Assembly: GCA_030765145.1 (NCBI GenBank)
Contig: JAVCDA010000046.1
Coordinates: 6,142 to 70,141, forward strand
Direction of reading: 5' to 3'
From: Candidatus Saelkia tenebricola
Lineage (GTDB): Bacteria; Omnitrophota; Gorgyraeia; Kaelpiales; Kaelpiaceae
Length of the DNA: 64,000 nucleotides
Part shown: one piece after another, positions 1 to 64,000 of the stretch
Layout of the letters: every line of letters begins with the position of its first letter
Position numbering within the stretch: position 1 is the stretch's first letter
The notes under the pieces: model-generated
What the model was told of the DNA's origin: nothing
Seen by the model: the letters and a program-made list of their open reading frames with translations, nothing else
The model's database searches: none
Program-made: the position numbers and the translations under genes

Positions 1-264
1 GCGGAAGATATTGGAGAGAGATTTTTTAGAATTGTGCGTGAGAGAATTCTAGAATTGAATCCGGATTATATAATAATACTTTCTGAAAATAGTAATGTTA
101 GTTTAAAGCAGTGGATGAAATTCCAGTTTTTAAAAGCTGTTTCTGATAAAAATTTGATTATTCTAAGCCCTGATTTGTTTTCTCGGCCTAATCCGGTTTC
201 TTTTGTAAATGCGGTGTTTGTTTTGGCAGAACATATCTATGGAGATAGTTGGCGTGAAAATTAA
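1..264 (+). CDS. ABC transporter periplasmic substrate-binding protein, FecB/BtuF-like; 3' end only, 5' end lies outside the window
   Basis: The C-terminal segment reads like the tail of class III (iron-siderophore/cobalamin) binding proteins. It sits immediately upstream of a FecCD permease and an ATPase. Confidence 0.45.
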   Translation, partial: AEDIGERFFRIVRERILELNPDYIIILSENSNVSLKQWMKFQFLKAVSDKNLIILSPDLFSRPNPVSFVNAVFVLAEHIYGDSWREN

Positions 265-1252
265 AATATTTGCGTTAATAGTTATATTGATTATTGTGTT
301 TTTTTTAGCTTTAAAAATCGGTGTTGTAGATCTTAGCTGGGGGCAAATTTATTCAGCTATAATTTCAGTTATAAAAGGTGTGAATGAAGAATCATTGTGT
401 TTTTCTATCATTAGAGAGATTCGTTTGCCACGAGTTTTGATTGCTTTAATTGTAGGTGCAGGGCTTGCTGTCAGCGGGGCTATATTTCAATCTGTTTTAA
501 GAAATCCTTTGGCGGAACCTTATACGCTGGGAGTTTCAGGCGGAGCATGTTTAGGCGTGGCTTTAGTTACTGTTTTAGGCGGGTATAAATTATTTTTTCT
601 ACTTCCTTTGGCAGGATGGTTAGGAGCAGGAATGTCAGTTTTTATTGTGTATTTTCTCGCTGTGAGACGTGGTTTCTCAACAATTAGCCTTATTCTTTCA
701 GGTATTGTAATCAATTTTTTGTTTTCATCGTTTGTATTAATTTTATTTGCTTTTCTAAAACCCAGTCAGGTTCAGTCTATGATACTTTGGTTGATGGGGG
801 ATTTATCAGGAGCGAATTTCAATTCTGTAAAAATAGGATATGTTGTTATTATACCTTGTCTTATAATTAGCATAGTTTTCACCAAGAGACTGGATATCCT
901 TGGGCTAGGTGATGAGAAAGCATATTCTTTGGGGTTAGACGCTAAGAGGAATAAGAAGTATTTCTATCTTTTAGCATCTACTATCACGGGAACATGCATA
1001 GCTCTTAGTGGAGTTATTGGATTTGTAGGGCTTCTTATCCCTCATTTGATGCGAAGATTCTTCGGCATACCTAATAAAATGGTTTTAATAGCAAGCTCTT
1101 TGGCAGGGGCTGTGTTCCTTTTATTATCCGATACTATTGCAAGGAGTATTATTTCTCCGCAGGAGTTGCCGGTTGGGGTTATAACAGGTTTAATAGGAGG
1201 AGTGTTTTTCTTATTATTGCTTGTTTTAGGTAGGGAGTGGAAAATTGGATAA
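239..1252 (+). CDS. FecCD-family ABC transporter permease (iron-siderophore/cobalamin type)
   Basis: Multi-TM protein with the typical FecCD/BtuC core and the conserved 'REIRLPRVL' stretch. The ATG at 239 is in frame with the ORF that opens at 209. It overlaps the downstream ATPase gene. Confidence 0.85.
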   Translation: MEIVGVKIKIFALIVILIIVFFLALKIGVVDLSWGQIYSAIISVIKGVNEESLCFSIIREIRLPRVLIALIVGAGLAVSGAIFQSVLRNPLAEPYTLGVSGGACLGVALVTVLGGYKLFFLLPLAGWLGAGMSVFIVYFLAVRRGFSTISLILSGIVINFLFSSFVLILFAFLKPSQVQSMILWLMGDLSGANFNSVKIGYVVIIPCLIISIVFTKRLDILGLGDEKAYSLGLDAKRNKKYFYLLASTITGTCIALSGVIGFVGLLIPHLMRRFFGIPNKMVLIASSLAGAVFLLLSDTIARSIISPQELPVGVITGLIGGVFFLLLLVLGREWKIG

Positions 1253-2021
1253 TTTGCTTGAAATAAAAAATGTTTTTTCAGGATATAATAAAAAACCGGT
1301 AATAAAAGGTATAAGTTTTGAAGTTGCCAAAGGAGAATTTATAGGTTTAATCGGTCCTAATGGGGCAGGGAAGAGCACTCTTTTTAAGACTTTAAATGGA
1401 ATTTTGCCCATTTTAAAAGGTGAGGTTTATTATCAAGGGGCTGATTTAACCAAGATGAACTTGAATGAAAGGGCGAGGAGAATTGCTGTGCTTCCACAGG
1501 TTTTTAAAGTGCAGTTTTCTTACACAGTTGAAGAGTTTATATTTTTGGGCAGGTTTCCTTATTCAGAAAGATTTAGGTGTTTTTCTAAAAAAGATGAAAC
1601 AGTTGTTTGTAAATCTATAGAGATGCTTTCATTGCAGAAAATAAGAAATAGAAAGATAAATGAGTTATCAGGAGGGGAATTGCAGAAAGTTTTAGTTGCT
1701 CAGGCTTTTGTTCAAGAACCTGAGCTATTACTGTTAGATGAGCCGACTTCACATCTTGATATCGGTGGGCAGGTTGAAATAATGAATACACTTAGAGATT
1801 TCAATGAAAACGGGCTCACGGTTATTTCTGTGCTACATGATTTAAATCTGGCATCTGAATATTGCAATAGGCTGATACTTTTAAATAACGGAGAGCTTAT
1901 TAAAAATGGAACGCCTCAGGAGGTTATGGATTATCAATTGATCGAGCAGGTTTATAAGGCCAGGGTTGTAATAAAAGAAAATCCTTATTCCAATAAGCCG
2001 TTTCTGATATTATATAATTGA
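1245..2021 (+). CDS. ABC transporter ATP-binding protein (FecE/BtuD-like)
   Basis: Walker A 'GPNGAGKST', ABC signature 'LSGGELQKV', Walker B 'LLLDEPTSHLD' and the H-loop 'VLHDL'. Confidence 0.9.
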   Translation: MDNLLEIKNVFSGYNKKPVIKGISFEVAKGEFIGLIGPNGAGKSTLFKTLNGILPILKGEVYYQGADLTKMNLNERARRIAVLPQVFKVQFSYTVEEFIFLGRFPYSERFRCFSKKDETVVCKSIEMLSLQKIRNRKINELSGGELQKVLVAQAFVQEPELLLLDEPTSHLDIGGQVEIMNTLRDFNENGLTVISVLHDLNLASEYCNRLILLNNGELIKNGTPQEVMDYQLIEQVYKARVVIKENPYSNKPFLILYN

Positions 2022-2062
2022 AAGGCAAGGAGTAAGCTGTATATTCACTAAAGGAGGTTGGT

Positions 2063-3178
2063 ATGAAAATTCTTGTTACCGGTGGGGCTGGATTTATCGG
2101 GTCTTATTTAGTAGACGGACTTATTAAAAACGGCTATGAAGTTATAGTCTATGACAATTTGGAAGAACAGGTTCATCAAGGTAAAACCCCCTCTTATTTA
2201 AATAAAGATGCTCAATATGTCTGGGCTGATGTAGGAGATTATGATTCTTTTAAAAAAGTGCTCTCTAATGTTGAAGGTGTTTTTCATTTTGCTTCTATGG
2301 TTGGAGTTGGTCAATCTCAGTACAGAATAAAAAAATATATGGAAGTCAATGATATCGGAACGGCAAATTTATGGGATATTTTGGTAAATAATAAGCACAA
2401 AGTTAAAAAAGTTATTGTAAGTGCTTCAATGTCCAGTTACGGAGAAGGGTTATATAACTGTAAAAATTGTGGAAGTATTAAACCGCCTTTAAGGGAAGAA
2501 GATCAACTTAAAAATAAAGATTGGGAACTTTATTGTCCTCATTGCCGGGAGAGATTAACTACTATACCAACGGGTGAAAAGGCACCTCTATCACCTAATT
2601 CTATTTATGCTTTAAGTAAGAGAATACAGGAAGATATTTCTTTGCTATTGGGAAAGACTTATGATATTCCTGTTGCATCTTTACGGTTTTTTAATGCATA
2701 TGGGGCGAGGCAATCTCTTTCTAATCCTTATACGGGGGTGTGTGCGATTTTTATATCCCGGTTAAAAAATGATAAATCTCCTGTTGTGTTTGAGGATGGC
2801 AATCAAAGCAGAGATTTTATTTCTGTACACGATATTGTTAGAGCAGCTATTTTAGCCTTAGAGAAGGACGAGGCCAATTATGAGGTGTGTAATATAGGTA
2901 GCGGTAGTCCTATAGCGATTAAAGAGATGGGGTATCTTTTATCCCGTTTGCTTAATAAGGATATAAAACCTTCTATCCCAGGAAGTTATAGGAAAGGTGA
3001 TGTTAGGTATTGTTACGCAGATATTGCAAATGCTAAAAGGGTTCTTGGTTGGAGCCCGGAAGTGGATATTTCAACCGGATTGAAAGAATTGATTGAATGG
3101 GCTAAAACGGAGCCTTCTTTTGATGAATTTGATAAGGCATATGAGGAGCTAATTCAGAAAAAGCTACTTGAACTTTAA
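2063..3178 (+). CDS. NAD-dependent epimerase/dehydratase (extended SDR) with an inserted 4-Cys zinc-ribbon
   Basis: Rossmann motif 'TGGAGFIGS', a catalytic Ser region and 'YALSK' (YxxxK). Between them lies a CxxC...CxxC insertion, 'CKNCGS...CPHCRE'. A GGAGG RBS precedes the start. Confidence 0.8.
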   Translation: MKILVTGGAGFIGSYLVDGLIKNGYEVIVYDNLEEQVHQGKTPSYLNKDAQYVWADVGDYDSFKKVLSNVEGVFHFASMVGVGQSQYRIKKYMEVNDIGTANLWDILVNNKHKVKKVIVSASMSSYGEGLYNCKNCGSIKPPLREEDQLKNKDWELYCPHCRERLTTIPTGEKAPLSPNSIYALSKRIQEDISLLLGKTYDIPVASLRFFNAYGARQSLSNPYTGVCAIFISRLKNDKSPVVFEDGNQSRDFISVHDIVRAAILALEKDEANYEVCNIGSGSPIAIKEMGYLLSRLLNKDIKPSIPGSYRKGDVRYCYADIANAKRVLGWSPEVDISTGLKELIEWAKTEPSFDEFDKAYEELIQKKLLEL

Positions 3179-3180
3179 TT

Positions 3181-4122
3181 ATGAAAGTTTTAATTGCAGG
3201 AGGGGCAGGTTTTATCGGTTCTAATTTTACACGGCTTTTACTTACAAAGGGGTATAAAGTTTGCGTTATCGATAAGTTGACTTATGCTGGAAGAAAGGCA
3301 AACTTAAAAGGTGTTTTAAAAGATATAAAATTTATAAAGGGTGATATCACTTGTTCTGGGGATGTTGAAAAGGCTGTTAAAGGGTGCAATGTGGTTATCA
3401 ATTTTGCGGCGGAGAGCCATGTTGATAAAAGCATTAAAAATGCAGGGGAATTTGTGGAAACTAATTTTTACGGAAGCTATGTTCTATTATCCAGAGCTTT
3501 AAAAGAAAAAATAGATTTATTTCTGCAAATTTCAAGCGATGAGGTATATGGAAGCTTAATAAAAGGAAGTTGCAAAGAAACTGCTGTTTTAAATCCAACA
3601 TCTCCTTATGCTGCTACTAAGGCAAGTGCAGATTTACTCTGCTTGTCTTTTCATAAAACATATGGCTTGCCTGTTATAATTACACGATCGTCTAATAATT
3701 ATGGGTCCTATCAATATCCTGAAAAATTAATTCCTCTATCTGTTATTAAAGCTATTAGGGGTGAGAAAATCCCTCTTTATGGAAACGGCAGTAATATCAG
3801 GGATTGGATAGATGTAGGAGATAATTGTCGGGCGATTGAGCTAATTTTAAGTAAAGGGGAGGCGGGTGAGATTTATAATATTTCTTCTGGTGTAAAGAAG
3901 AAGAATATTGATGTTGTAAGAGGGATTATTAAACATCTAAATAAAAAAATGAGCTTAATAAAATATGTAAAAGACAGACCGAATAACGATTATAGGTATT
4001 CTATGAATTCCTCTAAGGTTCAATTTTTAGGGTGGATTCCATTGATAAAGTTTGATGATGGATTCAAGAAAACGATAGATTGGTATTATGATAATAAAGA
4101 TTGGTGGAAAAAAGTTGTCTAA
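3181..4122 (+). CDS. rfbB: dTDP-glucose 4,6-dehydratase-like SDR
   Basis: 'GGAGFIGSNF' motif, 'YAATKASAD' (YxxxK) and overall RfbB-like length and motif order. Substrate specificity cannot be fixed from the sequence. Confidence 0.7.
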   Translation: MKVLIAGGAGFIGSNFTRLLLTKGYKVCVIDKLTYAGRKANLKGVLKDIKFIKGDITCSGDVEKAVKGCNVVINFAAESHVDKSIKNAGEFVETNFYGSYVLLSRALKEKIDLFLQISSDEVYGSLIKGSCKETAVLNPTSPYAATKASADLLCLSFHKTYGLPVIITRSSNNYGSYQYPEKLIPLSVIKAIRGEKIPLYGNGSNIRDWIDVGDNCRAIELILSKGEAGEIYNISSGVKKKNIDVVRGIIKHLNKKMSLIKYVKDRPNNDYRYSMNSSKVQFLGWIPLIKFDDGFKKTIDWYYDNKDWWKKVV

Positions 4123-4753
4123 GGTAAAGCTTGTGATATTTGATTTGGACGGGACACTTGTTAACGCATACCGTGCAATAGAAGTTTCGCTTAATTATAC
4201 CCGGGCTAGATTTAATTTACCTAATGTCGGTTATAGAACAATTAAGGCATCGGTAGGGGGAGGAGATAAAAATTTTATAGCATTCTTTTTCCCTCTTAAT
4301 TTAGTCGAGAAAGCTTTGGCTGTTTATAGGAAAAAACATGCCCGGGAGTTGATTAATAGCGTGAAGCTTTTGCCTCATTCGGTAAGTATTTTATCTTATT
4401 TAAAACGCAATAATTATTTAATTGCCATAGCCAGTAACCGGCCGACTTTTTTTACAGAGTTGATATTAAGACATCTTAAACTCAATAGGTTCATCGATTA
4501 TGTTTTATGTGCAGATAAAATCAATAAATTAAAACCTGATCCTCAGATTCTGTTTGATGTTATGAAAAAGCTTAAATGTTCTCCTGGTGAATCTATTTAT
4601 GTCGGAGATATGGCAATAGATGTGGAAACCGCTAAAAATGCCAAGATTAAGGCTATAGCTGTTAGAACAGGTTCGAGTAGTGCTCAAGAGTTAGAGAATA
4701 AAAAGCCCTTTTTTATCCTGGATAATCTAAAGCTTCTTCGTGATTTGCTATAG
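4088..4753 (+). CDS. HAD-superfamily hydrolase (phosphatase, subfamily IA-like)
   Basis: HAD motif I 'FDLDGTLV' and a C-terminal 'GDMAIDVETAKNA' motif. The true start is uncertain: alternatives in frame are TTG 4115 or GTG 4133, because the ORF overlaps the rfbB stop. Confidence 0.7.
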   Translation: MIIKIGGKKLSKVKLVIFDLDGTLVNAYRAIEVSLNYTRARFNLPNVGYRTIKASVGGGDKNFIAFFFPLNLVEKALAVYRKKHARELINSVKLLPHSVSILSYLKRNNYLIAIASNRPTFFTELILRHLKLNRFIDYVLCADKINKLKPDPQILFDVMKKLKCSPGESIYVGDMAIDVETAKNAKIKAIAVRTGSSSAQELENKKPFFILDNLKLLRDLL

Positions 4754-4781
4754 TTTTTTTTAAATAAACAGAGAAATATGC

Positions 4782-4811
4782 TTGACAAGAAAATGTGGTT
4801 TGTTGTATATT
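4782..4811 (+). promoter_or_regulatory. sigma70-type promoter of the hrcA operon (-35 TTGACA 4782-4787, -10 TATATT 4806-4811)
   Basis: Hexamers read directly from the sequence, with an 18-bp spacer. The promoter sits just upstream of, and abuts, the CIRCE element. Confidence 0.55.
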
Positions 4812-4837
4812 TAGCACTCGTAATAAAAGAGTGCTAA
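4811..4837 (+). promoter_or_regulatory. CIRCE operator (HrcA binding site), TTAGCACTC-N9-GAGTGCTAA
   Basis: Perfect match to the CIRCE inverted repeat with a 9-nt spacer, located 10 bp upstream of hrcA. Confidence 0.95.
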
Positions 4838-4847
4838 AGAGGTTGTT

Positions 4848-5897
4848 ATGTTAAATACAGAAAAAACAGAAGAAAGGAAGAAAAAAATACTTACAAGTAT
4901 AGTGAAGACTTATATTGAAACGGCTTCTCCGGTTGCTTCTAAGATGTTAGTTTCCAAGTATAGGCTTGATTTCAGTCCTGCAACTGTGAGAAATATTATG
5001 GCTGAGTTGGAAGATATGGGGTACTTGCAACATCTACATACATCATCGGGTAGAATACCCACTGATAAGGGGTATAGACATTATGTGGATACTATTATGG
5101 AAACCCAGCAGCTTACGCCCTCAGAAAAGAAAAAGATATTGATGAAGCTTATCAATGCTCAGTGGGAAGAAATGGAAAATTTGTTGGAAAGCGCACTGAA
5201 TGTGGTATCTAATTATACTAATCAAATGAGTGTTCTGGTGTATTATCGGGCTCGGAATATTTATGTCGAGAAAATAGATTTGATTTATATCAATAAACTT
5301 AGAATTCTTTTTATCATCGTGGCTGATTCTGGAGATGTTGTACATCTTTTTATTGAAGATGAGAATCTTCCCAAAATTGATGAGTTAAGCAAATTGTTAA
5401 ATTTTGTAAATAGCGAATTAAAAGGAGAGGCTTTAAATGATATAAAAAATAAGATAAAAAAGAATCTTATTTCTTCGCATAATCCTTTTTACCATGTTTT
5501 TTCCAATTTGTTAATACTATTGATAGAAGCTTTGGAAAATATAGAAGAGAAGGCATTCTTATATCAGGGGACAAATAAAATAACTAAGTGTCCAGAGTTC
5601 AATAATGTAAGTGTTTTGCATAATATTATCGATATGTTGGAAAAAGAGGTTGAACTCGTTAAAATGTTGGAAAGCGATTTTAAAGGTTCTGATATAAGTA
5701 TCCACATCGGTAGAGAAAATCCATATCAATGTGCGCACAATTGCTGTATAATCTCAGCTCAATACAAACTTAAAGGTAGAGTATTGGGTACTATAGGTGT
5801 TTTGGGACCTACACGATTGCCTTACGGTAGGACGGTATCTGTTGTAAAATACGTTTCTGAAATTCTGGGCCAGGCATTGGAGAGCGCATTATTTTAA
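4848..5897 (+). CDS. hrcA: heat-inducible transcriptional repressor HrcA
   Basis: Position at the head of the grpE-dnaK-dnaJ operon, CIRCE upstream, and HrcA-like length and N-terminal winged-helix region. Confidence 0.9.
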   Translation: MLNTEKTEERKKKILTSIVKTYIETASPVASKMLVSKYRLDFSPATVRNIMAELEDMGYLQHLHTSSGRIPTDKGYRHYVDTIMETQQLTPSEKKKILMKLINAQWEEMENLLESALNVVSNYTNQMSVLVYYRARNIYVEKIDLIYINKLRILFIIVADSGDVVHLFIEDENLPKIDELSKLLNFVNSELKGEALNDIKNKIKKNLISSHNPFYHVFSNLLILLIEALENIEEKAFLYQGTNKITKCPEFNNVSVLHNIIDMLEKEVELVKMLESDFKGSDISIHIGRENPYQCAHNCCIISAQYKLKGRVLGTIGVLGPTRLPYGRTVSVVKYVSEILGQALESALF

Positions 5898-5911
5898 AGG
5901 AGATAAGTATT

Positions 5912-6496
5912 ATGACTAAAAGAAAACATGATTCAGGTTTCAAGAAAGAACATCTTGAGAATAAAGATTTAGATAAAACAACCGGGAAAGATACTCCTAA
6001 TACAAAGCAGGTGAAACTGGATTTGAATGAAATGGAGGATAAATGGTTGCGTGCGGCTGCAGAGCTTGAGAATTATAAGAAAAAATGGTCGAAAGAAAAG
6101 AATGAATTAATAACATATATTCGGGTTGAATTTATGAAAGAGTTTCTTCCGTTATTGGACCATTTTGAAAATGCAATGCAGATTTTGCCGGAAGAAAAAG
6201 ATGATTTTGAAAAAGGGATTGAGATAATTTTCAGTGAAGTAAATAATGTCTTTTCTCGATATGGGTTGACTAAGATAGATAATTTAGTAGGAGAGGATTT
6301 TAATCCCTTTGAACAGGAAGCAATTGGTTATGAAGAAAACGAAGAATTTTCAGAAGGTAAAGTTATAGAAGTTTTAAGAGCGGGTTATAAGTTAGATGAG
6401 TTGCTCTTAAGACCTGCCTGGGTTAAGGTGTCTAAAGGTAGGAACATAGAAGATGAAACTACAGATGTTAAGCAGGATGTTTTAAACGGTGAATAA
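5912..6496 (+). CDS. grpE: nucleotide exchange factor GrpE
   Basis: Coiled-coil N-terminus, GrpE-like C-terminal domain, and position between hrcA and dnaK. Confidence 0.9.
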   Translation: MTKRKHDSGFKKEHLENKDLDKTTGKDTPNTKQVKLDLNEMEDKWLRAAAELENYKKKWSKEKNELITYIRVEFMKEFLPLLDHFENAMQILPEEKDDFEKGIEIIFSEVNNVFSRYGLTKIDNLVGEDFNPFEQEAIGYEENEEFSEGKVIEVLRAGYKLDELLLRPAWVKVSKGRNIEDETTDVKQDVLNGE

Positions 6497-6535
6497 TGGT
6501 AAAAATATTGTTTATTAAATCAAGGAGGTGTAAAA

Positions 6536-8461
6536 ATGGCTAAAGCAATAGGAATTGATCTTGGAACTACAAATTCAGTAATAGGGATATTTGAAGCAGG
6601 TGAACCTAAAGTCATAGCTAACAAAGAAGGTTCTCGTTTGACTCCCTCGGTTGTGGCATTTACTAAGACAGGAGATATTTTAGCAGGAGGACCTGCTAAA
6701 AGGCAGGCTGTTACTAATGCAGAAAATACTGTTTTCTCCATTAAGAGGTTTATGGGTAGACGTTATGAAGAGGTTAATGAAGAAATGAAAATGGTGCCTT
6801 ACAAGGTAATGAAAGCCGAAAACGGAGATGCCAGGATTCAGATAGGTGATAAAGTTTATTCACCGCCGGAAATTTCTGCTTCTGTATTAAGAAAATTAAA
6901 GGAAGATGCTGAGGAATATTTAGGTGAAAAAGTTACCCAGGCAGTTATTACAGTTCCTGCTTACTTTAATGACTCTCAGCGTCAGGCGACTAAAGATGCA
7001 GGTGTGATTGCAGGATTAGAGGTGTTAAGAATCATCAATGAGCCTACGGCTGCTGCTTTAGCCTATGGTTTGGATAAGAAAAAAAGTGGGAAAATTGCAA
7101 TATATGATTTTGGAGGAGGAACATTCGATGTTTCTATTTTGGAGATTGACGGGACAATAGTTGAGGTAAAATCGACATCTGGAGATACGCATTTAGGAGG
7201 AGATAACATTGATCAAAGAATCATAGATTGGATTGCAGACGAATTCAAGCAGAAGGAATCGATAGACTTAAGGCAGGATAGGATGGCGCTACAAAGATTA
7301 AAGGAAGCAGCGGAGAAAGCAAAATGCGAGCTTTCTTTCGGTTTGCAAGCTGAGATTAATCTTCCCTTTGTTACTGCAGATCAAGCTGGACCGAAACATT
7401 TAACAATGACTTTAACACGTGCAAAGCTGGAGTCTCTTTGTATAGATATCTTAGAAAGAACTATAAATCCATGTCGACAGGCTTTAAAAGATGCCAAATT
7501 GACACCGGAAGATATAGACGAAGTAGTTTTAGTCGGAGGACAGACTAGAATGCCTAAAGTTGAAGAGATTGTAAAAGGAATTTTTGGTAAAGAACCTCAC
7601 AAAGGTGTTAATCCTGATGAGGTTGTGGCTTTAGGTGCTGCTATTCAGGTTGGTGTTATTGTAGGAGACGGTGCTGTTAAGGATATTTTACTGCTGGATG
7701 TAACACCTCTTTCTTTAGGGCTTGAGACGCTGGGAGGGGTTATGACTACACTGATTCCGCGTAATACAACAATTCCGACTAAAAAGAGTGAAACTTTTAC
7801 AACTGCAGCAGATAGCCAGACTAATGTGGAGGTTCATGTTTTACAGGGAGAACGTCCTATGGCACGTGATAACAGGTCTCTGGGGAGATTTATCTTGGAA
7901 GGTATTCCTGCAGCACCTCGGGGAATTCCTCAGATAGAGGTTTCTTTTGACATAGATAGAAATGGGATTTTGCATGTTACTGCTAAAGATAAAGGTACCG
8001 GTAAAGAAAATAAGATAAGAATAGAGTCTTCCAGCGGTTTAGAGAAAAACGAAGTGGAAAATCTGGTTAAAGATTCTGAAGCGCATAGTGAGGAAGATAA
8101 GAAGAAAAAAGAGCTTATTGAAGTAAGAAATGAGTTTGATAGTGTAATTTACGGAACAGAGAAAACTTTAAAGGAATATGGAGATAAAATTCAGGAGACT
8201 GAAAAGAAGGCAGTAGAAGATGCTCTTAGTGCAGCCAAGCAGAAACTGTCTTCAGAAAATGTTCAAGAGATAAAAGATGCTAAAGATGCACTTATGAAGG
8301 TTTCACATAAATTGGCAGAAGAGATGTATAAAAAGACAGCAGCTCAGGAAGCACAAGATTCAGCTCCTCAGGAAGAGCCTCAGCAAGAGGAAAAAACACA
8401 AGAAGATGTAGATAAAAAAGATAAAGGAGATGTTATAGATGCGGAATTTAAAGAGGAATAA
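6536..8461 (+). CDS. dnaK: molecular chaperone DnaK (Hsp70)
   Basis: '[10 protein letters not shown]', 'DLGGGTFD' and '[10 protein letters not shown]' motifs; 641 aa. Confidence 0.98.
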
Positions 8462-8481
8462 ATGAGAATTCAAAATATAAT

Positions 8482-9639
8482 ATGAAAAAAGATTATTATG
8501 AAATATTAGGCATCTTACGAAATGCCAGCAAAGAAGATATTAAACAGGCTTTTCGTAAATTGGCACTGCAATATCATCCTGACAGGGTTGCTTCGGATAA
8601 AAAAGAGGAATCAGAGGAAAAATTCAAAGAGATTTCAGAAGCTTATGCAGTTCTTTCAGATGATGAGAAAAAAGCGCAGTATGATATGTATGGCCATGCA
8701 GGGATAAATTCTCACTACACACATGAAGATTTATTTCGAGGGGCGGATTTCTCAAGCATTTTTTCGGATTTGGGATTTGGTGGTGGCGGATCTTCAATAT
8801 TTGAACACTTGTTTGGGGGGGGTGATTTTTTTGGCTCATCTGGTGGAGGTAATTCAAGAAGGGTACATAGAGGAAGAGATTTAGAATTTACTGTGAATTT
8901 AGAGTTTAAAGAAGCTGTAAAAGGGGTAAACAAAACAATAAATTTTCCCTCTTACAAAGAATGTGCTTCTTGTCGAGGGACAGGAGATAAATCGGGCAAA
9001 CTTTCAACTTGTTCAAGTTGTCAGGGGAGCGGAAAAGTTTCTACACAAAAGAGTTTCTTTTCTCTTACTACAACATGTCCTCAGTGCAAGGGAGCGGGGT
9101 CTGTTGTAGCTAATCCATGTGTGAAGTGTGCTGGAATAGGGAGGATTCGCGATAACCAGAAGCTGGAGGTCAAAATTCCTGCAGGAGTAGATGATGGAAG
9201 TGTTTTAAGGCTTACAGGTAAAGGTGAACAGGGAAGGAAGGGAGGTGGTCCCGGAGACTTATACATACATATCAACGTAAAACCTCATCAGTTTTTTAAA
9301 CGGGAAATGCGGGATATAATTTTAAATGTTCCTATTACATGTATGGAGGCAATTTTAGGTGCTGAAATAAAAGTGCCGACAATTGAAGGTAGTGTAAAAA
9401 TGAAAATACCCTCTGGTACTCAAAACGGTAAGATGTTTAGAATAAAGGGTAAAGGTATACCAGATCCAAGGCGCGGAGGTAGAGGAGATCAATTGGTAAG
9501 AGTATTTGTTGAAATTCCCGTGAACTTGAACCGAAAGCAGAAAAAAAATCTGGAGGATATTAGTCGTGATATTTCAGGGAATAGCTATCCTGAAAAAGAG
9601 AATTATTTTAGAGTTTTGAAAAACGTGCCGCTTGATTGA
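8482..9639 (+). CDS. dnaJ: molecular chaperone DnaJ
   Basis: J-domain with the HPD motif, a G/F-rich linker, and four CxxCxGxG zinc-finger repeats. Confidence 0.97.
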   Translation: MKKDYYEILGILRNASKEDIKQAFRKLALQYHPDRVASDKKEESEEKFKEISEAYAVLSDDEKKAQYDMYGHAGINSHYTHEDLFRGADFSSIFSDLGFGGGGSSIFEHLFGGGDFFGSSGGGNSRRVHRGRDLEFTVNLEFKEAVKGVNKTINFPSYKECASCRGTGDKSGKLSTCSSCQGSGKVSTQKSFFSLTTTCPQCKGAGSVVANPCVKCAGIGRIRDNQKLEVKIPAGVDDGSVLRLTGKGEQGRKGGGPGDLYIHINVKPHQFFKREMRDIILNVPITCMEAILGAEIKVPTIEGSVKMKIPSGTQNGKMFRIKGKGIPDPRRGGRGDQLVRVFVEIPVNLNRKQKKNLEDISRDISGNSYPEKENYFRVLKNVPLD

Positions 9640-9745
9640 TGAATTCTTTCTTTATTTTTTGTATGTTTTATATTATATCGGATAAAATAAATTGTGATTT
9701 CATTATTGAATGAATGGGTAAAGTTGTTTTAAAAATTGTGGCGAG

Positions 9746-10969
9746 ATGGCGCAGATAAAAGCTTTTAAAGGTCTATTGTATAATGGTAGTAAAGTAGAAA
9801 TAGATAAAGTTATTACCCCTCCATATGATGTTATAGGCGAAGAGATGAGAAGTTATTTTCATAATCTTTCTCCATATAATATTATAAAATTAATTCTGAA
9901 TGATTCTGATTCTCCTTATAAAGAAGCTCGTAAGGTTCTCAATTCCTGGATAGAAAAAGAGGTTCTTGTTGCTGATACAGATGATGCCATTTATCTTTAT
10001 CGGCAGGTATTTAATTACCGGGGTAAGTCTTATAACAGGTATGGATTTATTTCGCTTTTAAAGTTAGAGGATCCGGGAAGTGAAATCTTGCCTCATGAAA
10101 AAACTTATGAAGGACCCAAAAAAGACAGATTCAATTTATTAATAGAAACCGAAGCTAACCTGTCTCCTATTTTTGTTGCTTTTTCAGACAAAGAGAAGAG
10201 ATTGTTGGATATATTTAAAAAAACAGAGCAAACTGAGGCTGTTTTTGATTTTGATTTTGAAAATGTAATACATTCATTCTGGAAAATTATAGACACAGAT
10301 ATTATTGATCAGTTTAAAGAAGTTTTATCCGACAAATATATTCTTATAGCAGATGGCCATCACAGGTATGAAGTGGCTTTAAACTATCGAAATCTTAGAA
10401 GAAAGGAAAATTCGGTTTCAAAGGAGGCGCCGTATGATTATGTTATGAGTTTCTTTGCACCGATAGAGCAAGAAGGACTTCTTATTTTACCAACACACAG
10501 ACTGGTAAATTTAGAGGTAGAAATTTCTGTTATGTTGAATAAGCTTTCAGGATATTTTGAAGTCATTGTATGCGATAATAAGGAACAATTATTCAATGGT
10601 TTATGTCATCAAAAATATCCCAGTTTTGGTCTTTATGTGGAAAATAAATTCTATCTTTTAAAAATTAAGAAATCTGCAAATAATGACTTTGTAGATAAAA
10701 GTGATCCTTTATCGAAATTGGATGTTGTTGTTTTTCAGAATTTGATACTGAATAATATATTTAATTATCAAAGTGTTGTGAGTTATACTCAAAATGAGGA
10801 TGAGGCTATAGAGCGGGTTAATAGCGGTGAGTTTAATGCAGCGTTTTTACTTAGAGCCACTTCTATGGAACAAGTTGTTGATGTAGCCGAGAAGAAATTA
10901 TTGATGCCTCAGAAATCAACATACTTTTATCCGAAGGTTTTAACCGGACTTCTTATTCATAAATTTTGA
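9746..10969 (+). CDS. DUF1015-family protein (conserved, function unknown)
   Basis: Contains the 'ADGHHRYE' motif typical of DUF1015/COG4198. No other recognisable domain. Confidence 0.6.
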   Translation: MAQIKAFKGLLYNGSKVEIDKVITPPYDVIGEEMRSYFHNLSPYNIIKLILNDSDSPYKEARKVLNSWIEKEVLVADTDDAIYLYRQVFNYRGKSYNRYGFISLLKLEDPGSEILPHEKTYEGPKKDRFNLLIETEANLSPIFVAFSDKEKRLLDIFKKTEQTEAVFDFDFENVIHSFWKIIDTDIIDQFKEVLSDKYILIADGHHRYEVALNYRNLRRKENSVSKEAPYDYVMSFFAPIEQEGLLILPTHRLVNLEVEISVMLNKLSGYFEVIVCDNKEQLFNGLCHQKYPSFGLYVENKFYLLKIKKSANNDFVDKSDPLSKLDVVVFQNLILNNIFNYQSVVSYTQNEDEAIERVNSGEFNAAFLLRATSMEQVVDVAEKKLLMPQKSTYFYPKVLTGLLIHKF

Positions 10970-11057
10970 ATTGATATAAACCTGTCTTTGGCATATAATG
11001 AACAACCAATAATCAGTGATTTTTAATCTATAATTGATAACTTATTAATTTGCTATT

Positions 11058-11900
11058 ATGTCATTTTGGGGGAAGCCTAAATATACTCTGGTAAGAATTG
11101 CTCGTAAAAGGGATATGCCTTCAGGACTTTGGAGCAAATGTCCTTCCTGCGGAGAGATTGTATTTAGAAAAAAAATCGAAGAAAACTTAAAAGTATGTTC
11201 TAAATGCGAGTACCATTTTACTTTAAGGGCTGCAGAAAGAATACGTTTGACTGTAGATAAAGGTTCTTTTCAAGAAATGGATAAGCATATTCTTTCGCTT
11301 GATCATTTAAATTTTCAAGGGCCTAAGTCTTATAAGGAAAAGTTAAAAGAAGAGCGGGAAAAGACTAAGATGAATGATGCAGTTATTACCGGTAAAGCGA
11401 AAATAAACAGTCTGGATCTTATTATTGGTGTTACAGATTCTCAGTTTATGATGGGTTCTATGGGGTGTGTTTTAGGGGAGAAAATTACGCGTGCAGCAGA
11501 GAGGGCTGTTGAAGAAAGATTACCATTAGTTGTCATATCCGGTTCCGGAGGTGGTGCCAGGATGCAAGAAGGAATGTTTTCTCTGATGCAGATGGCTAAA
11601 ACTTCCGGTGCTTTAGGGAGACTTAAAGTAGAAAATTTGCCCTATATTTCTGTTCTTACAGATCCTACTATGGCGGGGGTTTTAGCAAGTTTTGCATCAT
11701 TAGGAGATGTTTTGATCGCAGAACCCCGAGCATTAATTGGTTTTACAGGGCCTCGTGTGATTGAGCAGACAATCAGGCAGAAATTACCTAAAGGGTTTCA
11801 AACGTCAGAATTTCTTCTTGAGCATGGTCTTATTGATATGATTGTACATAGACAAGATTTGAAAGATACCTTAAGTTCTTTAATCGGGTATTTTACTTAA
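11058..11900 (+). CDS. accD: acetyl-CoA carboxylase carboxyltransferase subunit beta
   Basis: N-terminal zinc ribbon 'CPSCGEIVF...CSKCEYH', a carboxyltransferase domain, and 'GGGARMQEG'. Confidence 0.9.
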   Translation: MSFWGKPKYTLVRIARKRDMPSGLWSKCPSCGEIVFRKKIEENLKVCSKCEYHFTLRAAERIRLTVDKGSFQEMDKHILSLDHLNFQGPKSYKEKLKEEREKTKMNDAVITGKAKINSLDLIIGVTDSQFMMGSMGCVLGEKITRAAERAVEERLPLVVISGSGGGARMQEGMFSLMQMAKTSGALGRLKVENLPYISVLTDPTMAGVLASFASLGDVLIAEPRALIGFTGPRVIEQTIRQKLPKGFQTSEFLLEHGLIDMIVHRQDLKDTLSSLIGYFT

Positions 11901-12469
11901 GGGTTTCCTAACTTCCATTTTTCCAGGATTTCGTAAGTTGGTCCTTTTGGTGTAAGAGTACTTTTAAATAATGTAATTTCACCAATTAATATTTCATCAA
12001 ATTGAAAATATTCAAGTTCTGTTAATGATTTTGTTAAAATATGACCATTCTCCTTAGATTTAACGCGTGCAATGGTTAAATGAGGGTGAAATTCTCTGGA
12101 GTCTGTTTGAATATGGATTATGTTTAAGATATTTTTTACTCTCTCTTGGGTATCTTTTAATTTTGTTGCGCCTTCTTTTATTCCTATCCAGATTATATGG
12201 GGATTTTTTATGTTTGGGAAAGCCCCGATTCCTTGAGGTCTGATTTTAAAGCTTTCTATATTTTTCATTATAACCGGGATTTTTTTGTTTAAAGAGTCTA
12301 TTTTACTAATATCTAAATTGCCTAAAAAATGCAGAGTTAAGTGTATATTTTTAGGTTCTACCAGTTTTAAATAAACGTTTAAGTTTTTAAAATTATTTTG
12401 AATTTCGGATATGCGAAACTGGGTTTGTTTATTTAACTCTATCGCTATGAAAGTTCTTAAAGTTTGCAC
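11897..12469 (-). CDS. thpR: RNA 2',3'-cyclic phosphodiesterase (2H phosphoesterase, LigT/ThpR)
   Basis: Two H-x-T-x motifs, 'HLTLHFLG' and 'HPHLTIAR'; about 190 aa. Confidence 0.8.
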   Translation of the reverse strand: MQTLRTFIAIELNKQTQFRISEIQNNFKNLNVYLKLVEPKNIHLTLHFLGNLDISKIDSLNKKIPVIMKNIESFKIRPQGIGAFPNIKNPHIIWIGIKEGATKLKDTQERVKNILNIIHIQTDSREFHPHLTIARVKSKENGHILTKSLTELEYFQFDEILIGEITLFKSTLTPKGPTYEILEKWKLGNP

Positions 12470-12948
12470 AATTGTTCCAATAATAATTTTAATGCGGAAG
12501 AAGCAGCAATATGTTTTATCTCTTCGCGATTTCCTTTAAAATTGTATTTTTTAACAATTGTTTTTTCAACAGTGGCTATACCTATATATACTTCTCCGAT
12601 AGGTTTGCCTTCTGATTTCAAAGGTCCTGCAACCCCGGTTATACTTATAGCTATATCTGAATCTGCTATAAATCTTGTGTTGATAGCCATTGCTTTTGCA
12701 CATTCTTTGCTTATTGCACCATGCTTTTTAAGAAGTTTTTTGTCTATTTTAAGAAATTTTTCTTTTGCATGATAACTGTAGGGAATAAATCCTGTTTTAA
12801 AGAATTCAGAACTGCCAGGTGTATTTGTTAATATATGGGAAAGCAATCCCCCTGTGCATGACTCTGCAACAGAGAGAGTCAGTTTCTTAGCACGAAGCTT
12901 TTCTGCAATTAGATATCCCTGGTTTTCTTGGGTGTTTCCCTCTGACAT
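12457..12948 (-). CDS. pncC: CinA C-terminal domain protein / nicotinamide-nucleotide amidohydrolase PncC-like
   Basis: 'LSVAESCTGGLL' motif characteristic of the CinA C-terminal domain; 163 aa. Confidence 0.75.
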   Translation of the reverse strand: MSEGNTQENQGYLIAEKLRAKKLTLSVAESCTGGLLSHILTNTPGSSEFFKTGFIPYSYHAKEKFLKIDKKLLKKHGAISKECAKAMAINTRFIADSDIAISITGVAGPLKSEGKPIGEVYIGIATVEKTIVKKYNFKGNREEIKHIAASSALKLLLEQLCKL

Positions 12949-13016
12949 AGTTTTATATTTTACAGGTTGTTTTCGTTATTGAAAATAGATTTCTTTTAGT
13001 TTAGAATAGGCAGATT

Positions 13017-13502
13017 ATGAAGATAAAGGGAAAAGTTTGGAAATTTGGTGATGATGTTGATACGGATTTAATAATACCTGCTAAGTATCTTGTTACAACC
13101 GATGCAAAAGAATTAGGCAGTCATTGTTTGGAAAACATAAAACAGGGGTTCCCTGAAAGAGTTAATAAGGGGGACATTATTGTTGCCGGAAAAAATTTCG
13201 GTTCCGGATCATCACGGGAACATGCTCCCTTAGCAATTAAAGGAGCTGGTGTATCGGCTGTTTTAGCCGAGTCATTTGCTAGAATATTTTCTCGTAATGC
13301 AATAAACATAGGATTGCCTATTATAGAAATAGAAGAGATGAATAAATTTAAAGATTACGATTTAATTGAAATAGATTTTATAAACGGTAGGGTAAGAAAT
13401 TTAAGTCAGGATAAAGAATATAAATTTCAAAAGTACCCCGAATTTTTACAGAATATCATAAGAGCAGGAGGTTTAATGAAATGGGCACAGAGAATGGTGT
13501 GA
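13017..13502 (+). CDS. leuD: 3-isopropylmalate dehydratase small subunit (short, archaeal-type LeuD)
   Basis: '[13 protein letters not shown]' aconitase-swivel motif; about 161 aa, short like archaeal LeuD/HACN small subunits. No large subunit is adjacent. Confidence 0.75.
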
Positions 13503-14572
13503 GGTCATATAATATTGCAGTAATATCTGGTGATGGCACTGGTCCTGAAGTTATTCAGGAAGGGATAAAAGTGCTTAATGAGGCAGGTTTGAGATTTAAC
13601 TTTAAATTGAATTTTAAAGAATATGATTTTGGGGGAGAAAGATATTTAAAGACTCATGAAATATTGCTTGATTCTGATTTAGAAGAACTGAAAAAATATG
13701 ACACAATATATTTAGGGGCGATTGGGCATCCGGATGTTGCGCCTGGGGTACTTGAGAAGGGAATTTTGTTAAAGACAAGATTTGCATTAGATCAATATAT
13801 TAATCTAAGACCGGTTAAATTATATCCCGGTGTTGAGACTCCTCTAAAAGATAAGGGGCCTGATGATATCGATTTTGTAGTAGTAAGAGAAAATACAGAA
13901 GGCTTATATACAGGATGTGGCGGTTTTCTTAAGAAAGGTACTTCTGGTGAAGTTGCAATACAGGAATCTGTTAACACAAGATTCGGTGTTGAAAGATGTA
14001 TTAGATTTGCGTTTGAATACACAAAAAAGAGAAATAAAGCTAAAAAGCTTACCCTTTGCGGAAAAACTAATGTTTTAACCTATGCTTTCAATTTATGGGA
14101 GAGGGCATTTAATGAAGTGGCAAAAGAATATCCTGACATTACTACAGATTATGCGCATGTTGATGCTACTTGTATGTGGATGGTTAAGAATCCGGAATGG
14201 TTTGATGTCATTGTAACCGACAATATGTTTGGAGATATTATAACCGATTTAGGCGCTATGATACAGGGTGGTATGGGTATTGCTGCCGGAGGTAATATTA
14301 ATCCAGAGGGTGTTTCTATGTTTGAGCCTATTGGAGGTTCTGCTCCTAAATATACCGGTAAAAATATAATTAATCCTTTGGCTGCAATTTCAGCAGGAGC
14401 AATGATGCTCGAATATTTAGGGGAAGAAAAAGCAGCTTTAAAAATAGAGCAAGCTGTTATGTATGTTACAGCTAATAAGTTGAAAAGTTTATCGGCCGGT
14501 AAAATGGGCTATTCTACATCTGAAGTAGGTCAGATGGTGGCAGAATTTGTTGCTAAAGATAAAATTTGTTAG
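13481..14572 (+). CDS. leuB: 3-isopropylmalate dehydrogenase (isocitrate/isopropylmalate dehydrogenase family)
   Basis: 'IAVISGDGTGPEV' N-terminus and IDH/IMDH fold motifs. The assignment to leucine biosynthesis rests on adjacency to leuD. Confidence 0.75.
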   Translation: MGTENGVRSYNIAVISGDGTGPEVIQEGIKVLNEAGLRFNFKLNFKEYDFGGERYLKTHEILLDSDLEELKKYDTIYLGAIGHPDVAPGVLEKGILLKTRFALDQYINLRPVKLYPGVETPLKDKGPDDIDFVVVRENTEGLYTGCGGFLKKGTSGEVAIQESVNTRFGVERCIRFAFEYTKKRNKAKKLTLCGKTNVLTYAFNLWERAFNEVAKEYPDITTDYAHVDATCMWMVKNPEWFDVIVTDNMFGDIITDLGAMIQGGMGIAAGGNINPEGVSMFEPIGGSAPKYTGKNIINPLAAISAGAMMLEYLGEEKAALKIEQAVMYVTANKLKSLSAGKMGYSTSEVGQMVAEFVAKDKIC

Positions 14573-14582
14573 GGGGAAAAGA

Positions 14583-15605
14583 ATGAAAGAATATAACGTT
14601 GCAGTTGCTGGGGCAACCGGTGTTGTGGGCCGAGAAATGATTAATGTTTTAGAAGAAAGTGGGTTTCCTGTTAAAAAATTGCTTCCTTTAGCTTCAGAGC
14701 GTTCTTTAGGTAAAGAGGTTAATTTTAAGGGAAACAAAATCAAGGTGGAACTTTTAGGTGAAGATTCATTTAAGGATATAGATATAGCGTTATTTTCTGC
14801 AGGAGCTTCTATTAGCAAAAAAATTGCTCCTTTTGCAGTTCAGTCCGGGGGTGTTGTGATAGATAATTCCTCGGCTTTTCGAATGGATAAAGAAGTTCCT
14901 TTAGTTGTGCCGGAGGTAAATCCCCAAGATGCATTTAAACATAATGGTATTATAGCTAATCCCAATTGTTCGACAATTCAAATGGTTGTTGTTTTGAAAC
15001 CGATACATGATATGTTCGGGATAAAAAGGGTTATAGTCAGTACTTATCAGTCTGTATCTGGATGGGGGAAAGAAGCGGTGGATCAATTATGGAGTGAACT
15101 TGATGAAATAGTAAAAAATAGGCAGCCATTATTAAAAGAAAGAGTGGAAAAAGTACTTCCCCATCAAATAGCATTTAACCTGTTTCCTCACATAGATATA
15201 TTCACAGACGATGGCTATACAAAAGAAGAACTTAAGATGGCTAATGAAACTAATAAAATTATGCATGCAGATTTAGGTGTTAGTGCAACTTGTGTGCGAG
15301 TGCCGGTTTTAATTTCTCATAGTGAGGCAATTAATATAGAATTAAATAAAAGTGCGACTCCTGAGCAAATAAAAGAAGTACTTTCTAATGCCTCGGGTGT
15401 TAAGGTTATGGACGATGTAGCTGAAAATATATATCCAATGCCGTTATATGCTGCCGGTTATAATCCATCATATGTTGGAAGAATCAGAAAAGATTCAACT
15501 ATTGATAATGGAATCTGGCTTTGGGTGGTTTCAGACAATTTAAAGAAAGGCGCAGCTTTAAATGCAGTTCAGATTGCAGAATTACTGATAAAAGAAAAAC
15601 AGTAA
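14583..15605 (+). CDS. asd: aspartate-semialdehyde dehydrogenase
   Basis: 'VAVAGATGVVG' Rossmann motif and an active-site Cys in 'NPNCSTI'. An AGGGGGA RBS lies before the ATG at 14583. Confidence 0.9.
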   Translation: MKEYNVAVAGATGVVGREMINVLEESGFPVKKLLPLASERSLGKEVNFKGNKIKVELLGEDSFKDIDIALFSAGASISKKIAPFAVQSGGVVIDNSSAFRMDKEVPLVVPEVNPQDAFKHNGIIANPNCSTIQMVVVLKPIHDMFGIKRVIVSTYQSVSGWGKEAVDQLWSELDEIVKNRQPLLKERVEKVLPHQIAFNLFPHIDIFTDDGYTKEELKMANETNKIMHADLGVSATCVRVPVLISHSEAINIELNKSATPEQIKEVLSNASGVKVMDDVAENIYPMPLYAAGYNPSYVGRIRKDSTIDNGIWLWVVSDNLKKGAALNAVQIAELLIKEKQ

Positions 15606-15628
15606 TTTCTGAGTAGTCAATATCTGTT

Positions 15629-17140
15629 ATGAAAGAAGATTTTATGCAGCCTCACCGTCCTCAATGGAAGTCAAGAGTTGGTTTCTTACTTGCAGCGTTA
15701 GGTTCTGCAGTTGGTCTAGGTAATATCTGGCGGTTTTCATACCTTTGTTATAAAAATGGTGGTGGAGCTTTTTTAATTCCTTATTTCTGTGCTTTAATTT
15801 GTGTGGGGATACCTTTGATGATTCTTGAAATTGGACTAGGGCATAAAATGAGAGGTTCGGCACCTATGAGTTTGGCAAAGGTAAACCCCAAGTGGGAATG
15901 GCTTGGCTGGTGGTCTGTTATGTTTGTCATGTTTGGAATAGTTCTTTATTATTCTGTTATTATATCTTGGTGTCTTAATTATTTGGTTTATTCTCTGGAT
16001 TTAAAGTGGGGTTCAGACCCTAATGCGTTTTTCTTTAAGGATTTTTTATCTTTAACACGCGGGCCTTCTGAAATAGGTAATATACGTTCTAATATTTTAG
16101 GAGCACTTGCGATAGTATGGTTTATTAACTGGTTGATAGTATTTTTAGGAATTGAGAAAGGAATAGAACGAGCGAACAAAATTTTTATGCCTTTACTTTT
16201 TGTCCTGACAGCAATACTTGTTTTTTGGAGTGTAAAATTACCTGGAGCACGGGAAGGTATAAGAGTTTACTTAAAACCGGATTTTACGATTCTTTCTAAG
16301 CCTGGTGTCTGGATAGATGCTTTCTCTCAGATTTTCTTTACCTTAAGCTTAGGGTTCGGAATCATGATTGCTTATGCATCTTATCTTCCCAGAAAATCAG
16401 ATATAGTGTTAAATGTGTATTGTATTGCGGTGTTGAATTGTATGTTTTCTTTTTTTGCAGGTTTTGCAGTTTTTTCAACCATTGGATATATGGCGTATCA
16501 AACCAATATGAATTTTAAAGATGTAATTCAAGAGTCCATTGGTTTGGCTTTCATAGCATATCCTAAAGCGATAAGCTTGCTTCCTTTTTTGCCTCAGGTT
16601 TTTGGTTTCCTTTTTTTCAGCACTCTTTTTATCGCCGGAATTTCATCTTCGATTTCAATTATTGAAGCATTTAACTCTGCTGTGGTAGATAAGTTTCATT
16701 TGAACAGAAAAACAGTTACAAGTGTATTATGCCTTTTGGGATTTTTAGGCTCGATAATATTTGCTACCGGAGGGGGATTATTCTGGATTGATATCGTAGA
16801 TCATTTTCTTTCTCATTACGGATTGGTAATAGTCGGGATATTGGAATGTGTTCTTATTGCTTGGGTATATAGGGCTGAAAAATTAAGGCACCATATAGAT
16901 CGTGTTTCGGATTTGAAAGTAGGAGTTTGGTGGAATGGAGTTATTAAATATTTGGTGCCGGGGATACTTTTAGTTATGTTGGTGAATGATGTTGTCTATG
17001 AAATCTTTAACCCTTATGGTGATTACCCTACGGTTGCGATTATATTAATAGGTAGAGATTGGCTGCTATATTCACTTGTTGCTGCTTTTATTATCGCAAT
17101 GCGTCCCTGGAGAAAAGATATACATTTTAATGGTGAATAA
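15629..17140 (+). CDS. sodium-dependent transporter, neurotransmitter:sodium symporter (NSS/SNF) family
   Basis: 'AVGLGNIWRFSYLCYKNGGGAFLIPY' signature and about 12 TM segments. Confidence 0.85.
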   Translation: MKEDFMQPHRPQWKSRVGFLLAALGSAVGLGNIWRFSYLCYKNGGGAFLIPYFCALICVGIPLMILEIGLGHKMRGSAPMSLAKVNPKWEWLGWWSVMFVMFGIVLYYSVIISWCLNYLVYSLDLKWGSDPNAFFFKDFLSLTRGPSEIGNIRSNILGALAIVWFINWLIVFLGIEKGIERANKIFMPLLFVLTAILVFWSVKLPGAREGIRVYLKPDFTILSKPGVWIDAFSQIFFTLSLGFGIMIAYASYLPRKSDIVLNVYCIAVLNCMFSFFAGFAVFSTIGYMAYQTNMNFKDVIQESIGLAFIAYPKAISLLPFLPQVFGFLFFSTLFIAGISSSISIIEAFNSAVVDKFHLNRKTVTSVLCLLGFLGSIIFATGGGLFWIDIVDHFLSHYGLVIVGILECVLIAWVYRAEKLRHHIDRVSDLKVGVWWNGVIKYLVPGILLVMLVNDVVYEIFNPYGDYPTVAIILIGRDWLLYSLVAAFIIAMRPWRKDIHFNGE

Positions 17141-17145
17141 TCAAT

Positions 17146-17877
17146 ATGAGGAATCTTAAACTTATTCTTGAGTATGATGGTACAAATTTTATTGGTTGGC
17201 AAAGACAAAAGAAAGGCTCTAGTATTCAGGGTGAAATCGAGAGGGTTTTAGAAAAAATATTACATCAGGAAGTAAGATTGATTTCCTCTGGTAGAACAGA
17301 TGCAGGAGTGCATGCTAAATTTCAGGTGGCTAATTTTAAAGCCCGGAGTTTAATCTCTGCGCAAGATATCAGAAGAGCATTAAATTCATTATTGCCTAAA
17401 GATATCAGAATAAAAAAAGCAGAAGATGTAGAAGAAGATTTTCACGCTCGTTTCTGTGTTCAAAGTAAGATTTATAAGTATCATATCTATTTAGGAGAGC
17501 ATGTGTCTCCGTTTATATCCAAGTATGTATGGCATGTGCCTTTTGAGCTAAATTATTCCGTTATATTAAAGGAAATGAATTGTCTTTTAGGCTGGCATGA
17601 TTTTGCTAAATTTCAAGCTGTGGGGAGCAGGATAAAGAATACATCCAGGTGTATTAGTAATGTGGGTTTTAAAAAAAGTGGTTATTTTTATGAATTTACA
17701 ATAGAGGCTAATGGTTTTTTGTATAAAATGGTTAGGTTAATTGTAGGTACGTTGATTGAGGTGGGAAGGGGTAAATTTGATAGTGGCAGAATTGCTTCAT
17801 TGCTTAGGGGGGACGATGTTAAAAGAGGTTCTGTAGCTCCTCCTCAAGGTTTATTTTTATGGAAAGTAATTTATTGA
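17146..17877 (+). CDS. truA: tRNA pseudouridine(38-40) synthase TruA
   Basis: 'GRTDAGVHA' catalytic Asp motif; 243 aa. Confidence 0.9.
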   Translation: MRNLKLILEYDGTNFIGWQRQKKGSSIQGEIERVLEKILHQEVRLISSGRTDAGVHAKFQVANFKARSLISAQDIRRALNSLLPKDIRIKKAEDVEEDFHARFCVQSKIYKYHIYLGEHVSPFISKYVWHVPFELNYSVILKEMNCLLGWHDFAKFQAVGSRIKNTSRCISNVGFKKSGYFYEFTIEANGFLYKMVRLIVGTLIEVGRGKFDSGRIASLLRGDDVKRGSVAPPQGLFLWKVIY

Positions 17878-18665
17878 AAAAAACGGCTGCATTTTATCTT
17901 CAGGTTTTCCTTATAAAAATGGGGTGGAAGCGCTTCTGGGAAGGCATATATTATAGCAAAATGTTGGAATATCAGCTTGTTCTTAAGGAGTTTGATTTTG
18001 CTAAAAATTGTAAAGTTCTTGATGTTGGCCCGGGGAAGAGTTTTCTACCCTTTTATTGGATTTTTAGAGGTCAAGAAGTATGGCTGGTGGATAATGGGCA
18101 ATTCTATCCTGATTTTGATAAATATTATCATAAAGTTATGAAGCAGAAATTTTCATCCTTGAAAGAAAAAATAAGTATAATTTGGGGTAATTTTTTAGAA
18201 ATTGATTTTCCAACAAATTATTTTGATATTATTTGTGCTATCTCAACACTGGAACATTTCCAGTCTTCAGATGATATAAAAGCAGTAATGAGGTTAGCTT
18301 CTCTTCTAAAAAAAGGGGGCAAATGCATTATTAGTCTTCCTTTTTCTCAAAGCGGAACTAAAGAGTCGATTCTGACAGCAGATGAAGGAGGATATTCCTA
18401 TTTTCAAAGAGATTATGATTTAAGTTGCGTTTATGCCAGAATTATAGAACGTGCGGGTTTAAAGTTAAAATATTTTACTATAATCGGCGAAAGATTACCT
18501 TGTTTAGGAAAGATTTTCTTTTTTCAAAAACCTTTGTCTAATTTTAAGCCTTTTTGGACAATTTTTTTGACAAGTCTATTTTGGAAAGTTTATTATAAAG
18601 GAAAGACAAAAGAAGTAAAACAGTTTAAATATCCTGGTGTAATAATATTAGTTCTTGAAAAGTAA
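17859..18665 (+). CDS. class I SAM-dependent methyltransferase-like protein
   Basis: Motif I-like 'VLDVGPGKSF' and a post-II-like 'ISTLEHF'. Weak assignment. Overlaps the end of truA. Confidence 0.45.
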   Translation: MESNLLKKTAAFYLQVFLIKMGWKRFWEGIYYSKMLEYQLVLKEFDFAKNCKVLDVGPGKSFLPFYWIFRGQEVWLVDNGQFYPDFDKYYHKVMKQKFSSLKEKISIIWGNFLEIDFPTNYFDIICAISTLEHFQSSDDIKAVMRLASLLKKGGKCIISLPFSQSGTKESILTADEGGYSYFQRDYDLSCVYARIIERAGLKLKYFTIIGERLPCLGKIFFFQKPLSNFKPFWTIFLTSLFWKVYYKGKTKEVKQFKYPGVIILVLEK

Positions 18666-19612
18666 TGAAGATAGAAAAGATATCAATAGTTATACCGGCT
18701 TTTAATGAAGAAGAAAGCCTTGTTCCTCTATTAATCGAAATAAATAATTTGTTTAAAAAGCTGCAATATCAATATGAGGTGATAGTTATAGATGATGGAA
18801 GTTGTGATTCTACCTGGGATGTTATCCTTGATTTTTCCCGTAATTCAAGCGGAAATATCAAAGGAGTACGTTTAATAAAAAACTATGGACAGACGGCTGC
18901 AATTCAAGTTGGTTTTAAGGAGTCTTGCGGTGATGTTATAATTGTGATGGATGCTGATGGGCAGAATGATCCTAATGATATTGGTTATCTCATAGCCGAA
19001 ATTGAGAAAGGTTATGATATTGTCAGTGGTTGGAGACATCAAAGAAAAGACTTTTTTTTAAGAGTAATAATGTCTTGGATGGGAAATTTTTTAGTCAAAA
19101 AAATTAGTGGGCTTGATTTGCATGATGTTGGATGCAGTCTTAAAGCATATAGAAAAGAATATATTAAAGATGTAAAGCTTTTAGGTGAAATGCATAGAAT
19201 ATTGCTGATATATTTGGCTGAAAGGGGAGCGCGTGTTAAGGAATTAAAAGTTAATCATAGGAAAAGAATAAATGGTAAATCTAAATATGGTATGGGTAGA
19301 GTGGTGAAGCTTGTTATGGATTTGATATTGTATAAGTTTTTTACCAAGTTTGCTTCTAAGCCAATCTATATGTTCGGAGGATTAGGGTTTTTTAGTATTC
19401 TTTTTTCTTTTTTGTTAGGGTTGTTTGTAATTTATAGAAAAATTGCATTTCATGGGGCTTGGATCAGCCCTTTGTTTTTTATCTCTGTAACATTTCTTAC
19501 AGTAGGTATTATTTTTATAATGTTAGGTATACTGGCTGAGCTGCTGGTCAGGATATACTATCAAACTCAATACGAGCTTCCTTATCAGGTGAAAGAGAAA
19601 GTAAATTCTTAA
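18665..19612 (+). CDS. GT2 glycosyltransferase, polyprenol-phosphate sugar synthase-like (Dpm1/ArnC-like) with C-terminal TM helices
   Basis: 'VIPAFNEEESL', 'VIDDGSCD' and 'DADGQNDP' (DxD) motifs, with two C-terminal hydrophobic helices. Confidence 0.8.
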   Translation: MKIEKISIVIPAFNEEESLVPLLIEINNLFKKLQYQYEVIVIDDGSCDSTWDVILDFSRNSSGNIKGVRLIKNYGQTAAIQVGFKESCGDVIIVMDADGQNDPNDIGYLIAEIEKGYDIVSGWRHQRKDFFLRVIMSWMGNFLVKKISGLDLHDVGCSLKAYRKEYIKDVKLLGEMHRILLIYLAERGARVKELKVNHRKRINGKSKYGMGRVVKLVMDLILYKFFTKFASKPIYMFGGLGFFSILFSFLLGLFVIYRKIAFHGAWISPLFFISVTFLTVGIIFIMLGILAELLVRIYYQTQYELPYQVKEKVNS

Positions 19613-19615
19613 ATA

Positions 19616-21478
19616 ATGTGCGGTATACTGGGTGTAACGGGGCAGAATATTAAAGAAGATAAGGAGAGATTTGACGGGGCTCTTGATTTGTTATTTCATC
19701 GTGGTTCTGATGAAAAAGGAAGTTTCTACGGTGAAAATTTTATATTTGGTTCTCAACGTTTGAAAATTATAGATTTTAAGGATGGACAACAGCCTCTTTC
19801 GAACGAAAACAGGGATTTAGAAATAGTATTTAACGGTGAAATATATAATTATCTGAGATTAAGAGGTGATTTAGAAACTAAAGGATATCGTTTTAAGTCT
19901 AATACAGATACAGAAGTGATTCTACATCTTTACGAGGAAGAAGGGATAGAGTGCCTTGGGCATCTTGAAGGTATGTTTGCATTTGCAATATATGATAAAA
20001 GAAGAAAGATCTGTTTTTTAAGTAGAGATAGGTTCGGGATAAAACCGCTTTTTTATTGGACTGATAAAGAAAAACTTATTTTTTCTTCTGAAATAAAGCC
20101 TATTTTAAAAATATTGGGAAGGAAACCTGCTGTATCTATTGAAGCTTTAAATCTATATTTTTGGCTGGATTATGTTCCTTCTCCTTATACGATATATCAG
20201 GGTGTTCAGTCTCTTTTACCCAGTCATTATCTGGTTTTTTCTAATCAAGGGGTAAAGCGTAATAAATATTATAATTTGGAGATAAATGAATTTAAAAAAA
20301 CAACTATTAAAGAAGCTGTTGTTTCGGTTAGAAGTGTTTTGGGGGAGAGTGTTAAAAGGCATCTTGTTTCTGATACGGAAGTGGGATTGCTTTTAAGCGG
20401 GGGTATTGATTCCAGTATTTTAGCATATGAGATGTCGCGTAATCTTAATGAATTTAAAACATTCAATATGGGTTTTAAAAATTCCGGATATGACGAGTCT
20501 AAATATGCAGATATTGTTTCGAAGCAGTTTAATTCAGAACATAAATCAAAAGAATTTCCATCATTAGAGAGCATGCGTGATTTGGAAAAAATTGTTTCTT
20601 GTATGGAACAACCGTTTGCAGACCATTCAGTAATACCAACGTACTTAATATCTGAGTTTTCTTCTGATTATCTTAAAGTTGTTCTTGCAGGAGATGGCGG
20701 AGATGAAGTGTTTTTAGGATATCAGACTTATATCGCTCATAAATTGTTTAATTGGTTTCAATTTATACCTAGGAATCTTCGAAGAGAAATATTAAAAGCC
20801 ATACTTGTTTTCTTACCTAAATCCGATCGTTACTTCAGTCTGGATTTTTGCCTGGGAAGATTATTAAGGTCTCAAAGTAGGCAGGATATTAAAAGGCATA
20901 TTCACTGGATGGAAAGTTTTGGAGAGGAAAGAAAAGTTTTACTCGGATCGGCATATAGAAATATTGAAGAACAATATTTGAATTTTACAGAAAGTACCTT
21001 TATTACAACAGACAATCTTATGGGCCGAATTCAACAATTTGATATTTTTACATATCTTAGTAATGATATTTTATACAAGAGTGATTTTGCCGGGATGATG
21101 AATTCACAAGAGGTAAGAGTTCCTTATTTAGATCATAAAGTGGTTGAACTCGGACTTTCTTTACCGTATGAGTTTAAATTGAAAGGTTTAAGAGGAACAA
21201 AATATGTTTTAAAACGAGCATATCGAGATGTTTTGCCACGCAGTGTATTAATGAGGAAAAAAATGGGTTTTAGTTTACCTACGGCAAGCTTATTTAGAAA
21301 AGAACTAAAAAGTTTGATGCTGTCTTTTATTGAAGATAAAAATATGGGGGATTATTTAAATGTGGATTATATAAAAAAAATATTTAATGAGCATTTGCGT
21401 CATGAATCAAATAATCGTAAAATGCTTTGGAATATTTTAATATTTTTTCTTTGGTATAAAAATAATGAAACTAAATAA
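19616..21478 (+). CDS. asnB: asparagine synthetase (glutamine-hydrolysing) family amidotransferase
   Basis: 'MCGILGV' N-terminal nucleophile Cys2 and the 'SGGIDSS' PP-loop. Confidence 0.85.
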   Translation: MCGILGVTGQNIKEDKERFDGALDLLFHRGSDEKGSFYGENFIFGSQRLKIIDFKDGQQPLSNENRDLEIVFNGEIYNYLRLRGDLETKGYRFKSNTDTEVILHLYEEEGIECLGHLEGMFAFAIYDKRRKICFLSRDRFGIKPLFYWTDKEKLIFSSEIKPILKILGRKPAVSIEALNLYFWLDYVPSPYTIYQGVQSLLPSHYLVFSNQGVKRNKYYNLEINEFKKTTIKEAVVSVRSVLGESVKRHLVSDTEVGLLLSGGIDSSILAYEMSRNLNEFKTFNMGFKNSGYDESKYADIVSKQFNSEHKSKEFPSLESMRDLEKIVSCMEQPFADHSVIPTYLISEFSSDYLKVVLAGDGGDEVFLGYQTYIAHKLFNWFQFIPRNLRREILKAILVFLPKSDRYFSLDFCLGRLLRSQSRQDIKRHIHWMESFGEERKVLLGSAYRNIEEQYLNFTESTFITTDNLMGRIQQFDIFTYLSNDILYKSDFAGMMNSQEVRVPYLDHKVVELGLSLPYEFKLKGLRGTKYVLKRAYRDVLPRSVLMRKKMGFSLPTASLFRKELKSLMLSFIEDKNMGDYLNVDYIKKIFNEHLRHESNNRKMLWNILIFFLWYKNNETK

Positions 21479-23180
21479 ATATTTTCTATTATTGGTAATG
21501 TTTTTTGTGATTTATTCTATCGTGGGTAGCTTAATCATTAAAAGCGATGACCATCTTTCAACGACTGATGCTCCTAATCATGCAGTTTTTTGTCTGCGGG
21601 ACTATCAGAACACTCTAGAAGTGTTTAGAGATATAGATATTAATTTTTTGAAAAATATACAGCGTTTAAAAGATATATTTACAAAAGGAGTTATTTACTG
21701 GCCAAAGTTTGTATATTTAACATCTTTTCCTTTAATGTATTTTTCAGAATCAACGGTTGCCGCATTAAAGATTACAAATGTTTTTTATCTATTTTTATTA
21801 ATGGTTTTCAGCTACCTTTTAACTTTAAAACTGGGAGGGAAGAGGAATGAAGGAGTTTGGGTTGCATCTTTAATGCCTCTTTATCCTTTTATTTCTAAAT
21901 CTATTTCAAGTTACGGTTTGGATTTTCCTCTTACTGTGAGCGTGGTGATATTCTTATATCTGTTGTTAAAAACCGAAGGCTTTAAAAACACGTTTTATTC
22001 TTTACTTTTAGGTTTAATTTTAGGAATATCTACTCTTATTAAAGGACAGGTTCTTTTATTCGTATCAGCTCCTTTATTAGTTTATTTCATAAATTCTGTT
22101 ATCAGAGAAATCAAGGGGAGGAAGGATTTAATATCTATATTTGTGATATTTGCTAATCTAGTGATATTTGGTATATTTTCTTTTCAAATAGGTAGTTTAT
22201 GGTGGGGGGGTAAATTAGATGAAATATTGCTTTCTTTTGGAGAACATGTGGGTAGCGGAATTAAACACCTGGAAAGTTATCCTCAGGAGGCTTATGGCAG
22301 TCTGAGTTATTATTTTTTTTACTTTAAATATTTATTTTTAAAAGGTTTAGGTCCGTTACTTATGATTATTACAGGTGCGTTTTGCTTAAGATATATTTTT
22401 GTTTTTAAAGATAAGGGGAAGAGGATTTTATTAGTTTGGGTATTGGTGCCGTTTTTTATTTTTTCAGTTTTGTTAGTAGTACATCAGCTAAGATTTATAA
22501 TGCCGATTGTGCCTGCAATGGGCATAATGACTGTTTTAGGTTCCAGGTTTCGAAAAAATAGTCTAACTTTTATTCTGAGATTTATAATGCTATCTTTGGC
22601 ATGTTTCCAGTTGTTTCTGTTATTTGGCGGTATTAACAAAGGGCGTTTCCGTAGTTTGTTTAGTTTTGATGGAGATATGATATTAAATAAGGACAATCCG
22701 AATGCAAGTATAGCTGAATATTTTATAAATGAATTAAAAAATAATTTTTCAGAAGATATATATAAAGTTGTAATAATAAGATTTGCTGATATAGAAGACG
22801 GTCCTATGGGGCTGCAGTTTTGGATAGAAAATAAAGGCTACCAGCATGGAGTCAGGTTGATAACTCATGATATATTCGATCAATGGAATGCAGCATATCA
22901 ATGGTTAAGCGAAGAAGGTAAGTATATGATACTATTTATAGGAAATGAAGAATTTAATTTTGACAATAAAGATCTTTGGGATAAAAACGAGATTTTAAAA
23001 ATTGGTAAGCAATGGATGCCTAGGTTTGAAGCGTTCAAAAACTGTTCGCAGACAAAGGAATTATTAGATAGCATATTGCCTGTTGTTAAGAGTAATTCTA
23101 ATTATGTCTCAAGTTTTAGCTGCGAAGATTATTATTATTGTGAAATTTATGAATATAGCAATGTTCAACAATCTTATTGA
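21465..23180 (+). CDS. multi-pass membrane protein, GT-C fold glycosyltransferase-like (ArnT/PMT, GT39/GT83-like), with a C-terminal soluble domain
   Basis: About 11 predicted TM helices, an acidic first periplasmic loop 'SDDHLSTTDAP', and a roughly 200-aa hydrophilic C-terminus. Assignment by architecture only. Confidence 0.4.
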   Translation: MKLNKYFLLLVMFFVIYSIVGSLIIKSDDHLSTTDAPNHAVFCLRDYQNTLEVFRDIDINFLKNIQRLKDIFTKGVIYWPKFVYLTSFPLMYFSESTVAALKITNVFYLFLLMVFSYLLTLKLGGKRNEGVWVASLMPLYPFISKSISSYGLDFPLTVSVVIFLYLLLKTEGFKNTFYSLLLGLILGISTLIKGQVLLFVSAPLLVYFINSVIREIKGRKDLISIFVIFANLVIFGIFSFQIGSLWWGGKLDEILLSFGEHVGSGIKHLESYPQEAYGSLSYYFFYFKYLFLKGLGPLLMIITGAFCLRYIFVFKDKGKRILLVWVLVPFFIFSVLLVVHQLRFIMPIVPAMGIMTVLGSRFRKNSLTFILRFIMLSLACFQLFLLFGGINKGRFRSLFSFDGDMILNKDNPNASIAEYFINELKNNFSEDIYKVVIIRFADIEDGPMGLQFWIENKGYQHGVRLITHDIFDQWNAAYQWLSEEGKYMILFIGNEEFNFDNKDLWDKNEILKIGKQWMPRFEAFKNCSQTKELLDSILPVVKSNSNYVSSFSCEDYYYCEIYEYSNVQQSY

Positions 23181-26055
23181 AGCAGATTCTCATGATACTG
23201 TGCTTGTAATGATTCCTACATGGTATCCTTGGATACCTCCTATGGGGTTGGCGTATGTAGAGAGTTATTTAAATCATAAGGGGTATAATTCTCTGGTGTA
23301 TGATTTTAATGCTAAGCTTTATAACTCTGCTTGTGAAGAAGGTAAGAAGTTTTGGGATATAAGTACAATAAGCGCATTGCCTTTATCAGAAGTAGTTAGA
23401 AATATAAGTGAAAAATTTTCGGAGGAAATAGATAGGTTGGCTGGGATTTTAACAGAAAGACCGGAATCTATTATAGGTTTTTCAGTCAATTTGTTAAGTA
23501 TTCATATCGCAAGTTCTATTGCTCAAAAAATTAAGAGTAAAAATGCTAAGAAATTAATAGTTTTCGGAGGCCCTGGTTGTTTTTGGAGTTATGACAGGGA
23601 TGTGGTTCCCTTAGGGGTAGTAGATGTATTTGTAGTGGGAGAAGGGGAATTACCTTTTTATGAAGTAGTGGATAATTTTTATAAAGGGCTTGATTCATCA
23701 AACATCAAGGGTATTGTGATATATAAAGATGGGAAATTAAAAGATAATACTCCGGCTAATCCTGTTTTAGATTTAGATGAAATACCGTACCCGACATTTG
23801 AAGATTTTGATTTAGATGACTATGGTCAGGGTGAGCAGCAGGCCACATTACCGATAGGTGTAAGCAGGGGTTGCATTTCAAAATGTACTTTTTGTGTTGA
23901 TCATGTAATGTGTAATCCTTTCAGAATGAGAAGTCCTGAGCATGTAATTAAAGAGATGGAATATCATATTTCTGTTAACGGTATTAATAATTTTTCTTTT
24001 AATGATTTGCTATGTAACGGTCATCTTGGCAAGCTTGAAAAATTGTGTGACCTAATTATCAAAAGGGGTTTAAAGATTAAATGGGGTAGTTATGCTGTAG
24101 CACGAGGAGATATGCATCTAAGGCTTTTAAATAAGATGAAACAGGCGGGATGTGAGACTATTTGCTATGGGATAGAAAGCGGTTCGGATAAGATTTTAAA
24201 AATAATGAGCAAGATCTATAATTCATCCGATGCTGAAAAAGTTTTACGTCTGACGCATAAAGCGGGAATAAAAGCAACATTCAACATAATTATAGGTTAT
24301 CCTGGTGAAAGTAAAAAAGAGTTTAAGGAAACGCTTGATTTTGTTAAAAGAAATAAAAAATATATAACCAGTATAATAAATGTGTCTACGCTTTTTATAA
24401 ATCCTACAGCGTCTTTAGGAACTAATCCTGAGAAATTTAACATATATTTCCCTAAGCATCCTTCAGCATTTAGAATGGTGACATTGAAAAAACTTTTCAT
24501 TCCTCGGTACTATAAAATATTTGGAGTAAATAAACCTGTTCTAGAATTGCAAGGTATTGATTTTTCAAATTTTGTAGATAGTAATGGAAATACAAAACCT
24601 GAAAGACTAAAAAGATTAATAAAGGTTCTTAAACTTATCCATAGATTGGATTTGGTAAAATATGACCCAATTATAAACGTTTATCCTACGGAGAACAAAA
24701 GTGTTAAAAAGGCTATTAAAAATCTTAAAGAGCGCTGTAGTTTAACTTTTAAAGAAGTATCTTTAAAATGTGATTTTTTGGGTTTTGCTGCAATTTATCA
24801 TAAAAACAGGATTATAAGTTCTGGTTCCGGTTTAAATGTAGCTTTTAGAATAGGTGAAGAATGGTATGATACTTCTTGTTATTCTTGGGATATTAAGAAA
24901 ATCCGATCCAATGTTTTAAAAGTTTCTATTGCAATGGATGATATAGGAATAAAGCAGATGTGGACTTTTAAGTTTAACAAATTGGGATTGTTTTGGAAAA
25001 TAAATGGGTTTTTTAAAGAGAAAGACAACTCGCCTGATGAAATAAAATTAGGTTTACATGCTTCAACTTTATATAAATACTGGTTATCTCATCATTATGA
25101 AGGGGAATTTCCTGAACTTAATAATGAAGAATGGAGGTGTTTGCAATTTAAGCATATAAAAGAAGTTTCTGTTTTAGTTGATAAAGATGAGGATGCTGAT
25201 GTTGGTAAAATTGTGGTGAATAAAATAAAAAGCTCAGAACCTTTTTCTTTACGGTTGGAGAATCCCCTAAAACAATATAATTTTAGATTCTTAGCGTTTC
25301 AAAATTTGAGATCTAAACTTTACAGAAAAAACAATTTTAATGTTGATTTATTTATAAAATTTGAAAAAACAATTGGAAATACTAAGCTTCTTAAAAAATA
25401 TTTTATAGATAATATTAAATCCGAAAGATTGTATGTTGCTCGTAAAAACAAGGAGTTTTACATCAAAGTGCAAAGGGATGATGTTAAGTTGTATTATAAA
25501 GAAAATGAATTAACTTCTTCATATGGTGGCAATGTTTTTTTTCGTATTAATGGTGAGATTTTTGACACAACAAATGCTAAACGAGATGTTTTGGTTAAAA
25601 GTAAATTTATACAATATAAAGTGGAATGGGACAATACACCTTTAATATTACTTTGGGGTATGTGTTTAAATGAAAATAAGATGTTTTGGAATTTTGAAAT
25701 CACCTCTCAAAAAAAGTTAAAATTAGAAGAGATTCGATTTGGTATCTTTTTAAATAAGGACTATGTTAATTGGTATGCAGGTGCATTTAGAGGCATATTA
25801 CACACAATGCCGGAAAATGAAGGGCTGTTGATACCTTTAAGAAAATTTATAGGTAATAAAATATGTATAGAACCGGTTAATAAACACTTGCCGTCTGTAA
25901 CTTACTTTAAACCAAAGAAAGTTGGTTTTTTTCAAGTAGGGATTAATGATTTAAATTTGGGAGGGGGAAAATGTATCAGTACTGTCATAGAGAATATATC
26001 GCTTGATAATTGTAAACCCTTAAAATTTAGTTCCAAATTTGAATTCAAAAGATGA
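23161..26055 (+). CDS. B12-binding-domain radical SAM protein with a roughly 530-aa C-terminal extension of unknown type
   Basis: An N-terminal B12-binding-like Rossmann region, a CxxxCxxC cluster 'CISKCTFC' and the following radical-SAM core, then roughly 530 aa with no motif I recognise. The start is uncertain (ATG 23104, 23149 or 23161; the ORF opens at 23083 and overlaps the upstream gene). Confidence 0.7.
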   Translation: MFNNLIEADSHDTVLVMIPTWYPWIPPMGLAYVESYLNHKGYNSLVYDFNAKLYNSACEEGKKFWDISTISALPLSEVVRNISEKFSEEIDRLAGILTERPESIIGFSVNLLSIHIASSIAQKIKSKNAKKLIVFGGPGCFWSYDRDVVPLGVVDVFVVGEGELPFYEVVDNFYKGLDSSNIKGIVIYKDGKLKDNTPANPVLDLDEIPYPTFEDFDLDDYGQGEQQATLPIGVSRGCISKCTFCVDHVMCNPFRMRSPEHVIKEMEYHISVNGINNFSFNDLLCNGHLGKLEKLCDLIIKRGLKIKWGSYAVARGDMHLRLLNKMKQAGCETICYGIESGSDKILKIMSKIYNSSDAEKVLRLTHKAGIKATFNIIIGYPGESKKEFKETLDFVKRNKKYITSIINVSTLFINPTASLGTNPEKFNIYFPKHPSAFRMVTLKKLFIPRYYKIFGVNKPVLELQGIDFSNFVDSNGNTKPERLKRLIKVLKLIHRLDLVKYDPIINVYPTENKSVKKAIKNLKERCSLTFKEVSLKCDFLGFAAIYHKNRIISSGSGLNVAFRIGEEWYDTSCYSWDIKKIRSNVLKVSIAMDDIGIKQMWTFKFNKLGLFWKINGFFKEKDNSPDEIKLGLHASTLYKYWLSHHYEGEFPELNNEEWRCLQFKHIKEVSVLVDKDEDADVGKIVVNKIKSSEPFSLRLENPLKQYNFRFLAFQNLRSKLYRKNNFNVDLFIKFEKTIGNTKLLKKYFIDNIKSERLYVARKNKEFYIKVQRDDVKLYYKENELTSSYGGNVFFRINGEIFDTTNAKRDVLVKSKFIQYKVEWDNTPLILLWGMCLNENKMFWNFEITSQKKLKLEEIRFGIFLNKDYVNWYAGAFRGILHTMPENEGLLIPLRKFIGNKICIEPVNKHLPSVTYFKPKKVGFFQVGINDLNLGGGKCISTVIENISLDNCKPLKFSSKFEFKR

Positions 26056-27221
26056 AAAAAAGAATTTTTATTTGTTTATTATTGTTGCTTGTGTTAGTTT
26101 CAACCGCGCGATATATTCGCAGGGCTCCCAAGAGAGATTATTCTGATTTTCATGTAGTGTATTCTACGGCTCAAAGATTTATCCAGGGAGAAGAAATTTA
26201 TACATTTGAGGGGGATGTTTCTTATTATAAATATCCTCCTTTTTATGCTTTTTTAACATCTTTTCTGGCATTTTCAAGTGAATTTAAAGCAGCTGTTCTC
26301 TGGCACTTTTTAAATTGGATATTTTTATTTTTAATTTTTTTCTCTTGGTTAAATATACTTGATTCTAAGAAAAGGATTTTAATTTCAATGCTGGTTTTTA
26401 TATTCAGCTTCCGTTTTATTTTGGAAAATATGGATCAGGGGCAGGCAAATATATCATTTTTAGCGTTTAGTAGCATTGCTTTCTATTTTTATTTTAAAGG
26501 AAAACGAAATATATCTGCTTTGTTTTTAGCCGTTTCCATTCTTTCAAAATATCTTTCCATTGTATTTATACCATTTTTTATTATACGAAAAGAGTATAAA
26601 TATGCATTGAGGACTTTGGTGTTTTTAGTAATATTATATTTTTCCCCGGTTATTCTAACAGGTGTGGAAAGAATGTATCATTTGATGATGCAAAATATAC
26701 AATTTTTATTTAGCAGTTCTTTAGATAATTATTCGATTACTTGTTATCCCAATCAGTCTCTTTTAGCGGCTTTAAGAAGAATGTTTTCTTTAAATCAGTG
26801 GTATCCTACCCAGGTGTATGCTTTGTCGGATAAAACTATCTCCTTTATATTTTTTATGGCAAGTTTCATTCTGTTATTTTTAGCATATATACCAAGACGG
26901 GATATAAGGATTAATATAGGGTTGATTTCAGGCTTAATTCCGCTTTTAAATCCCAATGGCTGGAAGAATTCGTTTATTTGGCTTATTGTACCTAGTATGA
27001 TTTTATTTCAGCAGATATTTGAAAAAAGAGTAAAGAATAAATTCTTAATAACAATGGTTATCTTGTCATTTGTTTTTACCTCATGTACTAGTGAATTCTT
27101 TGTTTATTGGTGGGCGAAAGATTGGTTTGAAATTTATTCGTTTGTTACTTATGGTGCATTATTCCTATATTTTGCATTACTAAAATTTAATCTTAGCAAT
27201 AAAATCATATCTGAGAAATAG
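26052..27221 (+). CDS. DUF2029/GT87-family membrane glycosyltransferase-like protein
   Basis: N-terminal 'DF...Y...GEEIY...YKYPPFYAFL' motif typical of DUF2029 (PimE/AftC-like polyprenol-P-sugar-dependent transferases); multi-TM. Confidence 0.5.
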   Translation: MKKRIFICLLLLLVLVSTARYIRRAPKRDYSDFHVVYSTAQRFIQGEEIYTFEGDVSYYKYPPFYAFLTSFLAFSSEFKAAVLWHFLNWIFLFLIFFSWLNILDSKKRILISMLVFIFSFRFILENMDQGQANISFLAFSSIAFYFYFKGKRNISALFLAVSILSKYLSIVFIPFFIIRKEYKYALRTLVFLVILYFSPVILTGVERMYHLMMQNIQFLFSSSLDNYSITCYPNQSLLAALRRMFSLNQWYPTQVYALSDKTISFIFFMASFILLFLAYIPRRDIRINIGLISGLIPLLNPNGWKNSFIWLIVPSMILFQQIFEKRVKNKFLITMVILSFVFTSCTSEFFVYWWAKDWFEIYSFVTYGALFLYFALLKFNLSNKIISEK

Positions 27222-27329
27222 AGGTTTTCCAGAACCAGATTCATTGCATATTTTGAATTGACTTGGCTAATCTAATGGTGCATTATTAGATTATGTTGCA
27301 AAGAAGCAGCAATTTGAATTTTGGTTTTC

Positions 27330-27367
27330 AAAGCAACTCGTATTTTTCAGAGTTGCTTTTTTGTTTT
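27330..27367 (+). terminator. Rho-independent terminator (stem AAAGCAACTC / GAGTTGCTTT, 10-nt loop, T-tract)
   Basis: Perfect 10-bp inverted repeat followed by TTTTTTGTTTTT, located downstream of the glycan cluster. Confidence 0.75.
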
Positions 27368-27382
27368 TAAGGAGGATTAAAA

Positions 27383-29713
27383 ATGAGTGATGCAGGAAAA
27401 ACAAAAGCAGAGATTATAAATGAGTTGAATAGGTTGCGTCGGAAGATTGCTAGATTTAAGAGGATGGAAGTTGGTTTTAGAAAGACAGAGAAAGAGTTAA
27501 AAGAAAGCGAGAAGCAATATCGTCAATTAGCAAAAACTTCTATGGAAGCTTCTGCTATTTATGGGGAAGGTAAGATCTTAGCAGCAAACCAGAAATTTGT
27601 GCAGATGTTTGGGTATAAAAAATCAGAATTAATTGGGATGGATATTTTAAATTTGTTTGCACATGAATATCGAAATTCGGTAAAGAAAAATATTTTTTCT
27701 GAATATAAAAAGTTATATCAGGTAGTTGGTCTTAAGAAAGATGGCCCAAGTTTTATAGCCGAGATATATACATATAAAAGATGCAAAGCAAGAGTCATTG
27801 TGATTTGTGATGTCGTTGGGCAAAAGGAAAAAGGAGAAGAATTTATTGAATTTAAAACTATATCTGATGTTGCTCAATATGGTGCTGCTATTGTAGATAT
27901 TAGCGGTAAGATTGTGTATCTCAATAAATCGTTTGCTGATATGCATGGATATAAAGAGAGAGAGCTTGTCGGCAAACATTTTTCTGTGTTACATTCTAAA
28001 AATCAAATGAGACGGGTTAATGAATTGTTCACTATGATTAAAAAAAGTCAGGGGTATGCTAATGAGAAAGTGGGGCATATTAGAAAAAACGGAACTGTTT
28101 TTCTAACTTCAATGAGTGGGAGCCTTATAAAAGATGATAAAGGAATCCCGGTTTTTATGGCTGCTACAGCTGTTGATATATCAGAAGATAATAAGGTAGA
28201 GAGGGTTCTTCAGGAAGAGCGGGTACAGCTTCTTTCGATATTTGATAGCATTGATGAGGTGATTTATGTGGCAGATCCGGTTACTTACCGTATTCTTTAT
28301 ATGAACAAATATTTTGAAAATATATTGGGTAAAAATTCTGTAGGCAAATTGTGTTATCAGGAATTTCAAGGTTTAAAACAGCCGTGCAATTTTTGTACCA
28401 ATAAGATAATTTTACGGAAAAAAGATGAGCCGTATAGATGGGAATACTACAACCCTTTTTTAAACAAGCATTATGCCATAGCCGACCGTATTATAAAATG
28501 GTCTGATGGGAGAGATGTGAGATTTGAAATTGCAATGGATATAACCAATCTCAAAAAAGCAGAAGAAGAAGTGCGGAGAGAGAAAGAGTTTGCGGAAGCT
28601 CTTATTGAAACAGCACAGGTTATTGTATTGGTTTTGGATCCCAAGGGGAAAATTATCAGTTTCAATCCTTATATGGAGGAATTGTCTGGATATACGATAG
28701 ATCAGGTTCGCAATAAGAGTTGGTTTAATACGTTTTTGCCAAAACAGGATAGAGTCAAAACACGTCGATTATTCTTAAAATCAATAGACGGTATTCAGAC
28801 TAAAGGCAATATAAATGCTATTATTATTAAGGATGGTAAACGGCGGCATATAGAATGGCATGATAAAACTCTCAAAGATAAACAAGGTAAGACAATTGGT
28901 TTATTAGCTACCGGTTATGATGTTACTGAACGCAGAGAAGCAGAAAGGGTATTGATAAAATATAAGGATGGGTTGGAGCAAGCTGTTACGAGAAGGACTC
29001 AAGAATTAGTAAAAACTCAAAAAAAACTCGAAGATGCAAAACGTCTTTCTGATATCGGTATGCTTGCTGCTACGGTTGCGCACGAGTTGAACAACCCCCT
29101 AGGTGTTATAAAAACAGCGGTTTTTAATATAAGGAGAAAAGTAGAGTCTCGAGTTATAGATACTCATCTTCTAAATATAGAGAAGAAGATTTCAGAAAGC
29201 GTACGTATTATAAATAATCTTTTAAGTTATTCTCATATAAAAATTCCGCGGTATGAAAACATAGCGGTTCTTAAGATATTAGAGGAATGCCTTATTCATT
29301 GCAAGGAAAGGTATTCGAGGTTGAATTTAAAAATTAAAAAGGATTACAGTTGTAAGGAAAATAAAACTATTGAAGCAGACTCTCTTCATATGAACGAGCT
29401 TTTCTCAAATATTTTGGAAAATTCTTTTCAGTCTTTTAATAATAAAAATGGGAGGTTAAGTATAATTGTCAATTGTGATAATAAAATGAATGAATTTAAT
29501 ATGGTTGTTAAAGATAACGGAAAAGGGTTAAGTAAAAAAGATTTATCAAAAGTATTTGAACCATTTTTCACAAATAAAGCAAAAGGGATAGGTTTAGGTC
29601 TTACGGTGTGTAAAGAGGTTGTAGCCCTTCATAAAGGAACAATAAGTATCTCAAGTAAAGAAGGAGTAGGTACAACTGTTTTTGTAAGTTTGCCGATTAG
29701 TAAAAAGAGTTGA
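27383..29713 (+). CDS. multi-PAS sensor histidine kinase
   Basis: Several PAS-like repeats, a HisKA H-box 'AHELNNPL', and HATPase_c G-boxes 'KDNGKGL' and 'GIGLGL'. No response regulator is adjacent. Confidence 0.85.
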   Translation: MSDAGKTKAEIINELNRLRRKIARFKRMEVGFRKTEKELKESEKQYRQLAKTSMEASAIYGEGKILAANQKFVQMFGYKKSELIGMDILNLFAHEYRNSVKKNIFSEYKKLYQVVGLKKDGPSFIAEIYTYKRCKARVIVICDVVGQKEKGEEFIEFKTISDVAQYGAAIVDISGKIVYLNKSFADMHGYKERELVGKHFSVLHSKNQMRRVNELFTMIKKSQGYANEKVGHIRKNGTVFLTSMSGSLIKDDKGIPVFMAATAVDISEDNKVERVLQEERVQLLSIFDSIDEVIYVADPVTYRILYMNKYFENILGKNSVGKLCYQEFQGLKQPCNFCTNKIILRKKDEPYRWEYYNPFLNKHYAIADRIIKWSDGRDVRFEIAMDITNLKKAEEEVRREKEFAEALIETAQVIVLVLDPKGKIISFNPYMEELSGYTIDQVRNKSWFNTFLPKQDRVKTRRLFLKSIDGIQTKGNINAIIIKDGKRRHIEWHDKTLKDKQGKTIGLLATGYDVTERREAERVLIKYKDGLEQAVTRRTQELVKTQKKLEDAKRLSDIGMLAATVAHELNNPLGVIKTAVFNIRRKVESRVIDTHLLNIEKKISESVRIINNLLSYSHIKIPRYENIAVLKILEECLIHCKERYSRLNLKIKKDYSCKENKTIEADSLHMNELFSNILENSFQSFNNKNGRLSIIVNCDNKMNEFNMVVKDNGKGLSKKDLSKVFEPFFTNKAKGIGLGLTVCKEVVALHKGTISISSKEGVGTTVFVSLPISKKS

Positions 29714-29727
29714 TAAAAGGTTTTATA

Positions 29728-29758
29728 AATCTGAATTATTAATCAGATTGAATTTTTC
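29728..29758 (+). terminator. candidate intrinsic terminator after the histidine kinase (AATCTGA / TCAGATT stem, T-run)
   Basis: 7-bp inverted repeat with an 8-nt loop followed by ATTTTT. The stem is AT-rich, so the call is weak. Confidence 0.3.
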
Positions 29759-29785
29759 TCATATCTATGTTATTAAATTAACCAT

Positions 29786-29859
29786 GCGCCTGTGGCTCAA
29801 TTGGATAGAGCGGCTGGCTACGGACCAGTAGATTGGGGGTTCGAGTCCCTCCAGGCGTA
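29786..29859 (+). tRNA. tRNA-Arg (anticodon ACG)
   Basis: Hand-folded cloverleaf: acceptor GCGCCTG/CAGGCGT (G1-U72), D-arm GCTC/GAGC, anticodon stem GCTGG/CCAGT with loop CTACGGA, T-arm GGGGG-TTCGAGT-CCCTC; 74 nt. Confidence 0.8.
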
Positions 29860-29884
29860 TTTTCTGGTGATAATAAATTGTTAG

Positions 29885-30349
29885 TTGAAAATGGATGATA
29901 AATTCTATATGCAACAGGCTCTCAATGAAGCTTTAAAAGCTCTTGAGGAAGACGAGGTTCCGGTAGGGGCAATTATTGTATATCAAAGCAAGATAATTGC
30001 TCGCTCATATAATCAAGTTAGACGTCTTAAAGACCCTACAGCTCATGCAGAAATCTTAGCGATTACTCAAGCCGCCAGTTTTTTAAACTATGAGAGATTG
30101 AATGGCTGTAAAATCTATGTTACAATCGAGCCGTGTGTAATGTGTGCTGGAGCTTTAATATTATCCAGAGTGGATAAGTTGATATATGGAGCTTCCGATA
30201 ACAGGCAGGGAGCTTTTGGTTCTTTACTTGATATTACAAAGTATAAAGATACTCATCACAAGATAAAGGTAAAAAGTGGTATTTTAAGAGAAGAATCTGC
30301 TTCTTTGATTCAGGATTTTTTCAAAGAAAAGAGGTCTTCTCTTCAGTAG
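29885..30349 (+). CDS. tadA: tRNA-specific adenosine(34) deaminase
   Basis: CDA-fold zinc motifs 'HAE' and 'PCVMCAGA'; 154 aa. Confidence 0.9.
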   Translation: MKMDDKFYMQQALNEALKALEEDEVPVGAIIVYQSKIIARSYNQVRRLKDPTAHAEILAITQAASFLNYERLNGCKIYVTIEPCVMCAGALILSRVDKLIYGASDNRQGAFGSLLDITKYKDTHHKIKVKSGILREESASLIQDFFKEKRSSLQ

Positions 30350-30368
30350 GTTTGTTTTTGTTAGACAT

Positions 30369-30458
30369 GGAGAGGTGGCTGAGTGGCCGAAAGCAGCCGC
30401 CTGCTAAGCGGTTGGCCTTCTAAAAGGGGGCCCCCGGGTTCAAATCCCGGCCTCTCCG
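30369..30458 (+). tRNA. tRNA-Ser (anticodon GCT), long variable arm
   Basis: Acceptor GGAGAGG/CCTCTCC plus discriminator G; anticodon stem GCCGC/GCGGT with loop CTGCTAA; a long extra arm; T-loop TTCAAAT; 90 nt. Confidence 0.85.
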
Positions 30459-30595
30459 TTTTGCAAAGTATGCGAAGAAATTTCAAAGGAAATTTCAAGC
30501 GATTACACGGGGATGGTTTTATTGTTCGGAACAATTTGACTGATTTGTTGTTTTGTATTAATGTTTCTAAAACAGTAGATTTTTAAAAGATAGAT

Positions 30596-32221
30596 ATGAG
30601 CTATTTAGTTATTGCCAGAAAATGGAGACCTCAAAAATTTGAGGATATAGTTGGGCAAGAACATATTGTCAGGGTCTTGCAGAATGCAATTAAATTAGAT
30701 AGAGTTTCTCATGCTTATCTTTTTGCAGGTCCCAGAGGGGTAGGTAAAACTACAACTGCCCGTGTTTTGGCTAAAGCGCTTAATTGTGTTGAAAAACCAA
30801 CTCCTGTTCCGTGTCTGGAGTGTATCAATTGTAAAGAAATATTCAAGGGGATAAGTTTAGATGTTTTAGAAGTTGACGGAGCATCTAATAGAGGTATTGA
30901 ACAGGTTCGCGATTTAAGAGAAAACGTAAAGCTTAAACCTGCCCATGGGAGGTTTAAAATTTATATTATTGACGAAGTTCATATGCTCACAGAACCTGCA
31001 TTTAATGCTTTGCTTAAGACGCTTGAGGAGCCGCCTGAGCATGTTAAGTTTATTTTTGCAACTACTCAGCCTAATAAAGTTCCAGCTACTATTTTATCGC
31101 GGTGTCAAAAATTTGATTTTAGACCATTGTCGGTTTCGATTATTCAAGAAAAGTTATCTCAGATTTTAAAAGAGGAAAAAATAAAATTTCAACAAGAGGC
31201 TATATTGGCAATTGCTGAGGCAGCAGATGGGAGCTTAAGAGATGCAGAATCTTTATTAGATCAGTTTATCTGTGTAAGTCAGGATTCCTCGATAGACATT
31301 CAGATAGTTGATGAATTTTTGGGAGTTATTAACGTGGGGGTTGTAGATAAATTAATTCAGGGATTAATAGAATCTGATGAAAGAAATGCCCTTTTGATAT
31401 TGGAGAGGTTAATTGCAGAAGGAAAAGAAGTTTCAAATATTGTAGAAAATCTCATTAAATATTTTAGGTCTATAATGCTTGTTAAAATCTTGCATCCTGA
31501 TGAAATTCCTTCTGGGGTGTTTAATGAGAATTTAAATAAAATAGAAGAACAAGGTAGACAGCTGAGCAAAGAGGAGATTCTCTTTGCACTTGATCTTTTA
31601 ACGGATATTCAGGATAGAGCGAGATTTTCTTTTTCTCCTCGCGTTTTAACAGAGCTGGGAATTTTAAAGATATGCAATAGGTCTAAGTATCAGATTTTCT
31701 TTGATTCGGTTGATGAAGTTAAAAAAGAGGTTAATAATACATCTAAAGTTAATCCTGTGTTTAAACAAGCAAGTAAGGATTTAAAAATTAATACGGATAA
31801 AGCGATACCGAAGATTGATAAAGAATTGGAGAAAAAAGAATCTCAAGATTTATTCCAGGAAATAAAGCAAATATGGCCTGAGCTTATTAAAGCTCTGGGG
31901 CAAAAAAGAATGTCTTTAGCATCTTGTTTGTCGAGTGCAAAGGTTGCATCTTTTCAAAATGATATTTTGATGCTTGAAATTAATTCAGATTCAAACTTAC
32001 AATCTGAAATATTGGAAGATAGAGACTGTAAAAAACTTATCGAAGATTTGATTCGTGATAAATTAGGTAGAAACGTAGGAGTAAAGTGTCAAACAACAAA
32101 ACAGGGTTTTTCAAAGAAATCGGATAAGGTCCAGGCAATATTGGATAATCCGAAACTCAAAAAAATTTCCTCAATGCTTAATGCGAAAGTGCTTAAAGTA
32201 ATACCTAAAGATGAAGGTTGA
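30596..32221 (+). CDS. dnaX: DNA polymerase III subunit gamma/tau
   Basis: AAA+ Walker A 'GPRGVGKTT', a zinc module with 'CLECINC', and 'IDEVHML'. Confidence 0.9.
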   Translation: MSYLVIARKWRPQKFEDIVGQEHIVRVLQNAIKLDRVSHAYLFAGPRGVGKTTTARVLAKALNCVEKPTPVPCLECINCKEIFKGISLDVLEVDGASNRGIEQVRDLRENVKLKPAHGRFKIYIIDEVHMLTEPAFNALLKTLEEPPEHVKFIFATTQPNKVPATILSRCQKFDFRPLSVSIIQEKLSQILKEEKIKFQQEAILAIAEAADGSLRDAESLLDQFICVSQDSSIDIQIVDEFLGVINVGVVDKLIQGLIESDERNALLILERLIAEGKEVSNIVENLIKYFRSIMLVKILHPDEIPSGVFNENLNKIEEQGRQLSKEEILFALDLLTDIQDRARFSFSPRVLTELGILKICNRSKYQIFFDSVDEVKKEVNNTSKVNPVFKQASKDLKINTDKAIPKIDKELEKKESQDLFQEIKQIWPELIKALGQKRMSLASCLSSAKVASFQNDILMLEINSDSNLQSEILEDRDCKKLIEDLIRDKLGRNVGVKCQTTKQGFSKKSDKVQAILDNPKLKKISSMLNAKVLKVIPKDEG

Positions 32222-32807
32222 ATTGCTCAATCAATTAGTTGAAGAATTCTCAAAATTCCCCGGTGTGGGTAGAAAGACTGCAGAACGTTTTGCTTTTCAT
32301 ATTTTAAACTTAGAATCGAGTAAAATCCAAGGTTTAATAAATTCAATTCAGGAAGTAAGAGATAAGATAAAACATTGCAAAATATGCAATAATTTAACTG
32401 AATATGAAATTTGTAACATATGTCAGGATAGTCATAGAGACAATACAATTATATGTATTATCGAAGAGCCCAAAGATTTAATTGCCATTGAAAAAACAGG
32501 TTGCTATAGGGGGAGGTATTTTGTTCTTTTAGGAGCCCTTTCTCCTTTAGACGGTATAGGTATAAAGGATATCAAAGTTAAAGAGCTTCTTATTCATCTT
32601 AAATCTCACCCTGAAATTAAAGAGTTAATTATTGCTACAGATGCAGATGCAGAAGGAGCAGCCACAGCACATTATCTCGCTGATGTTCTTAAACCATTGG
32701 AGATGAAAGTTACCCGAATAGGTTTAGGTCTTCCCGTAGGAGCAGATTTGGAATTTATAGATAGAAATACTTTAGAAGAAGCGTTAAAAGGAAGAAGAGA
32801 AATATAA
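32211..32807 (+). CDS. recR: recombination protein RecR
   Basis: A helix-hairpin-helix N-terminus, a C4 zinc finger 'CKICNN...CNIC', and a Toprim domain. Confidence 0.9.
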   Translation: MKVELLNQLVEEFSKFPGVGRKTAERFAFHILNLESSKIQGLINSIQEVRDKIKHCKICNNLTEYEICNICQDSHRDNTIICIIEEPKDLIAIEKTGCYRGRYFVLLGALSPLDGIGIKDIKVKELLIHLKSHPEIKELIIATDADAEGAATAHYLADVLKPLEMKVTRIGLGLPVGADLEFIDRNTLEEALKGRREI

Positions 32808-33015
32808 ATATCTAAGGGGTTTTTCACCTCAATATCCCTGTGCGAGTACTTTAAGAGAGATTTCGTAAAAGTGTATTCTTATTAAAACTTTAATAAAAGT
32901 TACACCCGATATGTTAATTATTGTTGCTATTTTACATTTGTTCTGAAAATTCAGTAATTTTCTCCTAATTCCCTCTTATTTTAAGGCTAAAAATTTATAT
33001 TTTTTAGTTGTTATT

Positions 33016-33031
33016 TGGCACGAAAATTGAA
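33016..33031 (+). promoter_or_regulatory. candidate sigma54 -24/-12-like element, TGGCAC-N5-TTGAA
   Basis: TGGCACGAAAATTGAA matches the TGGCAC-N5-TTGCW consensus except for the C of the -12 GC. It lies about 33 bp upstream of the ATG at 33064 with an AGGAGG RBS in between. A sigma70 reading is also possible. Confidence 0.3.
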
Positions 33032-33063
33032 TGTTATATGGTGAAAATAAAGGAGGTAGCGAA

Positions 33064-33366
33064 ATGAAGGTAAAATTTTACAAGATTCAAAAGAAAAGAC
33101 TGGGCGGTGAAGACGTTGTAGTGATTTACACTAAGGGTGCCTTTAGCGGTATGCTGGAGGTTAGAAATAATGAATTATCTTTCAATGGCAAGAAAGATGA
33201 AGAGCTTATGGATATTCTATTCCAACCTTACCATATGCCAATAGCCGGTACTAAGGGGAAGAATGTACGTGATAAGTTACTTTTGCCTGGTACCCCCCAG
33301 CATCTTGAGGCAGTTAGAAGAAGCTGCTGGAATCATGGCTACATAGCAGAAATGGAGGAGAGTTAA
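33064..33366 (+). CDS. hypothetical small protein (100 aa)
   Basis: AGGAGG RBS 7 nt upstream. The ORF in the supplied track opens at 33031. No recognisable motif; soluble. Confidence 0.5.
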   Translation: MKVKFYKIQKKRLGGEDVVVIYTKGAFSGMLEVRNNELSFNGKKDEELMDILFQPYHMPIAGTKGKNVRDKLLLPGTPQHLEAVRRSCWNHGYIAEMEES

Positions 33367-33368
33367 AA

Positions 33369-33695
33369 ATGCATAGTATAATATTTGCAAAAGATGTTTT
33401 ACCAAAACAGGATGTGAGGGAGGTGAGAATTACCGAAAAGGTAAATAAAGAAGGCGTTTTTGTTTATTCGCGTAGAAGAAGTTTTTATCAAGTAATAGAT
33501 AATGAGGGCAAAATTCCCGTATATGAAACTGATGTAAAACCGGAAATGTATATATATAAGAATATCCAAGATAATAGGAAGTTTTTCCGCTGGAAGGTTA
33601 GAGGAGTTGTAAAATTGCCTCAAGGGAGAAAAACAGCGTCTCTTTTAGCCTATGAACATTCTTTTTGGATGTTTATTAAAGATCAGCCGTCGTAA
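33369..33695 (+). CDS. hypothetical small protein (108 aa)
   Basis: GGAGGAG RBS upstream. Starts 3 nt after the previous stop, which suggests co-transcription. No recognisable motif. Confidence 0.5.
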   Translation: MHSIIFAKDVLPKQDVREVRITEKVNKEGVFVYSRRRSFYQVIDNEGKIPVYETDVKPEMYIYKNIQDNRKFFRWKVRGVVKLPQGRKTASLLAYEHSFWMFIKDQPS

Positions 33696-33732
33696 TTGTT
33701 CTATATCTCTATGTTAAATCCCGGTTATAGAT

Positions 33733-33761
33733 TTGCTATTTTGTATTGCCTAACATATAAT
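33733..33761 (+). promoter_or_regulatory. sigma70-type promoter of the arg/lys array (-35 TTGCTA, 17-bp spacer, -10 TATAAT)
   Basis: Hexamers read directly from the sequence, 24 bp upstream of the argD start. Confidence 0.45.
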
Positions 33762-33784
33762 AATTGTGATATCTATCTTAAATC

Positions 33785-34972
33785 ATGAAGAACGAAGATG
33801 TAGCAAAAATTTATTCTAAATATGTTATGAATACCTATACCCGTATGCCTCTTTCTCTTGCAAAGGGTAAAGGGTCTCGGGTTTGGGATTTAGAGCAGAA
33901 CGAATATCTGGATTTTTTCCCGGGATGGGGTGTATCGGTTTTAGGGCATTGTCCTCCTAAAGTGGTTTCTCACATTAAAGATCAGGTTAAGAAAATTATT
34001 CATGTATCGAATAACTATTATAATCATTTGCAGGCACGAATCGGGAAAATGCTTATTAAAATTACGCGTATTGAAGGAAAAGCTTTTTTCTGTAATTCCG
34101 GAGCCGAAGCGAATGAATCTGCTTTTAAGCTTGCCAGGGCATATGGTAAAGGCGAGAAGTATAAGATCATTACAATGCAGAATTCATTTCATGGCAGAAC
34201 ATTGGGCTGCATTGCTGCTACAGGGCAGGAAAAATACAAAGAAGGATTTGAGCCTATTGTCCCTGGATTTTTACATGCCCCGTTTAACGATATAGAGGCT
34301 GTTAAAAAAACTATAGATAATGAAACAGTTGCAGTAATGCTGGAATTGATTCAGGGAGAAGGTGGAATAAATGTGGCAGATGTGGATTTTGTAAAAGAGT
34401 TAAGAAAAATTTGTGATAATAAAAATTTATTACTTATTATTGATGAGGTTCAGTCCGGTATGGGTAGAACAGGAGAATGGTTCTCATATCAGCACTATGG
34501 AATTACCCCCGACATAATTACTATTGCAAAAGGGATTGCAGGTGGGTTGCCTATGGGGGTTATGATTGCTAAAGATAAGATTGCGGATTGTTTTAAACCC
34601 GGAATGCATGCTTCAACATTTGGAGGTAGTCCTTTGGTATCAAAAGCTGCATTGGGTGTGATTGATACAATTATGAAAAAAAAGCTGCTTAAAAATACAC
34701 GCGAAATGGGAGAGTATTTAAAAAGTTGTTTAATTGAGTTAAAAAATAAATATGTCATAATTAAAGAGGTAAGAGGAATTGGCCTTATGATTGGTGTAGA
34801 GGTTGAAGAGAAAGGCAAAGAGATATTCGATCTTTGTTTTAAAAAAAAGCTATTAATTAATTTGACTCATGGGAATATATTAAGGATTATGCCTGCTATA
34901 AACGTTAGCAAGAAAGAGATAAATAAAGCGATTAATATTTTAAACCAGGTTTTTGAAGAGGTTGTAAAATGA
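33785..34972 (+). CDS. argD: acetylornithine aminotransferase (class III PLP aminotransferase)
   Basis: 'IDEVQSGMGRTGEWF' motif and a PLP-Lys region 'TIAKGIAGG'. Assignment supported by adjacency to argF, argG and argH. Confidence 0.8.
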   Translation: MKNEDVAKIYSKYVMNTYTRMPLSLAKGKGSRVWDLEQNEYLDFFPGWGVSVLGHCPPKVVSHIKDQVKKIIHVSNNYYNHLQARIGKMLIKITRIEGKAFFCNSGAEANESAFKLARAYGKGEKYKIITMQNSFHGRTLGCIAATGQEKYKEGFEPIVPGFLHAPFNDIEAVKKTIDNETVAVMLELIQGEGGINVADVDFVKELRKICDNKNLLLIIDEVQSGMGRTGEWFSYQHYGITPDIITIAKGIAGGLPMGVMIAKDKIADCFKPGMHASTFGGSPLVSKAALGVIDTIMKKKLLKNTREMGEYLKSCLIELKNKYVIIKEVRGIGLMIGVEVEEKGKEIFDLCFKKKLLINLTHGNILRIMPAINVSKKEINKAINILNQVFEEVVK

Positions 34973-35877
34973 AGCATTTATTAAGTATTAATGATTTGAG
35001 TCGTGAAGATATTTTAGAGCTTGTTTCCCTGGCAGAGAGCCTTAAATTGGATAGAAAATTCAGCAATGATTTAAAGAATAAAAACATTATTCTCCTGTTT
35101 GAAAAACCTTCTTTAAGGACAAGAGTTAGTTTTGAAGTCGCAATTGCAGAGCTTAATGGAAAATATTATCATCTTGAAGGTCAAGCAGCTGGAATAGGTA
35201 AACGTGAAGCTGTTAAAGATATAGCTAAAGTGTTATCACGGTATGTGCAGGCTTGTATAATAAGAACGTTTAAACAGGCTGATATACTTGAATTCTCACA
35301 ATATGCATCTATACCTGTTATCAATGCTCTTACCGATTTAGAGCACCCTTGTCAGATTTTAAGTGATTTACTGACTATAAAGGGGAAGATTAACAGATTA
35401 AGTGAATTTAAAATTGCTTTTATCGGGGATGGTAATAATGTCAGCCATTCTTTAATACAAGCAGCAGCAATTTTAGGTTTTGATTTATCAATTGCTACAC
35501 CTTCTGGTTATGAGCCTAAAGATGAAATATTAATCCCTGCTCTTAAAAAAGCGGAGCAAACTAATGCAAAAATCAATGTTTCAAATAATGTCCAAGATGC
35601 GGTAAAAAACGCTGATTTTATTTATACAGATGTCTGGACATCAATGGGGCAGGAGAAAGAAAAGCACTTGAGAAAGCAAATATTTAAGGATTTTCAAATA
35701 AATGAGCAGTTGTTAAGCAGCCTATCCCGGAAGTGTTATATTATGCATTGCTTGCCTGCCCATAGGGGAGAGGAGATAACAGATAAAGCTGTTGATTCTG
35801 AACATTCTATCGTTATAGATCAGGCAGAAAACAGGTTGCATATGCATAAAGCTATTCTGATTAAATTGTTTTCTTAG
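34969..35877 (+). CDS. argF: ornithine carbamoyltransferase
   Basis: 'SLRTR', 'HCLPA' and 'DVWTSMG' motifs. Confidence 0.9.
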   Translation: MKHLLSINDLSREDILELVSLAESLKLDRKFSNDLKNKNIILLFEKPSLRTRVSFEVAIAELNGKYYHLEGQAAGIGKREAVKDIAKVLSRYVQACIIRTFKQADILEFSQYASIPVINALTDLEHPCQILSDLLTIKGKINRLSEFKIAFIGDGNNVSHSLIQAAAILGFDLSIATPSGYEPKDEILIPALKKAEQTNAKINVSNNVQDAVKNADFIYTDVWTSMGQEKEKHLRKQIFKDFQINEQLLSSLSRKCYIMHCLPAHRGEEITDKAVDSEHSIVIDQAENRLHMHKAILIKLFS

Positions 35878-36058
35878 AAGTTATTCAGTTGAAAATCAAA
35901 GAAACGGTTCTCTAATCTGTGTTATTTTATCTGACTTGACTTGTTACTGATGGATTTTTAAGTTTACAGTGTTTAAATATTAGTATTTTTAAAGTTTTTC
36001 ACTATAGAAAATTTGTATGTTTTACGGTATCATAAAGGGCAATAACAGGAGGTAATTT

Positions 36059-37240
36059 ATGTCTAAAAAAGTAGTATTAGCATATTCAGGTGGTCTTGAT
36101 ACAACTGTTGCAATACCGTGGCTTAAAGAGCGAGGATATGAGGTCATTGCTTTTAGCGCCGATGTTGGTCAAGGGGAGAAAAGATTTGATGTTATATCAA
36201 AAAGAGCAAAGATTGCAGGCGCAAAAAAGATTATTGTAAAAGATTTAAGAAGGGAATTTATTCAGAATTATGCTTTTAAAGCATTAAAAGCTCATGCTTT
36301 ATATGAAGATAAATATTACCTTGCAACTGCTCTTTCCCGCCCTTTGATAGCAAAAAACTTAATAGATATTGCAAAAAAAGAGAAAGCCGATGCAGTCGTA
36401 CATGGCTGTACAGGAAAAGGTAATGACCAGGTAAGATTTGAAGTTACTATAAAGGTGTTAGCTCCGAAGTTAAAAATAATTGCTCCGTTGCGTGACTGGG
36501 AATTGAAAAGCAGAGCAGAAGAAATTGAGTATGCTAAAAAGAGAAAAATTCCTATTGAAATTAAAGATTCAGCTTATAGCATTGATAGGAATATATGGGG
36601 TGTAAGTATCGAATGCGGAGTTTTAGAAGAAATAGATAAAGAAGCTCCTGAGGATGTATTTCTTATTACGAATTCAATAGAAAAGGCGCCTAAAAATGGA
36701 GAGTATGTTGAGATTGAATTTAAAAAAGGTCTTCCCGTAGGGCTGAATGGCAAAGCGATGGATTCTGTAAAATTGGTGGAAAGTCTAAATAAGATTGGTG
36801 GAAAACACGGAATCGGGCGGGTTGATATGATTGAGAATAGACTCATTGGAATTAAAAGCAGGGAAATATATGAGTCTCCGGCAGCTGCACTTTTATACTT
36901 TGCACATAGAGAGTTAGAGTCGCTTATTCTTGACAGGGAGAGTTCCCACTTTAAAAATATTGTTTCTCAAAAATATGCTGAGATTATTTATTATGGGCTT
37001 ATGTGTACGCCTTTAAAATCATCTTTAGATGCATTTATAGATACATCTCAAACGCATCTAACAGGAAAGATAAAATTAAAGTTGCAGAAAGGGAATATAA
37101 AAGCAGCATCAAGAGAGTCTAAATTCTCCAAATATAATATAAAACTTGCAACATATGGTAAGGGAGATATGTTTGACCATAAGGCTTCTGAGGGATTCAT
37201 AAAAATATGGGCTCAGACTTTTCAGGGAGAGATAAAATGA
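36059..37240 (+). CDS. argG: argininosuccinate synthase
   Basis: 'AYSGGLDTT' PP-loop; 393 aa. Confidence 0.95.
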   Translation: MSKKVVLAYSGGLDTTVAIPWLKERGYEVIAFSADVGQGEKRFDVISKRAKIAGAKKIIVKDLRREFIQNYAFKALKAHALYEDKYYLATALSRPLIAKNLIDIAKKEKADAVVHGCTGKGNDQVRFEVTIKVLAPKLKIIAPLRDWELKSRAEEIEYAKKRKIPIEIKDSAYSIDRNIWGVSIECGVLEEIDKEAPEDVFLITNSIEKAPKNGEYVEIEFKKGLPVGLNGKAMDSVKLVESLNKIGGKHGIGRVDMIENRLIGIKSREIYESPAAALLYFAHRELESLILDRESSHFKNIVSQKYAEIIYYGLMCTPLKSSLDAFIDTSQTHLTGKIKLKLQKGNIKAASRESKFSKYNIKLATYGKGDMFDHKASEGFIKIWAQTFQGEIK

Positions 37241-38613
37241 AAGAGAAATTATGGGGTGGAAGATTTAAAGAGGCTTTGGATTCTCTTGTTTTTGATTTTA
37301 CCAAAAGCATAGAATATGACTGGTTTTTGTTTGAATATGAAGCATATTCAAATATTGCCTGGGTTGAAGAGTTGAACCGTTTAAAACTTATAACTTCTTC
37401 TGAAGCTAAAAAACTAGTTAAATCAATAAAGGAACTTTTGGAAGATTATTTTAAAGGCAAAGCAAAAATTGATTTCAAGGAAGAGGATATTCATTCGTTA
37501 TTTTATAAACTTCTAAGAAAAAAAGCGGGTGATTTGACGGATAAAATACATGCCGGTAAAAGCAGAAATGAACAGGTTGTAACTGTGATGAGAATGTTCC
37601 TAAAGGATGCATTATTAGAGACAGGAGAACTTGTAAAAAATTTGCAAAAATCTATGCTAAAGAAGGCTATGATTTATGCAGGAGTTGTGATTCCGGGATT
37701 TACTCATTTGCAATACGCTCAACCTGTGCTTTTTGCGCATTGGATGTTGTCGTTTGTAACTCAGTTGGAACGTGATAAACAGAGATTAAATGATTGTTTT
37801 ACAAGAGTTGATATTCTGCCGTTGGGAAGCGGAGCGCTTTCAGGAAGCAATTTTAATATAGACAGAGAGCGAATAAAACAAGATTTATCTTTTGCCTCAA
37901 TAGGCAGCAATAGCATGGATATGGTGAGTGACAGAGATTTTATATTGGAATATTTGAATTGCAATTTAATGTTGTTATTACACTTAAGCAGAATGGCTGA
38001 GGATTTGATAATTTATAATAGTCCGGGATATGGTTTTATTGATTTTGGAGATAAAGTCACAACCGGTTCCAGCCTTATGCCTCATAAAAAGAATCCAGAT
38101 CCTGTTGAGCTGATAAGATCCTCGGTTGCTGAGGCGTTATCAAGCTATACTTTTTTGACGAATGTTTTAAAAGGATTGCCGACAACATACAACCGTGATT
38201 TACAATTGGACAAGAAGCCTTTATTTGCATCGTATCTTCTAACAATAAGAGTTCTTGATGTTGCAAGGATTGTAATATCCCAGATGTTCGTCAATAAAAA
38301 GAGAGCATCTGAATTGCTCTGCGATGAGAGGTTTTATCTGACAGATATATCGGAAGAATTGATTAAGCAGGGTCTTTCCTGGAAAGAGGCGCATACAAAG
38401 GTTGGCGAGTTAATAAAATATGCAGAGTCAAATCACCAGGCTATAAATAAGTTAGATAAATCTGTTATTAAGAATATTTTGTCTCGGGATATTAAAATAA
38501 ACGAATATCTAAATGCTGATAAATCTGTAAACCGGAAATTAACTACAGGTTCTACTAACAAGAAATACGTGGGAAGAGAAATTAAAAAGTGGCAGCGGAT
38601 TTTGGAGTCATAA
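37237..38613 (+). CDS. argH: argininosuccinate lyase
   Basis: 'MKEKLWGGRF' N-terminus and the fumarate-lyase signature 'GSSLMPHKKNPD'. ATGA overlap with the argG stop. Confidence 0.9.
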   Translation: MKEKLWGGRFKEALDSLVFDFTKSIEYDWFLFEYEAYSNIAWVEELNRLKLITSSEAKKLVKSIKELLEDYFKGKAKIDFKEEDIHSLFYKLLRKKAGDLTDKIHAGKSRNEQVVTVMRMFLKDALLETGELVKNLQKSMLKKAMIYAGVVIPGFTHLQYAQPVLFAHWMLSFVTQLERDKQRLNDCFTRVDILPLGSGALSGSNFNIDRERIKQDLSFASIGSNSMDMVSDRDFILEYLNCNLMLLLHLSRMAEDLIIYNSPGYGFIDFGDKVTTGSSLMPHKKNPDPVELIRSSVAEALSSYTFLTNVLKGLPTTYNRDLQLDKKPLFASYLLTIRVLDVARIVISQMFVNKKRASELLCDERFYLTDISEELIKQGLSWKEAHTKVGELIKYAESNHQAINKLDKSVIKNILSRDIKINEYLNADKSVNRKLTTGSTNKKYVGREIKKWQRILES

Positions 38614-38616
38614 ACT

Positions 38617-39858
38617 ATGCATAGATTTAATTATCAAAGGTCTAATTTGTATGCTGAAGGAATAAAGGTGGAGAATATAATCAAACAGTTTGGTACTCCG
38701 CTGTATATTTACAGTGCTAATACAATCCTGGATCATTTTTTTAAATTGAAGCATGCTTTTAAGGTGCTTAATCCTTTGATTTGTTTTAGCATGAAATCCA
38801 ATTCTAGCTTAGCTATTATACGTCTTCTTGTTAAAAGCGGTTCCGGGATTGATGTTGTTTCTGGTGGTGAGTTGTATAAAGCAATTAAAGCAGGTTGTCC
38901 TGGGGTAAAAATTGTCTATGCCGGGGTAGGTAAAAGAGAGGACGAAATTGAAACTGCAATTAAAGCAGGTATTTTATTTTTTAATGTCGAATCTGTTCCG
39001 GAATTGGAAAAGATAAATAAAATTGCCAAAAGGTGTAAAAAAATACAAAGCGTTTGTATTAGGCTTAATCCGGATGTTGATGCTAAAACACATAAGTATA
39101 TTACAACTGGCAAAAAAGAAACCAAATTTGGTCTTCCATATAAAGTAGCGAAGAGTATATTTAAAAATAAATCCAAGTATAAAAATGTAAAGATTGAAGG
39201 GATTCATCTTCATATCGGGTCTCAAATCGTACGTTTAGACCCTTTTTTAAAAGCAATTAAAGTTGCTTTGGAATTAAAGAAGGAAGTAGACTTTGAATAC
39301 TTAAATATCGGTGGGGGTTTGGGAATAATTTATAAAAATGAGAAACCATTGCTACCTGATCAATATGCCAGAGAAATAGAAAAACTTCTTAAAGGAAGCA
39401 AGGTAAAGTTAATTCTTGAGCCTGGAAGGTTTATTGTCGGTAATGCTGGTATTTTAGTAACACGGGTAGTATATTTTAAAAAAGGAATTAATAAGAATTT
39501 CGCAATTACAGATGGAGGAATGAATTTACTTCTTAGGCCGGCATTATATGAGGCATATCATGAAATAAATTTGGTTAAGAAAAAAAACAAACCTAAAGTT
39601 AAAATGGATATAGTAGGTCCAGTTTGCGAAAGTTCTGATTTTCTGGGTCAAGACAGGATTTTACCTGTCCCTAAGGAAGGGGAAGCATTGGCTGTTTTTG
39701 GAGCTGGGGCATATGGGTCTGCGATGGCTTCTGTTTACAATGGCCATCCTCTTTGCGCAGAAGTATTGGTTAACGAAAAAGAAGTTTATTTGGTTAAGAA
39801 GAAGGAGAACTACAGGGATTTAATTCAGAATGATTTAATTCCTGATTTTTTAAGATGA
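38617..39858 (+). CDS. lysA: diaminopimelate decarboxylase
   Basis: Fold-III PLP decarboxylase with 'CESSDFLG' and 'GAGAYG'. Confidence 0.9.
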   Translation: MHRFNYQRSNLYAEGIKVENIIKQFGTPLYIYSANTILDHFFKLKHAFKVLNPLICFSMKSNSSLAIIRLLVKSGSGIDVVSGGELYKAIKAGCPGVKIVYAGVGKREDEIETAIKAGILFFNVESVPELEKINKIAKRCKKIQSVCIRLNPDVDAKTHKYITTGKKETKFGLPYKVAKSIFKNKSKYKNVKIEGIHLHIGSQIVRLDPFLKAIKVALELKKEVDFEYLNIGGGLGIIYKNEKPLLPDQYAREIEKLLKGSKVKLILEPGRFIVGNAGILVTRVVYFKKGINKNFAITDGGMNLLLRPALYEAYHEINLVKKKNKPKVKMDIVGPVCESSDFLGQDRILPVPKEGEALAVFGAGAYGSAMASVYNGHPLCAEVLVNEKEVYLVKKKENYRDLIQNDLIPDFLR

Positions 39859-40670
39859 AAGTTATTACATTTTCTAAAGCAGTTGCAACAGGTAATGATT
39901 TTGTGATTATAGAGAATAAAAAATATTCCACTAAAATTCTTAAATCTCTGGCTCAAAAATTATGCCTCAGAAAATATGGTATTGGCGCTGATGGTCTTTT
40001 GGTATCTCAAGAATCTAAGAAGGCTGATATTAAAATGAGAATTTTTAATTCCGATGGATCTGAGGCAGAAATGTGTGGTAATGGTATAAGATGTTTTATA
40101 CTATGGGCTTACAGAATGGGGTTAATAAAAAGTGTTTCTTTTGTTGAAACTATAGCTGGTGTGATTAAAGGTAAAGTTAAAAGTAATGCTGTGGTTTCTG
40201 TTAAACTGGATGCTTCTTTTGAGTATAAGGCTGGGATAAAAATACCTTTTAAAAACAGGATTTTTAAAGGAGATTATTTGGATACCGGAGTTCCTCATTT
40301 TGTAGTTGCAACTGATGACATAAATAATGTCAATGTTAAATCGTACGGAGAGTTTTTAAGGTATCATAAAATTTTTAAACCTCGAGGTACTAATGTGAAT
40401 TTTATACAGTTTGCAAATAATAAATTGTATGTTAGAACTTATGAAAGAGGAGTTGAAGATGAAACCCTTGCCTGTGGTACGGGGTGTGTTGCTTCAGCAC
40501 TTATATTGGGTAGAAAAAATGGTTATTTGGCCAAAGAATTTACGGTGATACCTAAAAGCAAAGAGAAGCTTAAAATAAGTTATCAGTTAAAAAACGGTGA
40601 GTTTAAAAATGTATATTTAGAAGGCAAAGCAGATATTTTGTTTAGTGCTGAATTCTGCTTTGATAAATAG
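39855..40670 (+). CDS. dapF: diaminopimelate epimerase
   Basis: 'NSDGSEAEMCGNGIRC' with a first catalytic Cys, and a second Cys in 'ACGTGC'. Confidence 0.9.
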   Translation: MKVITFSKAVATGNDFVIIENKKYSTKILKSLAQKLCLRKYGIGADGLLVSQESKKADIKMRIFNSDGSEAEMCGNGIRCFILWAYRMGLIKSVSFVETIAGVIKGKVKSNAVVSVKLDASFEYKAGIKIPFKNRIFKGDYLDTGVPHFVVATDDINNVNVKSYGEFLRYHKIFKPRGTNVNFIQFANNKLYVRTYERGVEDETLACGTGCVASALILGRKNGYLAKEFTVIPKSKEKLKISYQLKNGEFKNVYLEGKADILFSAEFCFDK

Positions 40671-40684
40671 GGGAGGTGAAATTT

Positions 40685-41563
40685 ATGTTCCGTGGTTCTA
40701 TGGTTGCACTTGTTACTCCTTTTAAAAACGGTAAGATTGATAGGAGTGGATTGAAAAAACTAGTTAGGTTTCATATTGATAACAATACTTCTGCTATTGT
40801 TCCCTGTGGAACTACAGGAGAATCTGCCACGCTTTCTTACGATGAGCATAAATTGGTAATTGATATTATTTTAGAGGAGGCGAAGGGTAAGATTCCGATT
40901 ATTGCAGGTACAGGTTCTAATTCTACATGGGAAGCTGTTAAGCTTACAAAATTTGCAAATAGAAAAGGAGTACAAGGTGCTCTTTTAATTTGTCCCTATT
41001 ACAATAAGCCTACGCAGCGCGGGTTATATCATCATTTTAAAGCAATAGCTGAGGAAGTGAATATTCCTTTGATACTTTATAATATACCATCACGTACTGG
41101 CATTAATATGTTGCCTGAAACTATTGCTCGTTTGGGGAGGGATTTTAAGAATATTGTTGGAGTCAAGGAGGCGACAGGAAACTTGGACCAAATGATAGCA
41201 ATTAAAAACATAGCTCCCCGGAATTTTATTTTAATTTCCGGAGATGATGCTTTAACGCTGCCGATTTTATCTATCGGAGGAACGGGGGTAATATCTGTGC
41301 TTGCCAATATTATGCCCAGAGAAGTTGAAGATGTTGTTAGGAAATTTGAAGAAGGAAATATAAAAAAAGCCAGGGAACTTAACTTAAAGCTATATCCTTT
41401 GGTTAAAACAATGTTTGTTGAAACTAATCCCGGGCCTGTAAAAACTGCTATGGGGTTAATGGGAATGATTTCTTCGGAGTTAAGACCGCCTATGTTTAAA
41501 ATGTCTAAAGAAAACGAAAAAATATTAAAAACAACTCTTAAAAAATACGGATTATTGAAATGA
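40685..41563 (+). CDS. dapA: 4-hydroxy-tetrahydrodipicolinate synthase
   Basis: 'MFRGSMVALVTPF' N-terminus typical of DapA. A GGGAGGTG RBS precedes the start. Confidence 0.9.
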   Translation: MFRGSMVALVTPFKNGKIDRSGLKKLVRFHIDNNTSAIVPCGTTGESATLSYDEHKLVIDIILEEAKGKIPIIAGTGSNSTWEAVKLTKFANRKGVQGALLICPYYNKPTQRGLYHHFKAIAEEVNIPLILYNIPSRTGINMLPETIARLGRDFKNIVGVKEATGNLDQMIAIKNIAPRNFILISGDDALTLPILSIGGTGVISVLANIMPREVEDVVRKFEEGNIKKARELNLKLYPLVKTMFVETNPGPVKTAMGLMGMISSELRPPMFKMSKENEKILKTTLKKYGLLK

Positions 41564-42363
41564 AAGTAAAAATTGTTATTTCCGGTTGTTTAGGCAGAAT
41601 GGGTGAAAGAATTGCGTGTTTAGCATTTAATGCATCAGATATTGAAGTTATAGCTGGTATTGAGAAAGAGGATCATCCCTCGATAGGAGAGGATTTGTCT
41701 GAAGTTTTGGGGAAGGGAAGAAGAGGTATCGAAATTACATCTGATTTTAAGCAGGCGATATCTAAATCAGATGTTTTGATAGAATTTACCAGCCCAAAAG
41801 TTACACTCAAACATATTCAAGTTGCATCGGGATTAGGAAAAAAAATTCTAATTGGTACAACAGGATTTGATGAGCAGGGAATTCAGGAAATAAAGAAAAC
41901 GGGTTCTGAAACAGCGGTTTTAATCTCTCCCAATATGAGCATAGGTGTAAATGTGATGTTTAAAATTATGCCTCAGCTTGTAAAATTATTAGGGGAAGAT
42001 TATGATATAGAGATTGTTGAGCTTCATCATAACAAAAAAAAAGATGCTCCCTCGGGGACGGCTAAAAAAATTGCAGAAATTATTTGTGATGCAAGAAGTA
42101 ATCTTAAATGCACATATGGTAGACAGGGGTTAACCGGGCCTCGCGATAAAGATGAACTTGCTATTCATGCTTTAAGATTGGGGGATATTACAGGAGAACA
42201 CAGGATTATATTTGCTGGTAATGATGAAAGAATAGAATTCATACATAGTGCAGGGTCTCGCGATATCTTTGCTGAGGGGGTAATACTTGGGGTTAGATAC
42301 ATCAGAGATAAAAAGAGCGGTTTTTATACTATGGGAGATGTGTTGTCCCAGCGGTTGAGATGA
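41560..42363 (+). CDS. dapB: 4-hydroxy-tetrahydrodipicolinate reductase
   Basis: Rossmann N-terminus and the 'ELHHNKKKDAPSGTA' motif. Confidence 0.9.
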   Translation: MKVKIVISGCLGRMGERIACLAFNASDIEVIAGIEKEDHPSIGEDLSEVLGKGRRGIEITSDFKQAISKSDVLIEFTSPKVTLKHIQVASGLGKKILIGTTGFDEQGIQEIKKTGSETAVLISPNMSIGVNVMFKIMPQLVKLLGEDYDIEIVELHHNKKKDAPSGTAKKIAEIICDARSNLKCTYGRQGLTGPRDKDELAIHALRLGDITGEHRIIFAGNDERIEFIHSAGSRDIFAEGVILGVRYIRDKKSGFYTMGDVLSQRLR

Positions 42364-44087
42364 AAAAAAAAGTAAAAATTGTTCTATTATCTGCTGCTAT
42401 TTTAATAGGTATTGTTATCTCAATAACAGACGTATTCTTTTCTTTTGATCGTAATCTTATTAGCTGGTATCTGAAAGATATTGATATAATTGGAGATGAA
42501 ATAGTTGTAGTGACAGTTGAGGAGGAAAGTTTCGTTGAAGAAAAACTTTGGCCTTGGTCTTCTGGTTGGTCAAAGTACCTGGTTTCATTTATTTTGGACT
42601 TAAAACCAAGAAATCTTGTTCTGGGGTCTCGTTTTGTAAAAGAAGTCAAAGATTTGAATTCTTACGGTAAGATTTTAAGAGATCCACGTCTTGTTATGCC
42701 TTTTAGCAGTAAAGAATCGGTGAGAGAAAATGATGAATCTCCCACTGATTTTATTCAGCAAAGACGGGGATATTTTCACTATTATAACCGGAATAATAAT
42801 TTATCTGAAATAGGTTTTTCAAATTCAGGCGAAAGTGCGTATTCAAAGAAAATGTTTAACAAACAAGGTTTCTATTTTTTACCACAGGATGAAAATGTTA
42901 CGGTTATATCTGCTAATAGTATTGCTCTATCTGGTTTTTTAAAATCTGAAGGTTATAAAGCTCAAGATGAAATCGACTTCATAAAAGATAAAATTGTTCT
43001 TTTGGAAAGTAATGGTGGGGATTTAAATAAAGAAATTTCATTTTTAAGTGCTCAGCTGCATGGAAATGTTTTTCTTGTATTGGCCAGAGAATTTAATGTA
43101 TATATTGCGGTGTTTATGTTTGCGGTTATTTATATATTGCTGAGATCGATTAAACTTAGGAAAGCAATTTTAATATTTTTATTGCTCTTAGGAGGGTCTT
43201 TTATATTTCAGAGAATATACTTTTCTGTTATGAGAATTTATATAGAACTGGCGCCTGTGGTTATATTTGCTTTTTTGGGATTGATAGTATCTGTTTTAGA
43301 GCAGGAGTATGATATGCGTATTCATAGGAAAGACAGGAAGGAAACTCAACTTGCCAGAATGCTGAAAGACAAGGAAATTTTACCCCATTCGATTGTAACA
43401 TCTAATGGTGCAGTGGTGAATGTAACTCGTTATAAAATGGACAAAGTAGGAGGTGATTTCTACCAGTTTTTAGAATTTGCTAAAGGAGAACTCGGGATAG
43501 TGTTAGGCTGGGTTCCGGGCAGTGGGGTTGAAAGAGTGAGGTATATTATGGAGATTGTACATAGCTGGCGGGATTTTGCTTCTGTCTATAAGGAACCTGG
43601 TAAAGTTATTCAAGTACTTAATAATTCTCTGTTTAGATATGCCGAAGAAGGAAAATATACGACTTTTATTTATCTTCTTTATGATGCCAAGAAAGGATTT
43701 TTAAAATATGTTAATGCAGGGCATGATCCTTTAATTTTTGTAGATAAAAAAGAAAATATTAAAATTATCAATGCTCAGGAACCTACACCTTTAGGTATAG
43801 CAAGAGATGTTCCGTTTTATGAGGGAGAAATCAATTTAACAGAAATAGGGGATGCGATGGTCATTGGTTATAGCGGTGGTATTTCCAGATTGATTGCAGA
43901 TTCCGGAGGTTTAAAAAGCGAATTTTTACAGCGATTCAATAGCTATTTGAAGTATGAATCTGGTAAATTGTCAGATGAAGTATTTAGTGATTTTTTGAAA
44001 TATTATTCTAAAAAGCCGGAGGAAGAATGGTCTTTACTCACTTTAAAAATAACGGAGCCAGTAAATCCGATATCAATGTCAATTTAA
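42360..44087 (+). CDS. membrane sensor phosphatase: N-terminal CHASE2-like extracytoplasmic domain, TM helices, C-terminal PP2C (SpoIIE/RsbU-type) Ser/Thr phosphatase
   Basis: A CHASE2-like start 'IVVVTVEEESF...LWPWSSGWSKYL...LDLKPRNL', three hydrophobic helices around residues 250-315, and PP2C motifs 'VGGDFYQF', 'VPGSGVE' and 'NAGHDP'. Confidence 0.7.
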   Translation: MKKKVKIVLLSAAILIGIVISITDVFFSFDRNLISWYLKDIDIIGDEIVVVTVEEESFVEEKLWPWSSGWSKYLVSFILDLKPRNLVLGSRFVKEVKDLNSYGKILRDPRLVMPFSSKESVRENDESPTDFIQQRRGYFHYYNRNNNLSEIGFSNSGESAYSKKMFNKQGFYFLPQDENVTVISANSIALSGFLKSEGYKAQDEIDFIKDKIVLLESNGGDLNKEISFLSAQLHGNVFLVLAREFNVYIAVFMFAVIYILLRSIKLRKAILIFLLLLGGSFIFQRIYFSVMRIYIELAPVVIFAFLGLIVSVLEQEYDMRIHRKDRKETQLARMLKDKEILPHSIVTSNGAVVNVTRYKMDKVGGDFYQFLEFAKGELGIVLGWVPGSGVERVRYIMEIVHSWRDFASVYKEPGKVIQVLNNSLFRYAEEGKYTTFIYLLYDAKKGFLKYVNAGHDPLIFVDKKENIKIINAQEPTPLGIARDVPFYEGEINLTEIGDAMVIGYSGGISRLIADSGGLKSEFLQRFNSYLKYESGKLSDEVFSDFLKYYSKKPEEEWSLLTLKITEPVNPISMSI

Positions 44088-44863
44088 AAAACAACAATGA
44101 TTTGTTGGACTTAGATAAAGAAAAAGAAATTGTTGAATTGCTTTTTGAAGGCCTTAGCAGTTTAGAGCGTGGTATGCGAAGTTTGAGTAGAAATATTACT
44201 ACCCCTGTGGGTAAAATCAGTATTATTGCTGTTGATATGGTGGGTAGAGTTGTAATAGTTGAAATTGGAAAAAGTGATGTAGAAGATCTAATTTTTAAAG
44301 CTATAGATCATTTTGATTGGGCGTTGACGCATATGAAAGATTTGGAAGAAAGGTATCAATTCTATAATATTGATCCTACTCTGGCTCCCAGGATTGTCAT
44401 TCTTGCTCCGAATTATTCTGAAAAATTTATTAAAAGGGCGACTTACTTAAATCCTACTTTTATTGACATCTATGAGTATCAAATTAAGGAAAGTATGGGA
44501 ACAAGAAAGGTTTATTTCAGGCCTTTTTCATTTATTAATCATAAAAAATGGATTATATATTTAAGGACGAAGTCAATAGATGATCACTTGAACTATTTGG
44601 AAAACGATGTTTTAAGAGAAGGATTAAAAAGTTTATTAGTTGAGGCTCAATCTTTAAGGAATGATTGTATAATAGATACTTCTTTGGGGTATGTTAAGTT
44701 TAAAGATAAAAGCGAAAATATTATTTTAGGGATATATATGTTAAAGAATTCTTTTTGGATTAATTGGGAGGAGAAAAGATGGGGTGGGCATTTCATCAAA
44801 AATAAAGACGATTTTAATGTTTTAAAGACAACTATTTTACGAGTTATCAGGAAGGAGGTATAA
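44027..44863 (+). CDS. hypothetical protein with an N-terminal RecB-family (PD-(D/E)xK, NucS/DUF91-like) nuclease-like motif
   Basis: 'ISIIAVDMVGRVVIVEIGKSD...KAIDHFDWA' resembles the D...E-x-K core of NucS/COG1637 nucleases. The C-terminal 150 aa are unknown. The start is uncertain (ATG 44027, TTG 44102 or ATG 44174). Confidence 0.4.
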   Translation: MVFTHFKNNGASKSDINVNLKNNNDLLDLDKEKEIVELLFEGLSSLERGMRSLSRNITTPVGKISIIAVDMVGRVVIVEIGKSDVEDLIFKAIDHFDWALTHMKDLEERYQFYNIDPTLAPRIVILAPNYSEKFIKRATYLNPTFIDIYEYQIKESMGTRKVYFRPFSFINHKKWIIYLRTKSIDDHLNYLENDVLREGLKSLLVEAQSLRNDCIIDTSLGYVKFKDKSENIILGIYMLKNSFWINWEEKRWGGHFIKNKDDFNVLKTTILRVIRKEV

Positions 44864-46033
44864 GTGAATGTTATTTTTGAAAGTTCTCAAAAGCTAGGTA
44901 AGTTACCGCCGTATCTTTTTGTTGAAATAGATAGGCTGAAGAAAAAACTGCTTGAGGCAGGTGAAGATATAATAAATTTAGGTATTGGGGATCCGGATCT
45001 TGCTACACCTCAAGAGATAATAGATGAGTTAAATAGAACTTCACGTGATGCTAAAAACCATTGTTATCCTATGGATTTAGGAGTTAAAGAGTTAAGATAC
45101 GGAATAACAAAGTGGTTTTCAAATAGATTCAGTGTTGATTTAGACCCGGATTGTGAGGTCTTACCATTGATAGGTTCCAAGGAAGGTATTGCTCATTTTC
45201 CTCTTGCGGTAGTTAATCCGGGAGATGTGGTTTTAATACCCGAGCCTCTTTATCCTCCGTATAGAAGCGGTGCGATTTTTGCAGGAGCCGAGATGATATA
45301 TTTACCGCTAGAGGAAGAACATGGGTTTTTACCTCAGGTTAAGAGTTTGGATAAAGATATTCTAAAGAAAACAAAAATTCTTTATTTAAACTTCCCTAAT
45401 AATCCTACAACGTCTGTTGTTGATAAGGAATATTTAGAAGATATTGTCCAAATGGCGAGGGAGTTTAACTTTATCATTCTTTATGATGCGGCTTATTCAG
45501 AAATTACTTTTGATGGATTTAAAGCTCCGAGTATCTTAGAAATTAAAGGAGCTAAAGATGTAGCAATAGAATTTCATTCTTTTTCTAAAACGTATAATAT
45601 GACAGGCTGGAGGTTAGGGTGGGCTTGTGGCAATAGAAAACTAGTTGAATACTTACGGCAAGTGAAATCCAATATTGACTCCGGTGTTTTTAATCCTGTG
45701 CAATTTGCCGGAATAAAAGCGCTTGAAATGTATCCCGACCATATAACTCAAGTTAGAGAGATTTATTTAAACAGGAGGGATGTTTTTCTTAATGCTTTAG
45801 GTAAATGCGGCTGGGAGATAGATTATCCAAAATCTACATTTTATATTTGGGCTAAGTTGCCTAAAAATGTTGATTCGACTAAGTTTTGTAAGATGTTACT
45901 TGAAGAATGTCACCTAATCGCTACCCCAGGTATTGGATTTGGACCTTCTGGAGAAGGTTATGTTAGGTTTTCACTTGTCACAACAGAAGAGCGTCTTTTG
46001 GAAGCTGCAAAGAGAATTTCTAAAATTTTGTGA
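44864..46033 (+). CDS. dapL: LL-diaminopimelate aminotransferase-like class I aminotransferase (DapL pathway)
   Basis: 'LPPYLFVEIDRLKKK...INLGIGDPDLATP' N-terminus and a PLP-Lys 'SFSKTYNMTGWRLGWA'. Context of dapA, dapB, dapF and lysA with no dapD/dapE in the window. GTG start. Confidence 0.65.
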   Translation: MNVIFESSQKLGKLPPYLFVEIDRLKKKLLEAGEDIINLGIGDPDLATPQEIIDELNRTSRDAKNHCYPMDLGVKELRYGITKWFSNRFSVDLDPDCEVLPLIGSKEGIAHFPLAVVNPGDVVLIPEPLYPPYRSGAIFAGAEMIYLPLEEEHGFLPQVKSLDKDILKKTKILYLNFPNNPTTSVVDKEYLEDIVQMAREFNFIILYDAAYSEITFDGFKAPSILEIKGAKDVAIEFHSFSKTYNMTGWRLGWACGNRKLVEYLRQVKSNIDSGVFNPVQFAGIKALEMYPDHITQVREIYLNRRDVFLNALGKCGWEIDYPKSTFYIWAKLPKNVDSTKFCKMLLEECHLIATPGIGFGPSGEGYVRFSLVTTEERLLEAAKRISKIL

Positions 46034-46548
46034 GTAAAATCTATATCGGTTTAGGATCTAATCTGGGTAATAAAAAAAATAATTTAGAGACGGCTTTGAT
46101 TGAATTAAAAAAAATAGCAATAGTTAATAAGGTTTCTTCGTTATATCAATCTTCGCCGTGGGGTTATAAAAATCAGGAGGATTTTTATAATGCGGTGGTT
46201 GAGGTAGATGTAGATTTGAGTCCGCAAGAACTTCTTGATAGGTTAAAAGAGATAGAGGCAAAATTTATGTCTGTAAAATCAGTTAGATGGGGACCGAGGA
46301 TTATTGATTTAGATATTCTTTTATATGATCAGCAAATTGTTGATTCTCCGCAGTTAAAAATTCCTCATCCGGAAATTAAAAATAGAATTTTTGTATTGAT
46401 TCCACTTTTAGAATTAAATTCGGAATTAATTGATCCAGATACTAAGATTAAATTTTTAGAGGAGGTATCTTTACTTAAGAGCAATGAGGAAGTTAATAGA
46501 ATAGCATTTTTTAACGAAAAAGAACGAAGATGGAATGAAGATATTTAA
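46030..46548 (+). CDS. folK: 2-amino-4-hydroxy-6-hydroxymethyldihydropteridine diphosphokinase (HPPK)
   Basis: 'YIGLGSNLG' and 'RWGPRIIDLDIL' motifs. Confidence 0.85.
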   Translation: MSKIYIGLGSNLGNKKNNLETALIELKKIAIVNKVSSLYQSSPWGYKNQEDFYNAVVEVDVDLSPQELLDRLKEIEAKFMSVKSVRWGPRIIDLDILLYDQQIVDSPQLKIPHPEIKNRIFVLIPLLELNSELIDPDTKIKFLEEVSLLKSNEEVNRIAFFNEKERRWNEDI

Positions 46549-47380
46549 ATCCGCTAAGAGTGTGCAGAATTATATTTTGTCTCTTAAGAGACAAGGTAGA
46601 AGGATTGGTTTTGTTCCTACCATGGGATGCCTTCACGATGGGCACTTGAGTTTAATTAAGCGTGCCAGAAAAGATAATGATGTTGTTGTATTAAGTATAT
46701 TTATCAATCCGATTCAATTTGGTCCTAATGAGGATTATAAACATTATCCTAGAAGTTTAAAAATGGATTTAATGCTTGCTCGTAATGGGGGAGTAGATGT
46801 TGTGTATTATCCTGATTCCCGAGAGATGTATACTGAAGATCATTGTACTTACGTAGAAGTAAACGGGATATCCGAAGTGCTATGCGGTGAGTTTCGCCCA
46901 GGCCATTTTAAGGGTGTTACAACTGTTTGTGCCAAATTGTTTAATATAGTGCAGCCTGATATAGTTTATTTAGGTAAGAAAGATTATCAGCAGGCGATAA
47001 TTATTAAGCAGATGGTTAAGAATTTGAATATGCCTTTAAGAATTAAAATTGTACCTATCGTAAGAGAAAAAGATGGATTGGCTATCAGTTCAAGAAACAG
47101 AAACCTTACTAAGGGTAACAGAAAACAGGCTCTGGTTATTTTTAAATCATTACAAACTGTTAGAGGATTAGTTAAAGATGGAGTGAAAGATACGGGTAAA
47201 ATAAAAAGTAAAGTTGAAAATATTATTTCAAATATGCCGGGAATCAAGGTAGAATATATCCGAGTTGTAGATTTGAAACTCTTACAACCTGTTGCTGTAA
47301 TCAAAAAACCTGTTCTTTTAGCAATAGTTGTTTGGATTAAAAAAGTACGTTTGATAGATAATATAATTTTAAAACCATGA
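46535..47380 (+). CDS. panC: pantoate--beta-alanine ligase
   Basis: 'GFVPTMGCLHDGHLSL' HIGH-type motif. Confidence 0.9.
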   Translation: MKIFKSAKSVQNYILSLKRQGRRIGFVPTMGCLHDGHLSLIKRARKDNDVVVLSIFINPIQFGPNEDYKHYPRSLKMDLMLARNGGVDVVYYPDSREMYTEDHCTYVEVNGISEVLCGEFRPGHFKGVTTVCAKLFNIVQPDIVYLGKKDYQQAIIIKQMVKNLNMPLRIKIVPIVREKDGLAISSRNRNLTKGNRKQALVIFKSLQTVRGLVKDGVKDTGKIKSKVENIISNMPGIKVEYIRVVDLKLLQPVAVIKKPVLLAIVVWIKKVRLIDNIILKP

Positions 47381-48177
47381 AAATAGGGATTGTTGGAGTT
47401 GGCACAATAGGAAAATCGGTGATTAAAAATGTAATCTCGCAGTATAAGGATAAGTTGAATGCTGTGTTTGTTTATGATCTTGATATTGATAATCTAAAAC
47501 ATGTAAAAGCTGATTTCGAATGGTTAAAACCGGTAAAATCCTTGGAAGAAATAGTTAAAAAAAGTGATTTTTTAGTAGAGTCAGCTTCTGTTGCTTGTGT
47601 TAAGAGCTTAATTCCTCTAATCGAAAAGTATAAAAAAGATGTACTGTTTATGAGTACTGGTGGTCTTTTGTCTCGTGAGGATTTTTTGAAAAAGTCAGAA
47701 GAACAAAGTGTTGAGATAATAATTCCTCATGGAGCTATCGCAGGATTGGATGCCATTAAAGCTGTTAAGTTAGCCGGTATTAAGAGTTTGAGTATAACCA
47801 GCTATAAGCCTGTTAGGTCTCTTTTAGGTTCTCCTTATCTTGTAAAAAATAAAATAAATCTTAAAAATGTTAAAGGTAAAAAACTTATTTTTGAAGGTAG
47901 TGTAAAAGAAGCTGTAAAAGGATTTCCCAAAAGCGTCAATGTTTCAGCTACGCTTCTTTTAAGCTCAGGGTTTAAGGATTTAAAGGTTCGGGTATATGCT
48001 CATGAAGATTCTAAAACGATTATTCATGTAGTAGATGTAGAATCTAATATATCGAATCTGCAGTTGGTTAGTAAAAATTATCCGTCTTTGGATAATCCGA
48101 GGACTTCTGCATTAGCAATTTACTCTGCCTGTGAGCATGTAAGGCAGTATATCTTTAAGAATTTCAATAAAAAGTAA
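47377..48177 (+). CDS. aspartate dehydrogenase-like protein (NadX/DUF108 family)
   Basis: 'MKIGIVGVGTIG' Rossmann motif, 'HGAIAGLDAIKA' and 'NPRTSALA' motifs; about 266 aa. Confidence 0.55.
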   Translation: MKIGIVGVGTIGKSVIKNVISQYKDKLNAVFVYDLDIDNLKHVKADFEWLKPVKSLEEIVKKSDFLVESASVACVKSLIPLIEKYKKDVLFMSTGGLLSREDFLKKSEEQSVEIIIPHGAIAGLDAIKAVKLAGIKSLSITSYKPVRSLLGSPYLVKNKINLKNVKGKKLIFEGSVKEAVKGFPKSVNVSATLLLSSGFKDLKVRVYAHEDSKTIIHVVDVESNISNLQLVSKNYPSLDNPRTSALAIYSACEHVRQYIFKNFNKK

Positions 48178-48198
48178 TTTAAGCTGTAACAATTCTAC

Positions 48199-48227
48199 TT
48201 GCAAAGGAGTATTTTTACTGTTAAAAT
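48199..48227 (+). promoter_or_regulatory. sigma70 promoter of gap (-35 TTGCAA, 17-bp spacer, extended -10 TGtTAAAAT)
   Basis: Hexamers read directly from the sequence, about 50 bp upstream of the gap ATG. Confidence 0.5.
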
Positions 48228-48251
48228 TTTTCTCCAAAAAGAGAAGTATAA

Positions 48252-49289
<1,038 letters not shown>

Positions 49290-49308
49290 GACCATTAATA
49301 TAATTGCT

Positions 49309-49332
49309 GGGGCAGATTTAAAAACTCTGCCC
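49309..49332 (+). terminator. GC-rich hairpin after gap (GGGGCAGA-loop-TCTGCCC), weak or partial terminator
   Basis: 7-8 bp perfect stem with a 9-nt loop. No clear T-tract, so termination may be partial. Confidence 0.35.
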
Positions 49333-49342
49333 TCGGAAATAG

Positions 49343-50416
49343 ATGCGCATTTTAATTGTAAATCCTTTTGGAATCGGGGATGTGATTTTTACCCTTCCTT
49401 TGATTCGAAACTTAAAAAAAACTTTTCCCCACTCACATATCGGGTATCTTTCTAACAGAAGAACTTATCCTATTTTAAGTGTTCAGCCAGAAATAGATTC
49501 CCTTTATGTCTATGAAAAAGATGAGTGGAGAAGTCTGTATAAAACTTCTCGAATAAAAACAATTATTAAATTTGGAAGTTTTTTAAAAAGTATAAAGCGA
49601 ATGAAGTTTGATATAGTTTTTGACCTTTCATTGGCAGGAAAGTTTGGTTTTATTTTCTGGATTTTAGGCATCAAGAAGAGGCTGGGGTATGATTATAAAA
49701 ACAGAGGTATATTTTTGAATAAAAAAATAAAAATGTCTGGGTATTCTAATAAGCATATGGTAGAGTACTACAGTGATTTAGTCGCACTTCTGGGACTTAA
49801 AAGCGAGTTTAAATTTACTAAATTAAGTTTACCTACCTCAGTTATAGACTGGGGGAATGATGAAGTTGCGGAATTGAAAAACAGGTCCAATTTAATTATA
49901 TCTCTTATTCCGGGCGGAGGAGCTAGCTGGGGATCTCAGGCGTATAAGAAACGCTGGGAAGAGGAAAAATATAAGGAGTTGTTAAATCTGATGCTCCGAG
50001 AGATAGACGCAGGAATTTTGCTTCTTGGAGATAAAGAGGATAAAAGTAAATGGGGTAAAGTCCCGAAGCATGATATGGTTTTAAATTATATGGGTGAAAC
50101 TTCTCTTTTGGAATTTGCAGCTTTAATATCAGTTTCAGATTTGGTTGTTACAAATGACGGTGGCCCGGTTCATATAGCTGCGGCATTTTCAATCCCGACA
50201 TTATCTATTTTCGGTCCTGTCTCCGAATCTGTTTATGGCCCGTATCCTAAAGATAATAAACACAGAATTATGAGCTTGAAATTGAATTGCAGGCCCTGTT
50301 ACAAAAATTTTAGAATGCCTTCTTGCAGTCATCATAGGTGTCTTGATGAGCTTAGCGCGGGTGATGTTTTTAAGGAGCTCAAGGAACATTTATCACTGAT
50401 AAAACATGAAAAATGA
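49343..50416 (+). CDS. GT9 glycosyltransferase (ADP-heptose:LPS heptosyltransferase-like)
   Basis: 'ILIVNPFGIGDVIFTLPL' N-terminus and a 'TNDGGPVHIAAA' motif typical of RfaF/WaaC-like GT9 enzymes. Confidence 0.75.
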   Translation: MRILIVNPFGIGDVIFTLPLIRNLKKTFPHSHIGYLSNRRTYPILSVQPEIDSLYVYEKDEWRSLYKTSRIKTIIKFGSFLKSIKRMKFDIVFDLSLAGKFGFIFWILGIKKRLGYDYKNRGIFLNKKIKMSGYSNKHMVEYYSDLVALLGLKSEFKFTKLSLPTSVIDWGNDEVAELKNRSNLIISLIPGGGASWGSQAYKKRWEEEKYKELLNLMLREIDAGILLLGDKEDKSKWGKVPKHDMVLNYMGETSLLEFAALISVSDLVVTNDGGPVHIAAAFSIPTLSIFGPVSESVYGPYPKDNKHRIMSLKLNCRPCYKNFRMPSCSHHRCLDELSAGDVFKELKEHLSLIKHEK

Positions 50417-51522
50417 AGATAAAATCTATTGATTTCAGCCGGGAATATGATTTATTAAAAAACAAATTGGATAAAAAATTCTCTACAGTGTCCAGTAGCG
50501 GGGGTTTTATTTTAGGTAAGGAACTAATAGAGTTTGAGAAAGAATTCGCTGCATATTGCGGGGTTAAATTTGCAGTGGGAGTAAATTCTGGAACGGATGC
50601 TTTATATATCAGTCTTTTATCTCTTGGGATTGGCCAAGGTGACGAAGTGATTGTTCCTGACTTCACATATATAGCGACAGCAATGGCTGTGTCATATACA
50701 GCTGCTGTGCCGGTATTTTGTGATATCAAAGAAGATACGTTTGAAATAGATCCTAAAGACCTAGAAAGAAAAATTACTTCTCGCACAAAAGCTATTATTC
50801 CGGTACATTTATACGGGCACCCTGTTGAGATGCGAAGTATTTTAAAAATAGCAAAGAAACATAATCTTAAGGTAGTAGAAGATTGTGCTCAGGCACATGG
50901 TGCTAAGATTAAGGGAAAGAAGGTTGGAGGGTTTGCAGATTGCGGTTGTTTCAGTTTTTATCCTACAAAAAATCTGGGTTGTTATGGTGATGGGGGGATA
51001 ATTGTCACGAATTCTGACAGATTATATAAGAAAATATTGAAGCTTCGCGATTATGGCAGAGAATCAAAATATAGGCATGTATTAATAGGTTATAATTCCA
51101 GATTGGATACATTGCAGGCTGGAATATTGCGAATTAAACTTGAATATTTAGACGTCTGGAATAATAAAAGAAAAGAACTGGCTTATTATTACAATGAATA
51201 TTTAAAAGGTATAGATGAAATAATTTTACCTAACGAAAAAGAAATGCATGAGCATGTTTATCACGTCTATGTAGCAAGAATAAAGAAAAATCGAGATGTT
51301 CTGATAAAACAGTTATTCGATCTTAATATTCCTGTTCTAATTCATTATCCTATTCCTTGTCATCTTCAGCCTGTTTATAAGAATTTGGGTTATAAAAAAG
51401 GGGATTTTCCTGTTTCAGAAATGTGTGCAAAAGAAGTTATGTCATTGCCTTTATATCCATTTCTTAAAAAAGAAGAGGTGCGTTTTATTGCCTCATCAAT
51501 AAAGAAATTATTACTGCGCTAA
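50413..51522 (+). CDS. DegT/DnrJ/EryC1/StrS-family PLP aminotransferase (nucleotide-sugar aminotransferase)
   Basis: Fold-type I sugar aminotransferase length, with motifs 'GDEVIVPDFTY' and 'FSFYPTKNLG' (PLP-Lys). Confidence 0.8.
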   Translation: MKIKSIDFSREYDLLKNKLDKKFSTVSSSGGFILGKELIEFEKEFAAYCGVKFAVGVNSGTDALYISLLSLGIGQGDEVIVPDFTYIATAMAVSYTAAVPVFCDIKEDTFEIDPKDLERKITSRTKAIIPVHLYGHPVEMRSILKIAKKHNLKVVEDCAQAHGAKIKGKKVGGFADCGCFSFYPTKNLGCYGDGGIIVTNSDRLYKKILKLRDYGRESKYRHVLIGYNSRLDTLQAGILRIKLEYLDVWNNKRKELAYYYNEYLKGIDEIILPNEKEMHEHVYHVYVARIKKNRDVLIKQLFDLNIPVLIHYPIPCHLQPVYKNLGYKKGDFPVSEMCAKEVMSLPLYPFLKKEEVRFIASSIKKLLLR

Positions 51523-52869
51523 TCCCAAAAGCATTTTCGCTACCTGAAAATATATTACGATTGAGGTGATATCCAAAATGGTGGTCAAAAACGGGCCTGC
51601 AGATATGGCAGGGTCGATACCTACTTTAGACAGGAATATAGGAAGCAGACCTCCTATAAAAGTTGCAATTGTAATTACAAGTGCTAAAGATGATCCTATT
51701 GTAAGACCGAGCATTGGATTAGTATGCATAAAGTAGGCACGCATAAATCCTAAACATCCTAAGATTATACCTAGAGTGATTCCCATACAAATTTCTCTTT
51801 TCATTATCTGAAAAGTTTGTTTGAATTTTATTTCACCCGTTGCTAATCCTCTGGTTATTAAAGTAGCTGATTGTGTGCCTGCATTTCCGGCTGAACCAGA
51901 AAGCATAGGAATAAAAAAGACAAGAGCCATTACTGATTCTAAAGCATAGGAATAATGTTTTAAGAGTTGTGTTGAAACGGTATAAGTAACAAGTAGGAGT
52001 AGGAGCCATCCGATTCTCTTCCTTGCCACGACAGAAAACGGAGTTTTAAGATATTCATCTTCGATTGTTTCTATAGCAGCCATTTTATGAAAATCTTCGG
52101 TATCTTCTTTTTCAATGACATCCACAATATCGTCAACAGTAATTATTCCGTGGATATTTCCGTAAGTATCAACTACAGGAAGAGCCAAAAGGTCATATTT
52201 TTTAAAGACAGTTGCTACTTCTTCCTGATCATCTTCTAAATTTACTTTTATAAAATGATCATTCATTATTTCCGTGATTATTTTGCTCTCAGATGCCAGG
52301 ATTAGGTCTTTCAGGGAAAAAACCCCTAGCAATTTATCGTTATCTGTTGTTACATATATGTAGTATATGGTTTCTCTTTTTAAGGCTGTTTTTCTCAAAA
52401 TGCTTGTTGCTTCTTCAACAGTAATTTGAGGAGGTACTTTTGCAAAGTCAGTTGTCATCAATGCTCCGGCAGTATTTTCTCTATATTGAATTAATTCTTC
52501 TACGTCTTTTTTTTCTTTTTCTGACATAACAGATAGAAGTTGTTTCTTTAAATCAGGAGTAATTTTTAAGAATAAATCAGCTCTTTCATCAGGGGGCATT
52601 TCATCTAAGATATTTTTCAATCTTCCGGTAGTTAAATCCTGGAGTATCAAAATCTGGTATTCACCCAAGAGATAACTAAATATTTCAGGAAAATTTTCTC
52701 TGGGAATAATCTTTACAATTTCTACAATCTCTTCATGTTCTAAGGATTGGAGTAGTTCTGCTATATCAGGTGAGAATAATTCTTTTATAATATCTGTAAT
52801 TTCAGAGTATTTACCCTTTTCCAAAAGCTCTCTGATGCCGGGTGCCATGATATGCTTTTTTTTCTCCAT
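51511..52869 (-). CDS. mgtE: magnesium transporter MgtE
   Basis: An N-terminal MgtE-N domain, tandem CBS domains and a C-terminal 5-TM pore domain. Convergent with DegT, overlapping it by 12 nt. Confidence 0.85.
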   Translation of the reverse strand: MEKKKHIMAPGIRELLEKGKYSEITDIIKELFSPDIAELLQSLEHEEIVEIVKIIPRENFPEIFSYLLGEYQILILQDLTTGRLKNILDEMPPDERADLFLKITPDLKKQLLSVMSEKEKKDVEELIQYRENTAGALMTTDFAKVPPQITVEEATSILRKTALKRETIYYIYVTTDNDKLLGVFSLKDLILASESKIITEIMNDHFIKVNLEDDQEEVATVFKKYDLLALPVVDTYGNIHGIITVDDIVDVIEKEDTEDFHKMAAIETIEDEYLKTPFSVVARKRIGWLLLLLVTYTVSTQLLKHYSYALESVMALVFFIPMLSGSAGNAGTQSATLITRGLATGEIKFKQTFQIMKREICMGITLGIILGCLGFMRAYFMHTNPMLGLTIGSSLALVITIATFIGGLLPIFLSKVGIDPAISAGPFLTTILDITSIVIYFQVAKMLLGLAQ

Positions 52870-52947
52870 AGTTTTACCTTTGGTTTCAGGGTTAAAAATG
52901 ATATCGAAGTTATGTTATGAAAATTAGATAATTTAATCAAGTAAAAT

Positions 52948-52956
52948 TTGTTATAA
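52948..52956 (+). promoter_or_regulatory. extended -10 element (TGtTATAAT) upstream of the helicase-nuclease gene
   Basis: Read directly from the sequence, about 30 bp upstream of the ATG at 52986. It lies in the divergent mgtE/helicase intergenic region. Confidence 0.35.
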
Positions 52957-52985
52957 TCTGATATTACTATCATTTGTAAAACATT

Positions 52986-55922
52986 ATGAAAACACATATT
53001 CAAGACAAGGTGAAAGAAGGATTAAACGAAGAACAGTTGGGTGCTGTTGTCCATGGGGGATCTCCTCTTTTAATCGTTGCAGGTGCTGGTACAGGCAAAA
53101 CCCTTGTTTTAACTCGTAGGATTGTCCATCTGATTCTTTCTAAAAAGGCTTACCCTTCTGAAATACTTGCTCTTACGTTTACAGAAAAAGCTGCTCAAGA
53201 AATGGAAGAGAGGGTGGATGTTTTAGTTCCCTACGGCTATACTGATATGCGTATTTCCACATTTCATGCATTTGGTGACAGGGTTTTAAAAGAAAATGCT
53301 TTGGAAATTGGGCTTAGGCCTGATCTGTATGTGTTATCTCGCCCTGAACAGATAATATTTTTCAGGGAACGTCTCTTTGAATTCCCACTTAATTACTTCA
53401 GGCCCTTAGGGGATCCAACCAAATATATTGAAGCTGTATTAAAACTTATATCACGTGCAAAGGATGAAGATATCTCTCCAGAAGAGTATTTTGAATATAT
53501 ATATAAGCTAAAGGCGGAATCTGAAAAAAACCCCAAAGATAAAGCTTTGAAAGAGAAAGTGACAAGAGAAGAGGAAATAGCGCTTTGTTATAAAAAGTAC
53601 CAAGAACTTCTTCATAGAGAATCCAAGATAGATTTTGGTGATCAAGTGGTTTTAACGTTGAAACTTTTTAGAGAGCATCCTGAGATTTTGGAAAAATATC
53701 AGAATAAATTTCGCTATGTTCTTGTTGATGAATTTCAGGATACAAACCATTCTCAGTTTGAACTCTTGAAATTGTTGGTTAAAAAACATAATAGTATTAC
53801 TGTCTGCGGAGATGATGACCAGTCGATATATAAATTCAGAGGAGCTGCACTTAGCAATATCATGGAATTTATGGATGTCTATAGTGATGCAAAAAAAATA
53901 ATTTTACGAAAAAGCTACAGGTCGACTCAGAAAATATTGGATGCATCTTATGTGCTTATATCTAATAATAATCCCGACCGTCTTGAAGTTAAAGAGAAGC
54001 TGGATAAGAAATTAGTTTCTAATTTTATTGGAGGTAAAGGAGCAAAGCATCTTTGTTTTGACACTGCTTCATCTGAGGCGGATTGGGTGGCAGAGAAAAT
54101 AGAGAGACTCGTAAATTCCAAAAAGTATTCCTATAAAGATTTTGCAATTTTAGTACGATCTAACAAGGATGCGGATTTATTTTTGCAGGCATTGAATATG
54201 AGGCAGCTTCCTTTAAGATTTTCTGGCAGTGAGGGGCTATATTCTCAGAAAGAGATAAGGTTTTTTATTGCCTGGTTAAAATTTTTGACGGATCCACAAG
54301 ATAGCCTGAGCCTCTATTATATTATGTCTTTTCCAGTGTACGATTTTGATATAGAGATGCTTTCTGTATGCATGAGCAAGGGGAGGGCAACTAATAGGGC
54401 TTTATATTTCATATTGAAACATATTAATGAATATCCGGAATTAGGGAGTTGTATAAAGGAAGAAATGGCTTTAAAGATAAAATCTTTTCTCATGAATATT
54501 GCGGAGTTTTTTCAATATCTGCCTCAATTTAATGTTGGTAGGCTTCTTTACAAGATTCTTACTGAAACCGGTTACTTAAATAGTCTAACTGCAGGAGGTA
54601 TGAAGGCGGAATCTAAAATTAAAAATATAGCTAGGTTTTTTGAAATAGTCAGAAACGTTTCTCGAGTGTTAGACAATGAAAATGCGTATAGTTTTACTCC
54701 CTATTTAGATGCTTTAATTGAAGCGGGTGATAATCCATCTTTACCAGATGCGGATTATGATATGGATGCAGTTAGTATCTTGACAATACACAAAGCAAAA
54801 GGATTGGAGTTTAAGTCTGTGTTTTTGGTTGGACTGGTTTCTGATAGGTTTCCTGTAAAAAAAAGGAGTGATGGGATTGTACTCCCCAATGAGCTTTTGA
54901 GAGTGAAAGAGAGGTGGCTTCCGGAAGGAGATCCTCATATTCAGGAGGAAAGAAGGCTTTTTTATGTCGGAATGACTAGAGCCAGGGAAGACCTTTTTCT
55001 TACCTCTGCTCGTGACTATGGTGGTAAGAGAGCTAAAAAAGTTTCTGTTTTTGTGATGGAGGCTTTGGATTTACCAAAACAGCCTGGAGTATCGTTTAAA
55101 CCTTCTGCATTAGAAGTTATTCAGCGGTCTCAAGGTAAAGATTTTAAAACTACAGCAGGTGATATTCCCATTAGAGATGATGAGTTACTTGATTTAAGCC
55201 ATTTACAAATTGATGACTATTTTACCTGTCCTTTAAAATACAAGTATGTTCACATTCTTAAAGTTCCTGTTATGCAGCACCATGCTGTTATCTATGGTAA
55301 GGCTATTCATGATGCTATTCAGGTATATCTTAGGATGAAGATAAATAACAAGCACTTTTCTTTAGATGAAATGTTAAAAATATTCGAAAACTCATGGCGA
55401 AGTGAAGGGTTTTTGACTCGAGAACATGAAGAGATGCGGTTTAAAGAGGGCGAAGAATTGCTGGATAAATTTTATTCTAGGAATGAAGTTTCAGGCGTTA
55501 TTCCTGACTATGTTGAGCAGGATTTTGTTTTTTTAATTGATCGCGATAGAATCTCAGGGCGTTGGGATAGGATAGATACGTCTGGAGGGAAAATAAGGAT
55601 AATAGATTACAAAACTTCTAAGGTTCAGGATCAACAGAAGGCAGATAAAAAGGCAAAGGGGAGTCTGCAGCTAGGTATCTATGCATTAGCCTATAAAAAT
55701 ATACATGGAATAATTCCTGATTGGGTCGAATTGCATTTTATCGATTCTGATCTTATTGGTCGTACTCAGTTTAATGATGTTGATTTAACCAAAGTGAAAA
55801 ACAGGATTAATGAAGCTTCTTTGGGTATAAGAAAAAGAGATTTTGTGCCTAAACCGAGTTATTTTTCCTGTGTGTACTGTGTGTTTAGGAATATTTGTCC
55901 TTATACATTAAAGGGGATATAG
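52986..55922 (+). CDS. UvrD/PcrA-family SF1 helicase fused to a C-terminal Cas4/AddB-like PD-(D/E)xK nuclease domain with an Fe-S Cys cluster
   Basis: N-terminal 'AGAGTGKT' Walker A and the SF1 motifs ('VDEFQDTN', 'YRST', 'TIHKAKGLEF'). C-terminal 'RIDYKTSK' and Cys residues 'CPLKYKY...CVYCVFRNIC' give a four-Cys pattern like AddB/Cas4. Confidence 0.8.
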   Translation: MKTHIQDKVKEGLNEEQLGAVVHGGSPLLIVAGAGTGKTLVLTRRIVHLILSKKAYPSEILALTFTEKAAQEMEERVDVLVPYGYTDMRISTFHAFGDRVLKENALEIGLRPDLYVLSRPEQIIFFRERLFEFPLNYFRPLGDPTKYIEAVLKLISRAKDEDISPEEYFEYIYKLKAESEKNPKDKALKEKVTREEEIALCYKKYQELLHRESKIDFGDQVVLTLKLFREHPEILEKYQNKFRYVLVDEFQDTNHSQFELLKLLVKKHNSITVCGDDDQSIYKFRGAALSNIMEFMDVYSDAKKIILRKSYRSTQKILDASYVLISNNNPDRLEVKEKLDKKLVSNFIGGKGAKHLCFDTASSEADWVAEKIERLVNSKKYSYKDFAILVRSNKDADLFLQALNMRQLPLRFSGSEGLYSQKEIRFFIAWLKFLTDPQDSLSLYYIMSFPVYDFDIEMLSVCMSKGRATNRALYFILKHINEYPELGSCIKEEMALKIKSFLMNIAEFFQYLPQFNVGRLLYKILTETGYLNSLTAGGMKAESKIKNIARFFEIVRNVSRVLDNENAYSFTPYLDALIEAGDNPSLPDADYDMDAVSILTIHKAKGLEFKSVFLVGLVSDRFPVKKRSDGIVLPNELLRVKERWLPEGDPHIQEERRLFYVGMTRAREDLFLTSARDYGGKRAKKVSVFVMEALDLPKQPGVSFKPSALEVIQRSQGKDFKTTAGDIPIRDDELLDLSHLQIDDYFTCPLKYKYVHILKVPVMQHHAVIYGKAIHDAIQVYLRMKINNKHFSLDEMLKIFENSWRSEGFLTREHEEMRFKEGEELLDKFYSRNEVSGVIPDYVEQDFVFLIDRDRISGRWDRIDTSGGKIRIIDYKTSKVQDQQKADKKAKGSLQLGIYALAYKNIHGIIPDWVELHFIDSDLIGRTQFNDVDLTKVKNRINEASLGIRKRDFVPKPSYFSCVYCVFRNICPYTLKGI

Positions 55923-55924
55923 AA

Positions 55925-56398
55925 ATGACTTTATGTTTTTTGTTAGACGGGTATAATATTCTTAAGAAAATATCCCAGATTACTGACTATAAAATTAAAG
56001 AGGACAGAGATGCTTTGGTGGGGTTTATTTATCGATTTCATCCCCAGGGAAAAAATAAAGTTGTAATAATTTTTGATGGCTATGGAAATGAACAGATAAA
56101 ATATGCTACAATCAATGTTCTTTTTAGTAAGGATATTTCTGCAGATGATTATATTGTTAAGATTTTAGAGAAGAAAGATAAAAAAAATTATTATTGTGTC
56201 GTTAGCGATGATAGAGAGTTGAAAAGTAGAGCAAGGAATCTTGATGCAGAAACTTTGTCTGTAAATGATTTTTTAAGCCCTGCTCTTAGGAGAATGAAAA
56301 CAAAAGTTAAAAGAGTGTCTCATGAGAAAATAAACGAATATTCTAAAGAAGCTCGGGAGATTAATAAAGAATTGGAGGAAAAATGGCTAAAGAGATAA
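55925..56398 (+). CDS. NYN-domain protein (YacP/Rae1-like predicted ribonuclease)
   Basis: 'LLDGYNIL...VIIFDG...VVSDD' pattern of the YacP-like NYN/PIN fold. The ATG at 55925 has an AAGGGGA RBS. Confidence 0.6.
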   Translation: MTLCFLLDGYNILKKISQITDYKIKEDRDALVGFIYRFHPQGKNKVVIIFDGYGNEQIKYATINVLFSKDISADDYIVKILEKKDKKNYYCVVSDDRELKSRARNLDAETLSVNDFLSPALRRMKTKVKRVSHEKINEYSKEAREINKELEEKWLKR

Positions 56399-56931
56399 GA
56401 AAAAAACATGTGGCTAGAGAGTGGGCGGAGTCTATTGTAATAGCGCTTTTAGCAGCTCTGGTTATCCGTACTTTTATTATAGAAGCTTTTAAAATACCAT
56501 CAGGTTCTATGAAGCCTACTTTAGAGATAGGAGATAGAATTTTTGTCAGCAAATTCATTTATCGGTATAAAGAACCTCAAAGAGGTGACATTGTTGTTTT
56601 CAGGTATCCCGAGAACCCAAAGAAGTATTTTGTCAAAAGACTTATTGCTATGGGCAATGAAGTTGTTGGAATTGAGGATGGCAATATTACTATTGATGGA
56701 GAGTTGGTTAAAAATCCTGAAATATTGCAAAAGTTTTATTATTATAACAAAGGTCAATATGGGCTTCAAGATAGTGAGGTTCAGGTGCCTGATGAGAATT
56801 TTTACTTTTTAGGAGACAATTCTGCGTTTTCTAAAGATTCCAGATACTGGGGGTATGTTCCCAGGAAGAATATTGTAGGTAAAGCATTTTTACGATTTTG
56901 GCCTCTCTGGAGAATTGGTTTAGTTCGATAG
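56383..56931 (+). CDS. lepB: signal peptidase I
   Basis: 'SGSMKPTL' (catalytic Ser), 'KRLIAMGNE' (Lys box) and 'GDNSAFSKDSRYWG'. Confidence 0.9.
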   Translation: MAKEIRKKHVAREWAESIVIALLAALVIRTFIIEAFKIPSGSMKPTLEIGDRIFVSKFIYRYKEPQRGDIVVFRYPENPKKYFVKRLIAMGNEVVGIEDGNITIDGELVKNPEILQKFYYYNKGQYGLQDSEVQVPDENFYFLGDNSAFSKDSRYWGYVPRKNIVGKAFLRFWPLWRIGLVR

Positions 56932-56978
56932 TTGACTTTTAAATATGTGTTAAATATAATGCTTAAGGAGGTGAAAAA

Positions 56979-57278
56979 ATGAAAAGTTTGTTTTTAATTT
57001 TATTGTTGGTTACTTTTACATTGAGTGGTTGTACTACAACTCAGAAAGGTGCTGGTACGGGTGCAGCAATAGGTGCAGGTTTGGGTGCCATAATAGGTCA
57101 TCAGTCAGGTGATGCTGCGAAAGGGGCAGCTGTTGGAGCTGCAGCAGGCGGTTTGAGCGGGGCATTAATAGGTGAGCAGATGGATACGCAGTTTTGTCCC
57201 ATATGTGGTAGACATTTTACAAGCAGTACTCAATATTGTCCATATGATGGTTCTCATTTAAGCCCGTTACAGAAATAG
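56979..57278 (+). CDS. small lipoprotein with a glycine-zipper (YMGG-like) region and a C-terminal 4-Cys zinc-ribbon
   Basis: Lipobox 'LSGC', a Gly/Ala zipper 'GAAIGAGLGAIIG...GAAVGAAAGG', and 'CPICGRHF...CPYDGSHL'. Confidence 0.6.
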   Translation: MKSLFLILLLVTFTLSGCTTTQKGAGTGAAIGAGLGAIIGHQSGDAAKGAAVGAAAGGLSGALIGEQMDTQFCPICGRHFTSSTQYCPYDGSHLSPLQK

Positions 57279-57316
57279 AGTTTTATAGAAAAAGTCATAA
57301 TTATCATAGTTAAATC

Positions 57317-57859
57317 ATGAATATTGCTAATCTTTGCAGTTGTTTGAGGTTGTTAGTTTTACCGTTTTTCATAATAGCTATTCTTTATCATTCGCCTCAG
57401 AAAGAATATTTAAGGTTGGTTGCGATTTTTTTAGCGATTTTTTCTTTCATTACTGATGCTTTAGACGGATTTTTAGCTCGCAGGAAAGGTTTAATTACTA
57501 ATTTAGGGGCGTTCTTAGACCCTTTAGGAGACAAATTATTACTGAATGCAGCTTTTATAATTCTGGTTTTGAAACCGGAGTTTAAGGATCGTTTAAATTT
57601 ACCTATGTGGGTAGTTGTGACAGTTTTTTTAAGAGATATATTTATTGCACTAGGTAGTTTTATTTTGCATGCTAAATCGAGGCTTAAGATATCACCTTCT
57701 TATTTAGGTAAATCTGCTGTTGTATTGCAAATGGCTGCTATTGCTTCTGCATTATTATATTTCCCATATACTTCTGTGCTTTGGTGTATTACTGGTGTAA
57801 TTACAGTATTAGCCGGAGTTGGCTATCTCTTAAGAGAAGGATCTAAATTCTACAAATAA
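57317..57859 (+). CDS. pgsA: CDP-alcohol phosphatidyltransferase (PgsA-like)
   Basis: 'DALDGFLARRKG...G...LDPLGDKLL' (D-x2-DG-x2-AR...G-x3-D-x3-D) and 4-5 TM segments. Confidence 0.7.
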   Translation: MNIANLCSCLRLLVLPFFIIAILYHSPQKEYLRLVAIFLAIFSFITDALDGFLARRKGLITNLGAFLDPLGDKLLLNAAFIILVLKPEFKDRLNLPMWVVVTVFLRDIFIALGSFILHAKSRLKISPSYLGKSAVVLQMAAIASALLYFPYTSVLWCITGVITVLAGVGYLLREGSKFYK

Positions 57860-57862
57860 ACC

Positions 57863-59176
57863 ATGTCGGATTATCCCAAAGTTGCAATAATAGGTAGGCC
57901 TAATGTAGGTAAATCCACACTTTTTAATCGTCTTATTGGTGAAAGGTTTGCAATAACAGAAGAAACTTACGGTGTTACAAGAGACAGGGTATATAAAGAT
58001 GCTCAATGGTGCGGGGTGTATTTTACGGTAATAGATACAGGGGGTATTATTGTTGCGGGAGATTTAGAAGATATTGCCCAGAAAGTAAAGCAGCAGAGTT
58101 TAAAAGCTATTCAGGAGGCAGATCTTGTTGTTTTTCTAACAGATTGTAAAGATGGGGTTCATCCTTTAGATGAAGATATTGCTGATGTTATAAGAAGGGG
58201 GAATAAAAAGGTGATACTCACAGTGAATAAAGCGGACAATGCAAAATCCGAGTTGGAGGCAAGTGAGTTTCAAAGTCTTGGGATTAGGGATATAGTAGCA
58301 ATTTCAGCTATGCATGGAAGAGGTGTAGATTTGCTTTTAGAAAAGATAACAGAAAATATAGAAAATGTAGAAATTAGTGATAGTAGTTCTGGAATTATTA
58401 AAGTAGCGGTAATAGGTTGTCCGAATGCAGGTAAATCCTCTTTTGTTAATTCCATTTTAGAGGAAGAAAGATCGGTTGTGGATTCTTTGCCTGGTACAAC
58501 TAGGGATGCTGTCGATACTTTGTTTCATCTTGGAGATTCTAGATTTATGTTGATTGATACAGCGGGTATTCGTCATAAGAGCAAGATTAAAGGAGGATTG
58601 AATTTTTTCAGTTCCCTAAGAACAAAGGAGGCAATAGATAGGGCCGATGTTGTTTTGTTTATGGTTGACGGTTGGTGTGGAGTGCGGCGTGATGATATGC
58701 ACCATATTTATAAGGTATGGCAGAAGAATAAAGGTTTAATTCTAGTAATAAACAAAAGGGACTTAATACAGAAGTCAATACCGGAATATGAAAAACTTAT
58801 ACGGAACAGACTGGCTTTAGCGGAATATGTGCCCATAATTTATATTTCTGCTAAAAAGAAATATAATATTGAAGAGGCAATGATAGCATCTAAGTCGGTT
58901 TATGATAATTTAAACCAGCATGTAAGAACTTCAGAGTTAAACAAATTTATTCAGGATATTCAATTTGCTCATCCCAAGATTGTAAAGGGCAAGCATTCTT
59001 TAAAGATTTTTTATATTACTCAAACAGGTGTTGTGCCGCCTCAGATGCATGCTTTTGTTAATTTCCCGGGGCTAGTGAATAAAAGTTTTACCAATTTTTT
59101 AGAACGCAGGATAAGGCAGAGATTTGGTTTTATGGGAGCACCGATTAAATTGGTGTTTAGAGCGAAAAATGAATAG
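57863..59176 (+). CDS. der: ribosome-associated GTPase Der/EngA (tandem G domains)
   Basis: Two G1 motifs, 'GRPNVGKST' and 'GCPNAGKSS', with two DxxG motifs and a KH-like C-terminus. Confidence 0.9.
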   Translation: MSDYPKVAIIGRPNVGKSTLFNRLIGERFAITEETYGVTRDRVYKDAQWCGVYFTVIDTGGIIVAGDLEDIAQKVKQQSLKAIQEADLVVFLTDCKDGVHPLDEDIADVIRRGNKKVILTVNKADNAKSELEASEFQSLGIRDIVAISAMHGRGVDLLLEKITENIENVEISDSSSGIIKVAVIGCPNAGKSSFVNSILEEERSVVDSLPGTTRDAVDTLFHLGDSRFMLIDTAGIRHKSKIKGGLNFFSSLRTKEAIDRADVVLFMVDGWCGVRRDDMHHIYKVWQKNKGLILVINKRDLIQKSIPEYEKLIRNRLALAEYVPIIYISAKKKYNIEEAMIASKSVYDNLNQHVRTSELNKFIQDIQFAHPKIVKGKHSLKIFYITQTGVVPPQMHAFVNFPGLVNKSFTNFLERRIRQRFGFMGAPIKLVFRAKNE

Positions 59177-59191
59177 TCATGGAGGTGTTAT

Positions 59192-59788
59192 GTGAAGACT
59201 ATACTCATTGTATTTTGTTCTTATTTGATAGGTTCAGTTCCTTTTGCTTACATAATATCTAAAATGCTTTCTCGTGTTGATATAAGAGACGAAGGTAGCG
59301 GGAATGTTGGTGCAACTAATGTTTTAAGAGTTGTGGGTTTCTTTCCCGGGGTGGCGGTGCTTTTACTGGATATTCTAAAAGGTGTATTAGTGATAAAAAT
59401 AGCACAGTTGTTTATAGGAGAAAATTTTGTTTATTTAGTGGGGTTGGCTGTTATAGTTGGACATTGCTGGAGCCCATTCCTTAAATTTAAAGGTGGTAAA
59501 GGAGTTGCAACAACGCTTGGAGTTTTATTGGCAGTTGAACCGGGTTATCTTTTTTATACGGTTATAGTATGGTTGCTTGTATTTTTGTTATTTAAAATCG
59601 TATCTTTAGCTTCTATTGTTTCTGTGTTATTTTTGCCATTAGCCTTAATTTTTAAGGGAGAGGTTCCTTGGGTGTTGATTTTTATAGCTTTATACTCAGG
59701 AATTATAATATTTCGCCATAAGGGGAATATCGTAAAGCTTATTCGGGGAGAGGAGCAGAAGATTCAGTTTCCAAGGTGTTCTAAGTAG
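59192..59788 (+). CDS. plsY: glycerol-3-phosphate acyltransferase PlsY
   Basis: 'GSGNVGATNVLR' motif and 5 TM segments. GTG start after a GGAGGTG RBS. Confidence 0.85.
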   Translation: MKTILIVFCSYLIGSVPFAYIISKMLSRVDIRDEGSGNVGATNVLRVVGFFPGVAVLLLDILKGVLVIKIAQLFIGENFVYLVGLAVIVGHCWSPFLKFKGGKGVATTLGVLLAVEPGYLFYTVIVWLLVFLLFKIVSLASIVSVLFLPLALIFKGEVPWVLIFIALYSGIIIFRHKGNIVKLIRGEEQKIQFPRCSK

Positions 59789-59852
59789 GAATGTTGTGGT
59801 ATATATCTTGTGACAGCATTTTATTCACACTTTTTAAAAATTTTTATAAAAT

Positions 59853-59881
59853 TTGATTTTTTAATGATTAAATGGTATAAT
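59853..59881 (+). promoter_or_regulatory. sigma70 promoter (-35 TTGATT, 17-bp spacer, extended -10 TGgTATAAT)
   Basis: Read directly from the sequence, 20 bp upstream of the 118-aa ORF, with a following AAGGAGA RBS. Confidence 0.5.
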
Positions 59882-59901
59882 TATACTAAGGAGAAAGAAT
59901 T

Positions 59902-60258
59902 ATGAAGAAAGTTTTATATAAAAGAGAGACTTCAAGGGATAGAAAGAAGAAATTTATTTCTTTTCAACAGAGGCTGAAAAAAGAGGGGAGAAAGATTGAT
60001 ATTTACAGAAAATGTAACTATGATATAAAAGAAGACAAGCGTTTTAAAGATCAGTTGGAAATCGATGAATTTTTAAATCAAATGTCATTTCATCAGGAAT
60101 TAAGCCATGTATACATTAAAAAAATTGTAGATACCAAAAGCGATAAAGTTGTTATAAGTTATATATCCCGGGGTATTATCTTTGCGATATTAAAACGTAC
60201 TTTGTATAGGATATCTTTTAAACAAGAACATGTCTTAGAATCGATTCCTTTTCAGTAA
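59902..60258 (+). CDS. hypothetical basic protein (118 aa)
   Basis: K/R-rich N-terminus. No recognisable motif. Has its own well-formed promoter and RBS. Confidence 0.45.
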   Translation: MKKVLYKRETSRDRKKKFISFQQRLKKEGRKIDIYRKCNYDIKEDKRFKDQLEIDEFLNQMSFHQELSHVYIKKIVDTKSDKVVISYISRGIIFAILKRTLYRISFKQEHVLESIPFQ

Positions 60259-60320
60259 ATTTAACTTTTCTGTAAGTTTTCCAAGTTTACACGTTTGTAA
60301 GTTTAGCATATACTATTTTT

Positions 60321-61001
60321 ATGAATTTAGATAATCCTCTTGTAATTATTCCGGTTCATAATGAAGCAAGGCTTTTAGGTGGTGTGTTAAAAGATATTCT
60401 AAGATTAAATATGTTCGATGTTCTTGTTGTTGACGATGGTTCTCATGATAAAACATGTGAAGTTGTGAATTTATACAATGTGGTTTTAATAAAAAATAAT
60501 GTTAATTTAGGTAAAGGTGCGGCATTGAAGCGAGGTTTTGATTATGCATTAGAAAACGGATATCAGTCTGTAATTACAGTTGATGGCGATGGCCAACATA
60601 AAAGTGAAGATCTGTTAATAGTTTATCAAGCTTTTTTAGATAGTGAGTCAGACATAATAATAGGTAATCGAATGTGGTGTCCGTTAGGTATGCCTAAAAT
60701 AAGAAAAGTAACTAATTTTCTTATGTCCAAATTGCTTTCTCGGTTAACCGGGACAAGAATTCCGGACTCTCAATGCGGATTAAAATTAATTAGAAGAAGA
60801 ATTCTTAGTGATGTAAATATTTCAAGTAATAAATTTGAAGTTGAATCTGAGATTTTATTTCAATCCATACAGAAGGATTATAAAATTAAATCTGTAAATA
60901 TTTCTTCTATTTATATCCCTGAAAGAAAAAGTCATATCAGGCCGTTGCAAGATACGGTACGGTTTTTCAAATATTTGGTAAAAATCTTTTTTAATAAATG
61001 A
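60321..61001 (+). CDS. GT2 glycosyltransferase (soluble, Dpm1-like core)
   Basis: 'IIPVHNEARLL', 'VVDDGSHD' and 'TVDGDGQH' motifs. Confidence 0.75.
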   Translation: MNLDNPLVIIPVHNEARLLGGVLKDILRLNMFDVLVVDDGSHDKTCEVVNLYNVVLIKNNVNLGKGAALKRGFDYALENGYQSVITVDGDGQHKSEDLLIVYQAFLDSESDIIIGNRMWCPLGMPKIRKVTNFLMSKLLSRLTGTRIPDSQCGLKLIRRRILSDVNISSNKFEVESEILFQSIQKDYKIKSVNISSIYIPERKSHIRPLQDTVRFFKYLVKIFFNK

Positions 61002-61639
61002 GTTTCAAATCCCAAAGAGTAGCAATGGTACGAGATCAAATTAAATCCCGTGGTATTAAAAATGCTGATGTCGTTCGAGCTATGCTAAAAGTGGAAAGAG
61101 ACAAATTCTTACCCCAAACTCTTGTGTCTTGCGCTTATTCCGATTATCCTTTGCCTATCTCCTGTGGGCAGACTATTTCCCAGCCTTTTATGGTAGGGTT
61201 GATGAGTGAATGTTTGAAAATTGTAAAAAACAATTCAGTTTTAGAAATCGGTACCGGAAGCGGTTATCAAACGGCATTGCTTAGGGAAATGACTGATGAA
61301 GTTTATACTGTAGAAAGATATCCTCAGCTTTTAGAACGGGCAGAGAATGTTCTAGAGTCTTTAGGGTATGATGATATACATTTTAAATTAGGAGATGGTA
61401 CTTTGGGCTGGGATGAGTTTGCGCCTTATGATAGGATTATTGTAACTGCTTCAGCTCCTTCAATCCCTCGATCGTTATTTCAACAGCTTAAAGAAGAAGG
61501 GAGGCTTATAATTCCAGTGGGGGGGAAATATCATCAGGAATTGAAAATCGTAGTTAAAAAAGGTATGGTATCGGAGGAAGATGATATATGCGGTTGTGTT
61601 TTTGTTCCGTTGATTGGAAAAGAAGGGTGGGAAGAATAG
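60998..61639 (+). CDS. pcm: protein-L-isoaspartate O-methyltransferase
   Basis: 'TISQPFMV' and 'VLEIGTGSGYQTA' motifs. Confidence 0.9.
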   Translation: MSFKSQRVAMVRDQIKSRGIKNADVVRAMLKVERDKFLPQTLVSCAYSDYPLPISCGQTISQPFMVGLMSECLKIVKNNSVLEIGTGSGYQTALLREMTDEVYTVERYPQLLERAENVLESLGYDDIHFKLGDGTLGWDEFAPYDRIIVTASAPSIPRSLFQQLKEEGRLIIPVGGKYHQELKIVVKKGMVSEEDDICGCVFVPLIGKEGWEE

Positions 61640-61651
61640 AAAGGAGATAGA

Positions 61652-62107
61652 ATGGAGAATATTTTAAGGGTTATCTTAACAGCTGCAATGCCGGTTTCAG
61701 AATTGAGAGGCGCAATTCCTTTAGCAATATTCGGTTATAAATTTTCACTTCCAGAAGCGTTCTTAATTTCTGTAATTGGTAATCTATTACCGGTTCCTTT
61801 TTTATTGTTACTTTTTGCTCCCGTTGCTAAAAAATTAAGAGAACTCTTCTTTTTAAAAAAGTTTTTTCTCTGGTTAGAAAATCGGACAAAAAAGAAAGCC
61901 AGGCTTATTGAAAAGTATGAATTTTTAGGTCTGATATTGTTTGTTGCGGTGCCATTTCCTACTACAGGTGCCTGGACAGGATCTTTTGCCGCAACTATAT
62001 TTAAAATAAGATTTCGCCGGGCTTTCTTGGCTATTACATTGGGGGTAATTATAGCCGGTATCATTGTGACTCTTCTTTCTTGGGGCGGGATATTGTTCCT
62101 TAAATAA
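61652..62107 (+). CDS. small integral membrane protein (putative small multidrug-export family, COG2426-like)
   Basis: 'GAIPLA' and '[11 protein letters not shown]' motifs and 4 TM segments. Confidence 0.45.
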
Positions 62108-62127
62108 TAATAAATCAAAAAATTTTT

Positions 62128-64000
62128 ATGGAATTTAAATTAGTAAGTACATATGAGCCTACTGGTGATCAACCCCAGGCAATTGAGGAATTGAGAGAGG
62201 GCATTTCGAGAAACACATCACACCAGACACTTTTGGGTGTTACCGGAAGTGGCAAAACATTTACTATTGCCAATATTATAGATAGTGTAAACAAACCAAC
62301 GCTTGTGATATCACACAATAAGACGCTTGCGGCTCAATTATATCAGGAATTTAAAGAGTTTTTTCCTTACAATGCGGTTGAATATTTTGTCAGTTATTAT
62401 GATTACTATCAACCCGAAGCGTATATTTCTCAAACAGATACCTACATAGAAAAGGATGCTTCCATTAATGAAGAGCTGGATAAATTGAGATTAAGAGCTA
62501 CTGCAGCTCTAATGATGAGAAAAGATGTAATAGTTGTTGCTTCTGTTTCCTGTATTTATAATCTGGGTTCTCCTCAGGAATATAAAGAGCTGTTTTTTGA
62601 ATTAGAAAGAGCGCAAATTATATCAAGGAAAGATATGTTGCGATCTTTGATTGAAATTCAGTATGAAAGGAATGATACAGAGCTTAAAAGAGGTAGTTTT
62701 TGTGTCAGAGGGGATGTGATAGAAATCCATCCGACTTATGATGATAAAGCCATAAGAGTTGAGTTTGATGATGATGAAGTTAAAAACATAGAGACATTTG
62801 ATGTTCTAACGCGCAATAAAATTTCTGAGATTGAAAGACTGGTAGTTTATCCTGCTAAGCATTTTGTTACAACTGAAGATAGGATTGAATCCGCACTGGT
62901 TTCTATTGAAAACGAACTGGAGTTAAGGTTGAAAGAATTAAAAAAAGAAGGAAAACTTTTGGAATTCGAAAGATTAAAATCCAGGACAAGATATGATATG
63001 GAAATGTTACGGGAAGTAGGTTACTGTCATGGGATTGAAAACTATTCTCGGCATCTCTCATCAAGGCCTCAAGGTATGCGTCCATACTGCTTAATAGATT
63101 ATTTAGGAGATGATTTTCTTACTATTATTGATGAGTCTCATGTTGCAATTCCTCAACTTAGAGGGATGTATAACGGTGATAGAGCAAGAAAACAGAATCT
63201 GGTTGATTTTGGATTTCGTTTACCGTCATGTCTGGAGAACAGGCCTTTAAAGTTTAAGGAGTTTGAAAATATAATACATGATGTTATTTTCGTATCTGCG
63301 ACTCCGTCTGAATATGAAATCAAAAAAAGCGATATGCGTGTGGTGGAACAAATTATCAGGCCTACAGGTTTACTTGACCCTGCAATTGTAGTAAATCCGT
63401 CCAAAGGTCAGATTGAAAATTTAGTTACAGAGATAAAAAAAAGATCTATTAGGTGTGAAAGAACCATTGTTACAACTTTAACAAAAAGAATGGCAGAAGA
63501 TTTATCGGATTATTTAGAGGAGCTTGGTGTAAAAGTGCAGTATTTACATTCTGAGATAAATACGATTGAAAGGGTTAAAATATTAAAAGCCCTAAGACTT
63601 AAGGAGATTGATTGCATTGTGGGGATCAATCTTTTGCGGGAAGGGTTAGACTTGCCTGAAGTTTCACTTGTAGCTATTTTAGATGCTGATAAAGAAGGTT
63701 TTTTAAGGTCTTTTACTTCTTTGATTCAGGTTGCAGGCCGTGCTGCGAGGAATGTTAATGGTAAAGTTATTATGTATGCGGATAATATTACAGATTCTAT
63801 GAAAAAAGTTATTTTTGAAACAGAAAGAAGAAGAACTGTTCAATCAGAGTATAATAAAAAACACCACATTACCCCTGCAACTGTTAAAAAGGCAATTCGC
63901 AATCATCTTGAATCTTATGAAGAAGCAAAAAAGATAGTGAGGGATGTAAGCGGGGATGAAGATTTTGATTTCCAGTTTATCATTCTAGAGCTTTATAGGG
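62128..64000 (+). CDS. uvrB: excinuclease ABC subunit B; 5' part only, continues beyond the window end
   Basis: '[14 protein letters not shown]', Walker A '[10 protein letters not shown]', '[13 protein letters not shown]' and the helicase motifs 'VIDESH' and 'SATP'. There is no stop codon before position 64000. Confidence 0.95.

Follow-up and report, generated by a model that had tools for sequence, protein, structure and literature searches.

A conserved Omnitrophota gene module that might decorate a cell-surface glycan

Introduction

The window analyzed in this work, i.e., the whole stretch of 64,000 nucleotides, comes from the metagenome-assembled genome of Candidatus Saelkia tenebricola (Omnitrophota), an uncultured Antarctic-lake bacterium. 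It contains an array in which glycosyltransferase genes are interspersed with genes for an amidotransferase and a radical-SAM (rSAM) enzyme, which raises the question of what such an array might build, and on which acceptor. Three-component systems of periplasmic glycosylation (as defined in PMC11127046) include GtrA/GtrB/Gtr* in Shigella and Salmonella, GacI-L and PgfS/PgfM in streptococci, CsbB/GtcA/YfhO, and the pentofuranose system of C. youngae (PMC11127046, PMC8035078).

Results and Discussion

Structure and organization of the array

The region 17859-27367 harbors six ORFs, all of them on the + strand (Table 1); the original prediction counted seven, a number reached only by adding truA (17146-17877), which lies outside the start proposed for the array. 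The same prediction had the genes joined by overlaps of 1-20 nt. This is true for MT/GT2 (1 nt), AsnB/GT-C (14 nt), rSAM/GT87 (4 nt) and, using the rSAM start at 23161, GT-C/rSAM (20 nt; 32 or 77 nt with the alternative starts), but not for GT2/AsnB, which are separated by a gap of 3 nt. The truA and MT genes overlap by 19 nt, and the nearly gapless co-directional run begins already at 13017 (leuD-leuB-asd-SNF-truA), suggesting that the transcription unit probably starts upstream of the module; tight gene packing is no special trait of the latter. The intrinsic terminator anticipated at the end of the array is a real terminator-like hairpin, with a 10-bp stem and a 10-nt loop followed by UUUUGUUUUU (dG -12.9 kcal/mol, z = -3.9 versus shuffles, with 0/200 shuffles folding as well), which a consensus terminator scan missed solely through its 8-nt loop limit.

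Table 1. Features of the array (positions in the window).
Feature	Position	Strand	Description
Methyltransferase (MT)	17859..18665	+	class I SAM-dependent, soluble; optional module member
GT2	18665..19612	+	ArnC/GtrB-type, putative polyprenyl-phosphate sugar synthase with two C-terminal TM helices
AsnB-type amidotransferase	19616..21478	+	glutamine-dependent, long form as in polysaccharide loci
GT-C-fold membrane glycosyltransferase	21465..23180	+	ArnT/PMT-like (modelled), 11 predicted TM helices, C-terminal alpha/beta domain
rSAM catalytic half, class-B (B12-binding type)	23161..24657	+	part of a 964-aa protein
rSAM C-terminal tandem beta domains	24658..26055	+	galactose-mutarotase-like supersandwich, probable glycan-recognition module
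GT87 (DUF2029, PimE-like) GT-C membrane glycosyltransferase	26052..27221	+	optional second transferase
Intrinsic-terminator-like hairpin and T-run	27330..27367	+	closes the array

The glycosyltransferases and the methyltransferase

The GT2 protein matches PF00535 (E 5e-30) and aligns over its full length with ArnC (9hwj, E 7e-51), its closest solved relative, followed by GtrB (5ekp, E 2.6e-24) and DPMS (5mlz). It includes the stretch VMDADGQND and two C-terminal hydrophobic segments (233-258 and 264-300), in agreement with the ArnC-like GT2 with C-terminal TM helices proposed at the outset; judging from its sequence, the enzyme belongs to the ArnC/GtrB type, and its membrane anchor is of the kind that polyprenyl-phosphate sugar synthases typically have. 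The NCBIfam equivalog model of ArnC yields 200.7 bits (cut-off 529), and the second-best NCBIfam match is PgfS (E 1.9e-36).

The 571-aa protein encoded downstream of AsnB falls below the Pfam PMT_2 threshold (17.6 bits vs. 26.1), while its homologues give matches to PMT/PMT_2 in Pfam and bear the name GT39 at NCBI; the family is tiny, with 17 matches in 5.8 billion proteins. When its AlphaFold (AF2) model (pLDDT 80.8, pTM 0.85) was searched against the PDB with Foldseek, ArnT (5ezm/5f15) was retrieved first (E 1e-7, TM 0.50-0.56), followed by STT3/PglB, ALG12, AftA, Emb, and Pmt, and the best 44 matches were all GT-C-fold membrane proteins (transferases and three GPI transamidase complex chains). 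The model thus assigns the protein to the GT-C fold, with ArnT as the nearest structure. The GT87 protein, with at least seven hydrophobic segments, matches PF09594 (E 4.5e-19, 69.6 bits, above the cut-off of 25). Both multi-TM proteins are therefore GT-C glycosyltransferases by these two lines of evidence, as originally predicted, and the reading of the two as transporters is ruled out by the same fold and PF09594 matches. An ArnC/GtrB-type polyprenyl-phosphate sugar synthase adjoining a GT-C-fold protein and a GT87 protein, the core logic of the prediction, is what the locus contains.

The helix positions and K/R counts of the GT-C protein agree with 11 TM helices and an N-in/C-out topology, in line with the proposed transfer on the outer face of the membrane. 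Four residues are invariant among its homologues (D35 in the motif TxDAPNH, D153, K193, and R343); under the 11-TM N-in model, the acidic residue directly after TM1 (D35) and D153 would be periplasmic. The presence in the window of a gene for LPS heptosyltransferase II indicates a putative LPS-bearing diderm envelope and, with it, a periplasm. As for the MT, it matches Methyltransf_11 (E 1.9e-8) and Methyltransf_25 (E 2.2e-7) in Pfam, and a hydrophobicity scan of the protein disclosed no hydrophobic stretch.

The amidotransferase and the catalytic half of the rSAM protein

The AsnB-type identity foreseen for the third protein was confirmed by its TIGR01536 score (445 bits, above the cut-off of 267), and both the Asn_synthase (E 1.2e-81) and GATase_7 (E 9e-45) domains were found. 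On the basis of the motifs MCGILG (N-terminal) and LSGGIDSS (PP-loop), the glutaminase Cys2 and the PP-loop both appear intact. The E. coli AsnB model gives just 300 bits, split over three stretches. WbpS-type amidotransferases of polysaccharide loci are involved in uronamide formation, and the protein resembles both these enzymes and the XrtA/PEP-CTERM amidotransferases (TIGR03108) in its long form (~620 aa) with an intact glutaminase domain. The likeness to the TIGR03108 type extends to a full-length match and to the glycosyltransferase genes around; however, the score (438 bits) is below the cut-off of 817 and the PEP-CTERM/exosortase context is missing.

The rSAM protein (~964 aa) ends at 26055 and might start at 23161, 23149, or 23104, the last start being implied by the NCBI call of 983 aa; it is 100% identical to the NCBI entry 'radical SAM protein [Candidatus Saelkia tenebricola]'. 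Its attribution to the B12-rSAM enzymes is sound as far as the rSAM core is concerned, given the match to PF04055 (Radical_SAM, E 1.2e-18) and the CxxxCxxC motif (CISKCTFC), invariant among homologues, but the B12-binding domain, recorded by Pfam in most homologues, scores just 24.4 bits in the window protein, under the cut-off of 32.1. The best NCBIfam matches (RiPP C-methyltransferase, PhpK, ApyD, and HpnJ, the last with E 1.4e-32) lie between 113 and 132 bits, all far under their cut-offs; hence, of the amidated and/or C-methylated sugar originally suggested, C-methylation is just one of several conceivable class-B rSAM chemistries. GenK and GenD1, which are C-methylases, and HpnJ, which acts in hopanoid cyclitol ether synthesis, are class-B rSAM enzymes working on sugars or lipid-linked sugars. 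Calditol synthase, cited in a preprint (bioRxiv 10.1101/2023.10.20.563219), belongs to the same group. The rSAM protein shares with all of them the B12-binding-type N-domain and the rSAM core, and with HpnI/HpnJ a GT2 as genomic partner; it differs from them in its low family scores, in its unique fusion to a tandem beta module, and in being associated with a GT-C-based periplasmic transfer system instead of a pathway for hopanoids or antibiotics.

The tandem beta module

The C-terminal half of the rSAM protein had no match in Pfam, the Wzt_C model included. Its AF2 model (pLDDT 82.4) consists of two all-beta domains of ~200 aa each, which represent an internal repeat (25% identity, E 3e-9) and have many aromatic residues at their conserved positions. 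Foldseek retrieved GH94 phosphorylase N-domains, aldose-1-epimerase-like proteins, the YidC P1 domain, and LacZ domain 5 (E 1e-10 to 1e-5). It is an accessory fold of carbohydrate enzymes; the YidC P1 domain has it as well, without known sugar binding. The modelled structure suggests that the tandem module probably binds sugars, i.e., that it serves in glycan recognition.

The module is rare, with just 140 representatives in 1.84 billion proteins, 133 of which were classified (the remaining seven had already been returned by earlier searches). Both a Walker A motif and the Wzt/TagH-type (YS.GM-type) signature are present in 49 of the 133, whereas 12 are fused to a B12-rSAM enzyme and eight to a GT-C. 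The modules occur in two to five tandem copies on the Wzt-like exporter ATPases and are also located at the periplasmic end of GT-C enzymes, and these fusions point to the recognition of a glycan chain. The six looked-up proteins with a source name all belong to Omnitrophota, to which, on the basis of these six, the module appears to be restricted.

Characterized Wzt proteins have, at the C-terminus, a carbohydrate-binding module (CBM) recognizing the glycan terminus (PMC11127046, PMC9445017). Like this CBM, the beta module is beta-rich and is placed on the C-terminal side of a Wzt/TagH-type nucleotide-binding domain (in the 49 proteins mentioned above), and one Wzt-like ATPase with beta domains, in locus L018, is encoded beside an ABC-2 permease. 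Unlike it, the module is a galactose-mutarotase-like supersandwich for which binding is a prediction, is present in multiple copies, and is found on rSAM and GT-C enzymes as well; no homology to the known Wzt CBM family emerged in the tests run. The double domain on an rSAM enzyme is previously undescribed and represents a new result of this analysis. The rSAM homologues in loci L009 and L011 are devoid of it, so that it is not essential to the gene association.

Conservation of the module in Omnitrophota

Nine distinct related loci were recovered, and each of them carries the core GT2-AsnB-GT-C-rSAM; in L015, the contig stops inside the GT-C gene. The MT gene is found in the window, L001, L002, L004, L008, L013, and L015, and is absent from L003, L006, and L012. 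Among the related loci, the GT87 gene is shared by the window, L002, and L008 only; its slot is occupied in L004 by a different multi-TM protein of 458 aa and is empty in L001, L003, L006, and L013. Thus, the gene set is kept as a unit in relatives, as the original prediction implied, with regard to the four constant genes, but the MT and GT87 genes come and go and are optional.

Since most close relatives have the entire housekeeping neighborhood in common, synteny among them says little by itself; the association is also maintained in rearranged loci. In L008, the core is kept in a different downstream context, and in distant Omnitrophota loci with other orders and contexts, GT2, B12-rSAM, PMT_2-type GT-C, and usually AsnB genes still occur together. 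These are L009 (GT2-AsnB-rSAM-PMT_2 x3-MT-GT2-GT4-GT4), L011 (GT2, three B12-rSAM, DegT, three PMT_2, AsnB), L016 (many rSAMs, MT, GT2, B12-rSAM, two PMT_2, AsnB; the MT homologue, 31% identical, is located among the rSAM genes), and L018 (Wzm-like permease, Wzt-like ATPase with beta domains, two rSAMs, GT4, GT2, AsnB). The GT2 sequence is 56-80% identical in the related loci, all of which have it, and 35-47% identical in L009 and L016-L018. AsnB lies immediately 3' of GT2 in the window, L008, L009, and L018, and within the clusters in L011 and L016. Across the same genomes, identity is 35-45% for the GT-C protein and 28-37% for the beta module, versus 52-63% for GT2, AsnB, and the rSAM core and 72-84% for the housekeeping neighbors; such fast divergence would be expected for parts contacting a variable glycan.

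A possible role in the decoration of a surface glycan

On the whole, we consider it somewhat probable that the locus represents a compact module, specific to Omnitrophota, decorating a cell-surface glycan according to the three-component (Gtr/Arn/Gac-like) principle. The GT2 enzyme would transfer a sugar from a nucleotide donor to undecaprenyl phosphate at the cytoplasmic face; the lipid-linked sugar would be flipped by a flippase encoded elsewhere, and the GT-C enzyme (likewise GT87, where present) would transfer it onto a glycan acceptor in the periplasm. Using glutamine and ATP, AsnB might convert a carboxyl into a carboxamide, the simplest target being a uronic acid that belongs to the donor made by the neighboring GT2 or else to the glycan. 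The soluble rSAM protein might use its tandem beta module for docking, within the cytoplasm, on the lipid-linked glycan, where it would carry out a radical modification, C-methylation being the default guess for a class-B enzyme, and the MT might add an O- or N-methyl group. By analogy, the acceptor would most likely be a polysaccharide whose export relies on an ABC transporter of the Wzm/Wzt type, because the Wzt-like ATPase of sister lineages has the beta module where characterized Wzt proteins have their CBM. Neither a flippase (GtrA, SMR, or MATE-like) nor a Wzm/Wzt pair or backbone glycosyltransferase was found in the module or in the whole 64-kb window, and the module is likewise not linked to any nucleotide-uronic-acid pathway gene.

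The module shares with the three-component systems the membrane-anchored GT2 polyprenyl-phosphate sugar synthase, at least one GT-C-fold transferase and, through its distant relatives, a tie to ABC-transporter-type polysaccharide loci; it differs in having no flippase gene nearby and in its constant coupling to AsnB and a class-B rSAM enzyme, found in none of those described. Literature searches retrieved no report of this combination. What is unusual is that glycosylation machinery of a known type has an amide-forming enzyme and a B12 radical enzyme as permanent partners.

The original prediction placed the tailoring earlier, AsnB and the rSAM enzyme acting on a nucleotide sugar or an Und-P-monosaccharide, so that an amidated and/or C-methylated sugar would be flipped and then transferred by the GT-C enzymes, with the beta module helping to bind the lipid-linked monosaccharide or the membrane. 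ArnD offers a precedent for tailoring at the polyprenyl-P level. Another is given by auxiliary epimerases (PMC11127046), and the adjacency of GT2 and AsnB, as well as the rSAM homologues lying beside GT2/PMT_2 without a beta module in L009 and L011, are in keeping with this scheme. Nevertheless, a double module of ~200-aa domains, homologous to those of the Wzt-like ATPases and GT-C enzymes, fits a glycan chain better than a single lipid-linked sugar, which makes the scheme rather unlikely.

The parallel with ArnC/ArnT leads to a further, distinctly improbable reading, in which the GT-C enzyme would move an Und-P sugar to a lipid A phosphate or an LPS core sugar, altering the charge of the envelope, with the neighboring PAS histidine kinase perhaps in control. 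ArnC and ArnT are indeed the nearest solved GT2 relative and the top GT-C structural match, an LPS heptosyltransferase II gene lies in the window, and the window, L001, L003, and L006 have the kinase gene after the module. However, the kinase gene sits behind the terminator and is missing from L002, L004, L008, and L013; the ArnC equivalog cut-off is missed, and the parallel with the aminoarabinose pathway stops at the two enzymes, the module having no equivalents of ArnA, ArnB, ArnD, or ArnE/F and the window no flippase candidate. Moreover, fold similarity does not identify an acceptor, and the beta-module fusions to polysaccharide-exporter ATPases, together with the homologous modules embedded in GT4/GT2-rich polysaccharide clusters, point to a polymer. 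The acceptor is thus probably other than lipid A, and the tailoring by AsnB and the rSAM enzyme is probably aimed at a lipid-linked glycan.

Finally, in PgfS-type systems, the sugars are attached to proteins (PMC12041528), but a PMT-like O-glycosylation of Ser/Thr-rich regions of secreted or membrane proteins via an Und-P-sugar, as with actinobacterial Pmt and streptococcal PgfS/PgfM, is very improbable here, since, in spite of the PMT/PMT_2 and GT39 assignment of the GT-C homologues and the PgfS match of GT2, the fold search ranks the Pmt structures far below those of ArnT and OST, the module has no linked candidate for an acceptor protein, and the tie of the beta module to Wzt-type exporters favors a polysaccharide.

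Structure and Organization of the Locus

Ace Lake in Antarctica is the site from which the genome of Candidatus Saelkia tenebricola, a member of the Omnitrophota, was originally described (PMC8542988). With about 34% G+C, the window is AT-rich; it has a strongly positive GC skew and carries nearly all of its genes on the + strand. The original prediction counted seven genes between positions 17859 and 27367, but the interval contains six ORFs (listed in the Table below), coding for a methyltransferase (MT), a family 2 glycosyltransferase (GT2), an AsnB-type amidotransferase, a GT-C membrane protein, a radical-SAM protein (rSAM) and a GT87 membrane protein. The distances at the five junctions, in gene order, are −1, +3, −14, −20 (or more) and −4 nt; hence, the overlaps of 1–20 nt that had been predicted exist at four of them, while GT2 and AsnB are separated by a short gap. 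The intrinsic terminator proposed at the end of the array was found as a hairpin followed by a run of T.

Table. Positions of the module genes and of other features discussed in the text.
Feature	Position	Strand	Description
FecCD-family permease to HAD hydrolase	209–4753		FecCD-family permease, ABC ATPase, SDR epimerase/dehydratase, dTDP-glucose 4,6-dehydratase, HAD hydrolase
leuD to truA	13017–17877		leuD, leuB, asd, SNF-family sodium symporter, truA
MT	17859–18665	+	generic class I methyltransferase
GT2	18665–19612	+	ArnC/GtrB-type
AsnB	19616–21478	+	amidotransferase
GT-C	21465–23180	+	571 aa, ArnT/PMT-like
rSAM	23161 (or 23149/23104)–26055	+	964 aa
GT87	26052–27221	+	PF09594
Hairpin, then T-run	27330–27367		dG −12.9 kcal/mol, z = −3.9
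Histidine kinase	27383–29713		PAS-rich sensor kinase
Small ORF pair	33031–33695		111 and 108 aa, starting at 33031 and 33369
Heptosyltransferase and aminotransferase	49343–51522		LPS heptosyltransferase II, DegT
Second GT2	60321–61001		226 aa

The upstream boundary is less sharp. MT overlaps truA by 19 nt and, since the tight co-directional packing already begins at leuD (13017), the module is not a unit with an obvious start of its own and is probably the 3′ part of a longer operon. The genes from leuD to truA run into it without real gaps, and their order is retained in Kaelpia and other relatives; the glycan module is probably co-transcribed with amino acid biosynthesis and tRNA-modification genes. 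A promoter scan of the window was uninformative (88 sites vs. 77.5 expected). Past the terminator lies a sensor histidine kinase with three PAS stretches, HisKA and HATPase_c, without a TM segment and without an adjoining response regulator; a similar kinase occupies the equivalent place in three related loci (L001, that is, Kaelpia imicola, L003 and L006) and is missing from four others (L002, L004, L008 and L013).

The Membrane-Associated Glycosyltransferases

The GT2 protein possesses a GT-A catalytic domain (PF00535, E 5e-30) with the DAD of the translated motif VMDADGQND and two C-terminal hydrophobic helices (233–258 and 264–300). Its residues 3–310 align with residues 7–311 of the solved ArnC structure 9hwj (E 7e-51), the next-best solved matches being GtrB (5ekp, E 2.6e-24) and then DPMS. 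However, it falls far under the cut-off of the ArnC equivalog NF007986 (Und-P-L-Ara4FN transferase), with 200.7 bits vs. 529; the full-length match, the DAD and the two helices on one side and this score on the other indicate, at the level of sequence, that the enzyme is ArnC-like but is not ArnC. Elsewhere in the window, directly upstream of a protein-L-isoaspartate O-methyltransferase gene, a second, shorter GT2 resembles polyprenyl-phosphate sugar synthases (PpgS, E 6e-29; AglJ, E 7e-25; both under the cut-off) and is without TM helices.

The GT-C protein has no significant Pfam match, reaching 17.6 bits with PMT_2 vs. a gathering threshold of 26.1, even if PF13231 or PF02366 is present in several of its homologues (including P0124, P0125 and P0130–P0137), of which only 17 exist among 5.8 billion proteins. 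Since searches of the GT-C and GT87 sequences against PDB chains returned only noise, the fold of the former was established by modeling. An AlphaFold (AF2) model built from the homologue alignment (pLDDT 80.8, pTM 0.85) has ArnT as its top PDB match (E 1e-7), followed by STT3/PglB, ALG12, AftA, Emb and Pmt; every one of the best 44 matches is a membrane protein with the GT-C fold, most of them glycosyltransferases and three of them chains of the GPI transamidase complex. The identification of this multi-TM protein as GT-C/ArnT-like is therefore upheld, and so are the 11 TM helices originally assigned to it, as the helices of the model and the K/R counts fit 11 TM with an N-in/C-out topology. 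Asp35, located in TxDAPNH right after TM1, does not vary within the close family and is at least 90% conserved over all 16 sequences; D153, K193 and R343 are invariant. The predicted topology would place these four residues, the long loop 248–296 and a C-terminal alpha/beta domain in the periplasm. The second transferase, GT87, is multi-TM (at least seven hydrophobic segments) and scores 69.6 bits with PF09594, well over the gathering value of 25, in agreement with the DUF2029/GT87 assignment; an exact-sequence look-up of this protein found no entry. Kaelpia imicola harbors a second, distant GT-C paralogue (L001, 21091–22674; PMT_2 E 4e-5; 23% identity) that lies downstream of the module at a distance of about 8 kb; nothing corresponding occupies the syntenic site in the window.

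The Amidotransferase and the Radical-SAM Enzyme

The AsnB protein starts with MCGILG, i.e., with the glutaminase Cys2, contains the PP-loop LSGGIDSS and a strong GATase domain, and passes TIGR01536 (444.8 bits vs. 267.1), in accordance with an AsnB-type amidotransferase. In length and in full-length alignment, it is nearer to the polysaccharide-associated XrtA/PEP-CTERM amidotransferase type than to E. coli AsnB; among solved structures, a hydroxyamidotransferase is the closest and AsnB comes next. The rSAM protein is 100% identical to an NCBI protein from a Candidatus Saelkia tenebricola MAG. In its N-terminal half, the CxxxCxxC motif (CISKCTFC) is invariant and PF04055 scores 68.2 bits vs. 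29.5. The B12-binding domain (PF02310) reaches 24.4 bits vs. 32.1 in the window protein, is recorded in most homologues and is clear (85.6 bits) in that of the distant locus L009. The reaction could be a methylation or a rearrangement like those of HpnJ or calditol synthase. MT, AsnB and rSAM lack any hydrophobic segment and should thus be cytoplasmic.

The likeness of AsnB to lasso cyclases and the top match of rSAM, a RiPP C-methyltransferase, prompted the consideration of a RiPP pathway. This reading was rejected because AsnB retains Cys2 and its strong GATase domain, the overlaps between the genes leave no space for a precursor ORF, and the partners that are always present are GT-C enzymes and a GT2 of the polyprenyl-P kind. 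A hopanoid pathway of the HpnI/HpnJ type was set aside, the HpnJ score being far under the cut-off; no hopanoid genes were found among the annotated ORFs of the window (about 50 of the 66 ORFs of at least 100 aa).

Conservation of the Module

Nine distinct related loci were recovered (L001–L004, L006, L008, L012, L013 and L015; L005, L007 and L014 duplicate three of them); a scan of a genome collection with a narrower GT-C alignment yielded only four loci. In all nine, GT2, AsnB, GT-C and rSAM occur in the same order, although the contig of L015 ends inside the GT-C gene. MT is absent from three of the nine. Besides the window, only L002 and L008 have GT87, whose slot in L004 is occupied by a different multi-TM protein in which an acidic motif follows TM1. 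Thus, conservation as a unit in relatives holds for the GT2-AsnB-GT-C-rSAM core but not for MT and GT87. Synteny among close relatives proves little on its own, since the housekeeping flanks (leuB, asd, SNF, truA ... cdd, dnaX) are common to most of the nine loci as well. In these relatives, the identity to the window proteins is 72–84% for the housekeeping neighbors, 52–63% for GT2, AsnB and the core of rSAM, 35–45% for GT-C and 28–37% for the C-terminal half of rSAM.

Stronger evidence of conservation comes from distant loci, where the same families occur in other orders and contexts: GT2-AsnB-rSAM-three PMT_2-MT-GT2-GT4-GT4 in L009; GT2, three B12-rSAM, DegT, three PMT_2, AsnB and several GT2/GT4 in L011; seven rSAM genes (four with a recorded B12-binding domain), MT, an ArnC-sized GT2, two PMT_2 and AsnB in L016; and rSAMs, GT4, GT2, a carbamoyltransferase and PMT_2 in L017.

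The four module-bearing species-representative genomes (L012–L015) are MAGs that carry the deposited label "uncultured Planctomycetia bacterium". The proteins they encode are 41–64% identical to the GT-C of Saelkia (Omnitrophota) and the synteny is shared; the label is probably wrong or outdated.

A Tandem Beta Module Shared with Exporter ATPases

Residues 500–964 of the rSAM protein match no Pfam family. A model built from the family alignment (pLDDT 82.4) consists of two all-beta domains, related to each other by internal duplication, whose best PDB matches (E 1e-10 to 1e-5) belong to the galactose-mutarotase-like supersandwich type, namely the N-domains of GH94 phosphorylases and of cyclic glucan synthase, aldose-1-epimerase-like proteins, domain 5 of LacZ and the P1 domain of YidC. 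This beta module is rare, being found in only 140 proteins when 1.84 billion representatives were scanned in full with phmmer; a profile search with the beta-domain segments returned a single protein. Pfam analysis of 52 of the 140 disclosed ABC_tran in 27, Radical_SAM in six and PMT_2 in three.

The architecture of 133 of the 140 proteins (those new to the phmmer scan) was classified with custom HMMs and motif searches. In 49 of them, an ATPase with a Walker A and a YS.GM-type signature (in one case also with CxxxCxxC) is followed by two to five copies of the module; 12 are B12-rSAM proteins resembling that of the window, eight are GT-C proteins resembling that of the window with the module at the C-terminus, and eight are other CxxxCxxC proteins. 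The remaining 56 show the module alone; fragments may account for many of these, and in a few the ABC signature is present with no detectable Walker A. The ATPases score best with TagH and Wzt models, and one of them is named by JGI as [quoted passage not shown]. The Wzt C-terminal CBM and the beta module occupy the same position on the ATPase but have no detectable relationship, and no Wzt structure is present among the best 50 PDB matches of the module. Ten of the proteins were looked up for their taxonomy; a source organism was named for six, every one of them Omnitrophota. One of the module-bearing ATPases is encoded in L018, whose order is ABC-2 permease, ATPase with three beta modules, rSAM-SPASM with beta module, B12-rSAM, GT4, GT2 (44% identical to that of the window) and AsnB (39%).

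In other Omnitrophota, very large multi-domain rSAM proteins are clustered with GT2/PMT_2 genes in L016 (1–18617) and L017 (1–11644), a greatly enlarged version of the lone rSAM of the window. They include a 1412-aa triple rSAM-SPASM and a 1034-aa double B12-rSAM, and beta modules are present in rSAM-SPASM proteins of 1179 and 1394 aa.

A Possible Pathway of Surface Glycan Modification

In the three-component logic described for periplasmic glycosylation (PMC11127046), a GT2 makes a lipid-linked donor, the donor is flipped and a GT-C enzyme uses it. The Saelkia locus appears from our analysis to follow this logic, so that the core of the original prediction, a GT2-made lipid-linked donor and its transfer by GT-C, stands. 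Such systems have a dedicated flippase gene, whereas none (GtrA, SMR or MATE) was found in the module, whose overlapping genes leave no room for an extra ORF, and no qualifying small multi-TM ORF exists within the 64-kb window. Equivalents of ArnA, ArnB, ArnD, ArnE or ArnF are likewise absent from the module.

The two accessory enzymes had both been expected to tailor the donor sugar. For AsnB, the adjacency to GT2 in four different contexts suggests that it would act on the substrate or product of GT2, a uronic acid being the simplest target for amidation. For rSAM, the beta module common to glycan-exporter ATPases and GT-C enzymes suggests instead that the enzyme is targeted to the glycan chain in the cytoplasm. 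The presence of the same module on rSAM, exporter ATPases and GT-C also suggests that the GT-C enzymes would use this glycan as their acceptor once it has been exported, and not lipid A or a protein. A broader reading, tentative and somewhat doubtful, is that the module is an Omnitrophota lineage-specific reader, carried by a polysaccharide ABC exporter, cytoplasmic rSAM tailoring enzymes and periplasmic GT-C proteins, through which one surface polysaccharide would be recognized for export, radical modification and periplasmic glycosylation, the 964-aa enzyme performing B12/rSAM chemistry directly on the lipid-linked polysaccharide. We know of no such reaction described for surface glycans. 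Neither Wzm/Wzt nor backbone glycosyltransferases were found in the window.

Periplasmic glycan decoration by an Und-P-sugar synthase and a GT-C enzyme is already well known; what is new is the fixed partnership of AsnB with a predicted class-B rSAM and the unannotated tandem beta module, which ties together three glycan-handling steps (export ATPase, radical tailoring and GT-C transfer). The phylum in which it does so is uncultured, and its bacteria are very small and possibly host-dependent. No description of AsnB and class-B rSAM combined with GT2/GT-C was found in the literature searched. If the module binds glycan, it would be a candidate new CBM family and a handle for locating the surface polysaccharide loci of Omnitrophota, and it would provide the first case of rSAM chemistry on a polysaccharide testable with defined proteins. 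Should it not bind glycan, the locus would still be a tidy, conserved example of the Arn/Gtr type with unusual accessory enzymes.

Among the other genes of the window, an LPS heptosyltransferase II (TIGR02195, 135.3 bits, cut-off 134.6) overlaps by 4 nt a DegT-family sugar aminotransferase, 23 kb from the module, whose top match is PseC, every match being under the cut-off. The pair points to the synthesis of LPS core and to a pathway for amino sugars in Saelkia, and the heptosyltransferase gene implies that the organism makes LPS and hence has a periplasm. After recR, two adjoining small ORFs with no family match, which L001, L002 and L004 retain in the same place, were considered as ArnE/F-like flippases and ruled out, being soluble. 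Near the beginning of the window, a FecCD-family permease and an ABC ATPase (a family including cobalamin and siderophore importers) are followed by an SDR epimerase/dehydratase, a dTDP-glucose 4,6-dehydratase (TIGR01181, above the cut-off) and a HAD hydrolase; these genes could supply cobalamin and deoxy-sugar donors.

Follow-up and report, generated by a model that had tools for sequence, protein, structure and literature searches.

The C-terminal position of characterised Wzt ATPases is occupied by a glycan-cap-binding domain, a jelly roll that binds the modified terminus of the glycan and can act in trans (PMC9445017). In the O-antigen ABC exporters of E. coli O9a, R. terrigena and A. aeolicus (WzmWzt), which served for comparison, this domain (Wzt_C) is single, and fusions of it to radical SAM enzymes or GT-C transferases are not described. 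The ArnC/ArnT and GtrB/GtrC pathways combine an ArnC-like GT2 bearing C-terminal TM helices with GT-C transferases. Class B radical SAM enzymes (QCMT, structure 9CCB; TokK, TsrM, GenK, Fom3, PhpK, HpnJ and BchE) have a Rossmann-type N-terminal domain, a radical SAM barrel and a CxxxCxxC motif, and in a 2026 review of the class their C-terminal domains are small, either a helix bundle or a PDZ domain, with no carbohydrate-binding-type module. Finally, galactose-mutarotase-like beta-supersandwich domains are known from aldose 1-epimerase, from accessory domains of GH2, GH15, GH31, GH36, GH38, GH94, GH97 and polysaccharide lyases, and from OpgG/OpgD.

The window, which is the whole 64,000-nucleotide stretch of Candidatus Saelkia tenebricola (Omnitrophota) DNA that was analysed, encodes a radical SAM protein whose core is followed by two tandem modules, within a cluster of glycan-related genes (Table 1). 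We consider it somewhat more probable than not (roughly 0.55) that the modules are non-catalytic glycan-recognition domains, which would hold a radical SAM tailoring enzyme on a lipid-linked glycan.

Table 1. Coordinates of the radical SAM gene, its parts and its neighbours in the window
Feature	Position	Strand	Basis or remark
Class I SAM methyltransferase	17859..18665	+	Pfam Methyltransf_11/25/23; position conserved in L002 and L004
ArnC/GtrB-like GT2 polyprenyl-phosphate sugar transferase	18665..19612	+	Pfam Glycos_transf_2; C-terminal TM helices
AsnB-type glutamine amidotransferase	19616..21478	+	Pfam Asn_synthase, GATase_7; TIGR01536 above cut-off
571-aa multi-TM GT-C-like protein	21465..23180	+	Pfam PMT_2 E = 0.0046, below cut-off; at least 8 hydrophobic segments
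B12-type radical SAM gene with two C-terminal modules	23161..26055	+	964 aa + stop; favoured start ATG 23161
Predicted class-B radical SAM core, residues 1-520	23161..24720	+	Pfam, NCBIfam, short relatives, 9CCB
CxxxCxxC motif, [4Fe-4S] cluster of radical SAM	23872..23895	+	C238, C242, C245; translation
Module 1, residues ~521-740	24721..25380	+	Modelled galactose-mutarotase-like beta-supersandwich, new sequence family
Module 2, residues ~761-964	25441..26052	+	Diverged copy of module 1, 25% identical
GT87 (DUF2029-type GT-C) membrane glycosyltransferase	26052..27221	+	Pfam GT87 4.5e-19

The core comprises an N-terminal Rossmann-type B12-like domain, a radical SAM barrel and a C-terminal helical subdomain. 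A sequence-only reading of this DNA had recognised a B12-binding and radical SAM core with its cluster motif in 'RGCISKCTFC', and this was recovered: the motif reads C238-x3-C242-x2-C245 and, together with a Radical_SAM match (PF04055) at residues 234-395 (68.3 bits, cut-off 29.5), identifies the protein as a member of the superfamily, while the B12-binding match (PF02310, residues 96-169) is sub-threshold at 24.5 bits (cut-off 32.1). Close relatives have PF02310 on record. Class-B models of NCBIfam span residues ~80-430, and all of the best NCBIfam and PDB matches of the core come from class B enzymes, although no NCBIfam radical SAM subfamily model reaches its cut-off (best TIGR03975, 131.7 bits versus 281.85, the others falling shorter still). 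Assignment to rSAM_ocin_1, PhpK, ApyD, HpnJ, the ladderane B12-rSAM, BchE, QCMT, HpnR or a GenK-like subfamily was rejected on scores below the NCBIfam cut-offs. The window enzyme is thus probably, judged from its sequence, a class-B (cobalamin-type) radical SAM enzyme; its cobalamin dependence is predicted, and both the use of cobalamin and the transfer of a methyl group are assumed here, since no subfamily cut-off is reached.

The same reading had placed a single C-terminal domain of ~530 aa from residue 460 onwards. Short relatives (487-495 aa) align up to window residue ~520, and the extension therefore consists of residues ~521-964 (~445 aa, nt ~24721-26052), so that the earlier boundary lay ~60 residues too early. 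Moreover, an internal duplication had been missed: a ~210-aa module occurs twice in tandem in the extension, its copies having diverged to 25% identity (internal BLASTP E = 3e-9). The second copy (jackhmmer envelope 761-961) retains 39 of the 45 conserved columns and is orthologous to module 2 of P0121. Other features of the extension were described correctly: the hydrophobicity scan and the translation contain no hydrophobic segment and no Cys cluster, and the domain search matched no Pfam or NCBIfam family. The premise that B12-rSAM enzymes carry short tails fails in the clade of the window protein, in which one-module forms of 660-820 aa are common.

An exhaustive HMMER search gathered the module family as 137 cluster representatives, and every representative with a taxon name belongs to Omnitrophota. 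The module has no match among Pfam, NCBIfam or PDB sequences, the last with a module profile at E <= 10, and it is, on these searches, a previously undescribed domain family. In most representatives an ABC ATPase precedes 2-5 tandem modules; other carriers are PMT/PMT_2 (GT-C) glycosyltransferases, radical SAM enzymes of the SPASM or B12 type and stand-alone proteins. The module is a mobile domain, joined elsewhere in Omnitrophota to exporter ATPases, to PMT_2 GT-C proteins and to other radical SAM enzymes of glycan clusters. The ATPases best match TagH and Wzt/RfbE (1e-44 to 1e-56), are named by JGI as polysaccharide/polyol-phosphate exporter ATPases, and include P0128 (L006), P0136, P0143 and P0122, in which C-terminal modules follow a Wzt/TagH-type NBD; in L006, one such ATPase is encoded directly after an ABC-2 permease.

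This arrangement resembles that of Wzt_C, which is likewise all-beta, C-terminal on a Wzt/TagH-type ATPase and found beside an ABC-2 permease in a glycan biosynthesis cluster, and the stand-alone forms of the module recall the ability of the Wzt domain to act in trans (PMC9445017). Nevertheless, the module is modelled as a supersandwich of ~210 aa rather than a jelly roll, occurs in tandem on ATPases, is also carried by radical SAM enzymes and GT-C transferases, and in the window follows a radical SAM core, not a transporter. Scans of the window protein, of 38 modules (E <= 1) and of ABC-fusion proteins gave no match to Pfam Wzt_C. The modules may best be regarded as analogous, not homologous, to the Wzt carbohydrate-binding domain.

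Aromatic residues (Trp, Tyr, Phe) together with Thr, Ser, Gln, Asn and Arg abound at the positions conserved across the family, as is typical of sites that bind sugar, and most of these residues are kept by both window modules. Divergence is about two times faster in the modules than in the core, P0121 being 63% identical in the core and 30% and 26% in the two modules, a rate that fits specificity-determining glycan-recognition domains. The structural model shows significant similarity to members of the galactose-mutarotase-like fold, which is overwhelmingly linked to the binding or processing of carbohydrates. The fold is not confined to sugar binding, however, since the structural matches also include the YidC P1 domain, P19 (a capsid protein of PBCV-1) and PnsB2 (a subunit of the chloroplast NDH).

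The modules might instead be protein-protein docking or oligomerisation domains, which would join radical SAM enzymes, GT-C proteins and the exporter ATPase in a membrane-associated complex without binding sugar. We regard this as unlikely, although several observations are in its favour. The clusters L003, L006 and L008 each have several different module-bearing proteins, namely their exporter ATPase and all of the adjoining radical SAM enzymes; arrays of up to nine modules exist with no other domain (P0160), and the conserved non-hydrophobic leader of stand-alone modules might act as a helix for docking. The YidC P1 domain and the viral capsid protein have the same fold with no sugar-binding role, and Wzt carbohydrate-binding domains dimerise too (PMC9445017). 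Against docking, a single protein bears modules in the window and in its syntenic relatives, which leaves those modules without an evident partner of their own kind; sugar is indicated by the conserved Trp/Tyr/Asn/Gln/Arg signature and by the overwhelming link of the fold to CAZymes, and a conserved protein interface would not usually diverge so rapidly between orthologues.

Glycan recognition is also suggested by the operon. The order methyltransferase, ArnC-like GT2, AsnB, GT-C and radical SAM (with module) is kept in three relatives (L001, L002 and L004), whose radical SAM enzymes carry one or two modules; the GT87 gene is found in L002 and is missing from L001. As in the Arn and Gtr systems, an ArnC-like GT2 with C-terminal TM segments (residues 233-300) is encoded with GT-C transferases, but the window adds AsnB, a SAM methyltransferase and the module-bearing radical SAM enzyme. 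The GT2 matches the NCBIfam ArnC equivalog over its full length (2.8e-59), but its 200.7 bits are far under the cut-off of 529, on which its designation as ArnC proper was rejected in favour of ArnC-like only. The next-best model for the AsnB-type protein is the EPS-associated amidotransferase TIGR03108, and orthologues of the 571-aa GT-C-like protein in L002 and L004 have PMT_2 on record. The earlier proposal of a substrate-recognition module in a glycan pathway is thus partly supported, by the fold, the mobile fusions and the glycan operon partners (ArnC-like GT2, AsnB, GT-C-like, GT87); its further parts, a polyprenol-linked ligand, recognition of the carrier and C-methylation or rearrangement as the reaction, are conjectural.

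With the modules read as glycan-recognition domains, the protein would be a cytoplasmic class-B radical SAM tailoring enzyme, in which two supersandwich modules follow the catalytic core (1-520). The operon's ArnC-like GT2 would build a lipid-linked glycan at the inner membrane face, and the modules would bind its sugar chain, or the modified end of that chain, and so keep the enzyme's active site close to its substrate. The likeliest reaction would be methylation of an unactivated sugar carbon, after which the glycan would be passed to the GT-C and GT87 transferases across the membrane. In other Omnitrophota, on exporter ATPases, GT-C proteins and SPASM radical SAM enzymes, the module would play the role of the Wzt C-terminal carbohydrate-binding domain with a different fold.

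A more speculative possibility is a phylum-specific "address-domain" system in Omnitrophota, in which one fast-evolving module would couple Wzm/Wzt-type exporters, GT-C proteins and B12/SPASM radical SAM enzymes to the same surface glycan, a new class of radical-tailored polysaccharide whose export would be gated by recognition of radical-installed marks. This wider system is a tentative idea and rather doubtful as a whole; if it were true, the window protein would be its minimal version, with reader and writer in one polypeptide. The glycan-recognition reading itself draws on the clusters of L003, L006 and L008, where GT1, GT2, GT4 and AsnB genes lie alongside the module-bearing proteins and where B12-rSAM enzymes of the window-core clade, 38-42% identical over the whole core, are also encoded. 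Against that reading, a Wzm/Wzt pair and a second module-bearing protein are both absent from the window, and the radical SAM modules have no particular similarity to those of the co-encoded exporter, so that shared specificity within a cluster is unsupported by sequence. The L007 and L008 clusters are very rich in SPASM radical SAM enzymes, a content compatible with peptide or lipid chemistry too, which counts against the glycan reading.

It is improbable that the radical SAM enzyme works on a RiPP-like peptide or on a hopanoid- or ladderane-like lipid, with modules that recognise that substrate or a carrier protein. The core's best NCBIfam matches (RiPP C-methyltransferases, PhpK, HpnJ and the ladderane-associated B12-rSAM) do point in this direction but fall far below the family cut-offs, while the nearest solved structure, 9CCB (E = 1.7e-10), is the protein-modifying QCMT, and many SPASM enzymes occur in related clusters. 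Nevertheless, the conserved operon partners are glycan enzymes, the fusion partners are polysaccharide/teichoic-acid type exporters and PMT-type transferases, and the window genes, which overlap tightly, leave no evident room for a precursor peptide gene between them.

It is less probable still that the modules are catalytic, for instance mutarotase-/epimerase-like or glycan-cleaving, and the protein bifunctional. Among 38 modules no Aldose_epim or catalytic Pfam family was matched even at E <= 1, and membership of the aldose 1-epimerases was rejected. Sequence identity to supersandwich CAZyme domains is 5-12%, and the module has ~210 aa as against 290-340 aa in epimerases. In alignment A1 conservation reaches 90% or more at T37 and W85 alone, with no invariant acid or His pair, and diverged copies arrayed in tandem, 2-5 to an ABC ATPase, typify modules that bind, not enzymes. 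The module also differs from the CAZyme domains in its company: it is joined to cytoplasmic proteins of biosynthesis or export, and they to degradative glycosidases.

That the long frame is an assembly or frameshift artefact joining two genes, a possibility raised earlier that nothing was found to favour, although the closest relative, L001, stops after module 1 (homology ends at nt 25353), is refuted by P0121 (980 aa, encoded in L004 as well as in L005, which are independent ENA assemblies) and P0157 (991 aa), which come from independent metagenome assemblies and share the core-plus-two-module frame, by the L001 stop being an exact domain boundary within a 4.4-kb indel, and by more than 12 one-module radical SAM fusions. 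The fusion seen in the sequence-only reading is thus real, a single unbroken plus-strand ORF from 23083 (TTG) or 23161 (ATG) to 26055. Both neighbours overlap it, as had been described: the upstream gene ends at TGA 23178-23180, a 20-nt overlap, and the stop codon shares an ATGA at 26052 with the start of the GT87 gene. Of the candidate starts ATG 23104, 23149 and 23161, the last is best backed by orthologue N-termini (P0004 'MFDKIITAPAHH' versus window protein 'MFNNLIEADSHD').

A previously undescribed domain family and a recurrent architecture are what is new here; the enzyme class and the fold involved are already known. The radical SAM (rSAM) gene is a single uninterrupted ORF on the + strand, running from TTG 23083 or ATG 23161 to 26055, and translation from ATG 23161 yields 964 residues. 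No convincing Shine-Dalgarno/ribosome-binding site lies upstream of any candidate start, so the choice was made by orthologue comparison only. This favours ATG 23161, which fits the N-termini of orthologues best (P0004 'MFDKIITAPAHH' versus window 'MFNNLIEADSHD'), and ATG 23104, GTG 23140 and ATG 23149 were dropped. From this start, its first 20 nt overlap the end of the upstream gene for a 571-aa protein (stop TGA 23178-23180). ORF, Pfam, NCBIfam and overlaps all agree with the sequence-only reading, which was correct in describing an rSAM core with an unmatched C-terminal part between overlapping neighbours.

The Radical_SAM domain of Pfam covers residues 234-395 (68.3 bits, cut-off 29.5), and the CxxxCxxC cluster motif recognised earlier is present as C238-x3-C242-x2-C245. 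The B12-binding Pfam match at residues 96-169 is sub-threshold (24.5 bits, cut-off 32.1). Class-B rSAM models of NCBIfam, among them RiPP C-methyltransferase TIGR03975, PhpK, ApyD, HpnJ, ladderane-associated B12-rSAM, BchE and QCMT, cover residues ~80-430, with scores that all fall well short of the curated cut-offs. The core belongs to the radical SAM superfamily, very probably to class B and, by the curated cut-offs of NCBIfam, to no named class-B subfamily. Among solved structures, 9CCB is nearest in sequence (E = 1.7e-10). [quoted passage not shown]

Short rSAM members of the same clade (487-495 aa) align with the window protein through residue ~520; therefore the enzyme core occupies residues 1-520, with its helical C-terminal subdomain included. 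The extension, first placed from ~460 and sized at ~530 aa, is instead residues ~521-964, or ~445 aa. As had been reported, it has no assignable motif, with zero Pfam or NCBIfam matches, and neither a hydrophobic segment nor a Cys cluster was seen. It contains an internal duplication (residues ~545-648 versus ~776-879, 25% identity, E = 3e-9), and iterated profiles bound two modules of ~210 residues at 521-740 and 761-961. The two modules retain 36 and 39 of the 45 family-conserved columns (family median 37); neither of them has decayed. Module 2 of the window protein has its orthologue in module 2 of the related protein P0121, and it is not a recent copy of module 1.

The same core-plus-two-module architecture is found in P0157 (991 aa) and in P0121 (980 aa), the latter encoded in two independent ENA assemblies, which excludes an assembly or frameshift fusion artefact; the ORF is not two genes joined by a frameshift. 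A core with one module occurs in P0002, P0003, P0004, P0006, P0008, P0022, P0031, P0041, P0064 and P0071, and the module is N-terminal in P0023 and P0065. The closest relative is P0001, at ~76% DNA identity, on a contig (L001) that is syntenic with the window from AsnB to recR. The P0001 gene terminates at a real stop after module 1. Homology between the two contigs breaks at nt 25353 (residue 731) and restarts at 29721, just before a tRNA-Arg gene; therefore module 2, the GT87 gene and a PAS histidine kinase constitute a 4.4-kb indel between close relatives (window 25353-29721, compare L001 4532-4647). On the left the indel coincides exactly with a domain boundary, and on the right it stops shortly before tRNA-Arg(ACG); the kinase is a 776-aa, triple-PAS protein.

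The six genes of the operon (17859-27221) abut or overlap one another, with truA and the PAS kinase on either side. The GT2 protein aligns over its full length with the ArnC model (2.8e-59, under the cut-off) and also matches the polyprenyl-phosphate sugar transferases PgfS and AglJ. The next best match of AsnB is the EPS-associated amidotransferase TIGR03108. The order methyltransferase, GT2, AsnB, PMT_2, rSAM (with module) is kept in L001 and in two further related loci, L002 and L004/L005. It is followed by GT87 in L002 and by a 458-aa protein in L004/L005. This protein (L004 11996-13372), which takes the place of GT87 in a two-module relative and has no Pfam match on record, may be a divergent GT-C.

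Operon genes around the rSAM gene, and the tRNA gene downstream (window nt)
Feature	Position	Strand	Remarks
Class I SAM methyltransferase	starts 17859	+	Pfam, window operon
GT2	starts 18665	+	ArnC-like, C-terminal TM segments
AsnB-type amidotransferase	starts 19616	+	TIGR01536 passed
GT-C-like protein	starts 21465	+	571 aa, multi-TM
rSAM + two modules	23161-26055	+	ORF, Pfam
GT87	starts 26052	+	ATGA overlap joins it to the rSAM gene upstream
tRNA-Arg(ACG)	29785-29860

A single-sequence AF2 prediction of the whole C-terminal part reached a pLDDT of 33 and was replaced by an alignment-based AF2 model of the module. The fold matches of this model are galactose-mutarotase-like supersandwich domains, found in aldose epimerases, in GH2, GH15, GH31, GH36, GH38, GH94 and GH97 enzymes and many polysaccharide lyases, and in OpgG/OpgD and cyclic beta-1,2-glucan synthase. 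Foldseek concurs (best E = 5e-6, TM 0.45-0.64), and sequence identity to all fold matches is 5-12%. As modelled, the module has a fold of the galactose-mutarotase-like class and forms a new sequence family within it. The fold is strongly, though not exclusively, tied to carbohydrate binding or processing, the few non-carbohydrate matches being YidC P1, PBCV-1 P19 and PnsB2. Trp, Tyr and Phe, together with Thr, Ser, Gln, Asn and Arg, predominate at the conserved positions; in module 1 of the window protein the conserved residues are W568, W576, Q599, W601, Y638, W641, F650, N701 and R709. The module evolves about twice as fast as the attached catalytic core, with core and module identities to the window protein of 77/63% for P0001, 63/33% for P0002, 56/29% for P0003 and 63/30/26% for P0121.

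A word-indexed homologue search with the C-terminal part returned P0001 only, the same kind of search with the module profile returned no matches, and scanning genome contigs for the C-terminal part yielded no confirmed locus. An exhaustive HMMER search across 1.84 billion cluster representatives recovered 137 proteins at E <= 1e-3 (40 at E <= 1e-10), in which profile mapping located 257 full-length module copies. The module profile had zero matches among PDB sequences at E <= 10, and no Pfam family recurred in 38 modules scanned at E <= 1; scattered single matches, one of them to Glyco_hydro_57 (E = 0.011), were taken as noise. A weak DUF5074 match (E = 1e-5, 25.2 versus 27.2 bits) lies inside one module of the ABC fusion P0122 (884-953), a single case absent from the other modules scanned. 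By sequence scans the module belongs to neither Aldose_epim, Wzt_C nor any other Pfam or NCBIfam family, contrary to the prospect that a known domain would account for the extension. The literature searched, of which coverage was incomplete, described neither the module itself, nor a radical SAM enzyme fused to a supersandwich module, nor supersandwich repeats on a TagH/Wzt ATPase.

The commonest architecture in the family is an ABC ATPase of ~235 aa followed by 2-5 tandem modules (~690, 905, 1130 and 1355 aa). Modules also occur as 1-3 C-terminal copies on PMT/PMT_2 GT-C glycosyltransferases, ahead of SPASM radical SAM domains, on B12-rSAMs as in the window, and in composite B12-plus-SPASM proteins. 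P0160 (1881 aa; MCM8813220.1) is an array of approximately nine copies with no other recognisable domain, and stand-alone module proteins of ~200-290 aa exist. Several of the latter (P0162, P0188, P0210, P0223, P0238, P0247 and P0248) have in common a non-hydrophobic leader of ~40 residues (residues 1-45; consensus '..KFKKHL..GGLFYAL.RG.KY..FL.KK..'), which may form an amphipathic helix for membrane association or docking. P0127 (1856 aa; RKY36779.1) joins an ABC ATPase, five modules and, at its C-terminus, an rSAM-SPASM enzyme in one polypeptide, directly linking exporter with tailoring enzyme. All module proteins bearing a taxon name, and the named nearest relatives of the window core, are from Candidatus Omnitrophota, which makes an origin in this phylum very probable for the window too.

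Elsewhere in this phylum, module-bearing proteins lie in clusters with glycosyltransferases, exporters and further rSAMs. L006 encodes an ABC-2 permease, a 4-module ATPase, a SPASM rSAM that carries its module at the N-terminus, a B12-rSAM of 484 aa, GT4, GT2 and AsnB. The rSAMs of L003 comprise one whose module is N-terminal, a triple SPASM protein, P0008 (a B12-rSAM plus module) and a double B12-rSAM; the cluster further includes a module-bearing ATPase, a methyltransferase, two GT1 genes and a second ABC/ABC-2 pair. L008 carries a 3-module ATPase, a SPASM rSAM and a B12-rSAM each with a module, and six further rSAMs, and in L007 seven rSAMs precede a PMT_2 with two modules. The best matches of the module-bearing ATPases are TagH and Wzt/RfbE, and the B12-rSAMs of L006 and L003 fall in one clade with the window core, sharing 38-42% identity with it across its whole length. 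The stretches dense in rSAMs (L003 3414-7268 and 11174-14332, L007 240-8017, L008 8001-18322) include a protein of 1284 aa in which three rSAM-SPASM units are joined, another of 1052 aa made up of two B12-rSAMs in tandem, and series of 7-8 rSAM genes in a row beside module-bearing exporters or GT-C proteins. A FAD amine-oxidase/DAO-type gene lies ahead of the ABC-2 permease or ATPase genes in two exporter clusters with modules, independent of each other (L006 1158-2465, L008 2580-3884).

In characterised O-antigen exporters, the C-terminal carbohydrate-binding domain of Wzt recognises the chemically modified terminus of the glycan; export depends on this domain, which can also function in trans (PMC9445017). 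The module holds the same C-terminal position on TagH/Wzt-like ATPases, but has another fold and is not homologous. Glycan recognition is the most economical role for it, given this position, the carbohydrate-type fold, the glycosyltransferase fusions, the glycan clusters, fast evolution and conserved aromatics. By analogy with Wzt, the modules would tether the window rSAM to a lipid-linked glycan, a reading to which we give a probability of roughly 0.55. The ArnC-like GT2 would make the lipid-linked glycan, the two modules would hold the cytoplasmic rSAM tailoring enzyme to it, and the GT-C and GT87 proteins would transfer it after tailoring. The sequence-only reading is supported in part: the substrate-recognition role that it proposed is favoured by fold, ATPase position, glycosyltransferase fusions and glycan clusters, and C-methylation, one of the two reactions proposed with it, is suggested by class membership only. 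A derivation of rSAM modules as recent copies of the exporter modules in their own cluster, with shared specificity, was rejected by sequence comparison; the modules are positionally orthologous across genomes, and this comparison is neutral to slightly negative for glycan recognition.

The modules might instead serve protein docking or scaffolding, as several module-bearing proteins can share a cluster, the fold has non-sugar members and the stand-alone forms have a conserved leader. This is unlikely, though the best placed of the alternatives, because the window and its syntenic relatives have a single module-bearing protein and the modules diverge rapidly. A peptide or lipid substrate for the rSAM, to which its best (though sub-threshold) matches and the SPASM-rich clusters point, is less probable still in view of the glycan partners conserved in the operon. 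A catalytic, epimerase-like role is improbable for so small a domain, which has no sequence link to such enzymes and is found in tandem arrays.

Radical SAM tailoring of polysaccharides has been little explored and, to our knowledge, how these enzymes find polymeric or lipid-linked substrates is not known. If glycan recognition is correct, one module would be common to tailoring enzymes, transferases and exporter, offering a testable parallel with Wzt cap recognition and, through a new family of at least 137 clusters, a sequence handle for such pathways. It would also give entry to the surface glycans of the Omnitrophota. This phylum is largely uncultured, and its members are very small bacteria, possibly dependent on hosts, in whose lifestyle surface structures are likely to be central. 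The family fills regions that are blank in Pfam and NCBIfam, in proteins that have no more specific name than 'ABC transporter ATP-binding protein' or 'radical SAM protein'.

Over the 64 kb, co-orientation of genes with one strand is unusually strict, with ~51 of the 55 ORFs of at least 150 aa on the + strand (GC ~30-38%). GC skew is strongly positive in all 2-kb bins from 1 to 64000, and the cumulative skew rises monotonically.

Follow-up and report, generated by a model that had tools for sequence, protein, structure and literature searches.

What two non-biosynthetic genes are doing between dapB and dapL of Candidatus Saelkia tenebricola, an uncultured Omnitrophota bacterium, and whether they encode a working phosphatase and nuclease, is the question raised by this locus. 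We analysed a 64-kb stretch of DNA (the window), in which lysA, dapF, dapA, dapB and dapL were identified by Pfam and NCBIfam. The ORFs confirmed an earlier note on this sequence, which had placed two genes between dapB and dapL with overlapping or abutting junctions:

41560..42363, + strand: dapB (4-hydroxy-tetrahydrodipicolinate reductase; TIGR00036, 1.3e-79; Pfam DapB_N and DapB_C)
42360..44087, + strand: gene of a 575-aa membrane sensor whose PP2C domain is degenerate, a predicted pseudophosphatase (ORF; Pfam SpoIIE, 6e-19)
44027..44863, + strand: gene of a 278-aa NucS-C-like and YdhG/DUF5655-like protein, a predicted pseudonuclease partner (ORF)
44864..46033, + strand: dapL (LL-diaminopimelate aminotransferase; TIGR03540, 5.7e-161; NF006756, 535 bits, above the cut-off)

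The dapB stop lies over the sensor start (ATGA overlap, -4 nt), the 575-aa and 278-aa ORFs overlap (-61 nt), and the 278-aa ORF directly abuts dapL (0 nt). Nearly all genes of the window lie on the + strand, and because overlapping junctions are the norm there (about half of all junctions), tight coupling is not peculiar to the pair. The cluster is also wider than lysine synthesis and reads argD-argF-argG-argH-lysA-dapF-dapA-dapB-X-Y-dapL-folK-panC-aspDH, with X the 575-aa sensor gene and Y the 278-aa gene. The window holds the full set of lysA, dapF, dapA, dapB, dapL and asd, which leaves no missing step to fill, and neither protein matched any biosynthetic family, those of DapL-route lysine/DAP synthesis included. 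Nothing here supports the pair as enzymes of lysine synthesis.

The 575-aa protein displays the CHASE2-like membrane topology that had been proposed for it. CHASE2 receptors consist of an N-terminal transmembrane (TM) helix, an extracytoplasmic domain, three TM helices and a cytoplasmic output domain (PMC5192318). The AF2 model (pLDDT 76.5) and an hhalign comparison fit this arrangement for the sensor; the latter aligned it with canonical CHASE2-SpoIIE proteins at a probability of 97.8 over residues 207-564, the three-TM block included. The AF2 models of both proteins were built from shallow alignments of 12-16 sequences (pLDDT 74-76). The segments of the sensor are:

42378..42440, + strand: N-terminal TM helix, about residues 7-27, after a basic MKKKVK segment (hydrophobic segment; AF2 helix 2-22/24-39)
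42441..43085, + strand: extracytoplasmic domain of about 215 aa, reduced, divergent and CHASE2-like (Pfam CHASE2, 16 bits, below the cut-off)
43086..43310, + strand: three TM helices, about residues 243-317, running on into a long cytoplasmic helix (AF2 helices 243-261, 266-291 and 297-339)
43386..44051, + strand: cytoplasmic PP2C-fold domain, residues 343-564, lacking two metal-binding Asp (Foldseek; motif alignment)
43509..43511, + strand: W384 codon, in place of the motif-II Asp (SpoIIE D628; alignment to 'GDVVGHG' of Rv1364c and to canonical 'DVSGKG' proteins)
43875..43877, + strand: G506 codon, in place of the Asp of 'TDG' (SpoIIE D746; profile alignment to SpoIIE 3t91, 'ysGGi' versus 'msDGi')

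The sensor shares the order of one TM helix, ectodomain, three TM helices and cytoplasmic output with CHASE2 histidine kinases, cyclases and canonical CHASE2-SpoIIE phosphatases. It also shares their WPW/FPW motif (W64-P65-W66, invariant in the sensor ectodomain) and, beginning at the end of the ectodomain, can be aligned by profile with canonical CHASE2-SpoIIE proteins. It differs from these receptors in its catalytically degenerate output domain and in an ectodomain that is about 100 residues shorter and does not reach the gathering score of Pfam CHASE2 (PF05226; 16 bits, cut-off 26.3, residues 24-121). PF05226 matches are carried by the ortholog P0035 and by distant partner proteins.

The PP2C/SpoIIE fold suggested earlier was borne out by Foldseek, with E-values of about 1e-10 to Rv1364c, RssB, RsbX and SpoIIE, and by Pfam SpoIIE (PF07228; 6e-19, 69 bits, cut-off 25, residues 376-564). 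In SpoIIE, metal is coordinated by D628, D746 and D795, of which D628 is the M2/M1 bridging ligand (PMC5468089). These residues correspond to W384, G506 and E555 in the sensor, invariant in all 12 aligned orthologs (from a set of 13), as are G383-W384 and S505-G506-G507 as blocks. Canonical CHASE2-SpoIIE proteins keep every PP2C motif in the same alignment. The earlier note had listed GGDFY, VPGSG and NAGH as phosphatase motifs; GGDFY (D366) and NAGH are indeed retained, together with E555, whereas VPGSG was misread. The sensor phosphatase is very probably dead, judged by its sequence, because 'VPGSG' is a degenerate DVxGHG with the Asp changed to Trp384 and 'YSGGIS' replaces 'TDG' with the Asp changed to Gly506. 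This domain still shows very strong conservation around the old active site and in the 'switch' helices.

The 278-aa protein (AF2 model, pLDDT 74) carries the nuclease fold that had been proposed. Foldseek matched its nuclease domain to the NucS/EndoMS structures 2vld and 5gke (E 2e-5, probability 1.0), and the following features were assigned:

44114..44524, + strand: PD-(D/E)xK fold domain of the NucS C-terminal type, residues 30-166 (Foldseek; Pfam NucS_C)
44219..44269, + strand: former catalytic positions S65 (44219-44221), E79 (44261-44263) and G81 (44267-44269) (profile alignment)
44303..44320, + strand: invariant I-D-H-F-D-W motif, residues 93-98, signature of the non-canonical class (alignment; class table)
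44570..44863, + strand: C-terminal alpha/beta domain, residues 182-278, probably of the YdhG/DUF1801/DUF5655 type, basic (Foldseek)

What had been described as an unknown 150-aa tail is the remainder of the nuclease fold followed by about 95 aa that probably form a YdhG/DUF5655-like domain. This last domain gave Foldseek probabilities of 0.94-0.99 to 9t2w, 2oc6 and 2i8d, but E-values of 0.1-0.16; Pfam DUF5655 matched weakly in distant members only, below the cut-off (best E 3e-4). Pfam NucS_C, with a cut-off of 24, reached 24.8 bits for residues 32-82 only, and the NCBIfam NucS equivalogs, whose cut-offs are 216 and 252 bits, gave scores of 31 and 19. Naming this protein 'endonuclease NucS', as NCBI does, is an over-annotation. 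The protein shares with NucS/EndoMS of P. abyssi (2vld) and T. kodakarensis (5gke) the C-terminal RecB-like PD-(D/E)xK fold and the surrounding sequence 'G-x-I-D-I-L-A-V-D...V-I-V-E'. The N-terminal DNA-binding domain, which comprises residues 1-114 in P. abyssi NucS (PMC5290159), is absent; the 278-aa protein opens with the C-terminal-type domain, its residues 1-29 being disordered in the AF2 model. It differs from NucS/EndoMS further in its additional, probably YdhG/DUF5655-like domain and in its catalytic residues.

A profile alignment showed that D160, E174 and K176 of P. abyssi NucS correspond to S65, E79 and G81, a register confirmed by the crystal sequence of T. kodakarensis EndoMS D165A. 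The core 'AVD...VVIVEIGK' of the earlier note, read as D70/E79/K82, was out of register: K82 lacks conservation, and D70 does not correspond to the catalytic Asp. The 278-aa protein has 23 close homologs. Within the family, at a dN/dS of 0.05, position 65 is Asp in 19 and Ser in four sequences, and position 81 is Gly in 16, Cys in six and Asp in one; D70, H95, D97 and W98 are invariant, H95 standing in place of the NucS active-site Tyr. The replacement of the catalytic Asp and Lys points to a loss of nuclease activity. The wider non-canonical class (the family counts 584 representatives) shows a coordinated change of K to D/E, Q to R/K and Y to H. This could also represent a remodelled BamHI-type active site with three acidic residues and not a dead one, a pattern that S65 and G81 fit poorly. 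Proteins of class 1, encoded by single genes, share the two-domain architecture of NucS_C and a DUF5655-like domain and are clearly homologous (profile E down to 1e-28) but keep D-E-K, Q and Y and, in the cases seen, are not paired with PP2C genes, unlike the 278-aa protein of the non-canonical class. The pI is 8-10 for the C-terminal YdhG-like domain and 5.0-5.7 for the nuclease-fold domain, an acidity that would not favour DNA binding.

Both ORFs are real genes, since orthologs in conserved order were found in 19 further loci and their dN/dS is low. The PP2C-like gene lies upstream of the NucS-like gene in 16/16 related loci, and wherever sequence was available, dapL follows the NucS-like gene (15/15) and dapB precedes the PP2C-like gene (10/10). 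The pair is present in the dap loci of all close relatives, and not, as the earlier note had allowed for, missing from syntenic operons. The sensor showed dN/dS values of 0.20 for the whole protein, 0.30 for the ectodomain and 0.10 for the PP2C domain, and the NucS-like gene 0.078 for the whole gene and 0.048 for the nuclease-fold domain. Purifying selection is thus strong on both the PP2C domain and the NucS-like protein (0.05-0.10), comparable to dapA, dapB and dapL (0.10-0.13). Conservation extends to the coupled junction:

44018..44029, + strand: Shine-Dalgarno GGAGG (44018-44022) and ATG start (44027-44029) of the NucS-like gene (sequence)

These signals are embedded in the codons of the conserved P-E-E-E-W motif of the sensor, and GAA-GAA-TGG is identical, synonymous sites included, in 15 of the 17 motif-containing loci, with dS elsewhere at about 1.

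Outside the dap cluster, distant NucS-like relatives with 26-31% identity are likewise paired with equally degenerate CHASE2/SpoIIE genes. The pair lies between pgsA and ligT (L010, L018) or between a surA-like gene and RNase G (L015); in L017 a ParA-like ATPase gene stands between the two genes, and in L020/L021 their order is reversed and they occur as a PilZ fusion. The pair recurs in at least four contexts besides the dap cluster, and the two families adjoin in at least five different neighbourhoods, which upholds the earlier idea of a functional module. The talk of a module 'inserted' into the lysine operon overstated the link, as the module is also found where there are no dap genes and coupling is tight genome-wide. 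The distant PP2C partners are degenerate at the same positions with other residues (K/Q/T/H in motif II; A/G/E/S in TDG). In the deeper lineage of L016, whose DapB is only 38% identical, a NucS-like gene stands between dapB and dapL without a PP2C gene, so an adjacent sensor is not required for the partner to persist, and perhaps not for it to function.

It is unlikely, though several observations speak for it, that the pair serves specifically to regulate the dap/lysine cluster, which makes peptidoglycan precursors. The sensor would signal the state of the cell wall or of DAP, in place of the lysine riboswitch of other bacteria, and the NucS-like protein would act on operon DNA, RNA or enzymes. 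In all close relatives the pair occupies the slot between dapB and dapL, and a search at the Rfam gathering thresholds detected no lysine riboswitch in the window. The L016 homolog in this same slot (31% identical) is sister to the family of the 278-aa protein in an NJ tree, a grouping that carries no support values. The other contexts are envelope-related too (pgsA, rodZ, ftsK, surA-like, lpxL/lptC), but at least four of them have no dap genes nearby. The cluster is moreover shared with arg genes, folK, panC and aspDH in a packed, co-directional genome, where position may be historical, no DNA-binding motif was found, and the nuclease-fold domain is acidic.

Quite unlikely, too, is a localisation or positioning adaptor, in which the NucS-like domain would partner ParA/MinD-type ATPases and membrane landmarks and tether something relative to the sensor, transmitting no transcriptional signal. 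Relatives of the same class adjoin genes for ParA/MinD-like ATPases (L017, L019, L022), and some carry an N-terminal 'LGRGLEDVSHLFLS' peptide, which we take to be ParB-like. Others are fused to PilZ, carry a C-terminal 'RWLWKK' tail and adjoin type IV pilus genes, and one adjoins gas-vesicle genes. This basis, however, consists of five neighbourhoods only; no ParA/MinD-like gene occurs in the window or beside the module in the close family, and the 278-aa protein has neither the LGRGL peptide nor a PilZ domain.

An active CHASE2-regulated PP2C phosphatase acting with an active NucS-like nuclease in signalling, defence or as a toxin-like module, the possibility raised earlier, is improbable. 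Both folds are present, with Pfam SpoIIE and NucS_C matches above or at the cut-off, and GGDFY and NAGH are kept, but two of the three metal-binding Asp are missing from the PP2C domain in all orthologs and the nuclease Asp and Lys have become Ser and Gly. In PADLOC-DB 2.0, canonical class-1 relatives of the 278-aa protein match the candidates PDC-S11/S18 at 1e-9 to 1e-14. Neither window protein has a credible match: the sensor gave none, and the 278-aa protein just E 0.003 (14.6 bits) to PDC-S11. Every context of the module consists of housekeeping genes, no mobile-element or defence-island neighbours were seen, and GC content is even throughout the region, so the defence or toxin part of the proposal finds no backing. 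That two unrelated, housekeeping-neutral genes adjoin through genome compactness alone, as the co-directional, overlapping genes and the uninformative promoter and terminator scans of the locus might allow, is already disfavoured and very improbable, since the families are adjacent in at least five neighbourhoods at 26-31% identity, once in reversed order, and the start signals of the NucS-like gene are conserved inside the sensor gene.

The best explanation, which we put at an even chance, is that the pair forms a conserved, translationally coupled module of two pseudoenzymes that act by binding and not by catalysis. It builds on what is established for the pair, namely the folds, the absent catalytic residues, the purifying selection, the coupled junction and the repeated co-occurrence in unrelated neighbourhoods. 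Like the RsbU/RsbV/RsbW and SpoIIE/SpoIIAA/SpoIIAB systems, the sensor has a SpoIIE-family PP2C domain C-terminal to a sensory or regulatory region; a phosphatase-fold gene lies beside the gene of its presumed partner, and the regulatory 'switch' helices are conserved. Unlike in these systems, Trp and Gly stand at the positions of D628 and D746, and the partner is a nuclease-fold protein. As stated earlier, partner-switching genes are lacking nearby: a Pfam scan of all ORFs of at least 100 aa detected no STAS protein, RsbW-type (anti-sigma) kinase, Hanks kinase or sigma factor in the window, and no STAS, RsbW-type kinase or sigma factor genes were seen in related loci either.

A precedent is E. 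coli RssB, which delivers sigma-S to ClpXP and whose PP2C-like domain is a pseudophosphatase serving as a binding adaptor (PMC6546054, PMC3877760). RssB, among the best Foldseek matches, has a catalytically incompetent PP2C fold, as the sensor very probably has too, and uses it for regulated protein-protein binding, as may the sensor by analogy. RssB is a soluble protein whose N terminus carries a receiver domain, whereas the sensor is a membrane protein with a CHASE2-type ectodomain. In the proposed two-pseudoenzyme module, the sensor would be a four-pass inner-membrane protein whose ectodomain responds to an extracytoplasmic or envelope cue. The signal would travel via the TM and switch helices, and the dead PP2C domain would bind or release the NucS-like protein, in a mode resembling partner switching or an RssB-type adaptor minus the phosphate chemistry. 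Once freed or captured, the NucS-like protein may act on a nucleic-acid or protein target.

Lying between dapB and dapL, the pair would be co-expressed with the genes that make meso-DAP, a cell-wall precursor; this location is no sign of an enzymatic role in lysine synthesis. Because both proteins lack key catalytic residues and the pair recurs in unrelated neighbourhoods, this sensor and its partner look like a portable, apparently undescribed module for non-enzymatic signalling.

The two genes of interest lie between dapB and dapL of Candidatus Saelkia tenebricola (Omnitrophota), and the coordinates proposed for them in the earlier note agree with the ORF table:

41560-42363, + strand, dapB (ORF table; Pfam and NCBIfam)
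42360-44087, + strand, 575-aa ORF, the sensor, gene 1 (ORF table)
44027-44863, + strand, 278-aa ORF, the NucS-like protein, gene 2 (ORF table)
44864-46033, + strand, dapL (ORF table; Pfam and NCBIfam)

The ORF table gives junctions of -4, -61 and 0 nt for dapB, sensor, NucS-like gene and dapL. Assignment of lysA, dapF, dapA, dapB and dapL by Pfam and NCBIfam showed that the pair is part of a co-directional block longer than a lysine operon, argD-argF-argG-argH-lysA-dapF-dapA-dapB-sensor-NucS-like-dapL-folK-panC-aspDH. This block is uninterrupted from 33785 to 48177 of the window and contains arginine, lysine/DAP, folate (folK), pantothenate (panC) and NAD (aspartate dehydrogenase) genes, the pathways of which mostly consume aspartate; asd is found elsewhere in the window, outside the arg-dap block. 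Almost all genes of the 64 kb are on the + strand and about half of their junctions overlap, so that tight junctions are a genome-wide habit and not peculiar to the sensor/NucS-like pair. The GC content is even across the region. An Rfam scan of the window detected two tRNAs only and no lysine riboswitch, and a promoter and terminator scan of 35500-49500 revealed no difference from shuffled sequences. Elsewhere in the window, at 21465-26055, a 571-aa ORF with nothing in Pfam at E ≤ 1e-5 runs into the start of a 990-aa ORF; the latter gives one Pfam match, to a radical SAM domain (residues 260-421), and is followed by a GT87-like glycosyltransferase. Two tandem small ORFs of 111 and 108 aa (33031-33695) and a 118-aa ORF (59902-60258) likewise stayed without Pfam match, here at E ≤ 0.01.

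NCBI entries 100% identical to the two proteins carry the names 'PP2C family protein-serine/threonine phosphatase' and 'endonuclease NucS'. In the AF2 model of the sensor (pLDDT 76.5), an N-terminal helix is followed by a domain of about 200 residues, then by three helices (243-339) and a PP2C-type domain (343-564). This layout is the same as the published topology of CHASE2 receptors, namely one TM helix, an ectodomain of unknown ligand and three TM helices (PMC5192318). The Pfam CHASE2 score of the window sensor is under the cut-off (16 bits); Pfam CHASE2 matches are present in orthologs and in the distant partner proteins, and profile-profile comparison aligned residues 207-564 with canonical CHASE2-SpoIIE proteins at 97.8% probability. 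We therefore accept the ectodomain region as a reduced, divergent CHASE2-like domain. The cytoplasmic part matches Pfam SpoIIE at 6e-19 (residues 376-564), and Foldseek searches with the PP2C-type domain retrieved Rv1364c, RssB, RsbX and SpoIIE at E about 1e-10.

The metal ligands of SpoIIE are D628, D746, D795 and the G629 carbonyl (PMC5468089). In the sensor, HMMER alignment places W384 at the motif-II Asp ('GDVVGHG' in Rv1364c), and alignment of the family profile with SpoIIE (3t91) places G506 at D746 and E555 at D795. The surrounding residues G383-W384, S505-G506-G507 and E555-E556-W557 are invariant in 12/12 aligned orthologs. The motifs GGDYYD, DVSGKG, NAGH, TDG and DD are intact in the canonical CHASE2-SpoIIE and RsbU-like proteins of this alignment; hence the 'VPGSG' that had been taken for a phosphatase motif is a broken motif II, and the protein is predicted not to be the active phosphatase of the earlier note. 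The cytoplasmic domain is under strong constraint despite this degeneracy (dN/dS 0.10, compared with 0.30 for the ectodomain). All partner phosphatases of NucS-like relatives with 26-31% identity are also degenerate at catalytic positions, with differing residues: K, Q, T or H in motif II and A, G, E or S at the TDG position, while the partner in the distant L020 locus has lost the motif-I Asp instead. Such independent lesions on a conserved PP2C fold argue for a loss of catalysis long ago.

In the model of the 278-aa protein (AF2, pLDDT 74), residues 1-29 are disordered and are followed by an alpha/beta domain (30-166) and by a second domain (182-278). In Foldseek searches the alpha/beta domain matched the NucS and EndoMS nuclease domain (E 2e-5, probability 1.0), which bears out the nuclease fold suggested before, and the second domain matched proteins of the YdhG/DUF1801 type with a probability of 0.94-0.99 at weak E; weak Pfam DUF5655 matches occur in distant family members. 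In the profile alignment, however, D160/E174/K176 of P. abyssi NucS correspond to S65/E79/G81, a register confirmed by an EndoMS crystal sequence whose D165A mutation is in the same column as S65. The catalytic register proposed earlier was thus wrong, and K82 is not conserved; with Ser and Gly in the Asp and Lys columns of the triad, the protein is probably not an active nuclease. Nor does it have the N-terminal DNA-binding domain, the defining part of NucS (PMC5290159); it stays far under the cut-off of the NCBIfam NucS models, and judged by these features the protein is no NucS. An acidic nuclease-fold domain is combined with a basic C-domain, a charge distribution that gives no clear support for DNA binding and is not decisive.

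An exhaustive profile search revealed 584 family representatives at E ≤ 1e-3. The D-E-K triad is kept in 90 of the best 150 of these, 87 of which keep the NucS Gln and Tyr too, and is not kept in the other 60; the commonest pattern among the latter (n=31) is loss of the Lys with Gln replaced by Arg/Lys and Tyr by His. The residues of the window protein place it in this non-canonical class. The wider class shows coordinated changes (K to D/E, Q to R/K, Y to H) that could represent a remodelled site, a description that the window protein with its S65 and G81 fits poorly. In the close family (56-83% identity), position 65 is D in 19 and S in 4 sequences and position 81 is G in 16, C in 6 and D in 1, whereas the adjoining D70, E79, H95, D97 and W98 are invariant; the dN/dS of the nuclease-fold domain (0.048) is below those of dapA, dapB and dapL. 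Drift of would-be catalytic positions beside frozen neighbours is the signature of a fold kept for a function other than its ancestral chemistry.

Further members of the non-canonical class were found in diverse surroundings. Proteins of about 170-265 aa without the C-terminal domain share the N-terminal peptide LGRGLEDVSHLFLS (P0202 at L022:4792-6604 and L023:591-1280; also P0190, P0198, P0203, P0205, P0252, P0262 and P0275), and in L022 the gene is directly 3' of one for a ParA/MinD-like ATPase to which a glycogen-binding domain (CBM48) is fused; these short proteins may be an undescribed ParA-partner family. Fusions to PilZ carry a C-terminal 'RWLWKK'-type tail (P0177 at L020:6001-8657 and L021:6001-8657; also P0171, P0204 and P0221). 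Another gene follows a partial ParA-like ORF beside the gas-vesicle genes gvpK and gvpL/F (L019:545-3296). A profile search with class-2 members returned mostly the close family and an Acidobacteriota-like branch, whose NucS-like genes stand alone with no PP2C neighbour in the loci viewed. One member of a cluster of class 1, the canonical proteins, is named NucS in a Methanomethylicaceae archaeon, without evidence of the NucS N-terminal domain.

The close family has one arrangement in 19 further loci from genomes and metagenomes: a PP2C-like gene is upstream of the NucS-like gene in 16/16 loci, dapL downstream in 15/15 and dapB upstream of the PP2C-like gene in 10/10. The ATG of gene 2 straddles two codons of gene 1, with its A at the third position of E556 and its TG at the first two positions of W557. 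GGAGG is located four bases upstream of this ATG within the P-E-E codons, so that Shine-Dalgarno sequence and ATG lie inside the conserved P-E-E-E-W codons (44018-44029). GAA-GAA-TGG is identical in 15/17 loci containing the motif, although dS is about 1 elsewhere. The N-terminus of the gene 2 product, 'MVFTHFKNNG', is the +2-frame reading of 'EEWSLLTLKIT' in gene 1, so that the overlap itself accounts for at least part of its conservation.

Among the distant relatives (26-31% identical; 12 neighbourhoods viewed in all), the NucS-like gene was found in the following settings:

P0144 (L010/L011) and P0147 (L018): after a CHASE2+SpoIIE gene in ftsK-rodZ-miaB-pgsA / ligT-cinA surroundings
P0145 (L015): after a CHASE2+SpoIIE gene, with a SurA-like gene and RNase G alongside
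P0148 (L017:1-3500): PP2C-like (CBM30+SpoIIE), ParA/MinD-like, NucS-like and volactin-like genes in this order
P0177 (L020/L021, Omnitrophota): PilZ fusion 5' of and overlapping a degenerate CHASE2+SpoIIE gene, with type IV pilus genes alongside

In L020/L021 the fusion gene comes after the pilus genes for an MshEN/T2SSE ATPase, T2SSF and a TPR protein. Recurrence of the pair in unrelated neighbourhoods at such identities, with partners degenerate through independent lesions, supports the two-gene module suggested in the earlier note and indicates that the pairing is ancient and portable. Literature searches revealed no description of a CHASE2/SpoIIE and NucS/DUF91 pairing, nor of DUF5655 function; the two-gene module is undescribed, while its components, a pseudophosphatase of PP2C type and a PD-(D/E)xK fold that has been inactivated, are of known kinds. 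In the window, ligT and cinA (11897-12948, - strand) are the only minus-strand genes in their part, and convergent ligT/cinA also flanks the module in L010 and L018. A second module copy upstream of the window's ligT/cinA was ruled out, the candidates being dnaK, dnaJ, DUF1015 and accD; since accD precedes ligT/cinA here, these lineages do not share the gene order that surrounds the module. Nothing can be inferred from an 'empty site' after the pgsA-like gene (57317-57859), whose neighbours are der and plsY and not ftsK/rodZ/miaB.

A non-catalytic sensor/partner pair, with putative interaction, signalling direction and output, is the best-supported reading of what is demonstrated here on folds, residue loss, selection, coupling and co-occurrence. 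The CHASE2-type ectodomain would sense an extracytoplasmic cue, the signal would run via the TM and switch helices to the dead PP2C domain, and this domain would bind or release the NucS-like/YdhG-like protein. The closest precedent for the sensor is E. coli RssB, whose non-catalytic PP2C-like domain is a pseudophosphatase serving as adaptor (PMC6546054, PMC3877760). Of the earlier proposal, the observation, the folds and the module idea stand, and its enzymatic activities, motif register and defence or toxin role do not.

Alternatively, the NucS-like protein might serve as an adaptor or in positioning, as suggested by same-class relatives that adjoin ParA/MinD-like ATPases, some with the ParB-like LGRGLEDVSHLFLS N-terminus. 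In other lineages the non-canonical domain occurs with ParA/MinD-type ATPases, PilZ (c-di-GMP), type IV pili and gas vesicles. A bolder and rather unlikely extension would be a hitherto unrecognised type of transmembrane signalling entirely from pseudoenzymes, in which a dead-PP2C CHASE2 receptor captures or releases a dead 'H-x-D-W' PD-(D/E)xK protein, with the NucS-like domain as a general adaptor that connects what is sensed at the envelope with spatial organisation or with gene expression, in Omnitrophota and in other groups.

A functional tie of the module to DAP or cell-wall precursor supply is kept alive by P0146 (L016:3551-6284), a NucS-like gene of a deeper lineage in the same dapB/dapL slot, where no PP2C gene is found. 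Identity to the window is 38% for DapB and, by tblastn, 31% for the NucS-like protein, so that the association of this gene with the slot is old; the sensor of the L016 lineage was either lost or is encoded elsewhere. The triad of P0146 is further degenerate (F/E/F), and the protein is sister to the window family in an NJ tree without support values. Other neighbourhoods are envelope-related too (pgsA, rodZ, ftsK, surA-like, lpxL/lptC), which is guilt by association only. The DapL pathway has its full set of enzymes, and no likeness to a biosynthetic enzyme was seen in either of the two proteins. A defence function is unsupported: PADLOC gave neither window protein a credible match to candidate defence families, and its matches to PDC-S11/PDC-S18 (E 1e-9 to 1e-14) concern the class-1 relatives P0150 and P0153 with NucS_C and DUF5655-like domains and an intact D-E-K triad.

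The understanding of lysine biosynthesis itself is unchanged by the pair. The association of these domains was unexpected, and the function proposed for it in this uncultured organism is a putative one. If true, it would represent a bacterial case of signalling by paired pseudoenzymes, with a dead PP2C domain as ligand-controlled binding module, and would extend the RssB precedent to membrane receptors. It would also define a large non-canonical branch of the NucS_C/DUF91 fold (60 of the best 150 representatives), whose partners would be signalling and positioning proteins rather than DNA repair proteins, and both public names would have to be corrected. Finally, it would make CHASE2, a sensor domain that is widespread but has no known ligand, more accessible to study through a version in a minimal conserved two-gene context that would be co-expressed with cell-wall precursor synthesis.
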